Below, piece after piece: positions 1 through 64,000 of a stretch of DNA of 64,000 nucleotides. The stretch comes from Rhodocyclaceae bacterium (GTDB lineage Bacteria > Pseudomonadota > Gammaproteobacteria > Burkholderiales > Rhodocyclaceae): contig DATJQH010000137.1 of the NCBI GenBank assembly GCA_035505955.1, forward strand, positions 2,325 through 66,324. Reading direction: 5' to 3'. The first letter of the stretch is position 1; each line of letters begins with the position of its first letter. The notes under the pieces are model-generated. The model searched no databases. It saw nothing but the letters and a program-made list of their open reading frames with translations, and was not told the DNA's origin. Both the position numbers and the translations under genes were made by a program.

Positions 1-1023
<1,023 letters not shown>

Positions 1024-1151
1024 GATCGGGCTCCTGAAGTCGCGGCAACGGGAAACAGGACGGAAACGGGGTTGCTAGGCCCGTCCTGATAAACTTGCTG
1101 ATTATAGCTTTCCGCGACGCAACAGGCAATGCCGCCAGTCAATGGCCGACG

Positions 1152-2498
1152 TCAGGAGAATGCATCTGTCATCAGATTGCGCAGCCAGCCGTCGGCGTAT
1201 TCCGCCTCCATCCTGCGATAAAGGCGTGGCACCGGTATGGGTTTCTCCTTGGTGCCGAAAGTCACCGGCGAGATTCCGCTACCGTCCTTGACATAGACCC
1301 ACTGGTTGTTCTCCACGCGGAACAGGTGCACCACTGAAAATCCCCAGTCATGCGCCACGACGCTGTAGCAGGTGTTCGTGTACAGGGGTTTGGGTGCCGG
1401 CAGTCCGTTGAAGCGGGCCGCGAGGCTGGCGGCGACGACCTTTGCCTGGGAGTTGGCCATGTGCGCCGATTTCGGGAAGCCGTTGCCCGTCGACAACTCG
1501 CCGCCAACACAGGCATCGCCGATGACGAAGATGTCCTTCTGTGCCGTCGACTCCATGTTCTCGGGCTTCACGGCGCACCAAGCGCCCTTGAAGTTGGCCA
1601 GGCCGGCATCGACAGCAATCCTGCCCGCGCGATGCGGAGGAATCACGTTGATCACGTCGCACTGGATGTCGTCGAACGCCGTGTGACACGTCATGGCTTC
1701 GGCATCGACGCGTTCCACCTTGCCGCCAGCGGCCCCCCCGATCCATTCGATCATGCCATCCGACCCGTAGCCGTAGAGCGCCTTCCACGCCTGCTCGAAC
1801 AAGGGCCGCTTCGAGAAGGAGTCGTTCGCATCGAGCAGCAGGATCTTGACCTTCTTCTTGCCGTGGCTCTGACAGTACATCGCCACCTGGGCGGCGCGCT
1901 CGTACGGGCCAGGCGGACAGCGGAACGGCGCCGGCGGCACGGCGATGACCATGCGACCGCCGTCGGGCATCGCCTCGATCTGCTTCTTGAGCAGCAGCGT
2001 TTGCGGGCCCGCCTTCCAGGCGTGCGGGATGCGGCTCTCCGCCAGGTCGGCGTTGAGTCCCTGCACGGCGCCGAAGTCCAGCTCGACCCCCGGGGCCACG
2101 ACGAGCGCATCGTAACCGAAAGTGCCGCCAGTTCCCGTTGTCACGGCCTTCTTCACCGGATCGATACCGACGACTTCGTCGTGCACCACTTTGACGCCGC
2201 GTTGAGCGAGGCCGCCGTAGCCGGTTTGCAGCGTCGAGATGTCGCGTGATCCAGAAAGGACTTCGTTGGACAGCGGGCAGGACGTGTAGCGCGTGCCCCG
2301 TTCGATCAGCGTGACTTCGATGCCCGGGTCCAGCAGGCGCAGGTACCGTGCGGCCGACGCGCCGCCATAACCGCCACCAACCACCACGACGCGCGCTTTC
2401 GCTGCCACGGCGCGTGCCTGTCGGATGGTCAGGACGGCAGTCCCCGCGGCGGCCGTCACGGCCTTCAGAAACGTACGGCGATCGACGTATGGATTCAT
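1152..2498 (-). CDS. fccB: flavocytochrome c sulfide dehydrogenase, flavoprotein subunit (FccB/SoxF-like)
   Basis: Twin-arginine signal (DRRTFLKAV) and FAD fold VVVVGGGYGGASAARY. Family-typical FRCPPGPYERA segment. Sits directly downstream of a dihaem cytochrome c gene. The ATG at 2496-2498 is preceded by AGGAGG; the tracked start at 2504 is a TTG two codons upstream. Confidence 0.8.
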   Translation of the reverse strand: MNPYVDRRTFLKAVTAAAGTAVLTIRQARAVAAKARVVVVGGGYGGASAARYLRLLDPGIEVTLIERGTRYTSCPLSNEVLSGSRDISTLQTGYGGLAQRGVKVVHDEVVGIDPVKKAVTTGTGGTFGYDALVVAPGVELDFGAVQGLNADLAESRIPHAWKAGPQTLLLKKQIEAMPDGGRMVIAVPPAPFRCPPGPYERAAQVAMYCQSHGKKKVKILLLDANDSFSKRPLFEQAWKALYGYGSDGMIEWIGGAAGGKVERVDAEAMTCHTAFDDIQCDVINVIPPHRAGRIAVDAGLANFKGAWCAVKPENMESTAQKDIFVIGDACVGGELSTGNGFPKSAHMANSQAKVVAASLAARFNGLPAPKPLYTNTCYSVVAHDWGFSVVHLFRVENNQWVYVKDGSGISPVTFGTKEKPIPVPRLYRRMEAEYADGWLRNLMTDAFS

Positions 2499-2510
2499 TG
2501 CCAAACCTCC

Positions 2511-3086
2511 TTACCTGGACTGGGCGCCGAAATAGCGGGCGGCAGCCGAAACGTCAGCGGGCTTCATCTCGTTTGCCGCCCGCCGCATCTTCCGGTGCGG
2601 CATCTTGAAATCCGCGCTGCGGAACTTCTCGAGTTCCAGCTCCATGTACCTCGACCATTGGCCGTTGATGCGCGGCGCGTCGACATCGGGGTCGTTCCCG
2701 CTGATGCCGTGACAATCCTCGCAGGATTCGGACACGGCCGACCTGCCCTTCTGCATCACGTCCGCCGGAGCACGCTGCGGCGCCGGCACCCAGGGCTGCC
2801 TGGAGAAATAACCGGCCAGTGCGTCGAGCTCATCGTCGCTGAAGCCCTTGACGATGCGGTTCATCGTGACGCCGACGCGTTCATCGTACTTCCACTGCTT
2901 CATGATCCTGGCCAGGTAGTCGCGCGGCAGGCCGCCGATCGATGGCATCGACGGCCCGGCACTGACGCCGCCGACGCCGTGGCAACCGTTGCAGGTGCGC
3001 GCCAGTACCTCGATGTTGTTGTCGTGCGCGGCAGCGCCGCCGACCAGGCCGGCGGTGACAAGCGCGATAAGGGATGTCTTCGACAT
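2511..3086 (-). CDS. fccA: dihaem cytochrome c subunit of flavocytochrome c sulfide dehydrogenase (FccA/SoxE-like)
   Basis: Signal peptide MSKTSLIALVTAGLVGGAAA. Two CXXCH motifs (CNGCH, CEDCH). Adjacent to fccB. The ATG at 3084-3086 has a GGAG 8 nt upstream. Alternative ATGs at 3098 and 3101 would overlap the upstream stop codon. Confidence 0.75.
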   Translation of the reverse strand: MSKTSLIALVTAGLVGGAAAHDNNIEVLARTCNGCHGVGGVSAGPSMPSIGGLPRDYLARIMKQWKYDERVGVTMNRIVKGFSDDELDALAGYFSRQPWVPAPQRAPADVMQKGRSAVSESCEDCHGISGNDPDVDAPRINGQWSRYMELELEKFRSADFKMPHRKMRRAANEMKPADVSAAARYFGAQSR

Positions 3087-3097
3087 GATTTTCTCCA

Positions 3098-5038
3098 TCA
3101 ATGCAGCGTGGCGCGCCCGAACAGCACGAGGGTCAGCAAAGTCAGGCCGGCGATGATCAGCACGCTGGCGAGGAAGGACGCCGCGAGATCGGCGCGTCGC
3201 GAGGGCCGGCGGACCAGATGCTTCTCCAGTTCACCGATCGCAACCAGACGTTCATATTCCAGCCGGTGGTCGTGCTTGAATTCCTCGATCGGAATTTTCC
3301 CCGTGAATATCGTCGTGCTCATCGGGAAGCGTTCCGGCCGGAAGTGCACGTTGAAGAAATGCACGGTGTTCAGGAACACTGCCGCCAGCACCGCTTCCTC
3401 TGCATGCACGAGCGTGGCGATGTTGAACACCCATCCCGGCAACAAAGCGGCCGTCTTCTCGGGGAAGAAGAGGATCAGACCCGACGTGCCGATGATCGTG
3501 GCGCCCCAGAACGGCGCCCAGTAGTCGAAGCGCTGCCAGTAAGTCCAGTGGCAAAACTCGGGCCGCTCGGCACGACCGAAGAACCAGAGGAACATGTTCT
3601 TCATGTCACGCAGGTCGTTCCAGCTCGGAATCATCGAAGTACCGCCGAACCAGTTGAAGGTCCTGCGCCTCTTCCAGATGTTGGCCGCAACGATGACCAG
3701 GTGGATGACGAAGATCGACAGCCAGGTGACCGCCGCCGTGCGGTGGATGATGCCCTCCATCTTCGGCCCCCCCAGGAACTCGACGACCGCCTTGGCCCAG
3801 GCCGTATGCGGGAACAGGAGCGACGTGCCGGTGAGCACCAGCACCATGGTCGCAATCGCGAACAAGGCGTGGATCCAGCGCCACACCGGCGTGAAACGGC
3901 GGAAGTACACGATATCGGGCTGGTCGAGGTTCTCGCGGAAGCCCTTGCCGCGCATGCGGTCCATCACTTCCCGGTACAGCCACAAGAGCACATGCACCCA
4001 GAAGAAAATCATCACACTAAGGATCAGTGCCTGCATGAACTGCTTGGCCCAATACAACCATGGGTATTTCTTCTGGTTGTCCGGGTTGCCGTGCGGCTGG
4101 AATTGAAGGAAGCTCTCGCTCGCCTGCTTGTGGCAGTTGCGGCAGTTCTGCAGGCGATTGGCCACATTGACGTGTGAGGTCGGGTCGTCCTCCTTCTGGA
4201 TGTCGTGACTGCCGTGGCAGTCGAAGCACTTGGCCGTGTTGGTGTAGCCGAGGCGGTTCACCTGGCCGTGATACGAAGCGAAGTAGGTCCGCTGCGCATC
4301 CTCGTGGCAGCTGCCGCAGTTGCGGGTAATCGCCAGTTTCATCGAATCGGCTTTCGGCGAGCCGATGTCGTGGGTCGTATGGCAATCCGAGCAGACCGCC
4401 GATTTCTCGTCCTGCTTGTCCACAATGGCCTTGCCGTGGACCGAAGCGATGTAGGCTTTCTTCTCCTTCTCGTGGCAGCGGCCACAGACTTCGAAGTTCT
4501 TCAGCCGATGCTCCTTGCGCTGCGCAGCACCCGGTACGCCGATGTTGTGGGCGTCGTGGCAATCGTGGCAGGCCGCATTGACGCGCGCCTGGTTCTTCGC
4601 GTTCGGTTTGGCGTGCACCGAGTGCATGTAGTTGTCGGTCTGCTGGACGACGACATCCAGGCGTTCGCGCGCCTTCGGATCGGAATCCTTCTGCGCAGCT
4701 TCCCATTTCTGCCTGTGGCATTCGACGCAACCGATGGCCCCGGCAAGCGGCTTCTTGTGCGGCAGCTTGGTGACGTCCCGGTGGCAACCGGTGCAGGGCA
4801 TCTTGCCGTGCACGCTCGCTTCCAGCACGCCGGTGTCGACGAAGATGTCGCGACGGGTGCCATCGCGATGGATCACCGTCTTCTCGTCCTGATCGGCATG
4901 GCAGCGCAGGCAGCGCTTGTTGGCGATCGGCGCCGCCGCAGCGACTTCCTCCGGTGATACCGAAGCTCCCGCTGAACTCGCCGCGAACAAGGCGAGCACC
5001 CACAACCCCGCGAACACACCCCTGGCATGTCGTGCCAT
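3098..5038 (-). CDS. nine-haem c-type cytochrome fused to a C-terminal multi-TM b-type cytochrome domain (CbcL-like quinone-pool oxidoreductase architecture)
   Basis: Signal peptide plus nine CXXCH motifs (CLRCH, CTGCH, CVECH, CHDCH, CGRCH, CSDCH, CGSCH, CFDCH, CRNCH). About six hydrophobic helices follow, carrying His residues (WIHALFAI, IIHRTAAV..VIHLVIV, TLVHAEE..NTVHFFNVHF). GAGGAG RBS before the ATG at 5038. Confidence 0.8.
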   Translation of the reverse strand: MARHARGVFAGLWVLALFAASSAGASVSPEEVAAAAPIANKRCLRCHADQDEKTVIHRDGTRRDIFVDTGVLEASVHGKMPCTGCHRDVTKLPHKKPLAGAIGCVECHRQKWEAAQKDSDPKARERLDVVVQQTDNYMHSVHAKPNAKNQARVNAACHDCHDAHNIGVPGAAQRKEHRLKNFEVCGRCHEKEKKAYIASVHGKAIVDKQDEKSAVCSDCHTTHDIGSPKADSMKLAITRNCGSCHEDAQRTYFASYHGQVNRLGYTNTAKCFDCHGSHDIQKEDDPTSHVNVANRLQNCRNCHKQASESFLQFQPHGNPDNQKKYPWLYWAKQFMQALILSVMIFFWVHVLLWLYREVMDRMRGKGFRENLDQPDIVYFRRFTPVWRWIHALFAIATMVLVLTGTSLLFPHTAWAKAVVEFLGGPKMEGIIHRTAAVTWLSIFVIHLVIVAANIWKRRRTFNWFGGTSMIPSWNDLRDMKNMFLWFFGRAERPEFCHWTYWQRFDYWAPFWGATIIGTSGLILFFPEKTAALLPGWVFNIATLVHAEEAVLAAVFLNTVHFFNVHFRPERFPMSTTIFTGKIPIEEFKHDHRLEYERLVAIGELEKHLVRRPSRRADLAASFLASVLIIAGLTLLTLVLFGRATLH

Positions 5039-5126
5039 TTTGAATTCTCCTCAGTGTCCCCCCTGCTCCGTACCGGCCATTTGCTGGCCGGACATCGTCT
5101 TGTTCGGGTTATTAAGTAAAGCTTGC

Positions 5127-5142
5127 AGCAATGGTCATGCCC
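5127..5142 (-). promoter_or_regulatory. sigma-54 (-24/-12) promoter for the cytochrome-fccAB operon
   Basis: The minus strand reads GGGCATGACCATTGCT, which is GG-N10-GC with TTGC at -12 (consensus TGGCAC-N5-TTGCW). It lies about 90 nt upstream of the start at 5038, and a divergent sigma-54 activator gene is adjacent. Confidence 0.65.
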
Positions 5143-5224
5143 GTGCATCGCGTGGCACGCATCCAGTTGTTTTTTTGCCCGTTTTGCGATTTCTTGGTTG
5201 CATGGGCCCGCAAGGACACCGCCC

Positions 5225-5248
5225 GATAGTGCCGTGCGCGGCACTATC
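5225..5248. promoter_or_regulatory. perfect inverted repeat GATAGTGCCG-N4-CGGCACTATC; candidate enhancer (UAS) for the adjacent sigma-54 activator
   Basis: Read directly from the sequence: 10-bp arms and a 4-bp spacer. It sits about 85-105 bp upstream of the -24 element, a typical EBP distance, and lies between the divergent genes. Confidence 0.55.
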
Positions 5249-5278
5249 AAAATGCCATCCATGGCACAATGGATATCC

Positions 5279-7395
<2,117 letters not shown>

Positions 7396-7794
7396 CTACT
7401 TTTGAGGTTCGCCGGCGGGCGCGATGTCGATGACCCGGCTGGCCGGCTTGGCCGGGGTTTCCGTGCCGACCGGCGGCAGCGCCGCCTGGACGTCGCCGCC
7501 GACACGCGCGAGCTTGCCGTTTTCGAAGAAGACGACGAGATGGCGCTGCTCGACATCGTCGGGATGTCGTCCGGGCCGAAACCGATACAAGTAGTCCCAG
7601 CGATCGCCATGGAACATGTCGGCGACCAGCGGCGTGCCGAGGATGAAGCGGACCTGGTCCTTGGTCAGCCCGGCCTTGAGCTGTGACGCCATCTCCTGCG
7701 TCACCATGTTGCCCTGACGAATGTCGAGCTTGTACACGGGACTCGCACAGGCGGCGAGCAGGGAAAGCGGAAGGAGGTAGCGCAGACGCATCAT
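7396..7794 (-). CDS. bamE: outer membrane protein assembly factor BamE (SmpA/OmlA lipoprotein)
   Basis: Lipobox LSLLAACA followed by YKLDIRQGNMVTQEM..GLTKDQVRFILGTPL. Start taken at MMRLRYLL rather than the tracked 7839. Confidence 0.8.
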   Translation of the reverse strand: MMRLRYLLPLSLLAACASPVYKLDIRQGNMVTQEMASQLKAGLTKDQVRFILGTPLVADMFHGDRWDYLYRFRPGRHPDDVEQRHLVVFFENGKLARVGGDVQAALPPVGTETPAKPASRVIDIAPAGEPQK

Positions 7795-7837
7795 GATCGC
7801 AAAACTATAGCATGGGCTCCGGCGCCGACCGACCGCC

Positions 7838-7865
7838 AAGAGTCAGCCCCCGTGGTGCGCCAAGC
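7838..7865 (+). repeat. dispersed word copy A: AAGAGTCAGCCCCCGTGGTGCGCCAAGC (intergenic, between recN stop and bamE start)
   Basis: Matches AGTCAG-N10-RCGCC with extended flanks. Confidence 0.7.
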
Positions 7866-7874
7866 TGCGTCGGG

Positions 7875-9530
7875 TCAGCGCGTTGAGAGCATCTCGCGGG
7901 CGTGGCGGCGGGTCGTGTCGGTGATCCTCACGCCGCCAAGCATGCGCGCCACTTCCTCCACGCGCATGTCGGCATCGAGCACCCTGACGCGGCTGACCGT
8001 GTTGCCATCCGCGGTCTCCTTGGCGATCGACCAGTGCCAGTCCGCCTGCGCGGCCACCTGCGGCAAGTGCGTCACGCACAGCACCTGCCGCTGCCGGCCG
8101 AGTCGCGCCAGCATCTTGCCGACGATCTCCGCCACGCGCCCGCCGATACCGACATCCACCTCGTCGAAAATCAGCGTCGGGGCAATTCCGGCGGTGCTGG
8201 CGATGACCTGGATGGCGAGGCCGATGCGCGACAGCTCGCCGCCTGACGCCACCTTGGCAAGCGGACGCAGCGGCTGGCCCGGATTGGCCGTGACGAGAAA
8301 GGCGACGTCCTCGAGGCCGTGTGCCGCGCCTTCCGGCAGCGCCTCGAGCGCGATTTCGAACCGGCCGCCGACCATCGCCAGCTGCTGCATGCCTTCGGTC
8401 ACCGCGGCGGAAAGCTCCGCCGCGCCCTTCTTGCGCACAGCAGAAAGCTTTTGCGCCACCTTGAGGTACGCGGTTTGCGCAGCGCGCTCCCTCTCGGCCA
8501 ATGCCGCCGGATCGGCTGCCAGCGCCAGTTCGTCGAGCCGCGCCGAGAGTCGCGCCAGCATTTCGGGCAACTCGTCCGGCGTCACGCGATGCTTGCGCGC
8601 AGCCGAGGTCACGGCCTGGATGCGCGCCTCCAGTTCCGCCAACCGCCCCGGCTCAAGATCGAGTCGCTCACGATAGCGCGACAAGGCGTGCGTCGCCTCA
8701 CCCAGCTGGATGCGGGCGGCGTCGAGAAGTTCAGCGGGTTCCCGCAACGCCTCGTCGTAGTCGAGCAGCGGCCTCAGCCGTGCAGCTGCATCGTCGATCT
8801 GCGTCGACACGGCCGTCTCGTCCTCGTCGAGGAGCGCCAGCGCCGCCGTGGCGCCTTCCAGCAGGGCCGCTGCGTGAGCAAGGCGCCGCTGTTCCTGGTT
8901 GTCCTCCGCCCAGCCCCGCGCATCGAAGGCCAGCGTGCGCAGTTCCTGTACCTGCCAGTCGAGCGTTTCCTTTTCGCGCGCCATGGCCGACACGTCCTGC
9001 TCGGCCCGCTCGCGCGCCTCGCGCAGGTGCCGCCAGGCGCGAAATTTCTCGGCCGTCTCGACGGCAAGCTGCGTAGCGCCGATCTGGCTGTCAAGCAGCA
9101 CGCGCTGCGCATCGCCGCGCAAGAGCGCATGGTAGGCGTGCTGGCCGTGGATGTCGGCGAGGAATTCTCCGGCCTGACGAAGCTGCGTCAACGTTGCCGG
9201 CGAGCCATTGATCGTCGCACGCGAACGCCCGCCGGCGTCGACAATCCGCCGCATGAGGCACGCGCCATCGGCATCGAAGTCGCTGGCGCGCAGCCAGGCG
9301 CCAAGCGCACCGCCCGCTTCGACATCGAACTCGGCCGACACTTCGGCCCGCTCGGCTCCGGCACGCAGGATGGTGGCGTCCGCCCGCTCGCCCAGCGCCA
9401 GCGCCAGCGCGTCGACGAGGATGGACTTGCCGGCGCCGGTTTCGCCCGTCAGGGCGCCGAAGCCGCTCGCAAAATCGAGCTCGAGGCGGTCGACGATGAC
9501 AAAGTCGCGGATGAAGAGTCGGCGCAGCAT
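7875..9530 (-). CDS. recN: DNA repair protein RecN
   Basis: N-terminal Walker A GETGAGKSI, a long coiled-coil middle region, and a C-terminal SGGELSRI signature plus FDEVDVGIGG. Confidence 0.9.
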   Translation of the reverse strand: MLRRLFIRDFVIVDRLELDFASGFGALTGETGAGKSILVDALALALGERADATILRAGAERAEVSAEFDVEAGGALGAWLRASDFDADGACLMRRIVDAGGRSRATINGSPATLTQLRQAGEFLADIHGQHAYHALLRGDAQRVLLDSQIGATQLAVETAEKFRAWRHLREARERAEQDVSAMAREKETLDWQVQELRTLAFDARGWAEDNQEQRRLAHAAALLEGATAALALLDEDETAVSTQIDDAAARLRPLLDYDEALREPAELLDAARIQLGEATHALSRYRERLDLEPGRLAELEARIQAVTSAARKHRVTPDELPEMLARLSARLDELALAADPAALAERERAAQTAYLKVAQKLSAVRKKGAAELSAAVTEGMQQLAMVGGRFEIALEALPEGAAHGLEDVAFLVTANPGQPLRPLAKVASGGELSRIGLAIQVIASTAGIAPTLIFDEVDVGIGGRVAEIVGKMLARLGRQRQVLCVTHLPQVAAQADWHWSIAKETADGNTVSRVRVLDADMRVEEVARMLGGVRITDTTRRHAREMLSTR

Positions 9531-9534
9531 GGCG

Positions 9535-10425
9535 TCAGTGCTTGGGCGCCTCGCTCCAGTGCAGCTTGCCGCGCAGCATGGCGTAGTAGCTGTAGCCGGG
9601 CGGATGCAGCAACGTCACCGTCAGCGGCGAGCGGACGACGCGCAGCCGGTCGCCGGCGCGGACATCGTAGCGCTCCACCGCATCGAAGTGCACCCGGGCG
9701 TCGTGTGTCGAAATCAGGGTCACTTCGACCGTGCAATCGTCGCTGATGGTGATCGGCCTGTTCGACAGCGCGTGCGGACACAACGGCACGAGGCCGATTC
9801 CGGCCACCATGGGATGCAGGATCGGACCGTTGGCCGAAAGGGAGTAGGCCGTCGAACCCGTCGGGGTAGCAACGATCAGGCCGTCGGCGCGCAGCAGATA
9901 CAGGAACTCGCCGTCGACTTCGACCTTCATCTCGATCATGCGGCCGAGATCGCCCTTGTTCACCACGACCTCATTGAACGCCGGGCTGCCGCACAAGCGC
10001 ACGCCATCACGCCAGATCTCGCCCTCCAGCAGTACGCGCCGGTCGGCCGCGAACCGCCCCGCCAGGAGATCGCCAATGCCGGTCAGCATTTCGTTGTGGG
10101 CGATGTCGGTCATGAAGCCGAGCCGCCCCTGGTTTACGCCGGCCAGGGGCACGCCGAACGCGGCCAATTGTCGCGCCGCATACAGCATGGTGCCATCCCC
10201 GCCCATCACGATGGCCACATCGGCCTCGCCGCCCATGGTCTCGTAGCTGGCCGCGGCGGCGCCGGCCGTGCCGATCTGCCGGGCAAGCTCTTCCTCCACC
10301 AGCAGCCGCACGCCACGGGCGCGCAGGAGATCGGCCAGAAGGGGCAGCGCGGCCGCCACTTCTGGGCTGTGGTACTTGCCGATTACTGCGGCAGTTCGTA
10401 TTGGCTTTGTGAACGGTGTGGTCAT
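9535..10425 (-). CDS. nadK: NAD kinase
   Basis: GGDGTML motif, NRGRLGF-type NQGRLGFMTD motif, and ATPTGSTAYSLSANGPI. Confidence 0.9.
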   Translation of the reverse strand: MTTPFTKPIRTAAVIGKYHSPEVAAALPLLADLLRARGVRLLVEEELARQIGTAGAAAASYETMGGEADVAIVMGGDGTMLYAARQLAAFGVPLAGVNQGRLGFMTDIAHNEMLTGIGDLLAGRFAADRRVLLEGEIWRDGVRLCGSPAFNEVVVNKGDLGRMIEMKVEVDGEFLYLLRADGLIVATPTGSTAYSLSANGPILHPMVAGIGLVPLCPHALSNRPITISDDCTVEVTLISTHDARVHFDAVERYDVRAGDRLRVVRSPLTVTLLHPPGYSYYAMLRGKLHWSEAPKH

Positions 10426-10469
10426 GGTTTTTGATTAAACCATATCTTGTTTCCCGCTAAAATCGCCAT

Positions 10470-11489
10470 ATGCTCGATCGTCGTGCCCAGTCCTTGCTCA
10501 AGACCCTGATCGAACGGTACATCGTCGAAGGACAACCGGTCGGTTCGCGCACCCTTTCGCGCCATTCCGGGCTCGAACTTTCGCCCGCCACGATCCGCAA
10601 TGTCATGTCGGATCTGGAGGAACTGGGCTTCATCGCCAGCCCGCACACGTCTGCCGGCAGGATACCGACACCCAAGGGCTACCGGCTGTTCGTGGATACA
10701 TTGCTCACGGTACAGCCCCTGGGACGCCATCAGATATCGGAAATTCGCGAGGCAATCCAGCCCGACCAGCCCCAGCGGCTGATCAGCCATGCCTCGCAAT
10801 TGCTCTCGGAACTGACCCATTTCGCCGGCGTCGTCGTGGCGCCGCGACGGCAGTTGCCGCGCATCAGGCAGATCGAGTTCCTCAGTCTCTCGGACACGCG
10901 CATCCTGCTCATCATCGTCACCAGCGAAGGGGACGTGCAGAACCGGATCCTCTTCACGCAGCGCCGCTATACGCAGGCCGAGCTCGCGACGGCGGCAAAC
11001 ATCCTGACCGAGCATTTCGCAGGCCTCGACTTCCAGCAGATCCGCCTGCGCCTTCAGGACGAACTGAAACAACTGCGTTCCGACATGGTCGAGCTGATGA
11101 GCGCCGCGGTCGAGGCGGGAAGCGAGGCGGTTGCGGATGCGGGCGCACAGTACGTGATCAGCGGCGAGCGGAACCTGCTCGGCGTCGAGGACCTGTCGTC
11201 GAACATGGACCGCCTGCGCCGCCTGTTCGACCTCTTCGAGCGGAAGACCGGGCTCATGGAACTCCTCGACCTGTCGAGCCGGGCCGACGGCGTGCAAGTT
11301 TTCATCGGCGGCGAATCCGGCATTGCCTCGCTGGACGAATGCAGCGTCGTTGCCGCACCGTACGAGGTCGATGGCGAAGTAATCGGGACGATCGGCGTCA
11401 TCGGGCCCACGCGCATGGCCTACGAGCGCGTGATCCCGATCGTGGACATCACGGCAAGACTCCTGGCCAGCGCCCTGTCGGCTCCGTGA
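10470..11489 (+). CDS. hrcA: heat-inducible transcription repressor HrcA
   Basis: [30 protein letters not shown] winged-helix N-terminus and [26 protein letters not shown]-terminal motifs. Confidence 0.9.
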
Positions 11490-12460
11490 GCACCGCCATC
11501 CTGCTGGTCAACCTCGGCACGCCGGAAGCGCCCACGGCGGCGGCGCTGAGGATCTACCTCGCCGAATTCCTCGCCGACCGTCGAGTCGTGGATCTGCCGC
11601 GCGCAATCTGGTGGCCGGTCCTGCACGGCATCGTCCTGCGCACGCGCCCCGAAAAGTCGGCCGCCAAGTACGCGCGCATCTGGACGCGCGACGGCTCGCC
11701 GCTCCGGCTGCACACCGAGCGGCAAGCCAAGCTCGTCAAGGGCCTGCTCGGTCACCACGGCTACCAGGACATCACTGCAACGTGGGCCATGCGCTACGGC
11801 CAGCCATCGATCGCCTCGGTACTCGACGGACTTGCAGGCAGCGGAGTGCGCCAGGTACTCGTCCTGCCGCTCTATCCCCAATACGCGGGCAGCAGCACGG
11901 GCAGCACCGAGGATGCCCTTGCCGCGTGGCAGCGTCGCCATCCCGACGGGCCGGCAATCCTGACGGTACGCGATTATCACGACCACTCCGGTTACATCTC
12001 CGTCCTCGCGCAGACCGTGCGCGACCACTGGATGGCCCATGGCCGCGCCGAGCAACTCGTAATGAGCTTCCATGGCATACCGACACGCGCCGTGCGTCGC
12101 GGCGATCCCTATGCCGACCAATGTCGGCGCACCGCGGAACTGCTTGCCACGGACCTCAACCTGCCCCGGGACACGTGGCAGATGACCTTCCAGTCGCGCT
12201 TTGGCGCCGCCGAGTGGCTGCAACCCTACACGCAGCCGACACTCGAACGCCTGGCACGCCAGGGCATAAGGCGGGTGGACGTGATCTGTCCAGGCTTTGC
12301 AGGCGACTGCCTGGAAACCCTCGAAGAGATCGGCATCGAATGCCGCGACGCCTACCTCGCCGCCGGCGGCCGCGAGTTCCGCTACATCCCCTGCCTCAAC
12401 GAACGGCCGGACTGGATTGCGGCTCTGACGGACGTCGCGCTCAAGCGCCTGGGCGCCTGA
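11486..12460 (+). CDS. hemH: ferrochelatase
   Basis: [20 protein letters not shown], and SFHGIP..GDPY motifs. GTG start overlaps the hrcA stop (GTGA). The tracked start at 11339 lies inside hrcA. Confidence 0.85.
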
Positions 12461-12472
12461 GCCGGCACTGCC

Positions 12473-12811
12473 TCAACGATCCCAGTGGAACGTGTGCAAC
12501 ACACGGTGCAAGACCGGCGTGACGATGATGGCTGCCGTAACGATGAACACGAGTCCCGCATACAGCGCATAGGCGCCGGCGAACAGCTTGCCTGCGTCGG
12601 TTTGTGGAGCGTTGACCGGGCCCATGCCGCCGAGCAGCATGGCGGCGTTCAGGAACGCGTCAAGCCAGCCAAAGCCCTCGGTCACCACGTACCCGATCAT
12701 GCCAATGGCAAGCGAGATCGACAGAAACACCATGGCGACAGCGACATGACCTGCAACACGCCGTACAAAACTGCCCCGCGATACCGGTGGTTGCCTACTG
12801 GATTCGTACAC
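12473..12811 (-). CDS. small two-TM membrane protein with an ion-channel-pore-like layout (function unknown)
   Basis: Two hydrophobic helices flank WLDAFLNAAMLLGGMGPV, giving a TM / pore-helix-like / TM arrangement. GTG start; the start position is uncertain. Confidence 0.5.
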   Translation of the reverse strand: MYESSRQPPVSRGSFVRRVAGHVAVAMVFLSISLAIGMIGYVVTEGFGWLDAFLNAAMLLGGMGPVNAPQTDAGKLFAGAYALYAGLVFIVTAAIIVTPVLHRVLHTFHWDR

Positions 12812-12973
12812 AATTGTGCGGCTTCGAGTCGTCTATCTGCAACAATGTAGCGCAAGCGCGGCGGTCGAAAACGTTTCATGCGCGCGGCCACATAACTTTC
12901 GCGATATAGTCTCACTGCTAAGATGGTTGCGGTCAATTGCTCGGTTGATGACCGCCCCAAGAGGGAGAAAGCT

Positions 12974-13420
12974 GTGAACAGAACGATATTGCTGGTCGAA
13001 GACAACCCCGACGACGAGTTCCTGGCTCTGCGGGCCTTGCACAAGAACAATGTCGCGAACGAGGTCATCGTCGCGCGCGACGGACTGGAAGCGCTGGAGT
13101 ACCTGTTCGGCGAGGGTGCACGGGCAGGCAAACCGCCCTTGCAACCGGAAGTGATCCTGCTGGATCTAAAACTGCCCAAGATCGACGGGATCGAAGTTCT
13201 ACGCCGGGTACGCGCGGACGAACGCACGCGCCGCATCCCAACCGTGATCCTGACCACTTCGGGCGAAACAGTGGACATCGAGGCCAGTTACGACAACGGC
13301 TGCAACAGCTACATTCGCAAGCCCGTTGATTTCGAGCAGTTCATCGAGGCCGTGCGCCAACTGGGCCTTTACTGGCTGGTCCTCAACAAGACGGCACAGT
13401 CCGACACGCTCGCTTCCTGA
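12974..13420 (+). CDS. single-domain CheY-like response regulator
   Basis: ILLVEDNPDDE...ILLDLKLPKIDG...YIRKP receiver motifs. The GTG at 12974 is preceded by AGGGAG; the tracked ATG at 12923 is also possible. Confidence 0.85.
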   Translation: MNRTILLVEDNPDDEFLALRALHKNNVANEVIVARDGLEALEYLFGEGARAGKPPLQPEVILLDLKLPKIDGIEVLRRVRADERTRRIPTVILTTSGETVDIEASYDNGCNSYIRKPVDFEQFIEAVRQLGLYWLVLNKTAQSDTLAS

Positions 13421-13425
13421 CCGGC

Positions 13426-15141
13426 ATGCCGGAAGGCCTCATCAAGCTGCTGTTCGCCGAGGACGTCGAGGACGACGTCGTCCTCATCCTGCGCGAACTG
13501 CGCCGGAACGGACTGCGGGTCGAGCACCAGCGAGTAGACTCCGCAGCGACAATGCGCGCCGCGCTTGCCGCGCACGATTGGGATGTCGTCATCACCGATC
13601 ACAACATGCCCGGATTCGATTCGGGCGCCGCCCTGGAGATCGTGCGCCGCCACGACCCGGACCTGCCGGTGATCATCGTCTCGGGCACCATCGGCGAAGA
13701 AATGGCCGTCGAGGCCATGCGCATGGGTGCAAAAGACTACATCATGAAGAACAACCTGCGTCGCCTCGTGCCCGCGATAAGGCGCGAACTCGACGACGCG
13801 GGCGCCCGGCAAGCCCGGCGCAGCGCCGAAGCGGCGATCCAGCATCTGGCCATGCACGATGCCCTGACCGGGCTGCGCAACCGCGCCAGTTTTCTCGCGG
13901 CGCTGGAAGGCCTGCTGAATCAAGCCCGACACGAGGACGGGCAGCACAGCCTGCTGTTTCTCGACCTGGACCAGTTCAAGATCGTCAATGACACTTGCGG
14001 CCACCTCGCGGGCGACGAGATGCTCAAGCAACTGTCGGAAGTGCTGCACCGGCCGATCCGCGGCAGTGACCTTCTGGCGCGCGTCGGCGGTGACGAATTC
14101 TGCATCCTGCTGGAAAACTGCGTGCTGGACCGGGCTCGCAGTGTCGCCGAAACCTTGCGCACGGCGGTCCATGATTTTCGCTTCCTGTGGAATGGCAAAG
14201 TGTTTTCGGTCGGCGTCAGCATCGGCATCGTCGCCATCGACAAGCACAGCGGCAGCGCCAACGACATCCTGAGCGCAGCCGACATGGCCTGTTACGCGGC
14301 CAAGGATCGCGGTCGGGACGCCATCCACGTCTATGAGCGCAATGACCAGGAAATGACCCGCCGCCGCGGCGAAATGGACTGGGTGAGCCGCATCGACGAT
14401 GCCTTGCACGCCAACCGTTTTCGCCTGTGGCGCCAGCCGATACGTCTGCTTGGCGGTGTCGGAGGGATTCACCATTACGAACTGCTGCTGCGCATGCTCG
14501 ACCCGGACGGCAATGTCGTGCTGCCCGGCGCCTTCCTGCCCGCGGCGGAACGCTACGACCGCATGCGCGACATCGACCGCTGGGTGATCGACAATGGGCT
14601 GCGATACATTGGAACCCACCGGGAGTCGGGGGACCAGTTCCACGCGATCAACCTGTCTGGCGGCTCCCTGAGCGACGACAGCCTGCGCGAATTCGTCGGC
14701 GACCGGATCGCAGCGTATGGCGTCGATCCGCGCGGCATCTGCTTCGAGATCACGGAAACGGTCGCCATCGGGAACTTCCAGGCCGCAGTCGATTTCATGC
14801 AAAACCTGCGCGGCATCGGCTGCCGTTTCGCGCTGGACGATTTCGGCAGCGGGCTGAGTTCGTTCGCATACTTGAAGTCACTGCCCGTCGACTTCATCAA
14901 GATCGACGGCAAGTTCATCCGCAACCTGCGCAGCGATCCCATGGACCGGGCGATCGTCGAAGCCATCCACCGCGTTGCACACGTTGCCAGCCTGCGCACG
15001 ATCGCCGAATTCGTGGAGGATTCGGCCCTGATCGACATCCTCGAAGGGATCGGGGTTGACTTCGCGCAGGGATACGGCGTCGGCCGGCCGGAACCCCTGC
15101 AAATCCCGGAACGAACCATCGCGGCCACTGCAACTTCCTAG
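13426..15141 (+). CDS. response regulator with receiver, GGDEF and EAL domains (c-di-GMP turnover)
   Basis: Receiver domain (VITDHNMPGFDG). Intact GGDEF (ARVGGDEFCILL). EAL-domain motifs (YELLLRM, EITETV, DDFGSG, IKIDG, EGIGVDFAQGY). Confidence 0.9.
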   Translation: MPEGLIKLLFAEDVEDDVVLILRELRRNGLRVEHQRVDSAATMRAALAAHDWDVVITDHNMPGFDSGAALEIVRRHDPDLPVIIVSGTIGEEMAVEAMRMGAKDYIMKNNLRRLVPAIRRELDDAGARQARRSAEAAIQHLAMHDALTGLRNRASFLAALEGLLNQARHEDGQHSLLFLDLDQFKIVNDTCGHLAGDEMLKQLSEVLHRPIRGSDLLARVGGDEFCILLENCVLDRARSVAETLRTAVHDFRFLWNGKVFSVGVSIGIVAIDKHSGSANDILSAADMACYAAKDRGRDAIHVYERNDQEMTRRRGEMDWVSRIDDALHANRFRLWRQPIRLLGGVGGIHHYELLLRMLDPDGNVVLPGAFLPAAERYDRMRDIDRWVIDNGLRYIGTHRESGDQFHAINLSGGSLSDDSLREFVGDRIAAYGVDPRGICFEITETVAIGNFQAAVDFMQNLRGIGCRFALDDFGSGLSSFAYLKSLPVDFIKIDGKFIRNLRSDPMDRAIVEAIHRVAHVASLRTIAEFVEDSALIDILEGIGVDFAQGYGVGRPEPLQIPERTIAATATS

Positions 15142-15166
15142 GACCGGGTCGAGGGAGGAAGAGCAG

Positions 15167-17305
15167 ATGAGGACCGATCCCCGCCACGCGTTACATGTCT
15201 TCCTCCTGGCCGCCTGCGCACTGCCCGCCGCGGCCCACGCGGATGATCCGATCTTGCTCATGTTGTCTGGCGACGAGCAACTCGTCAGCATCGCAACGGG
15301 ATCGCCGCGACCCGTATCGAAAGCTCCATCGGTCGCCACGGTCATTACTGCGGACGACATCAAGGCCACAGGCGCCACCACGTTGAGCGAGATCCTCGAG
15401 ACGGTACCCGGCGTGCATGTGTCGCGCAATGGCTTCCTTTGGCAACCGCTGTATTCGATCCGGGGCATTCTTACCGCCAATAACCCGGAAGTGCTTGTAC
15501 TGATCAACGGCATTCCAATCACCAGCGGGTTTTACGGCGATCGAGGTCGGATGATCGTAGACCTGCCGCTGGAGAGTGTATCTAGGATCGAGGTCATACG
15601 CGGACCCGGCTCGGCCCTGTATGGCGCCGAAGCGGTGTCCGGCGTCATCAATATTGTCACCAAGACAGCCGGGGAGATCGACGGCACGGAATCGGGCTTG
15701 CGCGCGGGCTCGTTCGAGACTTACGACGCCTGGGTGCAGCATGGTGGCCGCTGGAGTGAAGTCAACGTTGCCGGTTATCTGCACCTGGGTTCGACGGAGG
15801 GTTATCGCCGCACAATCGCTGCCGACGCACAGACTGCTCTCGACAGGACTTTCGGCACCCACGCTTCGCTTGCGCCTGGACCGCTGAACGTCGGTCGCGA
15901 CAGCATCGATGCCCGCCTCGACTTGTCCGGCGACAAATGGCGCTTCCGCGTAGGCTACATCGACCGCAACCATGCACAAACCGGCACGGGAGTCGCGGAC
16001 GCGCTCGATCCGCTGACCGAAGGGCACGGTACCTACACCAGTGCCGACCTCACCTGGCACGACGCCAGGTTCACCGAAAACTGGTCAGTCACCGCGCAGG
16101 CTAGCTACTACGACATCGCAGAGGAAAACACCGATGTCACATTGTTCCCGGCCGGCTCGGCATTGCCCCTTGCACTCCCCGGTGGCACAGGGTCGTCCAT
16201 CGGCATGGTCGGACGGCCGCAGCACTGGGAACGCCAGGAGCGCCTGAGCATTTCCGGCCTCTATGGCGGATTCGAGAAGCACAAGCTGCGCCTCGGAGCG
16301 GGCTACAACTTCGACGACCTGTACAAGGTCACCGAGACCAAGAACTTCACGTACATGAACGTTCCTGGCATCGGCTACGTGCCGGTCTGCGTGGACCTTG
16401 CATGTTCGATGGTCACGGCCACACAGGCCAACGGCCTCCTGTTCCTCGCGCCGCATTCGCGCAACTTGCTCTATGCGTACGCTCAGGACGAATGGTCCCT
16501 GGCGCCCGACTGGACCCTGACCGCGGGGGTGCGCCGCGACGACTACTCCGATTTCGGCGGCACCACCAACCCGCGCGTCGCGCTGGTCTGGGATACGGCC
16601 TACAACCTGACCACCAAGCTCATGGTCGGCCGCGCGTTCCGCGCACCCTCGTTCGTCGAGTTGTATGACATCAACAACCCGGCCGCGCTGGGCAACCCGG
16701 AACTGAAGCCGGAAGCCATCGACACGACGGAACTGGCGTTCGCCTGGCAGGCAAGGCCCGGGCTGCGGACCGGCCTCAGTATGTTCCACTACCGGATGCG
16801 GGATGTCATCCGCCTGACGGCAAACGCCGACCCGACAACCGGGAGCACGTTCCGGAACGCCGGCGCGCAGACCGGCAATGGCTTCGAACTGGAGTTCACC
16901 TGGGACGCCGCGACGGACGTGAAGTTGTCCGGCAACTATGCCTACCAGCGGTCGATAGACGAAACCACCCATCAGGATGCGGGACTGGCGCCGCACAACC
17001 GCGTCTACTTGCGCGCCGACTGGGCGTTCGCCGCCGGCTGGACGATCTCCGGGCAAGTCAATCGCGTTGCCGATCGCAAGCGCCAGGCGGGCGACACGCG
17101 CGCGCCGATCGCCGACTACACGACGACTGACTTGACCCTGCGGACGACTAAGCTGCACAAGGACGTTGAACTCGCCTTTTCGGTGCGCAACCTGTTCAAC
17201 GTCGACGCGCGCGAACCAACCGCGGCGGCGGCGGCCATCAATCTGCCCTACGACCTGCCGCTGCCCCGACGCAGCTTCTTCGCCGAACTGACGTACCGAT
17301 TGTGA
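15167..17305 (+). CDS. TonB-dependent outer membrane receptor (paralog 1)
   Basis: Signal peptide ending AAAHA. Plug motifs (VITADDIKATGATTLSEILETVPGVHV, IEVIRGPGSALYGAEAVSGVINIVTK) and a long beta-barrel region. ATG at 15167 with a GAGGGAGG RBS. Confidence 0.85.
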   Translation: MRTDPRHALHVFLLAACALPAAAHADDPILLMLSGDEQLVSIATGSPRPVSKAPSVATVITADDIKATGATTLSEILETVPGVHVSRNGFLWQPLYSIRGILTANNPEVLVLINGIPITSGFYGDRGRMIVDLPLESVSRIEVIRGPGSALYGAEAVSGVINIVTKTAGEIDGTESGLRAGSFETYDAWVQHGGRWSEVNVAGYLHLGSTEGYRRTIAADAQTALDRTFGTHASLAPGPLNVGRDSIDARLDLSGDKWRFRVGYIDRNHAQTGTGVADALDPLTEGHGTYTSADLTWHDARFTENWSVTAQASYYDIAEENTDVTLFPAGSALPLALPGGTGSSIGMVGRPQHWERQERLSISGLYGGFEKHKLRLGAGYNFDDLYKVTETKNFTYMNVPGIGYVPVCVDLACSMVTATQANGLLFLAPHSRNLLYAYAQDEWSLAPDWTLTAGVRRDDYSDFGGTTNPRVALVWDTAYNLTTKLMVGRAFRAPSFVELYDINNPAALGNPELKPEAIDTTELAFAWQARPGLRTGLSMFHYRMRDVIRLTANADPTTGSTFRNAGAQTGNGFELEFTWDAATDVKLSGNYAYQRSIDETTHQDAGLAPHNRVYLRADWAFAAGWTISGQVNRVADRKRQAGDTRAPIADYTTTDLTLRTTKLHKDVELAFSVRNLFNVDAREPTAAAAAINLPYDLPLPRRSFFAELTYRL

Positions 17306-19533
17306 CCCGCAGACACCACATACCCGGGCTGGCGGATCACCACGAACGCGACGCGGAAACGTCGCTTGGTGGCGTCCGTCGTCCGGACGCAAGAGCGCGT
17401 CTGACCGGGCTCATCGCCTTGGCACTCCGACTGCCCTGTCTGTTCCTGGTTGTCGCAGCCGCCCTGCCGCATCAGGCGCGCGCCGAAGATCCTCTTCTGC
17501 TGATGCTCTCGGGCGACGAACAGCTCGTCAGCATCGCCACCGGCACGCCGCAGCCGGTGTCCAAGGCGCCCTCGGTCGCGACCGTTATCACGGCCGCCGA
17601 CATCAAGGCGACCGGCGCCACCGATCTGAGCGAAATACTGGAGACCGTGCCGGGCCTTCACGTCTCCCGCAATGGCTTCTTGTGGCAGCCTATCTACTCA
17701 ATTCGTGGCATCTCCACGCAATTCAATCCGGAAGTGTTAATCCTGCTCAATGGCATTCCGATCACGAACGGCTTCTACGGTAATCGCGGTAACCAGATGG
17801 GCGGTTTCCCGGTCGATCATGTTTCCCGCATCGAGGTGATACGCGGCCCGGGTTCGGCGCTGTACGGCGCGGAGGCAGTATCCGGGGTTATCAACATCGT
17901 CACGAAGACCGCCAACGAGATCGACGGCACCGAGTTCGGGCTGCGCGCCGGCTCCTTCGACACTTACGACGGTTGGGTCCAACACGGCGGCCGAGTCGGT
18001 GAGGTCGATGTCGCCGCCTACCTGCGACTGGGCCACACCGACGGTTTCCGCCGCACGATCGAAGCGGACGCCCAGACCGCACTCGATAGCGCGTTCGGCA
18101 CCCACGCGTCCCATGCGCCGGGGCAAATCAATACCGGTTACGACTCTATCGACGCGCGTCTCGATTTGTCTTTCGATAAATGGCGTTTTCGCACCGGATA
18201 CATCGGACGGCCAAACCTGGAAATGGGAGCCGGCGTTGCCGATGCGCTCGACCCCACGACCAAGTCCGACGCCCACTATGCCAACGCCGATCTCACCTGG
18301 CATGACGCCAAGTTCAGCCAAGACTGGGATGTTACCGCGCAGGCCAGCTACTACGATATTGCCGAGACCAACAGCGACGTCACCCTGTTTCCGGCCGGCT
18401 CGGCGTTGCCATTGCCGCTGCCCGGCGGCACGGGTTCCACTATTGGCATGGTCGGCAGACCCCAGCACTGGGAGCGGCAGGAGCGGCTGAGCCTGTCCGG
18501 ACTCTACGGCGGACTCGAAAGGCACAAGCTGCGCGTCGGAGCCGGCTACAACGTGGACGATTTGTACAAGACCACGGAAACCAAGAACTTCACCTTCGCG
18601 GGCGGCGTGCCAGTGTGCATAAACCTCGACTGCTCGATGGTCACGGCCACCGAGGCCAACGGGCTGCTGTTCCTGTCGCCGCATCTGCGTCGCTCCTACT
18701 ACGCATACGCCCAGGACGAATGGTTTTTCGCGCCGGACTGGACCCTGACCGCCGGTTTGCGCCACGACCGCTATTCCGATTTCGGCGGCACGACCAATCC
18801 GCGCCTCGCCGTCGTCTGGGATACGGCCTACAATCTGACCACCAAGCTGATGTTCGGCCGCGCCTTCCGAGCGCCTACGTTCGTCGAGTTGTATACCGTC
18901 AACAACCCGGCGTCGCGCGGCAATCCCGACCTGAAGCCGGAAACCATAGACACTACCGAACTGGCCTTCGCCTGGCAGGCCCAGCCCAATCTTAAGACGG
19001 GCCTCAACCTGTTCCACTACCGGATGCAGGACGTGATCCGGTACGTTGCCAATGCCGACCCCTCCACCGGCAGCACTGCGCAGAACGCGGGCGACCAGCA
19101 TGGCAGCGGCTTCGAACTGGAATTCGCGTGGGACGCAACTGCCGACATTCGGCTCCTGGGCAACTATGCCTATCAGCGTTCCATCGACGAGAACACCAAC
19201 CAGGATGCCGGTTTGGCGCCACATCACCACGCCTACCTGCGGACAGACTGGCGCTTCGTTCCCGGCTGGACGCTCTCAGGCCAGGTCAATTACGTAGCTG
19301 ACCGCAAACGCCAGGCCGGCGACACGCGCCCGCAGATTGCCGACTACACGACCGCCGACCTGACGCTGCGCACCAATCGGCTGCACAAGGATCTTGAGCT
19401 TGCCTTGTCGGTCCGCAACCTGTTCGACGCCAACGCCCGCGAGCCGACCTCCGGCGCCGCTGCGGTCAACATCCCTTTCGACCTGCCGCTGCCCGGACGA
19501 AGCTACTTCGCCGAACTGCGGTATCGCTTGTAG
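17302..19533 (+). CDS. TonB-dependent outer membrane receptor (paralog 2, tandem duplicate)
   Basis: Collinear with the upstream receptor, with long identical blocks (LLMLSGDEQLVSIATG, IEVIRGPGSALYGAEAVSGVINIVTKTA, MVGRPQHWERQERLS). GTG start overlaps the previous stop (GTGA). The exact start is uncertain. Confidence 0.8.
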   Translation: MTRRHHIPGLADHHERDAETSLGGVRRPDARARLTGLIALALRLPCLFLVVAAALPHQARAEDPLLLMLSGDEQLVSIATGTPQPVSKAPSVATVITAADIKATGATDLSEILETVPGLHVSRNGFLWQPIYSIRGISTQFNPEVLILLNGIPITNGFYGNRGNQMGGFPVDHVSRIEVIRGPGSALYGAEAVSGVINIVTKTANEIDGTEFGLRAGSFDTYDGWVQHGGRVGEVDVAAYLRLGHTDGFRRTIEADAQTALDSAFGTHASHAPGQINTGYDSIDARLDLSFDKWRFRTGYIGRPNLEMGAGVADALDPTTKSDAHYANADLTWHDAKFSQDWDVTAQASYYDIAETNSDVTLFPAGSALPLPLPGGTGSTIGMVGRPQHWERQERLSLSGLYGGLERHKLRVGAGYNVDDLYKTTETKNFTFAGGVPVCINLDCSMVTATEANGLLFLSPHLRRSYYAYAQDEWFFAPDWTLTAGLRHDRYSDFGGTTNPRLAVVWDTAYNLTTKLMFGRAFRAPTFVELYTVNNPASRGNPDLKPETIDTTELAFAWQAQPNLKTGLNLFHYRMQDVIRYVANADPSTGSTAQNAGDQHGSGFELEFAWDATADIRLLGNYAYQRSIDENTNQDAGLAPHHHAYLRTDWRFVPGWTLSGQVNYVADRKRQAGDTRPQIADYTTADLTLRTNRLHKDLELALSVRNLFDANAREPTSGAAAVNIPFDLPLPGRSYFAELRYRL

Positions 19534-19537
19534 CCGC

Positions 19538-20467
19538 ATGACCCGATTCGGTCGCCTCATCGCCATCGTTGCCTTGCTGGCCAGTCTTCTGGCCTGCGGC
19601 GACGCGCTTGCGCAGACGCGAATCGCCGTTCTCTTCCCGGACTCGGCGCCGGCCGTGACGAAGCTCTATCGCACGATCATCGATGGGATGGCCACCGCGG
19701 GCGACGTACGCATCGAGAGCCGCGCCGTTTCCGAAAGTGCCTCGCCGGACGAGATAAAGGCCTGGGTGCTCGAGCAGCGCAGTCATGCAATGGTGATTCT
19801 CGGCGACGTCCCGCCGGCATCGCTGGAGTCCTTGCCTGCCACGATGACCATGGTCCGCGGTGCCAGCGCGCTGAATGACAACGCGCAATCCGGCGTCAGC
19901 CTCGCCTCGAGTCCCGCCCAGGTATTCAACCGCCTGCGCCAGATCAAGCCCGACGTTGAACGCCTGTTCGTCGTCTACCGGCCGCAGAGCACGGGCTGGC
20001 TGCTGGCTGCCGCACGCGCGGCCGCCCGCGACATTGGGCTGGAACTCAATGCGAGCGCCTGTGACGACGTGCAGCAGTCCGTCGCCGCGTTTGGTCGCAT
20101 CCTGCAACAGGCCCGCCCTGGCAAGGACGCGATCTGGCTCACGCTTGACCCCGTCGTGCCGATCAACCAAATGTTGCCGGTCCTGTTGCGCGAATCGTGG
20201 GACAGGCATCTGCTGCTGGTTTCGAACAATCCAATGGACGTCGCGAAGGGCGCGCTCTTCGCGCTCTATCCGGACTATCCCGCCATGGGCCGCCAACTCG
20301 CCGAACGGGTCAAGCGCCAGATCGCGCGGCCCGCCCTGAGCGGTCCCGAACCCAGCGAGCGCCTGCGCAGCGCCATCAATGTGCGCACTGCCTCTCACCT
20401 TGGCATCGTGCCCGGCGAACGCGAACTGCAGGGATTCGACCGCGTCTTTCCGGAGGAGCAGCGCTGA
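19538..20467 (+). CDS. periplasmic substrate-binding-like lipoprotein (ABC_sub_bind / COG2984-like) with no cognate permease or ATPase
   Basis: Lipobox LLASLLAC. Two-lobe layout with RLFVVYRPQS..GLEL...DAIWLTLDPVV...GALFALYPDY...INVRTASHLGIVP, matching my recollection of the ABC_sub_bind family. Start at the ATG at 19538, not the tracked 19394. Confidence 0.6.
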   Translation: MTRFGRLIAIVALLASLLACGDALAQTRIAVLFPDSAPAVTKLYRTIIDGMATAGDVRIESRAVSESASPDEIKAWVLEQRSHAMVILGDVPPASLESLPATMTMVRGASALNDNAQSGVSLASSPAQVFNRLRQIKPDVERLFVVYRPQSTGWLLAAARAAARDIGLELNASACDDVQQSVAAFGRILQQARPGKDAIWLTLDPVVPINQMLPVLLRESWDRHLLLVSNNPMDVAKGALFALYPDYPAMGRQLAERVKRQIARPALSGPEPSERLRSAINVRTASHLGIVPGERELQGFDRVFPEEQR

Positions 20468-21978
20468 TGAGGCCGCGCCTGGCCCACCTGTTACGGCGTC
20501 TCAGCGTGCGCCAGACGCTCATGCTCGGCATATTGCCGATGACGCTGATCGGGGCGCTGGCGGTTGGCCTGATCGCTGCAGCACTGTCGACGGAGGAAGT
20601 GGCGGCGTACCACTTGCGCGCCGGAGAACAAATGACGGCGACACTCGCTCAGCGCAGCGATCTCGCCCTGCTCTACGAGAGCAGCGTCGGCATCGCAGAA
20701 ATCGCCAACTCCTTCTTCGACAATCCGCTGGTCAAGGAAATTCGAGTGGTCGGACTGCGCGGCAATGTCCTGTTCGCGAAGACGAGCGGCAAGGAGGGCC
20801 TGTGGCAATACCCCGTAGCGCCGGCGGAAAGCACGGCGACCAGGGAATTGGACGACGTCTGGGTATTCTCGCGGCTCGTGCGCACGGCGCGCCCGGCAAC
20901 CGTCAATCCCGAACTGCCGGAAGCCGCGCTGCTCGGCGGCACGGGCGACGAAATCCTCGGCGAAGTGCACCTCGCTCTGAGCAAGGAAGCGCTGTTCAAG
21001 ACCCGCCGCAGCATCTTCTTTGGCAACATGTTCGTGGCGCTGGGATTCTCTCTGCTGGCCGTGGCCGCAACGCTCTTGATCGTGCGCAACTTCAGCCGGC
21101 CACTCGAGTCGTTGGCCGACTCCATGCACGAGGCGCGCACCGGCCGCTGGACCGATCCGCCGACACTCGACGGCCCGCGGGAAATCCGCGACATCGGCGA
21201 AAGTTACCAGGCGCTGATGAAAACGCTGCGCCAGCGCGAGGAGGAACTGCGCGACTTCAACCAGGACCTGGAAGACCGCATCCGGCAGCGGACGCAGGCG
21301 CTGGAAGCCGCGAACAAGGAACTGGAAGCATTCAGCTACTCCGCTTCGCACGACCTGCGCGCGCCGCTGCGCGCTATCGACGGCTTCGGCAAGGCGCTGA
21401 TGGAGGACTACGGCAGCGGCCTTGACCCCACGGCGCTGGAATACCTGCAGCGCATGCGGGCGGGGGCGAGCCGCATGAGCGAACTCATCGACGACATGCT
21501 GAGGCTTTCACGCATCACGCGCTACGAGATGCAGGTGGTCGAACTCGACATGAGCGAACTGGCGGAAGACATCGCCAAGGTGGTACGTGACCGCAATCCG
21601 GGGCGACAAGTCGACTTCCGCGTCACGCCAGGAATGTACGTCCACGCCGACCCGAATCTGCTGCGCATCGCTCTCGATAATTTGCTCGACAACGCATGGA
21701 AGTACACAAGCAAAGTCGCCGAGGCGCACATCGACTTCGGCTGGACGCTCCAAAATCACGACATCGTGTATGTGTTGCACGACAACGGCGCCGGATTCGA
21801 CATGCGCTTCGCCGACAAGCTGTTCGGCGCCTTCCAGAGACTCCATGGCAAGGAATTCGAGGGCACCGGCATCGGCCTCGCCATCGTCCAGCGCATCATG
21901 ATCCGCCACGGCGGACACATCTGGGCCGATGCCGAAGTCGACAAGGGCGCAACCTTCTACTTCACGCTGCCCGACTGA
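20467..21978 (+). CDS. membrane sensor histidine kinase (periplasmic domain, HAMP, HisKA, HATPase_c)
   Basis: Two TM segments flank a roughly 190-aa periplasmic region. H-box FSYSASHDLRAPLRAI, N-box DNLLDNAWKY, and G-boxes HDNGAGFD / GTGIGLAIV. ATG overlaps the upstream stop (ATGA). Confidence 0.85.
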   Translation: MRPRLAHLLRRLSVRQTLMLGILPMTLIGALAVGLIAAALSTEEVAAYHLRAGEQMTATLAQRSDLALLYESSVGIAEIANSFFDNPLVKEIRVVGLRGNVLFAKTSGKEGLWQYPVAPAESTATRELDDVWVFSRLVRTARPATVNPELPEAALLGGTGDEILGEVHLALSKEALFKTRRSIFFGNMFVALGFSLLAVAATLLIVRNFSRPLESLADSMHEARTGRWTDPPTLDGPREIRDIGESYQALMKTLRQREEELRDFNQDLEDRIRQRTQALEAANKELEAFSYSASHDLRAPLRAIDGFGKALMEDYGSGLDPTALEYLQRMRAGASRMSELIDDMLRLSRITRYEMQVVELDMSELAEDIAKVVRDRNPGRQVDFRVTPGMYVHADPNLLRIALDNLLDNAWKYTSKVAEAHIDFGWTLQNHDIVYVLHDNGAGFDMRFADKLFGAFQRLHGKEFEGTGIGLAIVQRIMIRHGGHIWADAEVDKGATFYFTLPD

Positions 21979-22008
21979 ACGCCAAAGCCGTTCGCGGCGG
22001 GCGGTAGA

Positions 22009-23319
22009 ATGCGGTCCATGCAAGACCCGCTCCTCCGGCGCAGCCTCGCTGCCGTCTGGCATCCCTGCACGCAGATGAAGCAGCACGACACCGGCGACCT
22101 GCCGCTATTGCCGGTCGCCCAGGGCGAAGGCCCCTGGCTGATCGGGACCGACGGCCAGCGCTGGCTCGATGGCATCAGCTCCTGGTGGGTCAACCTCTTT
22201 GGCCACTGCAATCCGCGCATCAACGCCGCCCTGCGCGAGCAACTCGATACGCTCGAACACGTGCTGCTTGCCGGCTGCACCCACGAGCCCGTGGTCGCGC
22301 TTTCCGAGCGGCTGACGCGCCTCGCGGGCGGCGAACTCGGGCACTGCTTCTACGGCTCCGACGGCGCCTCGGCGACGGAGATCGCCCTCAAGATGTCCGC
22401 GCATTACTGGCGCAATACGGGCCAGCCGGGCAAGAACGGCTTCCTTTGTCTCGCCGGCGGTTATCACGGGGAGACGGCGGGCGCGCTCGGCGTGACTGAC
22501 ATCGCCATCTTCCGCGATGCCTACGCGCCGCTGATCCGCGCCGCCACAGTGCTGCCCTCACCTGATGCGCGACTGGGCCCCGACGCGACACGACTCGCCG
22601 TCGACGCGCTGGCAGCGCATCTCGCGGCACATCACGCCGAGATTGCGGCGCTGATCGTCGAACCGCTGGTGCAATGTGCCGCCGGCATGGCCATGCACGA
22701 GCCGGACTACCTGAGCCAGGCGCGCGCGCTGTGCGACCGCTACGAGGTGCACCTGATCGCGGACGAGATCGCAGTGGGCTTCGGCCGCACCGGCACGTTC
22801 TTCGCACACGAGCAGGCAAATATCCGGCCCGACTTCCTGTGCCTGTCCAAGGGGATCACCGGCGGCTACCTGCCGCTCTCCGTCGTCATGACGCGCGACG
22901 CGATCTACCGCGCCTTTCTCGACGACGCCACGGCGCGCGGCTTCCTGCATTCGCACTCCTACACCGGCAACCCGTTGGCCTGTCGCGCTGCGCTGGCGAC
23001 GCTCGACATCTTCGAACAGGACGATGCCCTCGCCGTCAACGCGCGCCGCGGCGACCGCATCGACGCGCTGTTGCGGCCACTCGCGGAACACCCGCAAGTG
23101 CGCCACTACCGCCGGCGCGGCATGATCTTCGCTTTCGATGTCGACAGCGACCCGGACTTCGGCCGTCGTTTCTATCGCGCCGCACTGGCGCGCGGCGTGC
23201 TGCTGCGCCCGATCGGAAGTACGGTCTATCTGATGCCGCCCTACGTGCTCACCGACGCCGAGATCGAACACCTGTGCCGCGGTGCCGGGGAAGCGCTCGC
23301 CGAGGCGCTGCGCCCATGA
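22009..23319 (+). CDS. bioA: adenosylmethionine-8-amino-7-oxononanoate aminotransferase
   Basis: Class-III aminotransferase with HLIADEIAVGFGRTG and LSKGITGGYLPLS (PLP lysine). First gene of the bio cluster. Confidence 0.9.
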   Translation: MRSMQDPLLRRSLAAVWHPCTQMKQHDTGDLPLLPVAQGEGPWLIGTDGQRWLDGISSWWVNLFGHCNPRINAALREQLDTLEHVLLAGCTHEPVVALSERLTRLAGGELGHCFYGSDGASATEIALKMSAHYWRNTGQPGKNGFLCLAGGYHGETAGALGVTDIAIFRDAYAPLIRAATVLPSPDARLGPDATRLAVDALAAHLAAHHAEIAALIVEPLVQCAAGMAMHEPDYLSQARALCDRYEVHLIADEIAVGFGRTGTFFAHEQANIRPDFLCLSKGITGGYLPLSVVMTRDAIYRAFLDDATARGFLHSHSYTGNPLACRAALATLDIFEQDDALAVNARRGDRIDALLRPLAEHPQVRHYRRRGMIFAFDVDSDPDFGRRFYRAALARGVLLRPIGSTVYLMPPYVLTDAEIEHLCRGAGEALAEALRP

Positions 23320-24476
23320 ACCCGGCCGCGCGCCTCGCCGAACTGAAGGCCGCGGACCTGCTGCGCCGGCGCCGCCTCGCCGGCACGCCCTGCGGGCCGG
23401 AAATGCTGATCGACGGCAAGCCGATGCTGTCGTTCGCCAGCAACGATTACCTCGGCCTCGCCGCGCACCCGCGCGTCGTCGATGCCGCCTCGCGCGGGCT
23501 CCTGCAGTGGGGCGTTGGCGCGGGCGCCTCCGAGTATCTGGGCGGCCACTTCCCGCCGCACCGCGAACTCGAAGCTGCACTGGCTGCCTTCGTCGGCGCC
23601 GAGAAGGCGCTCCACTTCGCGACCGGCTACATGGCCAACATCGGCGTCGTGCCGGCGCTGGTCGAGCGCGGCGATGCGTTGTTCGCCGACAAGCTCAACC
23701 ATGCATCGCTGATCGATGCCGTACGCCTGTCGCTCGCCGACGGACACCGCTATCCGCATCTCGACCTCGCCGTGCTCGAAGGTCAGCTTGCCGCCAGCCG
23801 GGCACGCCAGCGGCTGATCGTCACCGACGCCGTGTTCAGCATGGATGGCGATCTCGCGCCGCTGATCGAACTGCTTGCGCTGGCCGAGCGCTTCGACGCA
23901 TGGGTGCTGATCGACGACGCCCACGGCTTCGGCGTGCTCGGTCCGCAGGGCCGCGGTTGCGCGGCTCACTTCGGCCTGAAGCCGACCGGACGGCTGGTAC
24001 TTATGGGCACGCTGGGCAAGGCTGCAGGAGTCGCCGGTGCCTTCGTCGCCGGCGATGCCGACGTCATCGACTTGCTGGAGCAGTCGGCGCGCACGGCGAT
24101 CTACACCACCGGCGTACCACCGGGGCTGACTTTCGCTTTGCTGGAAAGCCTGCGTCTCATTGAAGCCGGTGACGACCTGCGCGCCCACCTGCAAGCACTG
24201 ATCACGCGCCTGCGCGCCGGGCTCGAACCGGTCTGCGCGCGCAAAGGTTGGCGGCTGCCGGCGTCGCCGACCGCGATCCAGCCGGTGGTGATCGGCGGCA
24301 ACGAAGAGACGCTGGCCGTCGCCGACGCCTTGATGGAGCGTGGCATCTGGGCCCCGGCGATCCGGCCACCGACGGTGCCGGCCGGCCAGGCCCGCCTGCG
24401 CATTTCGCTTTCGGCATCGCACGGCGAGATGCAGATCGACGAACTCATCGGCGCGCTCACCGAGATCGCATCTTGA
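23316..24476 (+). CDS. bioF: 8-amino-7-oxononanoate synthase
   Basis: [15 protein letters not shown], and [11 protein letters not shown] (PLP lysine). ATG overlaps the bioA stop. The tracked ORF start at 22674 is an in-frame upstream extension running through bioA. Confidence 0.9.
24111..24134 (-). repeat. dispersed word copy H (reverse orientation, inside bioF): GAAAGTCAGCCCCGGTGGTACGCC
   Basis: Exact AGTCAG-N10-ACGCC on the minus strand. Confidence 0.6.
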
Positions 24477-25117
24477 AGGACCTCGTGCTTCTCGCCGGCT
24501 GGGGGTTCGACAGCCGTGTCTGGCGTCCTGTCGCCGAACGGCTGGAGGACGACTTCCGCATCGCCTACGATCTCGACGCGGCAAGCGCGGACACCATCGC
24601 CTGCGGCTGGTCGCTCGGCGCGCTGCGTGCGCAAAAGTCAGCCCTCGTGGGACGCCAAATCCTGGTCGGCGCAACGCGGCGCTTCGTGCAGGCGCCGGAC
24701 TGGCCCTGCGCCCAGCCGCCGCAGCTGCTTGACAGTTTCGTCGACGCCGTCGCCGCCGATCCGGCAGCCGCCCTGCGCCGCTTCGCCGCGCTCGTCAACC
24801 AGGGTGACGAACGAGCGCGCGATCTCACGCGCTTCCTGACGACATTGCTGCGCGAACGCATTCCCGATGCCGCCACGCTCGCCGCCGGCCTGGCCGAATT
24901 GCGCGACACCGACCTGCAGGAGTCGGCCCCCGTGGTACGCCGTGCGACGCTGCTGGTTCACGGCGAGCGCGACGCTTTGATGCCGCTCGACGCCGCGCGC
25001 TGGCTCGCGGCGCACATTCCCGCGGCGAGGCTGGAGATCTTCGCCGGCGCCGGCCACGCACCCTTCCTGTCGCAACCTGACCGCTTCGCCGCGCTGGTGC
25101 GAGAGTTCGCAGCATGA
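24473..25117 (+). CDS. bioH: short alpha/beta-hydrolase, BioH-like pimeloyl-ACP methyl ester esterase
   Basis: LVLLAGWG oxyanion region, nucleophile elbow GWSLGA, and C-terminal GAGHAPFLSQP. Positioned between bioF and bioC. TTG start at 24473 overlaps the bioF stop. Only about 214 aa. Confidence 0.65.
   Translation: MKDLVLLAGWGFDSRVWRPVAERLEDDFRIAYDLDAASADTIACGWSLGALRAQKSALVGRQILVGATRRFVQAPDWPCAQPPQLLDSFVDAVAADPAAALRRFAALVNQGDERARDLTRFLTTLLRERIPDAATLAAGLAELRDTDLQESAPVVRRATLLVHGERDALMPLDAARWLAAHIPAARLEIFAGAGHAPFLSQPDRFAALVREFAA
24633..24658 (+). repeat. dispersed word copy E (inside bioH): AAAAGTCAGCCCTCGTGGGACGCCAA
   Basis: Exact AGTCAG-N10-ACGCC. Confidence 0.6.
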
Positions 25118-25866
25118 GCCGGCGCAGCGTGCGTCGCGCCTTCGATCGCGCGGCCGGCCGCTACGATGCCGCGGCGCGCCTGCAGCGCCGCGTGTGCGAA
25201 CTGCTTCTCGCCGAACTCGCCGATTCACGCCCCGAGTCCGTTCTCGATGCCGGCTGCGGAACGGGCTACGCGATCGAACTCCTGTCGCGGCGCTGGCCGC
25301 TTGCACACATCGTCGCCACCGACTTTGCGCCGGCGATGGTGGCCGCGGCCGGTGGCGGCATCTGCGCCGACATCGAAGCCCTGCCCTTCGCAAGCTGCGC
25401 CTTCGACCTGTACTGGTCGAGCCTCGCGCTCCAATGGTGCGACGTTCGCCGCGCCATGGGCGAAGCCGCGCGCGTGCTCGCGCCCGGCGGCCGGCTGGTC
25501 GTGTCCACACTGGCACACGGCACGCTGGCGGAACTCGGCGCGGCATTTGCCGGGTCCGATGGTTACCGCCACGTGCTGCAGTTCGAACCGCCGGAAGCGT
25601 TGGCAACCGCGTGCAGCACGGCCGGATTGGTCGACATCCGGTACCAGCGCCACACGCTGCGCTTTCATCACGACTCGCTGGCCGCGCTGCTGCGCGAACT
25701 GAAGGCACTCGGCGCCAACGAGGTCGGCGCAAACCGCCGGCCGGGCCTGATGGGACGCCGAACGTGGCAAACTATGCAGGATCGATACGAGGCGCGGCGC
25801 GAGAATGCCGGCCTGCCAGCAACATTCGAGGTCATCCTATGCCGCGCAAAGAAACCTACTTCGTGA
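25114..25866 (+). CDS. bioC: malonyl-ACP O-methyltransferase
   Basis: SAM motif VLDAGCGTGY and a BioC-like FDLYWSSLALQWC segment. ATGA overlap with bioH. Confidence 0.85.
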   Translation: MSRRSVRRAFDRAAGRYDAAARLQRRVCELLLAELADSRPESVLDAGCGTGYAIELLSRRWPLAHIVATDFAPAMVAAAGGGICADIEALPFASCAFDLYWSSLALQWCDVRRAMGEAARVLAPGGRLVVSTLAHGTLAELGAAFAGSDGYRHVLQFEPPEALATACSTAGLVDIRYQRHTLRFHHDSLAALLRELKALGANEVGANRRPGLMGRRTWQTMQDRYEARRENAGLPATFEVILCRAKKPTS

Positions 25867-26516
25867 CCGGTACCGACACCGAAGTCGGCAAGACCTACGC
25901 CACCTGCGTCCTGCTCCACGCCGCGCGCGGGGCCGGCCGCACGGCGGTAGGCATGAAACCCATTGCCGCAGGCGTCGACGCCCGGGGACGCAACGAGGAT
26001 GTCGAGCGCCTGATTGCGGCGAGTTCGATCACCGCGCCGCGCGAACTCGTGAACCCTTACTGCTTCGCCGCCCCGGTGGCGCCGCACATCGCCGCCGCGG
26101 CCGCCGGCGTAAGTGTCAACGCCACGCGCATTGCCGCCGCCGCACGCGACTTGGCCGCGGAGGCGGATCTGCTGCTGATCGAGGGCGTCGGCGGATTCAT
26201 CGTTCCCCTCGGCGACGATTTCGACACCGCCGACCTCGCGGCGCATCTCGACGTGGGCGTGATCCTGGTCGTCGGCCTGCGCCTGGGCTGCCTGAACCAC
26301 GCGCTGCTCACCGCCGAGGCGATCCGCAAGCGCGGTCTGCTGCTGGCCGGCTGGATCGCCAACTGCATCGATCCGGACATGGCCTGGCCCGAAGAAAACA
26401 TCACCGCGCTCAAGGAGCGCCTGCCGGCACCACTCCTCGGCGTGCTGCCCTGGCAGGACAAACTCGATGCGGCCGAGGCGGCCCGCCACCTGACGCTGCC
26501 GCAGGACGCGGGCTAA
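25839..26516 (+). CDS. bioD: dethiobiotin synthase
   Basis: YFVTGTDTEVGKT P-loop and GMKPIAAG, EGVGG motifs. Start at the ATG at 25839 (MPRKETYF). Confidence 0.9.
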   Translation: MPRKETYFVTGTDTEVGKTYATCVLLHAARGAGRTAVGMKPIAAGVDARGRNEDVERLIAASSITAPRELVNPYCFAAPVAPHIAAAAAGVSVNATRIAAAARDLAAEADLLLIEGVGGFIVPLGDDFDTADLAAHLDVGVILVVGLRLGCLNHALLTAEAIRKRGLLLAGWIANCIDPDMAWPEENITALKERLPAPLLGVLPWQDKLDAAEAARHLTLPQDAG

Positions 26517-26547
26517 ACCTTTTCGTCGCGGCGCCGATAAGGCGATC

Positions 26548-27603
26548 ATGAAGGTCGCCGCCGCCACCGTTGCCATGCAATCGCAGCATGCCGCGCTCCA
26601 ACGCCAGGAGACGCACGAATCGCTGCTGGCGTGGGTTGGGCAACGCAGCGCTCCGACCGGGACGCCTTCCCATCGCCACCGGGATGACACGGTACGGATT
26701 TCCGACGCAGGTCGCGCGCTCCGGGTCGACAAGACGCAGGCCACGGATTCGTCGGCCAGTGCGGCCGACGCCGACCCGACGTTGTCGCTGATCCGCCAGA
26801 TGGTCGAGATACTCACCGGCAAGCCGGTGCGCACGGTCAGGCCCGAAGACATCCAGTCCGGCGCACCCGCCGCCGACGTGCCGCAGCCGGTTCAGAACGA
26901 TGCGGCATCCGCGGCCCAGCCCGCCCCATCGGCGGGGTACGGCATTGCCTACGACTACCATGCCGAGACGGAAGAAGCCGAGACGACGAGCTTTTCCGCC
27001 CAGGGCGTGGTCAAGACCGCCGACGGCAGGGAGATCAACTTCAGCCTCGACTTGAACATGGCGCGCTACTACCGCGCGGAGGTCAATGTGAGCTTCCGCG
27101 CCGGAGATGCAGTACAGCACGACCCGCTGGTAATCAACTTCAACGGCAACGCCGCGCAACTGACCGACCAGCATTTCGCCTTCGACGTCAACGGCGACGG
27201 CACGCTGGACCAGGTCGCCACGCTTGCTTCGGGCAGCGGTTACCTGGCGCTCGACAAGAACGGCAACGGCGTCATCGATTCCGGCGCCGAGCTGTTTGGT
27301 CCCGCCAGCGGCTCCGGCTTCGCCGAACTGGCCGGCTACGATCAGGATGGCAACGGCTGGATCGACGAGAGCGACGCGATCTTCTCGCAGTTGCGCGTAT
27401 GGACTCCGACGACGGATGGCAAGGGCACGCTGGCATCGCTCGCCGACCAGAATGTCGGCGCGCTTTATCTGGGCAGCACTGCGACCCCGTTCCAGTTGCG
27501 CGGCAGCCAGAACAGCAACCTCGGCGCCGTTGCCGCCACCGGCCTGTACCTGAAAGAAGACGGCAGTGCCGGCACCCTGCAGGAAGTCGATCTGACGGTC
27601 TAA
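26548..27603 (+). CDS. hypothetical protein with three EF-hand-like DxDxDG calcium-binding loops
   Basis: DVNGDGTLD, DKNGNGVID, DQDGNGWID. I found no recognisable signal peptide. Confidence 0.6.
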   Translation: MKVAAATVAMQSQHAALQRQETHESLLAWVGQRSAPTGTPSHRHRDDTVRISDAGRALRVDKTQATDSSASAADADPTLSLIRQMVEILTGKPVRTVRPEDIQSGAPAADVPQPVQNDAASAAQPAPSAGYGIAYDYHAETEEAETTSFSAQGVVKTADGREINFSLDLNMARYYRAEVNVSFRAGDAVQHDPLVINFNGNAAQLTDQHFAFDVNGDGTLDQVATLASGSGYLALDKNGNGVIDSGAELFGPASGSGFAELAGYDQDGNGWIDESDAIFSQLRVWTPTTDGKGTLASLADQNVGALYLGSTATPFQLRGSQNSNLGAVAATGLYLKEDGSAGTLQEVDLTV

Positions 27604-27697
27604 AAACGGCGATGTCCGAAGCTTCGCGACCTGACCTCTTGGGCTAGAATCCTTTTTTGGGGGTTGAGGTTCCGCCGAGGCCAAGAAAGCGAATGTC

Positions 27698-29314
27698 ATG
27701 ATTGCCAATCAAAAGATCTGGGTGAAGCTCACCGTCGCCATCTGGCTGATGCTGGTGGTTTTCTGGACGGGGCTCATCTTCTGGGAAAGCTACACCAACC
27801 GCCAGACCGCCATCCGCCAGGCCGAAGATTTCTCGCTGTCGATGCACGAAGCCACGCTGGCCGGCCTGACGGGCATGATGCTCACGGGCACCGTCGGCCA
27901 GCGCGACGTGTTCCTCGATCAGATCAAGCAGTTGTCGATCATCCGCGACCTCTCGGTGCTGCGCGGCGAAGCCGTCAGCAAGCTGTTCGGGCCCGGCAAC
28001 GCGCAGGACAGCAAGCCCCGCGACGCCGTCGAGCAGCAGGTACTGACGCGCGGTGAGGAATTCACCGCCGTCGAATCGGATGCCCGCGGCGAATACCTGC
28101 GCGTGATTCGTCCCGCCAAGGCGTCGAAGAATTACCTCGGCAAGGACTGCATCGCCTGCCACCAGGTGCCCGAGGGGACCGTGCTCGGCGCCGTCAGCAT
28201 GAAGATTTCGCTCGACCAGGTAGACGCCGCCGTGACCGCGCAGCGCATCAAGTCGCTGGTCGCCGCGCTGCTCCTCAGCATCCCGATGCTGGCGTTCGTC
28301 TATCTCTTCATCAGCAACGTGGTGACGAAGCCGCTGGACAAGATGGTGTCCGGCCTGCGCAACATCGCGCACGGTGAAGGCGACCTGACGCAGCGGCTGG
28401 AAGCCCACAGCCACGACGAGATCGGCTCGGCCAGCACGGCTTTCAACGAGATGATGGCCAAGATGGCCTCGCTGGTGCATCAGGTGACCGATTCGGCGCG
28501 CCAGGTCACTGCCGCAGCCAAGGAACTCGCGGCCGGTGCCGGCCAGGTCGCAAACAGTTCCCACAAGCAGAACGACACGTCCGTCGCGGCTTCGGGCTCC
28601 GTGGACAAGATGGTCTCGGCGATCGGCTCGATTGCTGAAAGCACCGAAGAGGTCCATAAGCAATCGCAAGAGAGTCTGCGCCGCTCGCAGGAGGGCAATG
28701 TCAGCCTGTCGAAGCTGATCGGCGAGATCGCCGTCGTGGAAAGGACTGTCAAGGGCATCGCCGATGCGGTCCGGGAATTCGTCGACAGCACCGTGGCCAT
28801 CACCAACATGACCAAGGAAGTGCGCGACATCGCCGACCAGACCAACCTGCTGGCCTTGAATGCCGCCATCGAGGCTGCGCGTGCCGGCGAACAGGGCCGC
28901 GGCTTCGCCGTGGTGGCGGACGAGGTGCGCAAGCTCGCCGAAAAATCCGCAGGTTCTGCGAGCGAAATCGACGGCATCACACGCGCCCTGTCGACCCGCT
29001 CCGATGCGGTACAGACGTCGATCCGGGAAGGTCTCGACCACCTGACCGCGAGTCAGGAATCGCTCGAAGCCGTGGCGCAGGTCCTTGGCGAAGCCAGCGA
29101 CTCGGTGGTCCGCGTCGGCCACGGCCTCGATGCCATCGCCAGCGCAACCGACGAGCAGCGGCGCGTCAGCGGCGAAGTCGCAGCGAACATCGACTCGATC
29201 GCCGACATGGCCAAGGAAAACAACAAGGCGGTCGAGCAGACGGCAGCGGCGGCCAAGAAGCTCGAGCAGCTGGCCAGCGGCCTCCAGGACATCGTCGGCC
29301 GTTTCCGCACCTAG
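27698..29314 (+). CDS. methyl-accepting chemotaxis protein with a periplasmic CXXCH (c-type haem) sensor domain
   Basis: TM1, then a roughly 170-aa periplasmic domain containing [13 protein letters not shown], then TM2 and HAMP. The signalling hairpin is highly conserved ([38 protein letters not shown]). Confidence 0.85.
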
Positions 29315-29340
29315 GCCTTCGGATTTTTTTCGCGCGGGGG

Positions 29341-29368
29341 CTTGAAACGCCCCCGGCCGCCCCCATGA
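29341..29368 (+). promoter_or_regulatory. sigma-32 (RpoH) heat-shock promoter upstream of grpE
   Basis: CTTGAAA-N13-CCCCATGA, against the consensus CTTGAAA-N13/14-CCCCATNT. It lies 34 nt upstream of the grpE ATG. Confidence 0.7.
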
Positions 29369-29401
29369 TCTGCATGGTTTATCGACCAGAGATGTTTTCC
29401 C

Positions 29402-29980
29402 ATGCAGGATACCGACAAAGAAACCCCTTCCCTTGCTCAAGCCGAGCCGGCAGCTGCCGTTGCCGGCGAGTCCTCTGCCGACCAGCCGGAAACCCTGCCC
29501 AGCCTGGCGGAGCTCCTCAAGGCGGCTGAACTGAAGGCCGCCGAGCACCACGATGCCTGGCTGCGCGCCAAGGCTGAATCCGAGAACATCCGTCGCCGCG
29601 CCCAGGAGGACATCGCCAAGGCCGGCAAGTTCGCCGCGGAGAAGTTCGCGGCCGAACTGCTGGCCGTCAAGGACAGCCTCGAAGCGGCACTGGCCAACCA
29701 GGACCAGAACGCCGAGGCGCTGAAAAGCGGTGTCGAACTGACGCTGCGGCAGTTGATCGCCGCTTTCGAGAAATCGAACGTGAAGGAGATCAATCCGCTC
29801 GACGAGAAGTTCGACCCGCACCGCCACCAGGCGATCAGCCAGGTCGAGGCCGAGGGCGAGCCGAACCGCGTCATCAACGTGCTGCAGAAGGGCTACGCGC
29901 TGCACGAGCGCATCCTGCGCCCGGCGCTGGTGGTTGTTTCCCGGGCAAGAGTCAGCCCCGACGGTACGCCAAGCGCTTGA
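29402..29980 (+). CDS. grpE: nucleotide exchange factor GrpE
   Basis: Coiled-coil N-terminus, FDPHRHQAI, and [21 protein letters not shown]-terminal motifs. Confidence 0.9.
29947..29974 (+). repeat. dispersed word copy C (last codons of grpE): AAGAGTCAGCCCCGACGGTACGCCAAGC
   Basis: Exact AGTCAG-N10-ACGCC plus the AAGC flank. Confidence 0.7.
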
Positions 29981-30003
29981 ATCGCGGCCGTATAACCCCA
30001 TAT
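29976..30003 (+). promoter_or_regulatory. sigma-32 (RpoH) heat-shock promoter upstream of dnaK
   Basis: CTTGAAT-N13-CCCCATAT. The -35 element overlaps the grpE stop codon. Confidence 0.7.
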
Positions 30004-30038
30004 CCGATACAGATCAATCTTCAACGAAGGACACCAAC

Positions 30039-31973
<1,935 letters not shown>

Positions 31974-32074
31974 GACGGACGCTCACGCGCCGTCCTAACT
32001 GGCCGAGTTGAAGCGGACGGGCAGATCGCCGCTTGACTCGGCCACACCGTTTGATGGTCTCGAAATGATTTGAC

Positions 32075-33211
<1,137 letters not shown>

Positions 33212-33221
33212 TCCCGCCCGC

Positions 33222-33245
33222 AAGAGTCAGCCCCCGCGGTACGCC
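33222..33245 (+). repeat. dispersed word copy B (intergenic, 11 nt after dnaJ stop): AAGAGTCAGCCCCCGCGGTACGCC
   Basis: Exact AGTCAG-N10-ACGCC. Confidence 0.7.
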
Positions 33246-33385
33246 GTGCGGCGCGCCGCGGCCATTAGTCCGGTTGGACCAATCCCGTTCTGGCCGGCAA
33301 ATCCGCGTGCTACAGTCGGCCAACTCGTCATTGGCCGCCCCCATCGCGACCGGCCATGACGCATGCGCGATGTGGAGTTGGAACG

Positions 33386-33739
33386 ATGGGCAATAACGAT
33401 TTCGAAACGGGTTACTTGATCGGCGTGGCCACGGCGGACGACAGCGGCGTGTCGGCAGCGAAGCTCAACCACGCTCACAATGAACTGGCTCTCGCCAGGC
33501 GACGCGTCGCAGAACTTGAAAAGCAGGTGCATGCCCTGCGCCACGAGAGTCGCGAGTCGCGCGCCATTGCCGCCGGCAAGGATGCCGTGCGTCAGCGCCT
33601 CCTCGAAGCCTTGGCCGAGGTGGCGCCGCACCACCCGCTGGCCCATCCGTTCGAGGCCAACCCGCTGCGCGATGCCATCTTCGACGAAGCCGCCGGCCGC
33701 GAGTACGACCTCAACCCGCTGGGTCCGTACGACGGCTGA
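33386..33739 (+). CDS. hypothetical small protein with a predicted coiled-coil segment
   Basis: ORF with a GGAG 10 nt before the ATG at 33386 (the tracked start is 33356). Contains LALARRRVAELEKQVHALRHE. I recognise no family. Confidence 0.4.
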   Translation: MGNNDFETGYLIGVATADDSGVSAAKLNHAHNELALARRRVAELEKQVHALRHESRESRAIAAGKDAVRQRLLEALAEVAPHHPLAHPFEANPLRDAIFDEAAGREYDLNPLGPYDG

Positions 33740-35113
33740 TCAGGCGCGCCGCCAGGTCGTGCCGCCGGGCCCGTCTTCCAGCACGATGCCGGCCGCCTTC
33801 AGTTCGTCCCGGATGCGGTCGGCCCCGGTAAAGTCCTTCGCCTTCTTGGCCGCGACACGCGCCGCAATGCGCGCTTCGATGGCATCGTTCGACATGCCGC
33901 TGGCCGGCGCGGCCTGCAGGAACTCGGTTGGCGACCGCTGCAAGAGGCCCAGCACGCCGCCAAGCGCCTTCAACTGCGCAGCAACTTTCGCATCTCCCGT
34001 GCGATTCACTTCGCCAGCCAGATCGAACAGCACCGTCATCGCTTCGGGCGTGCCGAAGTCGTCGTCCATCGCGGCGCGGAAGTGCTGCGCGTGCGGCTCG
34101 TTCCAATCGACGACGGCGTTGCCTTCGAAGCCCTTGAGGGCCGTGTAGAGGCGGCTCAGCGCCTGGCGCGCATCGTCGAGATGCGCATCCGAATAATTGA
34201 GCGGGCTGCGGTAATGCGCGCGCAGGATGAAGAAGCGCACGACCTCGGCGTCGTACCTCTTAAGCACGTCGCGGATGGTGAAGAAGTTGCCGAGCGACTT
34301 CGACATCTTCTCGTCGTCGACACGCACGAAGCCGTTGTGCAGCCAGTAATTGACGAAGATGCCGCCGTGGGCACCTTCCGATTGCGCGATCTCGTTTTCG
34401 TGGTGCGGGAACTGGAGGTCCTGGCCGCCGCCGTGGATGTCGAAGTGGTTGCCGAGGAGATCCGCGCTCATGGCCGAACATTCGATATGCCAGCCCGGCC
34501 GGCCAAGGCCCCAGGGCGAGGGCCACTTGGCGGCTTCCGGCTCCTCGGGCTTGGCGGTTTTCCAGAGCACGAAATCGAGCGGATCCTGCTTGCCCTCCTG
34601 CACGTCGACGCGCTCGCCGGCGCGCAGGTCATCGATCGACTTGCCGGAGAGTTTGCCGTAGCCGGGGAACTTGCGCACCGAATAGCAGACGTCGCCGTTG
34701 CCGGCGACATAGGCAAGTCCGTTCTGCATCAGTTGTTCGATCAGCGCGATCATCTGCGGGACGTATTCGGTGGCGCGCGGCTCGACATCGGGCCGCAGGC
34801 TGCCCAGCGCCGCCAGGTCCTCGTCCATGAAGCCGATCTGGCGGTCGGTCAGCTGGCGGATGGTTTCGCCGTTCTCGGCGGCCCGCTTAATTATTTTGTC
34901 ATCGATGTCGGTGATATTCCGCACGTACGTGACTTCGTAGCCGGAGGCGCGCAGCCAGCGCACGACCATGTCGAACACCAACATCATGCGGGCATGGCCG
35001 ACGTGGCAGAAGTCGTAGATGGTCATGCCGCAGACGTACATGCGGACCCGGCCCGGTTCGATCGGCACAAAGTCCTGCACCGTGCGGGCGAGCGTGTTGT
35101 AGAGCTTGAGCAT
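33740..35113 (-). CDS. cysS: cysteine--tRNA ligase
   Basis: HIGH region ([17 protein letters not shown]) and KMSKS. Start at MLKLYNTL (ATG at 35113) rather than the tracked 35227. Confidence 0.9.
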
Positions 35114-35245
35114 GGAGAACTGAGGAAAGGGACGGTTTGAAGTGCTTTGTCGACCGCCATCGCCGGGCGGCATCGTTGTCGCGGCAACGGGCTTCTTGAT
35201 AGAATACCCCGTTGACTTTGTTCCCACTTTTTGGATCAGTATAAC

Positions 35246-36262
35246 ATGACGTTATTTCGCCATTTTGCGCTGTGTTCGGTCGCGATCGCCCTGGCTGCAG
35301 CGGGCCCCGCGTTCGGCCAATCCCTGCAGGATATCGGCAAGCTCATGAAGCAGGGGCAGAACACCCAGGCGCTCGAGCAGGTCGACCAGTACCTGGCGGG
35401 CAAGCCGAAGGATGCCCAGGGCCGCTTCCTGAAGGGATTGATCCTGACGGAACTGAATCGCACCAACGACGCAGTCGCCGTGTTCCAGAAGCTGACCGAG
35501 GACTACCCGGAGTTGCCCGAACCCTACAACAACCTCGCCGTCATCTACGCGCAGCAGAAGCAGTACGAGAAGGCGAAGCAGGCGCTCGAGATGGCGATCC
35601 GCACACATCCTTCGTACGCCACCGCGCACGAGAACCTCGGCGACATCTACGCGCGCATGGCGAGCCAGGCGTACGACAAGGCGCTACAGATCGACTCATC
35701 GAACACCAGCGCGCAGACCAAGCTGTCGATGATCCGTGACCTGATGAGTGTCAACGCTCGTCCCGCCCAGGTCGCCGCGGCAACCAAGCCCGTGGTGGTC
35801 GCGGCCGCGCCCGCGCCCGCCAGGTCCGTCGAGGCCAAACCCGCGGACACGAAGCCCGCCGAGCCGCCGAAGCCCGCAGAAGCAAAGCCTGCCACCGCGC
35901 CCGTCAAGGCGGGCGGCGACCCGGCCGCCGATGCCGCCAAATCCATCGAGGCCTGGGCCGCGGCCTGGTCGCACAAGGACGCGAAGACCTACCTCGCGCA
36001 TTACGCCGCCGATTTCAAGACGCCCGACGGCATGCCGCGCGCCAAGTGGGAGGCAGAACGCACCTTGCGCGTCACCAAGCCCGGCGAGATCAGCGTCAGC
36101 GTCGAGGAACTGCGTGTCAGCAGCGAAGGTGCCGACAAGGCGACGGCCCATTTCCGCCAGCGGTACAAGTCGGCCAATCTCAAGGGTTCGGGCTACAAGA
36201 CACTCGAACTGGTGCGGCGTGACGGCCAGTGGCTGATCGTCCAGGAACGGATGAGCAATTGA
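35246..36262 (+). CDS. secreted TPR-repeat protein with a Pro/Ala-rich linker and a C-terminal NTF2/SnoaL-like module
   Basis: Signal peptide [27 protein letters not shown]-like repeats ([26 protein letters not shown]..). The C-terminal roughly 110 aa are homologous to the C-terminus of the next gene. Confidence 0.7.
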
Positions 36263-36297
36263 ACGAGCATCGGCAGCCATCGGCCTCCCAACCGCAC

Positions 36298-37494
36298 ATG
36301 GCATGGCGCCGAGCCCTGGCGGCCGTCGGATTCTGCCTGCTAGCAAGCGCGGCGCCCGTGTCGCAACTCGAAGCGCAGCCGCGCTATTCGGACTCCGGTC
36401 CCGAGCCGCTGCTGTCGCGCGTATTCGAACAGATCGAGGAGAACCACTGGGAAGCGGCGTTGCAGCAGACCGATGCGCTGATCCGCTCCTATCCGAACTT
36501 CCGCCTTGCACACCTCGTCAGGGGCGATCTGCTGCTGGCCCATTCGAAGCCGCTGACAGCCTTCGGCGAAGGCGGCGTCGGCGCCGCGCGCGACAAGGTA
36601 GCCGACCTGCGCGCCGAAGCGATTGCCCGTCTGCACGCCTACAAGAACAGGCCGATGGAAGGCTACCTGCCGCGCTACCTGCTGCAGATGCGCGACGACC
36701 AGAAGTACGCGATCGTCGTCGACACCGAGAAGTCGCGCCTCTACCTGTACCAGAACGATGGCGGCACGCCGCGTTTCGTCGCCGACTACTACGTCACGCA
36801 CGGCAAGCTCGGCGCCGACAAGACGCGTGAAGGCGACCAGCGCACACCGGTCGGCATCTACCATGTCACGGCCAGCCTGCCGCGCCAGAAGCTCTCCGAC
36901 TTCTACGGCTCGGGCGCCTTTCCGATCAGCTATCCCAACGACTGGGACCGCCGCATGGGCCGCAATGGCCACGGCATCTGGCTGCACGGCACGCCATCGG
37001 ACACGTTCTCGCGGCCGCCGCAGGCCTCCGACGGTTGCGTCGTGCTGGCAAACGAGGATCTCGACGCGCTCGGCCGCAACCTGCAGATTGGCCTGACGCC
37101 GGTCATCATCAGCAACAGCATCGAATGGCTCTCGCTCGACGACTGGCAGGCCGAGCGCAAGTCGCTGCTGGCGATGATCCAGGAATGGCGCCAGGATTGG
37201 GAAAGCCGCGACGTCGACCGCTACGCCCGCCACTACTCGCGCAAGTTCCAGTCCGACGGACTCGACTACCGGGGCTGGATGGAGCACAAGCGCGAGGTCA
37301 ATGCCGGCAAGAGCTGGATCCGGGTCGGCACAGGCGACATCAGCATGTTCCGCAATCCGGGCAAGGAAGAGTACGTTGTCGTCACGTTCGAGCAGGACTA
37401 CCGCAGCAGCAACCTCAGCAACGTGATGAAGAAGCGCCAGTACTGGATCAAGGAAGACGGCCGCTGGAAGATCGTCAGCGAAGGCGCCGCCTGA
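36298..37494 (+). CDS. L,D-transpeptidase (YkuD-fold) family protein with a C-terminal NTF2/SnoaL-like module
   Basis: Catalytic region HGIWLHGTP....SDGCVVL. Signal peptide [20 protein letters not shown]. Start at the ATG at 36298. Confidence 0.8.
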
Positions 37495-37538
37495 GCGTTT
37501 CCCTGCGTTTCATCGCGCACCACCCCAAGGAGAACTCT

Positions 37539-38099
37539 ATGAGAAAGCTGCTTGCCGCGCTGGCCGCACTCGTCGTTGCCCTGCCGGCCTGGGCCGCCAA
37601 CCCGGTCGTCGAGATGAAGACCAGTTACGGCGCCGTCACCATCGAACTGTATCCGGACAAGGCGCCCAAGACCGTTGCCAACTTTCTGCAGTACGTGAAG
37701 GACGGCTTCTACGACGGCACCATCTTCCATCGCGTCATCGACGGCTTCATGATCCAGGGCGGCGGCATGCAGCCGGGCATGAAGGAGAAGAAGACGCGCG
37801 CACCGATCGAGAACGAGGCCAACAACGGCCTCAAGAACGTCACCGGCACGCTCGCCATGGCGCGCACTTCGGCGCCGCATTCGGCGAGCGCGCAGTTCTT
37901 CATCAACCTGAAGGATAATGCCTTCCTCGACTACCCGGGCCGTGACGGCTGGGGCTACTGTGTGTTCGGCAAGGTCACGCAGGGCATCGACGTCGTGAAC
38001 AAGATCGCCAAGGTCGCCACCGGCACGGTCGGCATGCATCAGGACGTGCCCAACACGCCCGTCGTCATCGAATCCGTCAAGCTCATCGAAACCAAATAG
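37539..38099 (+). CDS. ppiA: periplasmic peptidyl-prolyl cis-trans isomerase (cyclophilin)
   Basis: Signal peptide [19 protein letters not shown] and the cyclophilin core [14 protein letters not shown]. Confidence 0.85.
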
Positions 38100-38109
38100 G
38101 GAACCCTAC

Positions 38110-38595
38110 GTGATCAAGCTCACCACCAACCACGGCACCATCGTGCTCGAACTCGACGCCGACAAGGCGCCCAAGACCGTCGAGAACTTCATCGCCTATG
38201 TCGAAGCCGGCCATTACGACAACACCATCTTCCATCGCGTCATCGACGGCTTCATGATCCAGGGCGGCGGCTTCGAGTCCGGCATGAAGCAGAAGCCGAC
38301 CCGCGAACCGGTCGAGAACGAAGCCAGGAACGGCCTGAAGAACGCGCGCGGCAGCATCGCCATGGCACGCACGTCCGACCCGCACTCGGCCAGCGCACAG
38401 TTCTTCATCAACCTCGCCGACAACGCCTTCCTCGACTACCCCGGCCAGGACGGCTGGGGCTACTGCGTGTTCGGCCGCGTCACCGAAGGGATGGACGTCG
38501 TCGACAAGATCAGGAACGTGAAGACGGGCCGCAGCGGCTTCCACCAGGACGTGCCGGTCGAGGACGTCGTCATCGAGCGCGCGGAAGTTTGCTGA
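38110..38595 (+). CDS. ppiB: cytoplasmic peptidyl-prolyl cis-trans isomerase (cyclophilin)
   Basis: No signal peptide. Contains [14 protein letters not shown] and [19 protein letters not shown] start. Confidence 0.85.
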
Positions 38596-39311
38596 TACTT
38601 TTCATTTCCGACCTGCACCTCTCCTCGCGCAGGCCGGAAACGGCGGCACTGTTCGAGCGCTTTCTCGCCGGCCCGGCGCGGCAGGCGAACAGCCTCTACA
38701 TCCTCGGCGACTTGTTTGACGCCTGGGCCGGCGACGATGATCTCGCCGACCCGTTCAACGCGCGCATCAGCGGCGCGCTGGCGGACCTGGCCGCAAGCGG
38801 CTGCCGCACCCATTTCCTGGCCGGCAACCGCGACTTCCTGATCGCCGACCGGTTTGGCGTGTCATCGCGGCTGACTTTCATCGCCGAACGCACGGTCGTC
38901 GATCTCGCCAGCACGCCGACGCTGCTCCTGCACGGCGACACGCTATGCACCGACGACGCCGACTACCTGGCCTTTCGCGCCGTCGTGCGCACGCCGGCCT
39001 GGCGCGACGAATTCCTCGCACTGCCGCTGGCCGAGCGCAAGAAGAGAATCGAGGGATTGCGCGAACGAAGCGAAACGGCAAAGAGCGGCAAGCCCCATGC
39101 GTTGATGGACACCAATGCCGGCGCGGTGGCCGAGGCGTTCCACCGCAGCAATGTCAGTCGCATGATCCACGGTCACACGCACCGGCAGGCAAGACACGAA
39201 CTGGTGGTCGACGGCCGCAATTGCGAACGCTGGGTGCTGGGTGACTGGCATGCAACCGGAAACGCGCTCGCCGTCGACGACACCGGCTGGCGCTGGCTGC
39301 GCATCGACTGA
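38589..39311 (+). CDS. lpxH: UDP-2,3-diacylglucosamine diphosphatase
   Basis: Metallophosphatase motifs ISDLHL, GDLFD, GNRD, HGD, GHTH. TTG start overlaps the ppiB end. Confidence 0.85.
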
Positions 39312-39333
39312 AAGTCAGTCTTCGTGGTACGCC
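39310..39333 (+). repeat. dispersed word copy D (overlaps lpxH stop codon): GAAAGTCAGTCTTCGTGGTACGCC
   Basis: Exact AGTCAG-N10-ACGCC. Confidence 0.65.
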
Positions 39334-39351
39334 GCGCGGGAACCGCAGAGG

Positions 39352-40266
39352 CTACAGAACCGCGTCGCGCTCGATGCCGGCGTGCATCAACTGCCGGCGC
39401 AGCTGGCCCAGCGCTTCGAGCTGGATCTGGCGCACACGCTCGCGCGTGACGCCGAGGTCGTTGGCCAGGGTCTCAAGCGTGGCAACGTCGGTGCCATTGA
39501 GGCCGTAGCGGCGTTCGATCACGTGGCGCTGCTTGTCCGACAGCCGTGCCACCCACTCCGCAATGCGACGCTCGAGCTCGGCCTGTTCCAGCCGGTAGTC
39601 GGGTGCGGCCGTGCCGTCGTCGGCAATCGCGTCGGCCACTGACAGGTCGGGATCGACTTCCAGCGGCGCGTCGAGCGAGGCGGTGCGTTCGTTGTAGGAC
39701 AACAGGTGCCGCACTTCCTCGACCGGCCGGTCGATCAGGCGCGATACGGCGATCGCGTCGCCGTGATGATCGGGGGCCTCGGCCGACTCCAGGTGGCGCA
39801 GGGCGCGCAACACCAGGTTGAGTTCCTTCACCACGTGCACCGGCAGGCGGATGGTGCGCGACTGGTTCATGATGGCGCGCTCGACGTTCTGGCGCACCCA
39901 CCAGGTCGCGTAGGTCGAGAAGCGGAAGCCGCGCTCGGGATCGAATTTCTCCAGCGCGTGGATCAGGCCGAGGTTACCCTCTTCGATCAGGTCGTCGAGC
40001 GGAATGCCGCGATGCTGGTAGTGCTTGGCGATGCTCACGACCAAGCGTAGGTTCGCCTCGATCATGCGCTGCCTGGCCGTGAAATCGCCGGCGCGCATCG
40101 CCCGCGACAGCCTCAGTTCCTCCCTCGGCGACAGCAGCGGGTTCGCGCCGAGTTCGTTCAGGTAGAGCTGCGTGACGTCGTCGATGAACTCGACTTCGCC
40201 GCCATCGCCGCCAGCCTCTTCGACTTCGGCGATGTCGGGATCGACCGGGAAGGCATCGTCATTCAT
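39352..40266 (-). CDS. rpoS: RNA polymerase sigma factor RpoS
   Basis: Sigma-70 regions 2-4 ([30 protein letters not shown]; C-terminal [12 protein letters not shown]). Immediately downstream of nlpD with an ATGA overlap. The tracked 5' extension to 40629 lies inside nlpD. Confidence 0.85.
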
Positions 40267-41222
40267 TGGCGCGCGGGCAGCAGTGTCAGTGGATCCACAG
40301 GGTTGCTGTCCTGCCGGATTTCGAAGTGCAGCCTGGGCCGGTCGGCATCGGAACTGCCGATCTCGGCGATCTTCTGGCCGCGCGTCACGGTCTGGTCCTT
40401 CTTGACCAGGATCTTGCTCGTGTGTGCATAGACCGAGATGTAGCGGCTGTTGTGGCGCACGACCAGGAAGTCGCCATAGCCGCGCAGGCTGCCGACATAG
40501 GTTACGGTTCCAGCCGCGGCCGCGTAGATCGGCTCGCCCATGCGCCCGGTAACGTCGATGCCCTTGTTGCTCTCCTTGCCCGCGCCGCCATCGACGAAGC
40601 CGCCGATGACCTTGCCCGCGGCCGGCCACGTCCAGTCCAGGCTGTCCGCAGATGGGGCCGGGGCCGGCGTTGGAGCGGGTGCGGGCACGGGCGCAGGTGC
40701 GGGAGCAGGCGCAACGGCCGGCGCAGGTGCTTCAATCGGCCTCGCCGGCGCGACGCCGCCGTCCATCTCGCGCACCTGGGACAGCGCCGTGTCGGAGTAC
40801 GCCAGCGTGCCGCCTTTCGGGTCGCGCTTCAGGGCATCACCCATACCGCCGGTAGGCGTCGGCGGGGTCTCGCCGACGGCAACGAGCGGCGCCGGCGCGG
40901 CGATCGGCTTCACTTCGACGGCGCCCTCGGGCAGGGCGACGCGCAGTTCCTGGCCAACTTCGATCTTCGTCGCATCGGGGAGATTGTTCCAGGCAACGAG
41001 ATCCTGCGGCTCCACGCCGTTATTCTTGGCGATACGGTAGAGCGTGTCGCCCTTCTTGACCACGTAGTAGCCCTCGCGGGGCGCAGCCGGCGGCGCGGTC
41101 GCCGCCGAGGCGGCGCGTCCGCGTTCCAGGACGACGGGACTGCCGTCCGTCACCGGGGCTGGCGTTCGACTCGCGCAACCGGTCAGCGCCAACAACGCCA
41201 ACAGACAAAGATATCGCCACAT
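40263..41222 (-). CDS. nlpD: LysM / M23 peptidase lipoprotein NlpD
   Basis: Lipobox LALTGCA, LysM domain ([17 protein letters not shown]), a Pro/Ala-rich linker, and an M23 domain (GIDV...HLHFEIR). Confidence 0.85.
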
Positions 41223-41223
41223 C

Positions 41224-41880
41224 TCACTCGACTCCCGGCAACAACGGCACGAAGCGCACCGGATCAAATCGCGTTTCGACAAATCCCTTGTCGGTATTCT
41301 CGAATAGACACAGGGTCTGGTCCCGGATTCCCAGCGGCAACATCAACCGCCCTCCCGGCGCCAACTGGTCCAGCAACGCCTGGGGCACGCCCGGCGCGGC
41401 GGCTGCCACGATGATGGTATCAAAGGGCGCGGCTTCGGGCAGTCCGCCCATGCCATCGGCGTGCTTCAGACGAACGTGTGACAGTTTCGCCTGCCGCAGG
41501 TTCTCGCGCGCCTGCGCAAGCAGCGGCGCCAGGCGCTCGACCGCGAACACCTGTTTCGTCAGGGTGCCGAGCACGGCCGCCTGGTAACCGCAGCCGGCGC
41601 CCACCTCCAGCGTCTTGCCCAGCGAGGCGCGCCCGGCCAGCGCCAGTTCAATCATGCGCGCGACGACATACGGTTGCGAAATGGTCTGGCCGAGCACCAG
41701 CGGCAGCGCCGTGTCCTCGTAGGCCCGATGGGCAAGCGCCGCACCGACGAAAACATGGCGCGGCACCGCAGCCATGGCCGTCAGTACCCGCTCGTCCTTG
41801 ATGCCCTGCTCGCGTAGCCGTTCGATCATGCGCCCGCGCGTGCGCTGCGACGTCATGCCGATGCCTTGCAGCACCGTCAT
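41224..41880 (-). CDS. pcm: protein-L-isoaspartate O-methyltransferase
   Basis: [17 protein letters not shown] motif and TISQPYVVA. Part of the conserved surE-pcm-nlpD-rpoS order. Confidence 0.9.
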
Positions 41881-42614
41881 CGGGTCAACCAGCTTTCGAC
41901 TGTGCCGATCTGCCCCGCATGGGTAAGATCAATCTGCAGCGGCGTAATCGACACGAAACCGTTGGCGACTGCATGGAAATCAGTGCCCTCACCCGCATCC
42001 GCGGCCTCGCCAGCGGCGCCGACCCAGTACACGGTCTCGCCGCGCGGCGTCACCTGCGGCACGGCCTTCTCGGCGCGGTGCCGGCGGCCAAGCCGCGTCA
42101 CGCGCAGGCCGTGCACATCGGTCTCATCGGGCACATTGACGTTCAGGAGCACCGGCTGGCCGAACTCCTGGCGCTGGAAACGCTCCACCAACCCGCGCGC
42201 GATACGCGCGGCCGTGGCGAAATGGGCGCCGCGCTTGCTTGCCAGCGACACGGCGATCGATGGCACGCCGAGCAGATAGCCTTCCATCGCCGCCGCGACG
42301 GTGCCCGAGTAGATCGTGTCGTCGCCCATGTTGGCGCCAAGGTTGATGCCGGACACCACCATGTCGGGTGCATAGTCGAGCATACCGGTGACCGCCAGAT
42401 GCACACAGTCGGTCGGCGTGCCGTTGACGAAGTAGAAGCCGTTGGCCGAACGCCGCAGGCGTAGCGGCCTGTCCAGCGTCAGGGAGTTGCTGGCCCCGCT
42501 GTGGTCGCGCTCGGGAGCCACTACCGTCACTTCGGCGATCGGCGCCAGCGCGGCCGCAAGCGCCTCGAGCCCGGGAGCGAAATAGCCGTCGTCGTTGCTC
42601 AGCAGGATGCGCAT
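41877..42614 (-). CDS. surE: 5'/3'-nucleotidase SurE
   Basis: [16 protein letters not shown]-terminus and [21 protein letters not shown]. Start at the ATG at 42614. Confidence 0.9.
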
Positions 42615-42740
42615 GGGGTAATAGGCGTGAAGGCGATGGCGAATGGCGGATACAAGGTTGCAAGTATAACGAATCTGTCCGGCCGGCCCGCGCCGCCCGG
42701 CTGCGGCGAGCCTGTCGCCAGGGCTTGCGTTCGCCAAATT

Positions 42741-42752
42741 TCATACGTATGA
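42741..42752. promoter_or_regulatory. perfect 12-bp palindrome TCATACGTATGA; candidate TetR-family operator
   Basis: Read directly from the sequence. It lies 28 nt upstream of the TetR ATG and is followed by a second dyad, AAACG-TT-CGTTT (42756-42767). Confidence 0.4.
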
Positions 42753-42779
42753 TTGAAACGTTCGTTTGAATCTTCGACC

Positions 42780-43499
42780 ATGGACACAAAAGTCACTACC
42801 GACAACCGCGACACGCGCGAGCGCATCCTCGACGCCGCAGAAGCCGCCTTCATGACCTGCGGCTACGACGGCGCCTCGATGCGCCAGATCACCGGCGACG
42901 CCAGCGTCAACCTCGCCGCCGGCCACTACCACTTCGGCAGCAAGGAAGCACTGTTCCACGCCGTCCTCAACCGCCGCCTGCAGGTGCTCAACCACGAGCG
43001 TCTGCGCGTCCTCGACGAGCTTGAGGCCAAGGCCGACGGCGCGCCGCTCAAGGCATCGCAGATCCTCGACGCCTTCTTCGGCACGCTGCTGCGCATGGCC
43101 GTCGCCCACGGCGAGCGCGGCCGTACCTTCCTGCGCCTGATCGGCCGTACGCTCACCGAGCCCGCCGAGTTCATCCGCACGGTGCTGTCCAAGGAATTCG
43201 CCCACGTGCTCGAGCGCTACAAGGCCGCGCTGTTCCGCGCCCTGCCCGACGTGCCGAAAGAGGAGATCGTCTGGCGCTTTCACTTCATGCTCGGCGCCAC
43301 CTCCTACGCGATCGCCGGCATCGACACGCTGCGGCTGGTCACCGACTGGGAGACCGGCGAGATCAACAACGACGACCTCGAACGCCTGCTGCCGCGCCTG
43401 ATGTCTTTCCTGCTTGGCGGACTGCGCGCGCCGCTGCCCACCACCACACCCGTTCCCCAACCTCGCGGCAACGGCCGCAACCGGAGGAAGAAGCCATGA
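42780..43499 (+). CDS. TetR/AcrR family transcriptional regulator (likely regulator of the downstream fad cluster)
   Basis: TetR HTH RERILDAAEAAFMTCGYDGASMRQITGDASVNLAAGHYHFGSKEALF. ATGA overlap with fadE. Confidence 0.85.
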   Translation: MDTKVTTDNRDTRERILDAAEAAFMTCGYDGASMRQITGDASVNLAAGHYHFGSKEALFHAVLNRRLQVLNHERLRVLDELEAKADGAPLKASQILDAFFGTLLRMAVAHGERGRTFLRLIGRTLTEPAEFIRTVLSKEFAHVLERYKAALFRALPDVPKEEIVWRFHFMLGATSYAIAGIDTLRLVTDWETGEINNDDLERLLPRLMSFLLGGLRAPLPTTTPVPQPRGNGRNRRKKP

Positions 43500-45838
43500 C
43501 CGTTTCCATGATCCTGCTTGGCGTACTGGCAGCACTGACTTTCGTGCTGATCGTCCGGCCCGTCCGCCGCGCCTTGATCACCCGCCACATCTACGCGTTG
43601 TTCAAGCGCATCCTGCCGACGATGTCCGATACGGAACGCGAGGCGCTGGAAGCCGGCTCGGTCTGGTGGGAAGGCGAACTCTTCCGCGGCAATCCCGATT
43701 GGCGGAAGCTGCTCGCCTACCCGACGCCGATGTTGACGGCCAGGGAGCAATCCTTCCTCGACAACGAGGTGACCGAGGCCTGCCGCCTGGTCAACGACTG
43801 GAACGTGTCGCACGAGCGCTACGACATGTCGCCGGAGGCATGGAAGTACATCAAGGACGCCGGCTTCCTGGGCATGATCATCCCGAAGAAATACGGCGGC
43901 CTCGAGTTCTCCGCCTACGCGCATTCTCAAGTCGTCACCAAGCTATCAACCCGCTCATCGGCCCTCGCGGTTTCGGTGATGGTCCCCAACTCGCTCGGCC
44001 CGGCCGAACTGCTCCTCCACTACGGCACCGACGAGCAGAAGAACCACTACCTGCCGCGGCTCGCCAAGGGCCTGGAAATCCCGGCCTTCGCGCTCACCTC
44101 GCCCTGGGCCGGTTCCGATGCCGCCGCCATTCCCGACAGCGGCATCGTCTGCAAGGGCATGTACCAGGGCAAGGAAGTCCTCGGCATGCGCGTCACCTGG
44201 GACAAGCGCTACATCACGCTGGCGCCGGTATGCACGATCCTCGGCCTCGCCATCCGCCTGTTCGATCCGGACGGGCTGCTCGGCAACAACAAGGACATCG
44301 GCATCACGTGCGCGCTGGTGCCCTACGACCACCCGGGCGTAGACACCGGCAACCGCCACCTGCCGCTCAATGCTGTCTTCTGCACCGGACCGACGCGCGG
44401 CAAGGATGTCTTCATGCCGCTCGACTTCATCATCGGCGGGCCTGCCATGGCCGGCCAGGGCTGGCGCATGCTGATGGAATGCCTGGCCGCCGGCCGCTCG
44501 ATCTCCCTGCCCGGCTCCAACACCGGCATGGCCAAGATGACCGCGCGCGCAGTCGGCGCCTACGCCCGTGTGCGCAACCAGTTCAACCTCGCCATCGGCC
44601 GCTTCGAAGGCGTCGAGGAGCCGCTGACGCGCATCGGCGCCTACACCTACCTGATGGACGCTACGCGCGTCATGACGGCCGGCGCCGTGGATCTCGGCGA
44701 GAAGCCTTCGGTGGTCTCGGCGATCGCCAAGTACCACGTCACCGAGCGCGCGCGCCAGGTGGTGATGGACGGCATGGACATCATCGGCGGCAAGGGCATC
44801 TGCCTCGGGCCGTCCAACTTCCTCGGCCGCGCCTACCAGCAGCTGCCGATCGGCATCACCGTCGAAGGCGCGAACATCCTCACGCGCAGCTTGATCATCT
44901 TCGGCCAGGGCGCCGTGCGCTGCCATCCCTACGTGCTGCCCGAAATGCATGCCGTCAATCACGCCGATCCGAAGCAAGGACTGGTCGATTTCGACGCCGC
45001 GCTGTTCGGCCACGTCGCCTACACGGTACGCAATGCACTGCGCACGCTCTGGTACGGCATCACGGGATCGCACACCGTTTCCGTGCCCGACGTGGCGCCG
45101 GAAACGCGTCGCTACTACCAGCAGCTGACGCGCTTCTCGGCGGCCTTTGCCTACATCGCCGACATTTCCATGATGGTGATGGGCGGCGACCTGAAGCGCA
45201 AGGAAAAGCTCTCCGCGCGCCTCGGCGACGTGCTGGCGCAGATGTACCTGATGTCTGCGACGCTCAAGCGTTACGAGGCGGAAGGCCGCCAGCAGGGGGA
45301 CGCGCCGCTGATGCACTGGGCGGTGTGGGACTGCATGTACAAGGCGCAGGAGGCCTTCGAAGGCGTCATCGCCAACTACCCGAACCGCTTCTTCGCCTAC
45401 TGGCTGCGCAAGGTCATCTTCCCGTTTGGCCATCCCTACGTCGTGCCGTCGGACAAGGTCGGCCATCAGGTCGCGAAAGTGCTGATCTCACCCTGCGCGG
45501 CGCGCGACCGCCTGACCGCCGACTGCCACCTGCCCGCATCCAGTGACGAGCCGGTCGGCGCCATCGAACAGGCCCTGGCTGCGACCATCGAAGCCGAGCC
45601 GATCGAGGCGAAGATTCGCAAGGCCGATCGCGAAGGCCGTTTCGAGAACAACCCGAAAGCCAACGTGCGCGACATCGCCACGGCGGCGTTCGAGGCCGGC
45701 GTAATCACAGCGCCCGAGTACGAGGTCATGCGCCGCCGCAATGCCTTGCGCGACATCGTCATCCGCGTGGACGACTTTCCCTATGACTTCGGCATTGCCA
45801 GCGCGGCGAAGCCGGCCGAGCAAAGGCGGGCCGCCTGA
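43496..45838 (+). CDS. fadE: large acyl-CoA dehydrogenase (FadE type)
   Basis: Collinear with my recollection of E. coli FadE (EAGSVWWEGELFRGNPDWRKL, YGGLEFSAYAHS, VPNSLGPAELLLHYGTDEQKNHYLPRLA, ITVEGANILTRSLIIFGQGAVRCHPYVL). Confidence 0.9.
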   Translation: MTVSMILLGVLAALTFVLIVRPVRRALITRHIYALFKRILPTMSDTEREALEAGSVWWEGELFRGNPDWRKLLAYPTPMLTAREQSFLDNEVTEACRLVNDWNVSHERYDMSPEAWKYIKDAGFLGMIIPKKYGGLEFSAYAHSQVVTKLSTRSSALAVSVMVPNSLGPAELLLHYGTDEQKNHYLPRLAKGLEIPAFALTSPWAGSDAAAIPDSGIVCKGMYQGKEVLGMRVTWDKRYITLAPVCTILGLAIRLFDPDGLLGNNKDIGITCALVPYDHPGVDTGNRHLPLNAVFCTGPTRGKDVFMPLDFIIGGPAMAGQGWRMLMECLAAGRSISLPGSNTGMAKMTARAVGAYARVRNQFNLAIGRFEGVEEPLTRIGAYTYLMDATRVMTAGAVDLGEKPSVVSAIAKYHVTERARQVVMDGMDIIGGKGICLGPSNFLGRAYQQLPIGITVEGANILTRSLIIFGQGAVRCHPYVLPEMHAVNHADPKQGLVDFDAALFGHVAYTVRNALRTLWYGITGSHTVSVPDVAPETRRYYQQLTRFSAAFAYIADISMMVMGGDLKRKEKLSARLGDVLAQMYLMSATLKRYEAEGRQQGDAPLMHWAVWDCMYKAQEAFEGVIANYPNRFFAYWLRKVIFPFGHPYVVPSDKVGHQVAKVLISPCAARDRLTADCHLPASSDEPVGAIEQALAATIEAEPIEAKIRKADREGRFENNPKANVRDIATAAFEAGVITAPEYEVMRRRNALRDIVIRVDDFPYDFGIASAAKPAEQRRAA
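43516..43543 (-). repeat. dispersed word copy K (reverse orientation, inside the fadE 5' end): GAAAGTCAGTGCTGCCAGTACGCCAAGC
   Basis: Exact AGTCAG-N10-ACGCC plus the AAGC flank. The middle segment is diverged. Confidence 0.55.
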
Positions 45839-47121
45839 TGGCCGCGCCGTCCTCCCCCGTCTATGTGGTCGATGGCGCGCGCACGCCGTTCCTGAAGTCG
45901 CAGAACACGCCCGGACCGTTCGCCGCATCCGACCTGGCCGTCCAGGCGGGGCGTGCGCTGCTGCTGCGCCAGCCTTTCGCGCCGACCGATCTCGACGAGG
46001 TGATCCTCGGCTGCGCCGCACCCTCGCCGGACGAGGTGAACATCGGCCGCGTCCTCGCACTGCGACTCGGCTGCGGCGAGAAGGTGCCCGGCTGGACCGT
46101 GATGCGCAACTGCGCCAGCGGCATGCAGGCGCTCGATTCGGCGATCGCCAACATCCAGTGCGGCCGCTCGAACCTCGTCCTCGCCGGTGGCACCGACGCG
46201 CTCTCGCGCGCGCCGCTGCTGTTTTCCGACGCCATGGTGCGCTGGTTGTCGGGCTGGTACGCGACGAAGACGGTCGGCCAGAAGATCGCCGCCCTGCGCG
46301 GCTTCAAGCTTGGCTTCCTGGCGCCCGTACTCGGCATCGTCAAGGGGCTCACCGACCCGGTGGTCGGTCTGATGATGGGCCAGACGGCGGAAAACCTGGC
46401 CTGGAAGTTCGGCATTTCGCGGCGAAAAATGGACGAGTTTTCCGCCGAGAGCCACCTCCGCGTCATCGCTGGCAGGGCTGCTGGCCACTACAACGAAATC
46501 GTGCCACTGGTGGACGACAAGGGCACCGTCTACGCCGGGGATGACGGCGTACGCACCGACTCGACGCCCGACAAGCTGGGCAAGCTGAGGCCGGTGTTCG
46601 ACAAGCCCTACGGCAGCATCACCGCCGGCAACAGTTCACAGATCACCGACGGCGCGGCGCTGCTGCTGCTCGCCTCGGAAGAGGCGTTGAAGCGCTGGAA
46701 CCTCACTCCGCTGGGCAAAATCACCGACAGCCAGTGGGCCGGCCTCGACCCGGCGCAGATGGGCCTCGGGCCCGTGCATGCGTCGACGCCGATCCTGCAG
46801 CGCCACGGACTCGGCCTCAACGACCTCGACGCCTGGGAGATAAATGAAGCCTTTGCAGCGCAGGTGCTCGGCTGCATCGCCGCATGGGAAGACGAAACCT
46901 ATTGCCGCGAACAGCTCGGCCTCGACCATGCGATGGGCGCGCTCGACCGCGCGAAGCTCAACGCCGACGGCGGCGCCATCGCGCTCGGCCACCCGGTCGG
47001 CGCCTCGGGCGCCCGCATCGTCCTGCATCTGTTGCACCGTCTGCAATCCGGCCAGAAGGGCATCGCCACGATCTGCATCGGCGGCGGCCTCGGCGGCGCC
47101 ATGCTGGTAGAAAGATCATGA
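45838..47121 (+). CDS. acetyl-CoA C-acyltransferase (thiolase)
   Basis: Active-site Cys region VMRNCASGMQA and C-terminal NADGGAIALGHPVGASGARI and CIGGGLG. Confidence 0.85.
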   Translation: MAAPSSPVYVVDGARTPFLKSQNTPGPFAASDLAVQAGRALLLRQPFAPTDLDEVILGCAAPSPDEVNIGRVLALRLGCGEKVPGWTVMRNCASGMQALDSAIANIQCGRSNLVLAGGTDALSRAPLLFSDAMVRWLSGWYATKTVGQKIAALRGFKLGFLAPVLGIVKGLTDPVVGLMMGQTAENLAWKFGISRRKMDEFSAESHLRVIAGRAAGHYNEIVPLVDDKGTVYAGDDGVRTDSTPDKLGKLRPVFDKPYGSITAGNSSQITDGAALLLLASEEALKRWNLTPLGKITDSQWAGLDPAQMGLGPVHASTPILQRHGLGLNDLDAWEINEAFAAQVLGCIAAWEDETYCREQLGLDHAMGALDRAKLNADGGAIALGHPVGASGARIVLHLLHRLQSGQKGIATICIGGGLGGAMLVERS

Positions 47122-49046
47122 ACCTGAACCACTGGAAACTCGAACGCGACGCCGACGGTATCGCCTGGGCGACGCTGGACAAGGCGGGCGCCTCCACGAA
47201 CGTGCTCTCCGCGGAGATCATGGCGGAACTGGGCCGGTTGCTCGACGAACTCGACCGGAATCCGCCCAAGGGCCTGATCTTCCGCTCCGGCAAGGCGGCG
47301 GGCTTCATCGCCGGCGCCGACATCGAAGAGTTCGCACGTCTCGACAGCGCGGAATCCGCGCGGGCGCTGGTCGCGCGGGGCTGGGACCTTTACAACCGCC
47401 TGGCTGCGGTGCGCTATCCGACACTGGCGCTCGTGCGCGGCCACTGCATGGGCGGAGGCACGGAACTCTCGCTCGCCTGCCGCTACATTGTCGTCGTCGA
47501 CGAGCCGTCGACCAAGATGGCGCTGCCCGAAGTGATGCTGGGCATCTTCCCCGGCTGGGGCGGCATGAAGCGGCTGCCGGAGCGCGTCTCGCCGCCCGAG
47601 GCGCTGGACATGATGCTCTCCGGCCGCAACATCGACGCCCGCAAGGCGAAGCGCATGGGCCTCGCCGACGAATGCGTGCCGCCGCGCGTGGCCGAACTGA
47701 CCGCCCGCGGGCTCGTGCTTTCCGGCAAACCACGCCGCCGGCGGCCGCTGCTGCATCGCCTGCTGAACGGACCGCTGAAATCGTACGTCGCCGCGCAAGC
47801 GACGAAGCAGGTCGCCAGACGCGCACGGCCCGAGCACTACCCGGCGCCGTACGCCATCATCGACTGCTGGGCGAAACACGACGGCAACGCGCTGGCAACT
47901 CCGGACTTCGTCGATCGCATCGTTCGTTCGCCAACCGCTCAGAACCTCGTGCGCGTCTTCTTCCTGCAGGATCGGCTGAAGAGCCTCGGCAAAGAGTCAG
48001 CCTTCGTGGCACGCCGAGTGCACGTCGTCGGCGCCGGCGTCATGGGCGGCGAAATCGCGGCCTGGGCTGCCATGCGCGGACTGACCGTGACGCTGCAGGA
48101 CACATCGATGGAACGCGTCGCCGCAGCCATCGGCCGCGCCGGCAGCCTCTACGAGAAGCGCATCAAGGACAAGCTACTGCGTCGCGCCACGCTTGATCGC
48201 CTGATCCCCGATCCCGAAGGCAACGGCGCCGCCAATGCCAACGTGGTGATCGAGGCGATCTACGAGAATCTCGAAGCCAAGCGCAATCTCCTCGCGGCGC
48301 TCGAGGCGAAGATGAGGCCGGACGCCGTGCTCGCCAGCAACACGTCGAGCCTGCGCCTCGAGGACATCGCCACGACGATGAAGAATCCGGCGCGCCTCGT
48401 CGGCATCCATTTCTTCAACCCGGTGGCGAAGATGCCGCTGGTCGAAGTGGTCGAGGCCAAGGGCGCCGACCGCGAGATGCTCGCGCGCGCCGCCGCCTTC
48501 GTGCGCCAGATAGACAAGTTGCCGCTGCCGGTGAAAAGCGCCCCCGGCTTCCTGGTGAACGCCGTGCTTGGCCCCTACATGCTGGAAGCGATGCGCTGCG
48601 TCGATGAAGGCATCGCGCCGGAAACGGTCGACGAGGCGATGCTCGCCTTCGGCATGCCGATGGGACCCATCGAGCTGGCCGACACGGTGGGTCTAGACAT
48701 TGCCATGGCGGCGGGCAAGCAGCTCGCGGCTGGCGCCGAGCCGCCGCGCTGCCTCGCGGAACGGGTCGGCCACAACGATCTCGGCAGGAAGACCGGCAAG
48801 GGTTTCTATGCCTGGACGAACGGCAAACCGGCCAAGGCCGCCGCGGAGCGGGTAGAGCCGGGTCTCGCCAAACGCTTGGTAACACCACTGGTCGAACGGG
48901 CGAAAGCATTGGTCGCCGACGGCATCGTCGCCGACACCGATTTAGCCGACGCAGGCGTAATATTCGGCACGGGATTCGCGCCCTTCACCGGCGGGCCGCT
49001 TCACGACTCGGCCGGAAAGAACTTCGGGGGCGAATTCATGCACTGA
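47118..49046 (+). CDS. bifunctional enoyl-CoA hydratase / 3-hydroxyacyl-CoA dehydrogenase (FadB/FadJ-like)
   Basis: Crotonase N-terminal half (GFIAGADI, CMGGGTELSLAC). NAD-binding VHVVGAGVMGGEIA and the HADH region in the C-terminal half. ATG at 47118 overlaps the thiolase stop. Confidence 0.85.
   Translation: MNLNHWKLERDADGIAWATLDKAGASTNVLSAEIMAELGRLLDELDRNPPKGLIFRSGKAAGFIAGADIEEFARLDSAESARALVARGWDLYNRLAAVRYPTLALVRGHCMGGGTELSLACRYIVVVDEPSTKMALPEVMLGIFPGWGGMKRLPERVSPPEALDMMLSGRNIDARKAKRMGLADECVPPRVAELTARGLVLSGKPRRRRPLLHRLLNGPLKSYVAAQATKQVARRARPEHYPAPYAIIDCWAKHDGNALATPDFVDRIVRSPTAQNLVRVFFLQDRLKSLGKESAFVARRVHVVGAGVMGGEIAAWAAMRGLTVTLQDTSMERVAAAIGRAGSLYEKRIKDKLLRRATLDRLIPDPEGNGAANANVVIEAIYENLEAKRNLLAALEAKMRPDAVLASNTSSLRLEDIATTMKNPARLVGIHFFNPVAKMPLVEVVEAKGADREMLARAAAFVRQIDKLPLPVKSAPGFLVNAVLGPYMLEAMRCVDEGIAPETVDEAMLAFGMPMGPIELADTVGLDIAMAAGKQLAAGAEPPRCLAERVGHNDLGRKTGKGFYAWTNGKPAKAAAERVEPGLAKRLVTPLVERAKALVADGIVADTDLADAGVIFGTGFAPFTGGPLHDSAGKNFGGEFMH
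47991..48015 (+). repeat. dispersed word copy I (inside the fadB-like gene): AAAGAGTCAGCCTTCGTGGCACGCC
   Basis: Exact AGTCAG-N10-ACGCC. Confidence 0.6.
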
Positions 49047-49100
49047 ACCGCGAACTGCTTTGCCACGGGTCGACGACCACAATCAACAAGAGGAGGAAAC

Positions 49101-50444
49101 ATGAAACCAAGTTCTACCCTACGGCTGGTCCCGGCCGCCCTGATCGGCCTCTGGGCCGGTACCGCCGGCGCGTCCGGCTTCCAACTGCTCGAGCAGAACG
49201 CCAGCGGCATCGGCAATGCCTTCGCGGGTTCAGCCGCTGTCGCCGAGAACGCCAGCACGGTCTTCTTCAACCCTGCCGGCATGACGCAACTGGAAGGCCG
49301 CAACGTGTCGTTTGGTGCGGCCGCAATCAATACAAGCTACAAGTTCAGCAATCGCTCGTCAAACGTCGCCACCGGCCTGACGACGGCGGGTGATGGCGGC
49401 GACGGCGGCGGACTTGGCGTCGTGCCGAACGGCTATTTCAGCATGGCCGTAACCAAAGACCTGTATTTCGGCCTGGGCATCGGCGCGCCGTTCGGCCTCA
49501 AGACCGAATACGACAATCCGTGGATGGGTGCCGCCCAATCGCTCAAGTTCGACGTCCAGACCCTCAACGTCAATCCGTCTGTCGCCTATCGTGTCAACGA
49601 CACGGTATCGCTAGGCTTCGGTCTCGACTGGCAGAAGCTCGACGCCACGTACAAGCGCCTGGCTACCACCGGCCTAATGCCCACCGGCCTGCCCGCTCCC
49701 TATCCGGCCTACATCGATGGCTCCACAGTGATTTCCAGGCTGAAGATCAACGATGACGCTTGGGGCTGGAATATCGGCGCACTGTTCAACGTATCGCCGA
49801 CGACCAAGGTCGGCGTGTCCTATCGTTCGCGCGTCAAGTACAACGCGACCGGTGACGTGACCCTGAGTTCGAATGGCTCGGCGGCGGGCGCCACCGCGCT
49901 GGCGATTCTGAATGGCGGCGGTTATGCCAGTAACGTCAAGGCCGATATCGAGCTTCCAGACACCTTTATCGCCAGTGCCACGCAGAAGCTCGATGACAAG
50001 TGGGAAATGCTCGGCGACATCTCCTGGACCGGCTGGAGCTCGATCCCGAAGATCGACGTCATCCGAACCTCCGGCCTCCAGAACACGCGGACCGCGCAGA
50101 CCTTGAATACCGATTTCCGCGACACCTGGCGCTTCGCGCTGGGCGCCAACTACAGCCTGCGCGAAGATGTGAAACTGAAGTTCGGCATCGCCTACGACCA
50201 AACGCCGGTCAAGGGAGCGGATACCCGTCTCGTCTCGTTGCCCGACAACAACCGGACCTGGTTCTCGTTTGGCGCGCAGTGGCTGCCAACGAAGGGCTCG
50301 GTCGTCGATGTCGGCGCCGCCTACCTGTATATTAAGGATCCATCGATCCATAACGATCAGACTACGTCGGGCCGCGGCCTCATCGACGGCACTTATAAAG
50401 ACAGCTGCTGGATCCTTGGTGCTCAGTACTCCATGCAGTTCTAG
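49101..50444 (+). CDS. fadL: outer membrane long-chain fatty acid / hydrophobic compound transporter (FadL/OmpP1/TodX family)
   Basis: Signal peptide, SGFQLLEQNASGIGNAFAGSAA N-terminal hatch motif, and a terminal aromatic residue (YSMQF). AGGAGG RBS. Confidence 0.85.
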   Translation: MKPSSTLRLVPAALIGLWAGTAGASGFQLLEQNASGIGNAFAGSAAVAENASTVFFNPAGMTQLEGRNVSFGAAAINTSYKFSNRSSNVATGLTTAGDGGDGGGLGVVPNGYFSMAVTKDLYFGLGIGAPFGLKTEYDNPWMGAAQSLKFDVQTLNVNPSVAYRVNDTVSLGFGLDWQKLDATYKRLATTGLMPTGLPAPYPAYIDGSTVISRLKINDDAWGWNIGALFNVSPTTKVGVSYRSRVKYNATGDVTLSSNGSAAGATALAILNGGGYASNVKADIELPDTFIASATQKLDDKWEMLGDISWTGWSSIPKIDVIRTSGLQNTRTAQTLNTDFRDTWRFALGANYSLREDVKLKFGIAYDQTPVKGADTRLVSLPDNNRTWFSFGAQWLPTKGSVVDVGAAYLYIKDPSIHNDQTTSGRGLIDGTYKDSCWILGAQYSMQF

Positions 50445-50458
50445 CAATGCGGTTCTCG

Positions 50459-50482
50459 CTGGCCCGGCAGCTGCCGGGCCAG
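50459..50482 (+). terminator. GC-rich perfect hairpin after fadL (CTGGCCCGGC-AGCT-GCCGGGCCAG)
   Basis: Read directly from the sequence: 10-bp stem with a 4-nt loop. There is no clear T-tract, so terminator function is uncertain. Confidence 0.4.
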
Positions 50483-50622
50483 TCAACCGCCGCTCGTCCA
50501 ACGTCGTCGAGGCGCGCGAATCGCGCCGCGTCTTCATGCACATGCTGCGCGTATGGCCGGGCGACAAATCCACCGACGCCGATCTGAAGCGCGCGTTGCT
50601 TGGCTGCTGAGGGGAGCAAGAC

Positions 50623-52278
50623 GTGGACAAGATCTGGCTCAAGAGCTACCCGGATACCGTTCCTGCCGACATTCTGCCTCTCAAGGAGAACTCGCTCGCC
50701 GAACTGATGGAGGCCGCATGCCGGCGCTACGGCGACAAGGTCGCCTGCATCAGCATGGGCAAGACGCTGACCTACGCCGAACTGGACCGGGAGGCGACCC
50801 ACTTCGCCGGCTGGCTGCAAAGCGTCGGTCTCGGCAAGGGCAGCCGCGTCGCGCTGATGATGCCCAACCTCTTCCAGTACCCGGTCTGCCTGTTCGGCGC
50901 GCTGCGCGCGGGCTGCGTCGTCGTCAACGTCAATCCGCTCTACACGCCGCGAGAACTTGAACATCAGATGAAGGACTCGGGTGCCGAGGCCATCGTGGTC
51001 GTGGAGAACTTCGCCAGCACCGTCGAGAAGGTACTTGCGCACACCCAACTGCGACATGTCGTGGTCACGCCCATGGGCGAGCTGCTGGGCGGACTCAAGG
51101 GCACGCTGGTGAACCTTGTCGTCAAGCACGTGAAGAAACTGGTGCCGAAATGGAACATCCCCGGTGCGGTCAACCTGCGCCACGCCCTGGCCGCCGGACG
51201 CCGCCACGGGTTTCAGCCACCGCAGATCGGTCTCGACGATCTCGCGTTCCTGCAGTACACGGGGGGCACGACAGGCGTGGCCAAGGGTGCGATGCTCAGC
51301 CACCGCAATGTCGTAGGAAATGTGACGCAGGCCACGGCCTGGATCGCGCCCCCCATCCGCGAACACGAGGAACTCATCGTCACCGCCCTGCCCCTGTACC
51401 ACATCTTCGCGCTGACGGTGAGCCTGACCTTCCTTCGCCTTGGCGCGCGCAACTTGCTGATTGCCAATCCGCGCGACATTCCGGGGTTCGTGAAGGAGTT
51501 GCACAAGCACTCCTTCACCGTGATCACGGGCGTCAACACCCTGTTCAATGCCCTGCTCAACAACTCCGGATTCGCCAAGCTGGATTTCTCAAACCTGGTG
51601 ATCACGCTGGGCGGTGGTATGGCCGTGCAGAAACCGGTCGCCGATCGCTGGAAGTCCGTGACCGGCAAGGCGCTGCTGCAGGCCTACGGCCTGACGGAAA
51701 CATCGCCGGCTGCGACGATCAACCCGCTGTATGCCACCGATTTCAACGGATCCATCGGGCTGCCCATTTCGTCGACCGAAGTCGCAGTCCGCAGCGACAG
51801 CGGCATCGATCTTGGAGTCGGGGAGATCGGCGAGATCTGCATCCGTGGTCCGCAGGTCACGAAGGGCTACTGGCAGCGCGACGACGAGACTGCCGCCGTG
51901 TTCCATGCCGACGGTTTCCTGCGCACCGGCGACATCGGCTACATGGACGACAAGGGCTTCATCTTCCTGGTCGACCGCAAGAAGGACATGATCCTGGTCT
52001 CCGGGTTCAACGTGTATCCGAACGAAGTCGAGGAGGTGGTCGCGACGCTTCCCGGGGTACGCGAGGTAGCGGCCATCGGCATTCCCGACCCGCGTTGCGG
52101 CGAGGCCGTGAAGATATTCGTCGTGAAGAAGGACCCAAACCTGACCGCGGATGAAATCATCGCCCACTGCCGCACGCAACTCACCTCATACAAGGTGCCG
52201 CACCACGTGGAATTCCGCGACGACCTGCCGAAAACCAACGTCGGCAAGGTCCTGCGCCGCGCGCTGAAGGAAGGCTAG
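50623..52278 (+). CDS. fadD: long-chain-fatty-acid--CoA ligase
   Basis: AMP-binding motif LQYTGGTTGVAKGAMLSHRN and GYGLTETSP, GDIGYMDDKGFIFLVDRKKDMI. GTG start with a GAGGGGAG RBS. Confidence 0.85.
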   Translation: MDKIWLKSYPDTVPADILPLKENSLAELMEAACRRYGDKVACISMGKTLTYAELDREATHFAGWLQSVGLGKGSRVALMMPNLFQYPVCLFGALRAGCVVVNVNPLYTPRELEHQMKDSGAEAIVVVENFASTVEKVLAHTQLRHVVVTPMGELLGGLKGTLVNLVVKHVKKLVPKWNIPGAVNLRHALAAGRRHGFQPPQIGLDDLAFLQYTGGTTGVAKGAMLSHRNVVGNVTQATAWIAPPIREHEELIVTALPLYHIFALTVSLTFLRLGARNLLIANPRDIPGFVKELHKHSFTVITGVNTLFNALLNNSGFAKLDFSNLVITLGGGMAVQKPVADRWKSVTGKALLQAYGLTETSPAATINPLYATDFNGSIGLPISSTEVAVRSDSGIDLGVGEIGEICIRGPQVTKGYWQRDDETAAVFHADGFLRTGDIGYMDDKGFIFLVDRKKDMILVSGFNVYPNEVEEVVATLPGVREVAAIGIPDPRCGEAVKIFVVKKDPNLTADEIIAHCRTQLTSYKVPHHVEFRDDLPKTNVGKVLRRALKEG

Positions 52279-52282
52279 GCGT

Positions 52283-52528
52283 TCAGGCGACCGTATTGAC
52301 GATCGTGCCGGTCATCTGTCCCTGGGCGTTGACCACCGGCGGCCGCTGCTTCTCCGCCACCTCATTGTCCTGGCTGGCCTGTTGCGGCTGCTGCGCTTGT
52401 TGTGCCTGGCTGGACGGCGCTACCTGTTTGGCCTGATCCGCCTGGCGTGCCTGCTCCGCCTGTCTGGCCTGTTCCAGTGCGAGTTGCTGGGCCGCTGCGG
52501 CGGCCGAAGTTACGGAACTGACTGCCAT
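52283..52528 (-). CDS. small Gln/Ala-rich protein (81 aa), paralog A, unknown function
   Basis: ORF MAVSSVTSAAAAAQQLALEQARQAEQARQADQAKQ...PPVVNAQGQMTGTIVNTVA. Its C-terminal tail is shared with the adjacent ORF. Confidence 0.55.
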   Translation of the reverse strand: MAVSSVTSAAAAAQQLALEQARQAEQARQADQAKQVAPSSQAQQAQQPQQASQDNEVAEKQRPPVVNAQGQMTGTIVNTVA

Positions 52529-52559
52529 GGCATTCTCCTTTCGCGTACTTCCGCCTGCG

Positions 52560-52955
52560 TCAGGCGGAGACGCTGACCACCTGCCCGGTTACCTGCCCGA
52601 GCGAATTGACAACTGGTTCCTTCGGCTGCGCCGGCGCTGGTGCCTGAGCCTGAACCTGAGCCTGTACGACCTTATCGACAGCGGCCGACAATCTGGTTCC
52701 CGCCTGAACTTCAGCGCGCGACGCGGCGACTCCCTGTCGCGCCCTGCCAGCCGACTGCTGCGCCTGGTCGGCATCGACACCGAGCGTCCGTGCATTCTCC
52801 TGGGCCCGATCCGCGCTTCGCTGGGCTGCATCCGCCTCGGCGCGCAACGCACGCGCATTCTGCTCGGCCTGGTCGGCATTCCGCTCGGCCTGGGATACCT
52901 TGAACTGCTGCCAGGCCGACTGGTTGGCGCTTTGCACGCTTAAGTTGGATGCCAT
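52560..52955 (-). CDS. small Gln/Ala/Arg-rich repeat protein (131 aa), paralog B, unknown function
   Basis: MASNLSVQSANQSAWQQ..., three roughly 12-aa repeats (ADQAEQNAR / ADRAQENAR / ADQAQQSAGRAR), and tail EPVVNSLGQVTGQVVSVSA. The tracked start at 53162 runs through tRNA-Pro, so I chose the ATG at 52955. Confidence 0.55.
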   Translation of the reverse strand: MASNLSVQSANQSAWQQFKVSQAERNADQAEQNARALRAEADAAQRSADRAQENARTLGVDADQAQQSAGRARQGVAASRAEVQAGTRLSAAVDKVVQAQVQAQAPAPAQPKEPVVNSLGQVTGQVVSVSA

Positions 52956-53074
52956 GACCCGTTTCCCTGCGGTGATCTGGTCATCACCTCTTGCTAGGAA
53001 TCGTAGTACTTTCGCTAATTCTCGGCAACTACTGCGAATCGGCTCATTCCGACCGTTCGTCAGATGCAGTAAAG

Positions 53075-53104
53075 AAAAAAGGCCGCCCGCACTTGCGGAC
53101 GGCC
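53075..53104 (-). terminator. rho-independent terminator downstream of tRNA-Pro
   Basis: The minus strand reads GGCCGTCCGCAAGTGCGGGCGGCC followed by TTTTTTCTTT. Confidence 0.75.
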
Positions 53105-53113
53105 TTCTGTTCT

Positions 53114-53190
53114 TGGTCGGGGTGGCGGGATTCGAACTCGCGACCCCTTGCACCCCATGCAAGTGCGCTACCAGGCTGCGCTACACCCCG
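53114..53190 (-). tRNA. tRNA-Pro (anticodon GGG)
   Basis: The minus strand reads CGGGGTGTAGCGCAGCCTGGTAGCGCACTTGCATGGGGTGCAAGGGGTCGCGAGTTCGAATCCCGCCACCCCGACCA. It folds as a cloverleaf by eye, with anticodon loop AUGGGGU, a GTTCGAATC T-loop and an encoded CCA. Confidence 0.9.
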
Positions 53191-53207
53191 ACGAGGCGCG
53201 AATTGTA

Positions 53208-53579
53208 TCAGACGCGGAGGAGTTCGATGATGCCGGTGAGTTCCCCGCGCAGCGAGAACGACATCGGACGCGGCGCAGCCGGCGGCGCGGCGCGCGGCGT
53301 TTCGATCTTGGCCGGTGCGTCGTCGAGACGGTTGCGGGCGCCGCTGATGGTGAAGCCTTCGTCGTAGAGCAGCTGCCGGATGCGGCGCACCAGCAGCACT
53401 TCGTGGTGCTGGTAGTAGCGCCGGTTGCCGCGCCGCTTGACGGGCTTGAGTTGCGTAAATTCCTGTTCCCAGTAGCGCAGCACGTGCGGCTTCACGCCAC
53501 ACAGCTCGCTCACTTCGCCGATCGTGAAGTAACGCTTGGCCGGAATGGGCGGCAGTTCATTCTTCGCGCTGCTGGCCAT
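53208..53579 (-). CDS. MerR family transcriptional regulator
   Basis: Mer[29 protein letters not shown]...RRGNRRYY. Occupies the conserved position downstream of ihfA. Confidence 0.8.
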
Positions 53580-53868
53580 TTCCTTGAACCATTTCGACCG
53601 AGCCCTTCAATTTTTGGCTGGCGTGGAAGGTGACGACGCGACGCGCGGTGATCGGAATCTCCTCGCCGGTCTTCGGGTTGCGTCCCGGACGCTGCGGCTT
53701 GTCGCGCAACTGAAAATTGCCGAAGCCGGACAGCTTGACGCCGTCACCCGTCTGCAGGGCGACGCGCACCTCCTCGAAGAAGGCTTCGACCATGTCCTTG
53801 GCTTCGCGCTTGTTCAAACCGACCTTGTCAAAGAGCATGTCGGCCAGTTCGGCTTTCGTCAAAGTCAT
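53557..53868 (-). CDS. ihfA: integration host factor subunit alpha
   Basis: [33 protein letters not shown]...[26 protein letters not shown]. Start at the ATG at 53868. Confidence 0.9.
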
Positions 53869-53893
53869 TGCAAATAATCCCCTTGGATTCTTC

Positions 53894-56278
53894 TTAGCTA
53901 CGCAAGGCGCCACCGAATTCCTTGCCGGCAGCCTGGACCAGCTTGGCCACCGCCGCCTCCACCTCGGCGTCCTCCAACGTGCGATCAGTATGTTGCATAA
54001 CTACCCGGAACGCAAGGCTTTTTTGCCCTTCAGGCAGTCCCTTGCCCTGATAGACATCGAACAGATTGACCTCCTGAACGATGCCTGGCGCGGCAGCACG
54101 CAGGGCGTCCAGCAGGGGCGCCAAGGTCTGGTCGCGCGACACGGTCAAGGCGAGGTCGCGGGTCACGGTCGGGAAGCGCGAGACCTCCCGATAGGCGGGC
54201 ATGGCAAGGGCCAGCCAGACGTCGAGATCGAGTTCGAACACGACCGGTGCCGCGCCGAGTTCGTACTTCTGCACCCAGCGCGGATGCAGTTCGCCGACCA
54301 CGCCGATCGCCTTGCCATCCAGCCGCACTTCCGCCGCCCGGCCGGGATGCAGTGCCGAATGGGTCGCACGCTCGAAAGTCAGCCGCCGTGGTACGCCAAG
54401 CAGTGACTCGATGTCGCCCTTGAGGTCGAAGAAGTCGACCGGCCGCGTCGCCGCGCCCCACTGCTCTGGCAGCGCCAAGCCTGCCCACAGGCCGCCGATG
54501 CGCAGTGGCTGGCGGAAACCCGCAACCGGCTGACCTGCACCATCACGTCCGAAGACGCGGCCGATTTCGAAGATCCGCGCACGTTCGGTCTGGCGCTTGC
54601 GATTGGCGACGAGTACGCCGACCAGGCCGCCGATCAGCGTCGAGCGCATGACGCCCATCTGGCTGGCAATCGGATTCGCCAACTGGATCGGCGCCGCGTT
54701 GCCGGCGAAGTCCGCTTCCCACACCGCGTCGACGAAGCTGTACGTGACGACCTCGAAGTAGCCGCGCTCGGCCATGAGATGCCGCACCGCCATGGGCCCG
54801 CGCCGCGTTTCGGGCAGCGGCAGCATGGCGAGCTGCGCTTTCGGCGGCGGCGCCGGGATGTTGTCGTAGCCGTGCAGTCGCGCGATCTCCTCGATCAGGT
54901 CCTCTTCGATTTCCATGTCGAAGCGGTACGACGGCGGCGTCACCACGAAGTCATCGCCCAGGCGTTCCACCTTCGTGCCGAGGCCGCCCAGCAGCTTGCC
55001 GATCAGGTCGACGGAAAGCGCGATGCCGAGCACCTTCACGGCGCGGGCTGCGCGTAGCCGCACGGGCTTGCGCGCGGGCAGATGCGCGGACGACACGGCC
55101 TCGACCACCGGGCCCGGCTGGCCGCCGCAGATGTCGACGATCAACTGCGTCGCCCGCTCGATGGCGCGGCGCTGCAGTTCGAAGTCCACGCCGCGTTCGT
55201 AGCGATGCGAAGCGTCGGACGAGAAACCGAGCGCGCGCGCCTTACCGGCGATCGCGGTCGGCGTGAAGAATGCGCATTCCAGGAAGAGATCGGTCGTCGT
55301 GTCGGCGATGCCCGAATGCTCGCCGCCCATGATGCCGGCCAGCCCGAGCGGTTTCTGCTCGTCGGCAATCAGTCCGGTGTCGGCCGAGGGCGTCACCGTC
55401 TGTTCGTTGAGCAGCAGCAACTGCTCGCCGGCTTTCGGATAGCGCACATGGATCGCGCCCGCAAGCTGGGCGTCGTCGAAGGCGTGCATCGGCTGGCCGA
55501 GTTCCAGCATCACGTAGTTGGTGACATCGACGAGCGCCGAGATCGAACGCACGCCGCAGCGCTCGATGCGCTGCTTCATCCAGTCCGGTGTCGGCGCCTT
55601 CGCATTCACGCCACGCACGATGCGGCCGCAGTAGCGCGGGCAGACGTCCGGCGCGTCGAGGACGATGCTGCGCGTGTCGTCGATATTCTTCGCCACGGGC
55701 TCGACGGCTGGCAGCGCCAAGGGCGCGCCGGTCAGCCCCGCCACTTCGCGGGCGATGCCGGTCAGCGACAGGCAGTCGGCGCGGTTGGGCGTCAGCTTCA
55801 GCGTAATCAGCGTGTCGTCGAGGTTCAGGTACTGGCGGATGTCGGCACCGATCGGCGCGTCGTCGGGCAGCGCCAAGAGGCCGCCGTGGTCTTCGGACAG
55901 CCCCAGTTCTCGGGCCGAGCACATCATGCCGAAACTCTCGACGCCGCGCACCTTGGCCTTCCTGATCTCGATGCCGGGCAGCTTTGCGCCAACGAGCGCG
56001 CAGGGCGCCACCATGCCGGGCGCGACATTGGGCGCACCACAGACGATCTGCAACACGCCGCTGGCACTGCCCGTATCCACTTTGCAAAGCTTCAGTTTGT
56101 CGGCGTCGGGATGCTTCTCGGTACTGAGCACGCGGGCGACGACCACACCGGAAAAGTCAGCCGCGGCGGCACGCCGCTCCTCGACTTCGAGGCCGGCCAT
56201 CGTCAGCAGATGACAGAGCTCTTCCGTCGACAGCGGCGGATTGACGAGGGCGCGCAGCCAGGATTCAGGGAATTGCAT
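53894..56278 (-). CDS. pheT: phenylalanine--tRNA ligase beta subunit
   Basis: [10 protein letters not shown]-terminus, tRNA-binding domain, B3/4 and B5 domains and a C-terminal FDX-ACB domain. 794 aa, downstream of pheS. Confidence 0.95.
54374..54401 (+). repeat. dispersed word copy F (inside pheT, antisense to the gene): GAAAGTCAGCCGCCGTGGTACGCCAAGC
   Basis: Exact AGTCAG-N10-ACGCC plus the AAGC flank. Confidence 0.65.
56152..56175 (+). repeat. dispersed word copy G (inside pheT, weakest copy): AAAAGTCAGCCGCGGCGGCACGCC
   Basis: Exact AGTCAG-N10-ACGCC, but the centre is less similar. Confidence 0.45.
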
Positions 56279-56281
56279 GAT

Positions 56282-57374
<1,093 letters not shown>

Positions 57375-57399
57375 TGTTCGCGTCGGTTGATGTGCCGGA

Positions 57400-57759
57400 T
57401 TACGCGCCGAGTTTGGCCTTGGCCTGGTTCGCCAGGGCCGCAAATGCCGGCTTGTCGAACACGGCCAGGTCGGCCAGCACCTTGCGATCCACCTCGATGG
57501 CGGCCTTCTTGAGGCCGTTCATCAGGGTGCTGTACTTCATGCCCAACTCGCGGGCACCCGCATTGATACGGGCGATCCAGAGGGCACGGAACTGGCGCTT
57601 GCGTTGACGGCGGTCGCGATACTGGTACTGGCCCGCCTTCATCACCGCTTCCTTGGCGATGCGATAGACGGAATTGCGGCGACCCCTGTAACCCTTGGCC
57701 TGGGCGAGAACCTTCTTGTGGCGCGCGCGCGCCGTTACACCACGTTTGACTCTTGGCAT
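57400..57759 (-). CDS. rplT: 50S ribosomal protein L20
   Basis: [18 protein letters not shown]... Confidence 0.95.
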
Positions 57760-57771
57760 GGTGCGTTCTCC

Positions 57772-57969
57772 TTAGGCGTTGGGCAGCATGGCGCGAACGG
57801 ACTTGACGTCCGACTCGTGCACCGCGTGAACACCGCGCAGCTGGCGCTTGGACTTGGTGGTCTTCTTGGTGAGGATATGGCGCTTGAACGCCGTCGAGCG
57901 CTTGACGCTGCCACTGCCGCGCACTCGAAAGCGCTTGGCGGCTCCGCTCTTGGTCTTCATCTTCGGCAT
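57772..57969 (-). CDS. rpmI: 50S ribosomal protein L35
   Basis: [20 protein letters not shown]..; 65 aa. The tracked start at 58056 is an upstream extension. Confidence 0.9.
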
Positions 57970-58066
57970 GGCCGAGACTCCTTTTCTGACACGGTACCAG
58001 GTGGTTCCCGACTCGGGAACGCTTCGACAACCCGCAACCGCTTCTGTGCACTGCAACCGCTACTGC

Positions 58067-58597
58067 TTATTGCTTCACCTGCTTCTTGGTCGGCGCCAGC
58101 ACCATGATGAGCTGACGGCCTTCCATCTTCGGGAACTGCTCCACCTGCGCCACTTCCGTCAGGTCGCCCTTGATGCGCTCCAGCATGCGCATGCCGAACT
58201 CCTGGTGCGCCATTTCGCGGCCGCGGAAACGCAACGTAATCTTCGCCTTGTCGCCTTCGCCCAGAAACTTGATCAGGTTGCGCAGCTTGATCTGGTAGTC
58301 GTTCTCGTCCGTACCCGGGCGGAACTTGACTTCCTTCACCTGCACCTGCTTCTGCTTCAGCTTCGCTTCGTGCGCCCGCTTGGCTTCCTGGTACTTGAAC
58401 TTGCCGAAGTCCATCATCTTGCAGACCGGCGGCTTTGCCAGCGGGGCGATTTCCACGAGATCGACTTCGGCTTCTTCTGCCATCTGCAGTGCGGCCCGGA
58501 TGTTCACGATGCCGATCTGCTCGCCTTCGACCCCGACCAACCTCACTTCCGGGGCTGTAATCTCGTCATTGATGCGCTGCGACTTTTCCTGAGCGAT
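58067..58597 (-). CDS. infC: translation initiation factor IF-3 (non-canonical ATC start inferred)
   Basis: The conserved N-terminus [22 protein letters not shown] lies upstream of the tracked start, which is the GTG coding for Val in PEVRL. Between the ATC at 58595-58597 and the in-frame thrS stop there is no ATG, GTG or TTG. A GGGAG motif lies 10 nt upstream of the ATC. Confidence 0.8.
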
Positions 58598-58624
58598 GGT
58601 TCTCGACTCCCAAAAATCAAAAAA

Positions 58625-60541
58625 TCAGGCCGCCACGCCCCTGCTCTGCTGTTCCCGCAGCAGGCGTTCAATCAACGCTTCGGGAGACATCTGCCCGAGA
58701 TCCTGATTGCCCCGGGCACGAACGGCGACCAACCCCGCAGCCTTTTCCTTGTCGCCAATCACGACGTAGTAAGGCCGCTTCATCAAGCTATGTTCTCGAA
58801 TTTTATAGTTAATTTTCTCTCCGCGCAAATCCGTGTCGACACGCAGGCCGGCGGCGCGCAGCTTTTCCGCCACAGCCGCCGCGTAGTCCTCCTGGTGCTC
58901 GGAGATACTCATCACTACGGCCTGCACCGGCGCCAGCCACAAGGGCAGCGCGCCCGAGTGGTTCTCGATCAGGATGCCGATGAAGCGCTCGAGCGAGCCG
59001 AGGATGGCCCGGTGCAGCATCACGGGCGTATGGCGGGCGTTGTCCTCGCCGACGTACTCCGCGCCAAGCCGGCCGGGCATCGAGAAGTCGACCTGGATGG
59101 TGCCGCACTGCCAGGAACGGCCGATGGCGTCCTTGATGTGGAATTCGATCTTGGGACCGTAGAAAGCGCCTTCGCCCGGCAGTTCGATCCACTCGAGGCC
59201 CGAGGCGCGCAAGGCATTGCGCAGCGCCGCCTCCGCCTTGTCCCAGACCTCGTCGGCGCCCACGCGGCTGTCCGGACGCAGCGCCAGCTTGACGGCGACA
59301 TCGGTGAAGCCGAAATCGGCGTACACCTTGCGCACCAGCGCGTTGAAGGCCGTCACCTCGGGCTGGATCTGGTCCTCGGTGCAGAAGATGTGACCGTCGT
59401 CCTGTGTGAAACCGCGCACGCGCATGACGCCGTGCAGCGCGCCCGAAGGCTCGTTGCGGTGGCAGGAACCGAATTCGCCGTAGCGCAGCGGCAGGTCGCG
59501 GTAAGAGCGCACGTCGGTGTTGAACAGCAGGATGTGGCCCGGGCAGTTCATCGGCTTGACGCCGTAGTCGCGGTTCTCCGATGCCGTGGTGAACATGTTC
59601 TGGTGGAAGTGCTGCCAGTGGCCCGAGCGCTCCCACAGCGAGCGGTCGAGGATCTGCGGACAGCGCACTTCCTGGTAGCCGTTCTCGCGATAGATGCGGC
59701 GCATGTACTGCTCGACTTCCTGCCAGACGGTCCAGCCCTGCGGGTGCCAGAAAATCAGGCCCGGCGCTTCCTCCTGCAGGTGGAAGAGATCAAGGCTGCG
59801 GCCGAGCTTGCGATGGTCGCGCTTCTCGGCTTCCTCCAACATGTGCAGGTAGGCGTCGAGTTCTTCCTTCTTCGCCCACGCGGTACCGTAGATACGCTGC
59901 AACTGCTCGTTCTTCGAATCACCGCGCCAGTAGGCCCCGGCCACTTTCATCAGCTTGAACGCCTTGAGCCTGCCCGTCGAGGGCACGTGCGGGCCGCGGC
60001 ACAAGTCCACGAAATCGCCTTCGCGATACAGCGACACATCCTCGCCCGCTGGAATGGCTTCGATCAACTCGGCCTTGTAGCGCTCGCCGATGGACTTGAA
60101 GAACTCGACGGCCTTGTCGCGCGGCCAGACTTCGCGCGTGACCGGAATGTCCTTCTTCGCGAGTTCAGCCATGCGCTTTTCCATCGCCTCGAGGTCTTCC
60201 GGCGTGAAGGGGCGCTGATAGGCGAAGTCGTAGTAGAAGCCATTCTCGACCACCGGGCCGATGGTCACCTGCGCCTCGGGGAACAGTTCCTTCACCGCGT
60301 AGGCGAGCAGGTGCGCGGTCGAGTGGCGGATGATCTCGACGCCATCGGCATCCTTGTCGGTAACGATGGCGAGCGAAGCGTCGCGATCGACCAGGTAGGA
60401 GGTGTCGACCAGTTTGCCGTCCACGCGGCCGGCCAATGCCGCCTTGGCCAGCCCGGCGCCTATGGAAGCCGCCACGCCCGCCACGGTCAGCGGTTGCGGA
60501 TACTCGCGCCTCGAACCATCGGGCAAGGTGATGACCGGCAT
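58625..60541 (-). CDS. thrS: threonine--tRNA ligase
   Basis: [10 protein letters not shown] (TGS domain), editing domain, and class-II core ([26 protein letters not shown]). Start at the ATG at 60541, not the tracked 60640, which runs into tRNA-Val. Confidence 0.95.
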
Positions 60542-60552
60542 GTTGCAAGCTC

Positions 60553-60594
60553 CAGAAGCAGAAACAGGGCGCCTCGTGAACGCAGGCGCCCTGT
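60553..60594 (-). terminator. perfect 11-bp stem hairpin downstream of tRNA-Val and upstream of thrS
   Basis: ACAGGGCGCCT-N9-AGGCGCCCTGT, followed on the minus strand by TTCTGCTTCTG. Confidence 0.5.
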
Positions 60595-60600
60595 CGGATT

Positions 60601-60677
60601 TGGTAGGCGCGATTGGACTCGAACCAACGACCCCCACCATGTCAAGGTGGTGCTCTAACCAGCTGAGCTACGCGCCT
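60601..60677 (-). tRNA. tRNA-Val (anticodon GAC)
   Basis: The minus strand reads AGGCGCGTAGCTCAGCTGGTTAGAGCACCACCTTGACATGGTGGGGGTCGTTGGTTCGAGTCCAATCGCGCCTACCA. Anticodon loop UUGACAU, with an encoded CCA. Confidence 0.9.
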
Positions 60678-60730
60678 GCAAACGAGGCGCGGATTCTAGC
60701 GGAACTCGCGCCTCGCCACAACAGCCTTTT

Positions 60731-62623
60731 CTACGGTGCGAGCGCGCCGCGAATCTGGTCCAGCGTGCCCGGATCGTCGATGGTCGTCAGGTCGCCCGGA
60801 TCGCGGCCTTCGGCGATGGCCTGGATCGAACGGCGCAGCATCTTGCCCGAGCGCGTCTTGGGCAGGCCAGTGACGAAATGGACGTGCCCGGGACGCGCGA
60901 TGGCACCCAGGCTGTCGTCGACGGTCTTCATCACTTCCTTTTCCAGCGCAGCCTTGAGTTCCGGCGTCGCGATGCGCGCCGCGTCCTTGACCACGGCGAA
61001 CGCGACCGGCACCTGCCCCTTCAACTGGTCATGCACGCCCACGACCGCGACCTCGGCGATGGCGCTATGCATCTGCACCGCCTCTTCGATCTCGCGCGTG
61101 CCCAGGCGGTGCCCGGCGACGTTGATGACGTCGTCGGTGCGGCCGAGGATGAAGTGGTAGCCGTCCTCATCCTTGATCCCCCAGTCGAACGAGGAATAGA
61201 CCAGCGGTTCCTTGAACAACGAGAAGTAGGTCTTGACGAAGCGCTCGTCGTCGCCCCACACCGTCGACAGGCAGCCCGGCGGCAGCGGCGGCAGCACGCC
61301 GACGATGCCCTTCTCGTTCGGCGCGCACTCGGTGCCGTCCTCGCGGAAGATCTTCAGGTTGTAACCATAGGCGGGGAAGCTCGGCGTGCCGTACTTGATC
61401 GGCGTCTTCTCGACCCCCGGCGCGGCGGTCAACATCGCCCAGCCGCTCTCGGTCTGCCAGTAGTGGTCGATCACCGGCAGCTTGAGTTCGCCCATGATCC
61501 ATTCGTGCGTCGGCTGGTCGAGCGGCTCGCCGGCCAGGAACAGGTGCTTCAACGACGAGAGATCGTACTTGTGCAGGTAGGCCGGATCCTGTTTCTTCAA
61601 GACGCGGATCGCGGTCGGCGCGGAGAACATCACGTTGACCTTGTACTTCTCGACGAGGCTCCACCAGATGCCGGCATCGGGCCGGATCGGCGTGCCTTCG
61701 TACATCAAGGTCGCCATGCCGGCGATGAGCGGGCCATAGACGATGTAACTGTGGCCGACGACCCAGCCGATGTCGGAAGTGGCGAAGTAGGTCTCGCCCT
61801 CGCCACCGCAGTAGATGTGCTTCATCGATGCGGCGAGCGCCACGGCGTAACCGCCGACGTCGCGCTGCACGCCCTTCGGCTTGCCGGTGGTACCCGACGT
61901 ATACAGGATGTACGACGGCTCGGTCGATTCCAGCCAGACGCACGGAACGTCCGCGTTCATGTGCTGCGCGCGCAGCGTCGCGTAGTCGACGTCGCGGCCG
62001 GCGACCTTGGCGAAGTTCTTGTCGAGCCCGCGATCGATCATCAGCACCTTCTCGGGCGGGAACTGCGCGATCTTGCAGGCCTCGTCGAGGAGGTGCTTGT
62101 AGGGCACCGCCTTGCCGCCGCGCATGCCGGCGTCGCTTGATACGATCAGCTTGGGTTTGGCGTCGTCGATGCGCGTCGCCAGGGAGCCCGACGCGAAGCC
62201 GCCGAACACCACAGAGTGGATGGCGCCGATGCGCGCACAGGCGAGGATCGCGAAGGTGGCCTCCGCGATCATCGGCATGTAGATCAGGACGCGGTCGCCT
62301 TTCTTGACGCCCAGGCTCTGCATGACGGCCGCCATGCGCACCACCTCGGACTTCAGTTCGGCGAAGGTGTAGGTCTTCTCCACGTTCGTTTCCGTGGAGA
62401 CGAAGATCAGCGCCGGCGCATTCGGCCGCCTGGCGGCATGGCGATCCACGGCGTTGTAGCAAAGGTTGGTCTCGCCGCCCACGAACCACTTCACGAACGG
62501 CGGCTTCGAGTAGTCGCAAATCTTCTGCGGCGGCTTGTGCCAGTCGATCAGTTGTGCCTGCTCGCCCCAGAAGCCGTCCCGGTCCTCGATGGACCTCCGA
62601 TGAAACTCCTTGTACGTCGTCAT
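60731..62623 (-). CDS. prpE: propionate--CoA ligase (PrpE-type acyl-CoA synthetase)
   Basis: 630 aa and collinear with my recollection of E. coli PrpE (FHRRSIEDRDGFWGEQA, PPFVKWFVGGETNLCYNAVDRH, YMPMIAEATFAILACARIGAIHSVVFGGFAS). A general acetyl-CoA synthetase paralog cannot be excluded. Confidence 0.75.
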   Translation of the reverse strand: MTTYKEFHRRSIEDRDGFWGEQAQLIDWHKPPQKICDYSKPPFVKWFVGGETNLCYNAVDRHAARRPNAPALIFVSTETNVEKTYTFAELKSEVVRMAAVMQSLGVKKGDRVLIYMPMIAEATFAILACARIGAIHSVVFGGFASGSLATRIDDAKPKLIVSSDAGMRGGKAVPYKHLLDEACKIAQFPPEKVLMIDRGLDKNFAKVAGRDVDYATLRAQHMNADVPCVWLESTEPSYILYTSGTTGKPKGVQRDVGGYAVALAASMKHIYCGGEGETYFATSDIGWVVGHSYIVYGPLIAGMATLMYEGTPIRPDAGIWWSLVEKYKVNVMFSAPTAIRVLKKQDPAYLHKYDLSSLKHLFLAGEPLDQPTHEWIMGELKLPVIDHYWQTESGWAMLTAAPGVEKTPIKYGTPSFPAYGYNLKIFREDGTECAPNEKGIVGVLPPLPPGCLSTVWGDDERFVKTYFSLFKEPLVYSSFDWGIKDEDGYHFILGRTDDVINVAGHRLGTREIEEAVQMHSAIAEVAVVGVHDQLKGQVPVAFAVVKDAARIATPELKAALEKEVMKTVDDSLGAIARPGHVHFVTGLPKTRSGKMLRRSIQAIAEGRDPGDLTTIDDPGTLDQIRGALAP

Positions 62624-62655
62624 GCCACCTCTCCCACTCCCGTTATTGGACTACG

Positions 62656-63777
62656 CTAATCCTTGTTACCCGACGCCAGCCGCCGCTCGATCTCGGCGAT
62701 CGCGTCGTTGATATGCAATTCGGAACCGATCAGCCGCAAGAGCGGCAGCAGCCGTGCCGCGAACGCGCGCGCGCCGGGGCGCACCACCCCTTCGCGTCCG
62801 GCCGCCAGGCAGCCGAGCGCTTCCTCGACGCTCATGACGTTGCCGGTCTCCGTGCGCGCCACCGCACCGGCGACGCAGTTGCCGCCTGCCGCCATCGCCG
62901 CCACCATGCGTTCCTCGGCCGTGGCCAGCACGCGCTCGGCGTCGAGTTCGCCGTCCTCCGGCGAACTGGCCATGCCGACCGTGACCGTCAGCCGCAGCGC
63001 GTGGCCGCGGTACTGGATGCTCGCCACTTCCACCGCGGCGCGCAGGCGCTCCGCGAACTGGTGCGTCTGCGCCGGATCGATGCCGGGGGTAATCACCGCG
63101 AACTGGCTGTCGGCCCAGCGTGCCAGGCTGTCTTCCTTGCGCACCGCGCCGCCCAGCACCTGCGCGAAACGCTTCAGCAGCGCCTCGCCCAGCGCAGCGC
63201 CTTCGGCCTCGACAAGTTCGTCAAAACGGTCGAGTCCAACCACCAGCACGCCGACGTGGCCGCCGTGGCGGTGAAAATAGGAGAACGACTGCTCGGCCTG
63301 GCGCAGCACGAACACCCGCTGGGGCAGGCCGGTCACCGGGTCGATGGCTGCACCGGCGCGCGCTTCTTCCAGCGCCTCGTGCGAACGACCAAGCGCAACC
63401 AGCGAATCCAGGCGCGCCAGCAGTTCGGCCGTGCCCGTTCCCTTGGTGATGAAATCGGTGGCCCCGAGGGTCGTGGCGCGCTGGCGCGCGCCCTCGTCCT
63501 CGTCGCCCGAGATCATGATCACGGGCAGCTCGCGGATGCGCGACACCTTGGAACTGCGGATGCGCTCGATCAGGCCGTAGCCATCGAGGCGCGGCATCGA
63601 ATGGTCGGTGATGACCAACTGGATCGAAGGATCGATCAGCAGCGCTTCCCAGCCGGCCTCGCCGTCGCCCTCTTCGCGCACGCTGAAGCGATCGCGGATG
63701 CGCTTGATGATGGTCGCCCGGACGATGCGCGAATCGTCCACCACCATCACGCGCGGAAGCCCGGCCGGCAGGTTCAT
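62656..63777 (-). CDS. response regulator with receiver domain and a degenerate GGDEF domain
   Basis: Receiver domain (VMVVDDSRIV...VITDHSMPRLDG...PVIMISG). The GGDEF-fold C-terminal half carries ADSQF in place of GGDEF (RWADSQFAVITPG). Start at the ATG at 63777 (MNLPAGL). Confidence 0.8.
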   Translation of the reverse strand: MNLPAGLPRVMVVDDSRIVRATIIKRIRDRFSVREEGDGEAGWEALLIDPSIQLVITDHSMPRLDGYGLIERIRSSKVSRIRELPVIMISGDEDEGARQRATTLGATDFITKGTGTAELLARLDSLVALGRSHEALEEARAGAAIDPVTGLPQRVFVLRQAEQSFSYFHRHGGHVGVLVVGLDRFDELVEAEGAALGEALLKRFAQVLGGAVRKEDSLARWADSQFAVITPGIDPAQTHQFAERLRAAVEVASIQYRGHALRLTVTVGMASSPEDGELDAERVLATAEERMVAAMAAGGNCVAGAVARTETGNVMSVEEALGCLAAGREGVVRPGARAFAARLLPLLRLIGSELHINDAIAEIERRLASGNKD

Positions 63778-63784
63778 GTTGCTG

Positions 63785-64000
63785 TCATCCTCCGTTGACC
63801 TGCACGACGACGCGGCCCTTGGCCTGGCCGCGAACGAACGTATCGAACGCCGACGGCAGTTCGGCAAAATCGATCGAGCGCGTCAGCGCCACCAGGTGCC
63901 GCGGCCGCAGGTCGCCTGCCAGCCGCTGCCAGACGCCGTGGCGGTAGGGTTCGCCAATGTAGCCCGAATCGATACCGAGCAGGCAGGCGCCGCGCAGGAT
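63785..64000 (-). CDS. YhdH/AcuI-family quinone oxidoreductase / acrylyl-CoA reductase; only the C-terminal 71 aa lie in the window
   Basis: My own minus-strand translation: ILRGACLLGIDSGYIGEPYRHGVWQRLAGDLRPRHLVALTRSIDFAELPSAFDTFVRGQAKGRVVVQVNGG*. It resembles the YhdH C-terminus (ILRGVRLLGVDS...QGRTLVKV). Not in the ORF track because the start lies outside the window. Confidence 0.6.
   Translation of the reverse strand: MLRGACLLGIDSGYIGEPYRHGVWQRLAGDLRPRHLVALTRSIDFAELPSAFDTFVRGQAKGRVVVQVNGG

Follow-up and report, generated by a model that had tools for sequence, protein, structure and literature searches.

A cluster of six plus-strand genes in a Rhodocyclaceae contig brings two outer-membrane receptors together with a periplasmic binding protein, a sensor kinase and an enzyme of c-di-GMP turnover, and raises the question of whether these genes are a chance cluster, a nutrient-uptake operon or a signalling system. 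We examined the cluster in the window, that is, the whole stretch of 64,000 nucleotides that was analysed, and compared it with related loci in other genomes. An earlier note, made from the DNA alone, had proposed a signalling role, and its individual claims are taken up below where the evidence bears on them.

Layout and components of the cluster

The first gene encodes a stand-alone, CheY/Rcp1-like receiver (12974-13420, plus strand, as are all genes named here; GTG start, 148 aa) and the second a REC-GGDEF-EAL response regulator (13426-15141, 571 aa). These are followed by two TonB-dependent receptors (TBDRs), TBDR1 (15167-17305, 712 aa) and TBDR2 (17302-19533), an orphan periplasmic solute-binding protein (SBP; 19538-20467, 309 aa) that appeared to be a divergent PF04392 type-I PBP, and a sensor histidine kinase with HAMP, HisKA and HATPase domains (20467-21978, 503 aa). 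Pfam bore out the domains that had been attributed to the six genes. Three genes separate the kinase from the REC-GGDEF-EAL gene, a spacing that we counted against the mechanism proposed below.

Intergenic gaps within the cluster were 5, 25 and 4 nt. Of the two four-nucleotide stop/start overlaps described earlier, GTGA at 17302 holds subject to the uncertain start of TBDR2, while the SBP/kinase junction proved to be TGATG rather than ATGA, so that the stop codon and the ATG at 20467 share a single nucleotide. For TBDR2, initiation at GTG 17302 would produce a presequence of 61 aa, compared with signal peptides of ~25 aa in homologues, and the alternative TTG at 17419 would open a gap of 113 nt. 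Upstream of the receiver, positions 12895-12973 likely constitute the promoter/leader of the cluster, having a conserved block, ACTTTCG-N-GATATA(G/T)T (12895-12910), with a -10-like TATAGT (12905-12910), and a Shine-Dalgarno sequence, AGGGAGAA, ahead of the GTG start. Both the latter sequence and the GTG were kept in relatives, based on an upstream-of-receiver alignment of the window with three other loci (L006, L007 and L009); a scan for consensus sigma-70 promoters found no match at 12895-12973. At the other end lies bioA (22009-23319; Aminotran_3), which heads a biotin operon and is a neighbor outside the module. It begins 30 nt after the kinase gene ends, with no terminator detected between them. 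Packing therefore does not fix the 3′ end of the operon, and transcripts may read through from the kinase into bioA. The tight packing that had been described as consistent with a single transcript stands, but a boundary after six genes is insecure at the bioA end. The adjacency of kinase and bioA was also seen in L001 and L007, and was absent in L002, L006 and L012.

The receiver matched PF00072 (E 1e-17), agreed in length with its homologues, and by inspection of its sequence had an acidic pocket (E9-D10), D64 within LLDL, T94/T95 and K116. Pfam matched REC, GGDEF and EAL in the second protein, in which we located D58, an I-site (RGSD) five residues ahead of GGDEF (221), and an EAL set comprising ELL (352), N409, E441/E444, DDFGSG (471), K492, E528/E531 and Q548. 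The catalytic motifs were conserved in six orthologues, and both catalytic domains look intact, as expected of a c-di-GMP output enzyme.

Both TBDRs consist of a PF07715 plug and a PF00593 barrel. In TBDR1 the order is a signal peptide, a conserved N-terminus (DDPILLMLSGDEQLVSIATG), the plug and a 22-strand barrel. The segment EQLVSIA is a probable TonB box, called solely by inspection from a motif, D/E-x-L/F-V-S-I/V-A-T-G, that is conserved just ahead of the plug. TBDR1 reached no NCBIfam cutoff for a specific family, and its closest solved relative was CirA (100 bits). TBDR2 is 77% identical to TBDR1 (702 aa compared) and is, on sequence grounds, a recent tandem duplicate; the duplication is common to L001, L006 and L007 and absent from L002, L009 and L012. 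The earlier statement that the receptors have no N-terminal signalling extension agreed with the absence of a Pfam STN domain and with a plug beginning near precursor residue 50. Likewise, the region from 9.5 to 26.5 kb contained no ECF sigma/anti-sigma pair, and the window's single sigma factor (39352-40629; regions 1.2, 2 and 4) is 17 kb away.

The SBP scored 17.9 bits against PF04392, below the cutoff of 25.9. Nevertheless, its description as ABC_sub_bind-like was supported by profile searches and fold: many homologues at 57-70% identity carry a precomputed PF04392 match, and the family profile retrieved 3LKV and 3LFT from the PDB (E ~2e-11). The AF2 model (pLDDT 91.4, pTM 0.83) has a complete two-lobe type-I PBP fold, and its top five Foldseek matches were chains of 3LFT (L-Trp), 3LKV, 6HNI and 6HNJ, at a probability of 1.00. 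Identity to the PF04392 structures with known ligands was 11-19%, too low for transfer of pocket residues, and the pocket differs from that of aromatic-amino-acid binders in that the D-N of the 3LFT 'IDN' is replaced by D-P/S/A. Its previous designation as a lipoprotein is probably wrong. The Cys of the 'LLAC' motif is not conserved and a signal-peptidase I site, AxA|(E/Q)TR, is; the SBP is probably a soluble periplasmic protein.

Hydropathy placed the transmembrane segments of the kinase at residues 17-40 (TM1) and 183-206 (TM2), leaving a periplasmic part of about 140 aa (~41-182) in place of the roughly 190 aa first estimated. HAMP, HisKA (H295) and HATPase (N405, G1 439, G2 466) follow, and the transmitter is bacteriophytochrome-like, with neither REC nor Hpt. 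The periplasmic part did not match PF09984 (sCache_4) even at E 10. Among homologous sensor domains, those of L074 (23.5 bits) and L016 (22.4) passed the cutoff of 22.1, that of L004 (20.3) fell below it, and a faint match is on record for L089. A comparison by hhalign of a 67-sequence sensor alignment with residues 1-250 of E. coli BarA gave a probability of 96% (E 4.6e-9) and was collinear over 233 columns, a score to which the TM and HAMP segments contribute. Furthermore, the AF2 model of the sensor domain (pLDDT 84.7) had PDC topology, comprising five strands, a long helix at the N-terminus and one at the C-terminus that continues into TM2. Judged by profile and model, the periplasmic part of the kinase appears to be a BarA/GacS-type single-Cache (sCache_4) domain.

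Recurrence across related loci

Of the 84 related loci, 81 had the gene of a membrane sensor directly after that of the SBP, and this sensor shared the periplasmic domain of the window kinase. This adjacency was independent of the output module, which could be a split kinase, a fused HK-REC-Hpt-REC-GGDEF-EAL protein or an sCache_4-HAMP-GGDEF-EAL protein, and the translational coupling of SBP and sensor was kept in L001 and L002. A TBDR adjoined the pair in 47 of the 84 loci and was within the flanks in 57, numbers that undercount TBDR-linked loci because of the limits of the flanks. The neighboring TBDRs all belonged to a single orthologous clade: against the window TBDR they scored 400-1400 bits, compared with at most 100 bits for characterised TBDRs. 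Several gene orders were represented, as were both strands. About a quarter of the loci, from Oxalobacteraceae, had an additional SBP paralogue but lacked a TBDR within 8 kb, and the TBDR is therefore not obligatory. Taken together, the survey that the earlier note had called for recovered the SBP-sensor linkage, the TBDR neighbors and the GGDEF-EAL output, and so supported part of its interpretation, namely that SBP, kinase and TBDR belong together as a conserved unit.

With respect to output, a fused HK-REC-(Hpt)-REC-GGDEF-EAL protein was encoded in at least 45 loci and a two-gene arrangement of SBP and sCache_4-HAMP-GGDEF-EAL in four (L016, L074, L082 and L089). Every complete locus of the window's own clade (L001, L002, L006, L007, L009 and L012) had the kinase, the response regulator and the REC-GGDEF-EAL gene together, with receiver orthologues at 233-281 bits. 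Because the kinase or the sensor domain is fused to GGDEF-EAL in most relatives, these Rosetta-stone fusions identify the output as c-di-GMP, as had been proposed. As the two clades have non-orthologous transmitter modules, the sensory part (TBDR, SBP and sCache_4-HAMP) travels as a unit. Recurrence across dozens of distant genomes puts the arrangement far beyond chance, and on this comparative evidence the cluster is a conserved sensory module, not a chance cluster or a nutrient-uptake operon.

A putative route across the envelope

We consider it somewhat better than even, at a probability of roughly 0.55 given the sequence comparisons and models, that the cluster acts as a three-compartment sensory module in which import by a TBDR leads via the SBP and the kinase to c-di-GMP. 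A dedicated TBDR, duplicated here, would carry a specific small molecule over the outer membrane and, with no inner-membrane transporter attached, the soluble PF04392-type SBP would capture it in the periplasm. The SBP, loaded or unloaded, would dock on the kinase at its single-Cache domain and switch kinase activity through the HAMP domain. The kinase would then phosphorylate the REC-GGDEF-EAL protein and, as a probable second phospho-acceptor, the stand-alone receiver in the role of phosphate sink or adaptor. Support for the transfer to the REC-GGDEF-EAL protein comes from the strict co-occurrence of the genes in the window's clade and from the fusions in the sister clade. The balance of c-di-GMP synthesis and hydrolysis would shift in one direction or the other, and with it sessile versus motile behavior. 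Besides the gene spacing, points that speak against this mechanism are the loci lacking a TBDR, the sub-threshold PF04392 score and divergent pocket of the SBP, and the insecure extent of the operon next to bioA.

An unlikely alternative is that the single-Cache domain binds the ligand directly, with the SBP as an accessory, either a buffer or scavenger concentrating the ligand or a ligand-independent modulator of the kind that YycH/YycI are for WalK. Small ligands are usually bound by Cache domains themselves, which we counted against docking of the SBP, and CitA, whose PDC domain is of this small-molecule-binding type, was among the Foldseek matches of the sensor model. The best of these matches, and the only one with E <1e-3, was a WalK-YycH model, and the second was the partner-binding CdgS9/LapD periplasmic domain, so that the matches offer precedent for both direct binding and protein partnering. 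The sensor domain also has strongly conserved motifs (e.g., LAxQSxLALLYxSxxNA), a further point for this alternative. Against this, we know of no ligand for any sCache_4 domain, the SBP has kept its two binding lobes, and its retention beside the sensor in 81 of the 84 loci, even in duplicate in the Oxalobacteraceae, argues that it is the specificity determinant.

Genes in the relatives probably bear on the identity of the ligand that this SBP would capture. In most of them, the module was co-operonic with genes for a cytoplasmic ThDP carboligase-like enzyme, an optional SDR and two citryl-CoA-lyase-like proteins, at times joined by a sulfotransferase and an APS kinase, and the ligand is thus most likely a product of the pathway and less likely its substrate. 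This enzyme cassette was absent from the 64-kb window. An unlikely extension of the sensory reading casts the module as the receiving side of a circuit for TonB-dependent chemical communication. The cassette would make a secreted molecule, which could be a metallophore or a metabolite of the hydroxy-polycarboxylate or acyloin type, the TBDR would re-import it to the periplasm only, and the SBP and sCache_4 sensor would convert its presence into c-di-GMP. The window organism, which has kept SBP, sensor and two copies of the receptor but shows no cassette in its 64 kb, would on this view listen for a compound made by its neighbors. If so, this would be the first BarA/GacS-type sensor domain with an input defined via a binding-protein partner.

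That the TBDR and SBP instead feed an unlinked ABC transporter with a nutrient or metal chelate, the two-component and c-di-GMP genes being merely co-located or co-regulated, seems distinctly improbable. TBDRs classically import nutrients, the genome was viewed over 64 kb only, and the PF04392 ligands established so far, L-Trp, L-Tyr and L-Phe, are those of ABC transporter SBPs (PMC10443332). Yet, as the earlier note had observed within the cluster, the SBP has no permease or ATPase partner: none adjoined it in more than 85 loci or in Pfam-annotated SBP contexts, and no ORF with Walker A and LSGGQ was detected in the 64-kb window or beside the SBP in 85 loci. Its invariant partner is a sensor and not a transporter, the sensor-output fusions indicate c-di-GMP, and the cluster has no DNA-binding regulator through which uptake genes could be controlled. 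Finally, it is very improbable that receptor occupancy signals without import, by FecA/FecR-like logic with different parts in which ligand exposes the N-terminal segment of the TBDR (LLMLSGDEQLVS...) for the SBP to bind and relay to the kinase. Many loci do without the TBDR, whose position and strand also vary, the SBP keeps a full ligand-binding architecture, and binding of a TonB-box region by a PBP has no known precedent. In favor of this reading are the unusual conservation within the clade of the mature N-terminus, both ahead of the TonB box and in the box itself, and the frequent translational coupling among the genes for TBDR, SBP and sensor.

Comparison with known systems

We found no published description of a TBDR, a transporter-less SBP and a kinase combined to control c-di-GMP, although all the parts are of familiar kinds. 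The claim that there is no characterised example therefore applies to the exact combination, but not to its elements, for which PfeA/PfeS/PfeR and NspS-MbaA are precedents.

In Pseudomonas aeruginosa, PfeA/PfeS-PfeR and PirA/PirS-PirR likewise set an STN-less TBDR beside a two-component system, in which the ligand must cross the TBDR before it is sensed in the periplasm by an inner-membrane kinase, with no ECF/anti-sigma pair (PMC8001512). Unlike the window, these systems have no SBP co-sensor, use another sensor-domain family, belong to a real iron-uptake pathway and act through a DNA-binding regulator that induces uptake genes instead of through c-di-GMP. We did not assign the cluster to the PfeS/PfeR type, since Pfam found no DNA-binding domain in either receiver protein. 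FecA-FecR-FecI resembles it in that an outer-membrane TBDR heads a trans-envelope signalling route; assignment to the FecA-type transducers was also rejected, the STN signalling domain and an adjacent anti-sigma and ECF sigma factor all being absent.

The kinase shares its N-terminus, TM - sCache_4 (DUF2222) - TM - HAMP, with BarA/GacS/VarA/LetS, and PMC4822843 describes DUF2222 only as the sensory module of BarA/GacS. The fused relatives additionally share the tripartite HK-REC-Hpt core, whereas BarA/GacS have no adjoining SBP or TBDR and signal to UvrY/GacA and small RNAs. Control by a kinase of a response regulator that makes or breaks c-di-GMP is known from RavS-RavR, PdeK-PdeR, Lpl0330-Lpl0329 and ArrS-ArrR (PMC6707612, PMC11841396), of which the first is a precedent for the HK to REC-GGDEF-EAL pair (PMC6707612). 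The window has the corresponding parts, namely a complete kinase core, a receiver with a phospho-acceptor Asp, and intact GGDEF and EAL domains. RavS-RavR-type kinases, in contrast, sense via cytoplasmic PAS or other domains, and none has been described with a TBDR or SBP.

An SBP encoded beside a kinase is its ligand-binding subunit in TorT-TorS, LuxP-LuxQ, ChvE-VirA and CBP-ChiS (PMC8050422), none of which has a PF04392 SBP or sCache_4 (Table 1, PMC8050422); these systems have no dedicated TBDR and their outputs are transcriptional. Closest in logic are NspS-MbaA (Vibrio cholerae) and ScrB-ScrC (V. parahaemolyticus), in which an orphan SBP beside a periplasmic Cache-like membrane protein controls GGDEF-EAL and biofilm (PMC8050422). 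Their SBPs are SBP_bac_8 and SBP_bac_3, their sensors are dCache-like and they have no TBDR, and the window differs further in having a histidine kinase and two receivers between sensor and enzyme. Nevertheless, the two-gene logic of NspS-MbaA and ScrB-ScrC is matched exactly by the four two-gene relatives (L016, L074, L082 and L089), and the window, in which an orphan SBP gene adjoins that of a membrane sensor with GGDEF-EAL output, represents a split version of the same type.

Gene organization and genomic setting

All six plus-strand genes attributed to the cluster in the earlier note were confirmed by Pfam, with minor corrections to the details. In order, they encode a stand-alone receiver (12974-13420, 148 aa), a REC-GGDEF-EAL protein (13426-15141, 571 aa), two TonB-dependent receptors, TBDR1 (15167-17305, 712 aa) and TBDR2 (17302-19533, 743 aa if the GTG at 17302 is the start), an orphan PF04392-like periplasmic solute-binding protein (SBP; 19538-20467, 309 aa), and a HAMP-HisKA-HATPase kinase (20467-21978, 503 aa). 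The start of TBDR2 is ambiguous, being either GTG 17302 or TTG 17419, and signal peptides are short in the homologues. Intergenic gaps measure 5, 25, and 4 nt, and the GTGA overlap reported at 17302 was recovered, whereas the junction at 20467 proved to be TGATG, a 1-nt overlap, rather than ATGA. The kinase stop and the start of bioA are separated by 30 nt (21979-22008) with no terminator-like hairpin, so that packing alone sets no 3′ end; the six-gene operon proposed previously thus retained its tight packing but not a secured boundary at bioA. Because the kinase-bioA adjacency is also present in L001 and L007, two of the related loci from other genomes that carry SBP relatives, partial read-through into the biotin genes may occur.

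The GTG start of the receiver gene and its ribosome-binding site, AGGGAGAA, were kept in the nearest relatives, as was an upstream block, ACTTTCG-N-GATATA(G/T)T, a pattern that fits a putative promoter ahead of this gene. A scan for consensus promoters and terminators across 11.4-27 kb returned nothing above shuffled expectation, and an Rfam search near the cluster exposed no riboswitch or leader.

The window has a G+C content of ~65%. The cluster is preceded by nadK (minus strand), hrcA, and hemH (9.5-12.5 kb) and followed by the biotin genes bioA, bioF, and bioD (from 22.0 kb), while the product of a small minus-strand ORF between hemH and the cluster (12473-12811) is hydrophobic, ~86-112 aa long, and predicted to have two membrane helices. 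The heat-shock genes hrcA (10470-11489) and grpE-dnaK-dnaJ (29402-33211) are separated by ~18 kb containing hemH, the sensor cluster, the biotin genes, and a methyl-accepting chemotaxis protein (MCP); L001 has the same gene order, and the insertion is therefore older than the split of these lineages. The remaining genes are housekeeping genes, including grpE-dnaK-dnaJ, cysS, pheST, and thrS. A tRNA (60604-60677, minus strand) and the longest thrS ORF (58625-60640) overlap at the 5′ end of the latter, such that the real thrS start is probably downstream of the mechanical ORF call. The window additionally encodes a fatty-acid beta-oxidation set with fadL, the MCP, a REC-GGDEF protein, a flavocytochrome c sulfide dehydrogenase, and a nine-haem cytochrome. 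The dehydrogenase genes (flavoprotein and dihaem subunit) lie at 1152-5050 on the minus strand together with an adjoining gene, the 650-aa product of which contains nine CXXCH motifs and weakly matches MtrC/MtrF-like domains. These predicted products suggest that the organism oxidises sulfide and possibly transfers electrons in the periplasm or outside the cell.

Component proteins and predicted signal route

In the REC-GGDEF-EAL protein, the receiver is complete (D58), an RxxD I-site lies five residues ahead of GGDEF, and no catalytic motif of the EAL domain is missing (ELL, N, E..E, DDFGSG, K, E, Q). Six orthologues share every one of these motifs; judged by them, activities in both c-di-GMP synthesis and hydrolysis are plausible. 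The kinase retains H295 and the N, G1, and G2 boxes in a transmitter of the bacteriophytochrome-like class. A second c-di-GMP response regulator, the 403-aa REC-GGDEF protein (62656-63867, minus strand), is without an adjacent kinase and is possibly another phospho-acceptor of the same network.

Both receptors comprise a plug and a barrel, share 77% identity, and have no STN domain according to Pfam. Searches against NCBIfam placed them in no specific family, with every score far under cutoff, and the best solved relative, CirA, reached only 100 bits. At the mature N-termini (15239-15300 and 17482-17540), the sequence (D/E)(D/E)P-x-LLMLSGDEQLVSIATG-x-P-x-PVSKAPS hardly varies across the window's clade; this segment precedes the plug and contains a probable TonB box, upstream of which is an extra conserved stretch, LLMLSGD. 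The second receptor stems from a recent duplication confined to the window, L001, L006, and L007; L026 has two receptors as well, of the same or another origin.

The structure model of the SBP was confident (pLDDT 91.4), and its best fold and profile matches were to the PF04392 structures 3LFT (L-Trp), 3LKV, and CD0873. Identity to these was just 11-19%, and hence their ligands are not transferable to the SBP; NCBIfam returned 0 hits and no specific family. The protein had previously been called a lipoprotein, an assignment that we rejected because the Cys is not conserved while the AxA|(E/Q)TR cleavage site is, and the SBP is probably soluble. Likewise, the periplasmic segment of the kinase spans ~140 aa, not the roughly 190 aa estimated earlier. 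This segment had no Pfam match of its own, while homologous domains in relatives reached the threshold for sCache_4 (PF09984, DUF2222), the BarA/GacS-type single-Cache sensor domain, and a 67-sequence alignment of the region matched E. coli BarA 1-250 with 96% probability. Its AF2 model (pLDDT 84.7) shows the topology of a single PDC/Cache domain, with WalK, the LapD-type CdgS9 domain, and CitA as fold neighbours.

With these parts intact and linked, the reading that we consider best, at a probability of roughly 0.55, runs from TBDR to SBP to sCache_4 kinase to REC-GGDEF-EAL protein. The receptor would let a specific compound into the periplasm, where the orphan SBP would bind it and act upon the sCache_4 domain; HAMP and kinase would then pass the signal to the REC-GGDEF-EAL protein, with the single receiver as second acceptor, and c-di-GMP levels would shift. 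We infer import, capture, SBP-sCache_4 action, and phosphorelay from conserved gene linkage and from precedents in analogous systems.

Related loci and their enzyme genes

The main evidence for a module is comparative and genomic. When one genome for each GTDB species was scanned by pattern and tblastn, 396 stretches encoding SBP relatives emerged, mostly in Betaproteobacteria (Rhodocyclaceae, Sulfuricella, Gallionella/Ferrigenium, Thiobacillus, Dechloromonas/Azonexus, Oxalobacteraceae, and Aquabacterium) and also in Chromatiales-type Gammaproteobacteria, and an exhaustive profile search with a cutoff of E 1e-30 yielded 530 clusters (50% identity). Domains were mapped in 84 loci using phmmer with the window proteins as queries, and six loci were compared with independent Pfam annotation. 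In 81 of the 84, the gene immediately after that of the SBP encodes a membrane sensor sharing the kinase's periplasmic domain type and HAMP, and several sensors missed by the single-sequence search carry the same motifs by eye. Direct binding of the ligand by the Cache domain, with the SBP as an accessory, appears unlikely beside this near-constant SBP-sensor pairing.

Downstream of the shared sensory end, outputs varied. Approximately 46 loci encode a fused HK-REC-(Hpt)-REC-GGDEF-EAL protein of ~1,500 aa, a few encode HK-REC hybrids, and four (L016, L074, L082, L089) encode sCache_4-HAMP-GGDEF-EAL without any kinase, while the split version seen in the window, with kinase, stand-alone receiver, and REC-GGDEF-EAL protein, is present in L001, L002, L006, L007, L009, and L012. 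The idea that the stand-alone receiver corresponds to REC1 of the fused proteins was rejected, as REC domains from the two clades have no specific relationship (14-38 bits). Since these receivers are not orthologous, the TBDR / SBP / sCache_4-HAMP part recombined with different transmitters, and such recombination of a constant sensory end with varied outputs is the signature of a sensory module.

No inner-membrane transporter was found in any related locus. Across 1.3 Mb of flanks, the ABC ATPase signature occurred in only two ORFs, neither an SBP partner; both have two nucleotide-binding domains, are on the opposite strand, and are >4 kb distant, which upholds the earlier view of an SBP lacking an ABC partner. 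Nutrient uptake through an unlinked ABC system is thus a doubtful explanation, and because no such transporter is attached, TonB-dependent import seems to be for sensing and not nutrition.

A TBDR was directly adjacent in 47/84 loci and inside the 8-kb flanks in 57/84, in several gene orders and on either strand. Every TBDR near the module scored 400-1400 bits against the window TBDR, and by this measure the module-linked receptors are one orthologous clade tied to the module; signaling by receptor occupancy without import is very improbable. In Oxalobacteraceae (Massilia, Janthinobacterium, Rugamonas, Pseudoduganella), two tandem SBP paralogues lie ahead of the fused sensor (L032, L036, L039, L041-L043, L047-L049, L054, L058, L059, L063, L064, L067, L070, L071, L073, L079, L085), usually with no TBDR inside 8 kb; where present (L064, L073), it is downstream of the sensor. 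Taken together, SBP-sensor pairing, TBDR adjacency, and sensor-output fusions support the unit of SBP, kinase, and TBDR with c-di-GMP output that the earlier note had proposed.

While the core of that proposal held, it had missed a conserved cassette of cytoplasmic enzyme genes that appears to share the module's operon in most relatives. The cassette was joined to the module in at least 39 of 87 loci, with all three genes in 27, a lower bound restricted by contig ends and flank length. Its components are an acetolactate-synthase-like ThDP enzyme (TPP), for which the best solved relatives are BbmA (E 3e-83) and CsmA (E 4e-69) and the literature on these two offered nothing useful, an optional SDR, and two paralogues of ~270-285 aa (cclA, cclB) that are remote relatives of citryl-CoA lyase (NCBIfam PRK06224 far under cutoff; PDB 6HXP). 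Genes in the canonical order, TPP-(SDR)-cclA-cclB-TBDR-SBP-sensor, are packed without free space between them (e.g., L038, L052, L083, L087, L088), and the enzyme genes are divergent from SBP-sensor in L082, L065, and L068. Cassette genes lie, for instance, at L038:1209-5539, L087:1115-4659 and 6999-8974, and L088:2018-6522. A sulfotransferase is added in L017, L040, and L087, the last of which also has an APS kinase. In L012, from the window's own clade, TPP-SDR-cclA-cclB (L012:3-3599) lies directly upstream of the receiver gene, and the 64-kb window itself has no cassette enzyme homologues. The cassette may make or degrade the ligand. Its linkage suggests that the ligand is the cassette product, and this biosynthetic reading fits the lack of an inner-membrane importer; an exporter is equally missing at the loci, and the cassette may instead be a catabolic route for the ligand.

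Significance and known systems

Networks of c-di-GMP have many enzymes and few known inputs, and here gene content reveals the predicted input pathway, namely a receptor, a binding protein, a sensor, and in many cases a candidate ligand pathway. The family is well delimited, at ~530 clusters (50% identity), and its hosts are sulfur- and iron-oxidising and denitrifying Betaproteobacteria, Oxalobacteraceae, and Chromatiales. The natural signal of the BarA/GacS sensor-domain type has long been obscure, and its pairing here with an obligatory binding protein suggests a route by which such domains get signals. Culturable relatives (Dechloromonas, Massilia, Janthinobacterium, Noviherbaspirillum, and Aquabacterium) give experimental access, and the conserved SBP-sCache_4-TBDR linkage and enzyme cassette merit an experiment.

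The earlier note had set the cluster apart from FecA/FecR/FecI logic, correctly so, since both defining features of that system were looked for and are absent. Import with subsequent sensing in the periplasm has a further analogue in the SusC/D systems of Bacteroides that work with hybrid two-component sensors. SBP-dependent sensor kinases (TorT-TorS, LuxP-LuxQ, ChvE-VirA, CBP-ChiS) and SBP-dependent GGDEF-EAL proteins (NspS-MbaA, ScrB-ScrC) have been reviewed (PMC8050422), in a table that includes neither a PF04392 SBP nor an sCache_4 sensor and a text from which TonB is absent. Pairs of kinase and REC-GGDEF-EAL protein are known, e.g., RavS-RavR (PMC6707612), and sCache_4/DUF2222 is the sensory module of BarA/GacS/VarA kinases (PMC4822843). 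With precedent for each principle, the novelty claimed in the earlier note, which knew of no characterised example, was too broad. Literature on PF04392/COG2984, sCache_4/DUF2222, TBDR with GGDEF, and citryl-CoA lyase with TonB did not describe the arrangement. The cluster is best filed as a combination of three known principles, in which the new and so far undescribed element is the pairing of a PF04392 SBP with an sCache_4 sensor, together with a dedicated TBDR clade.
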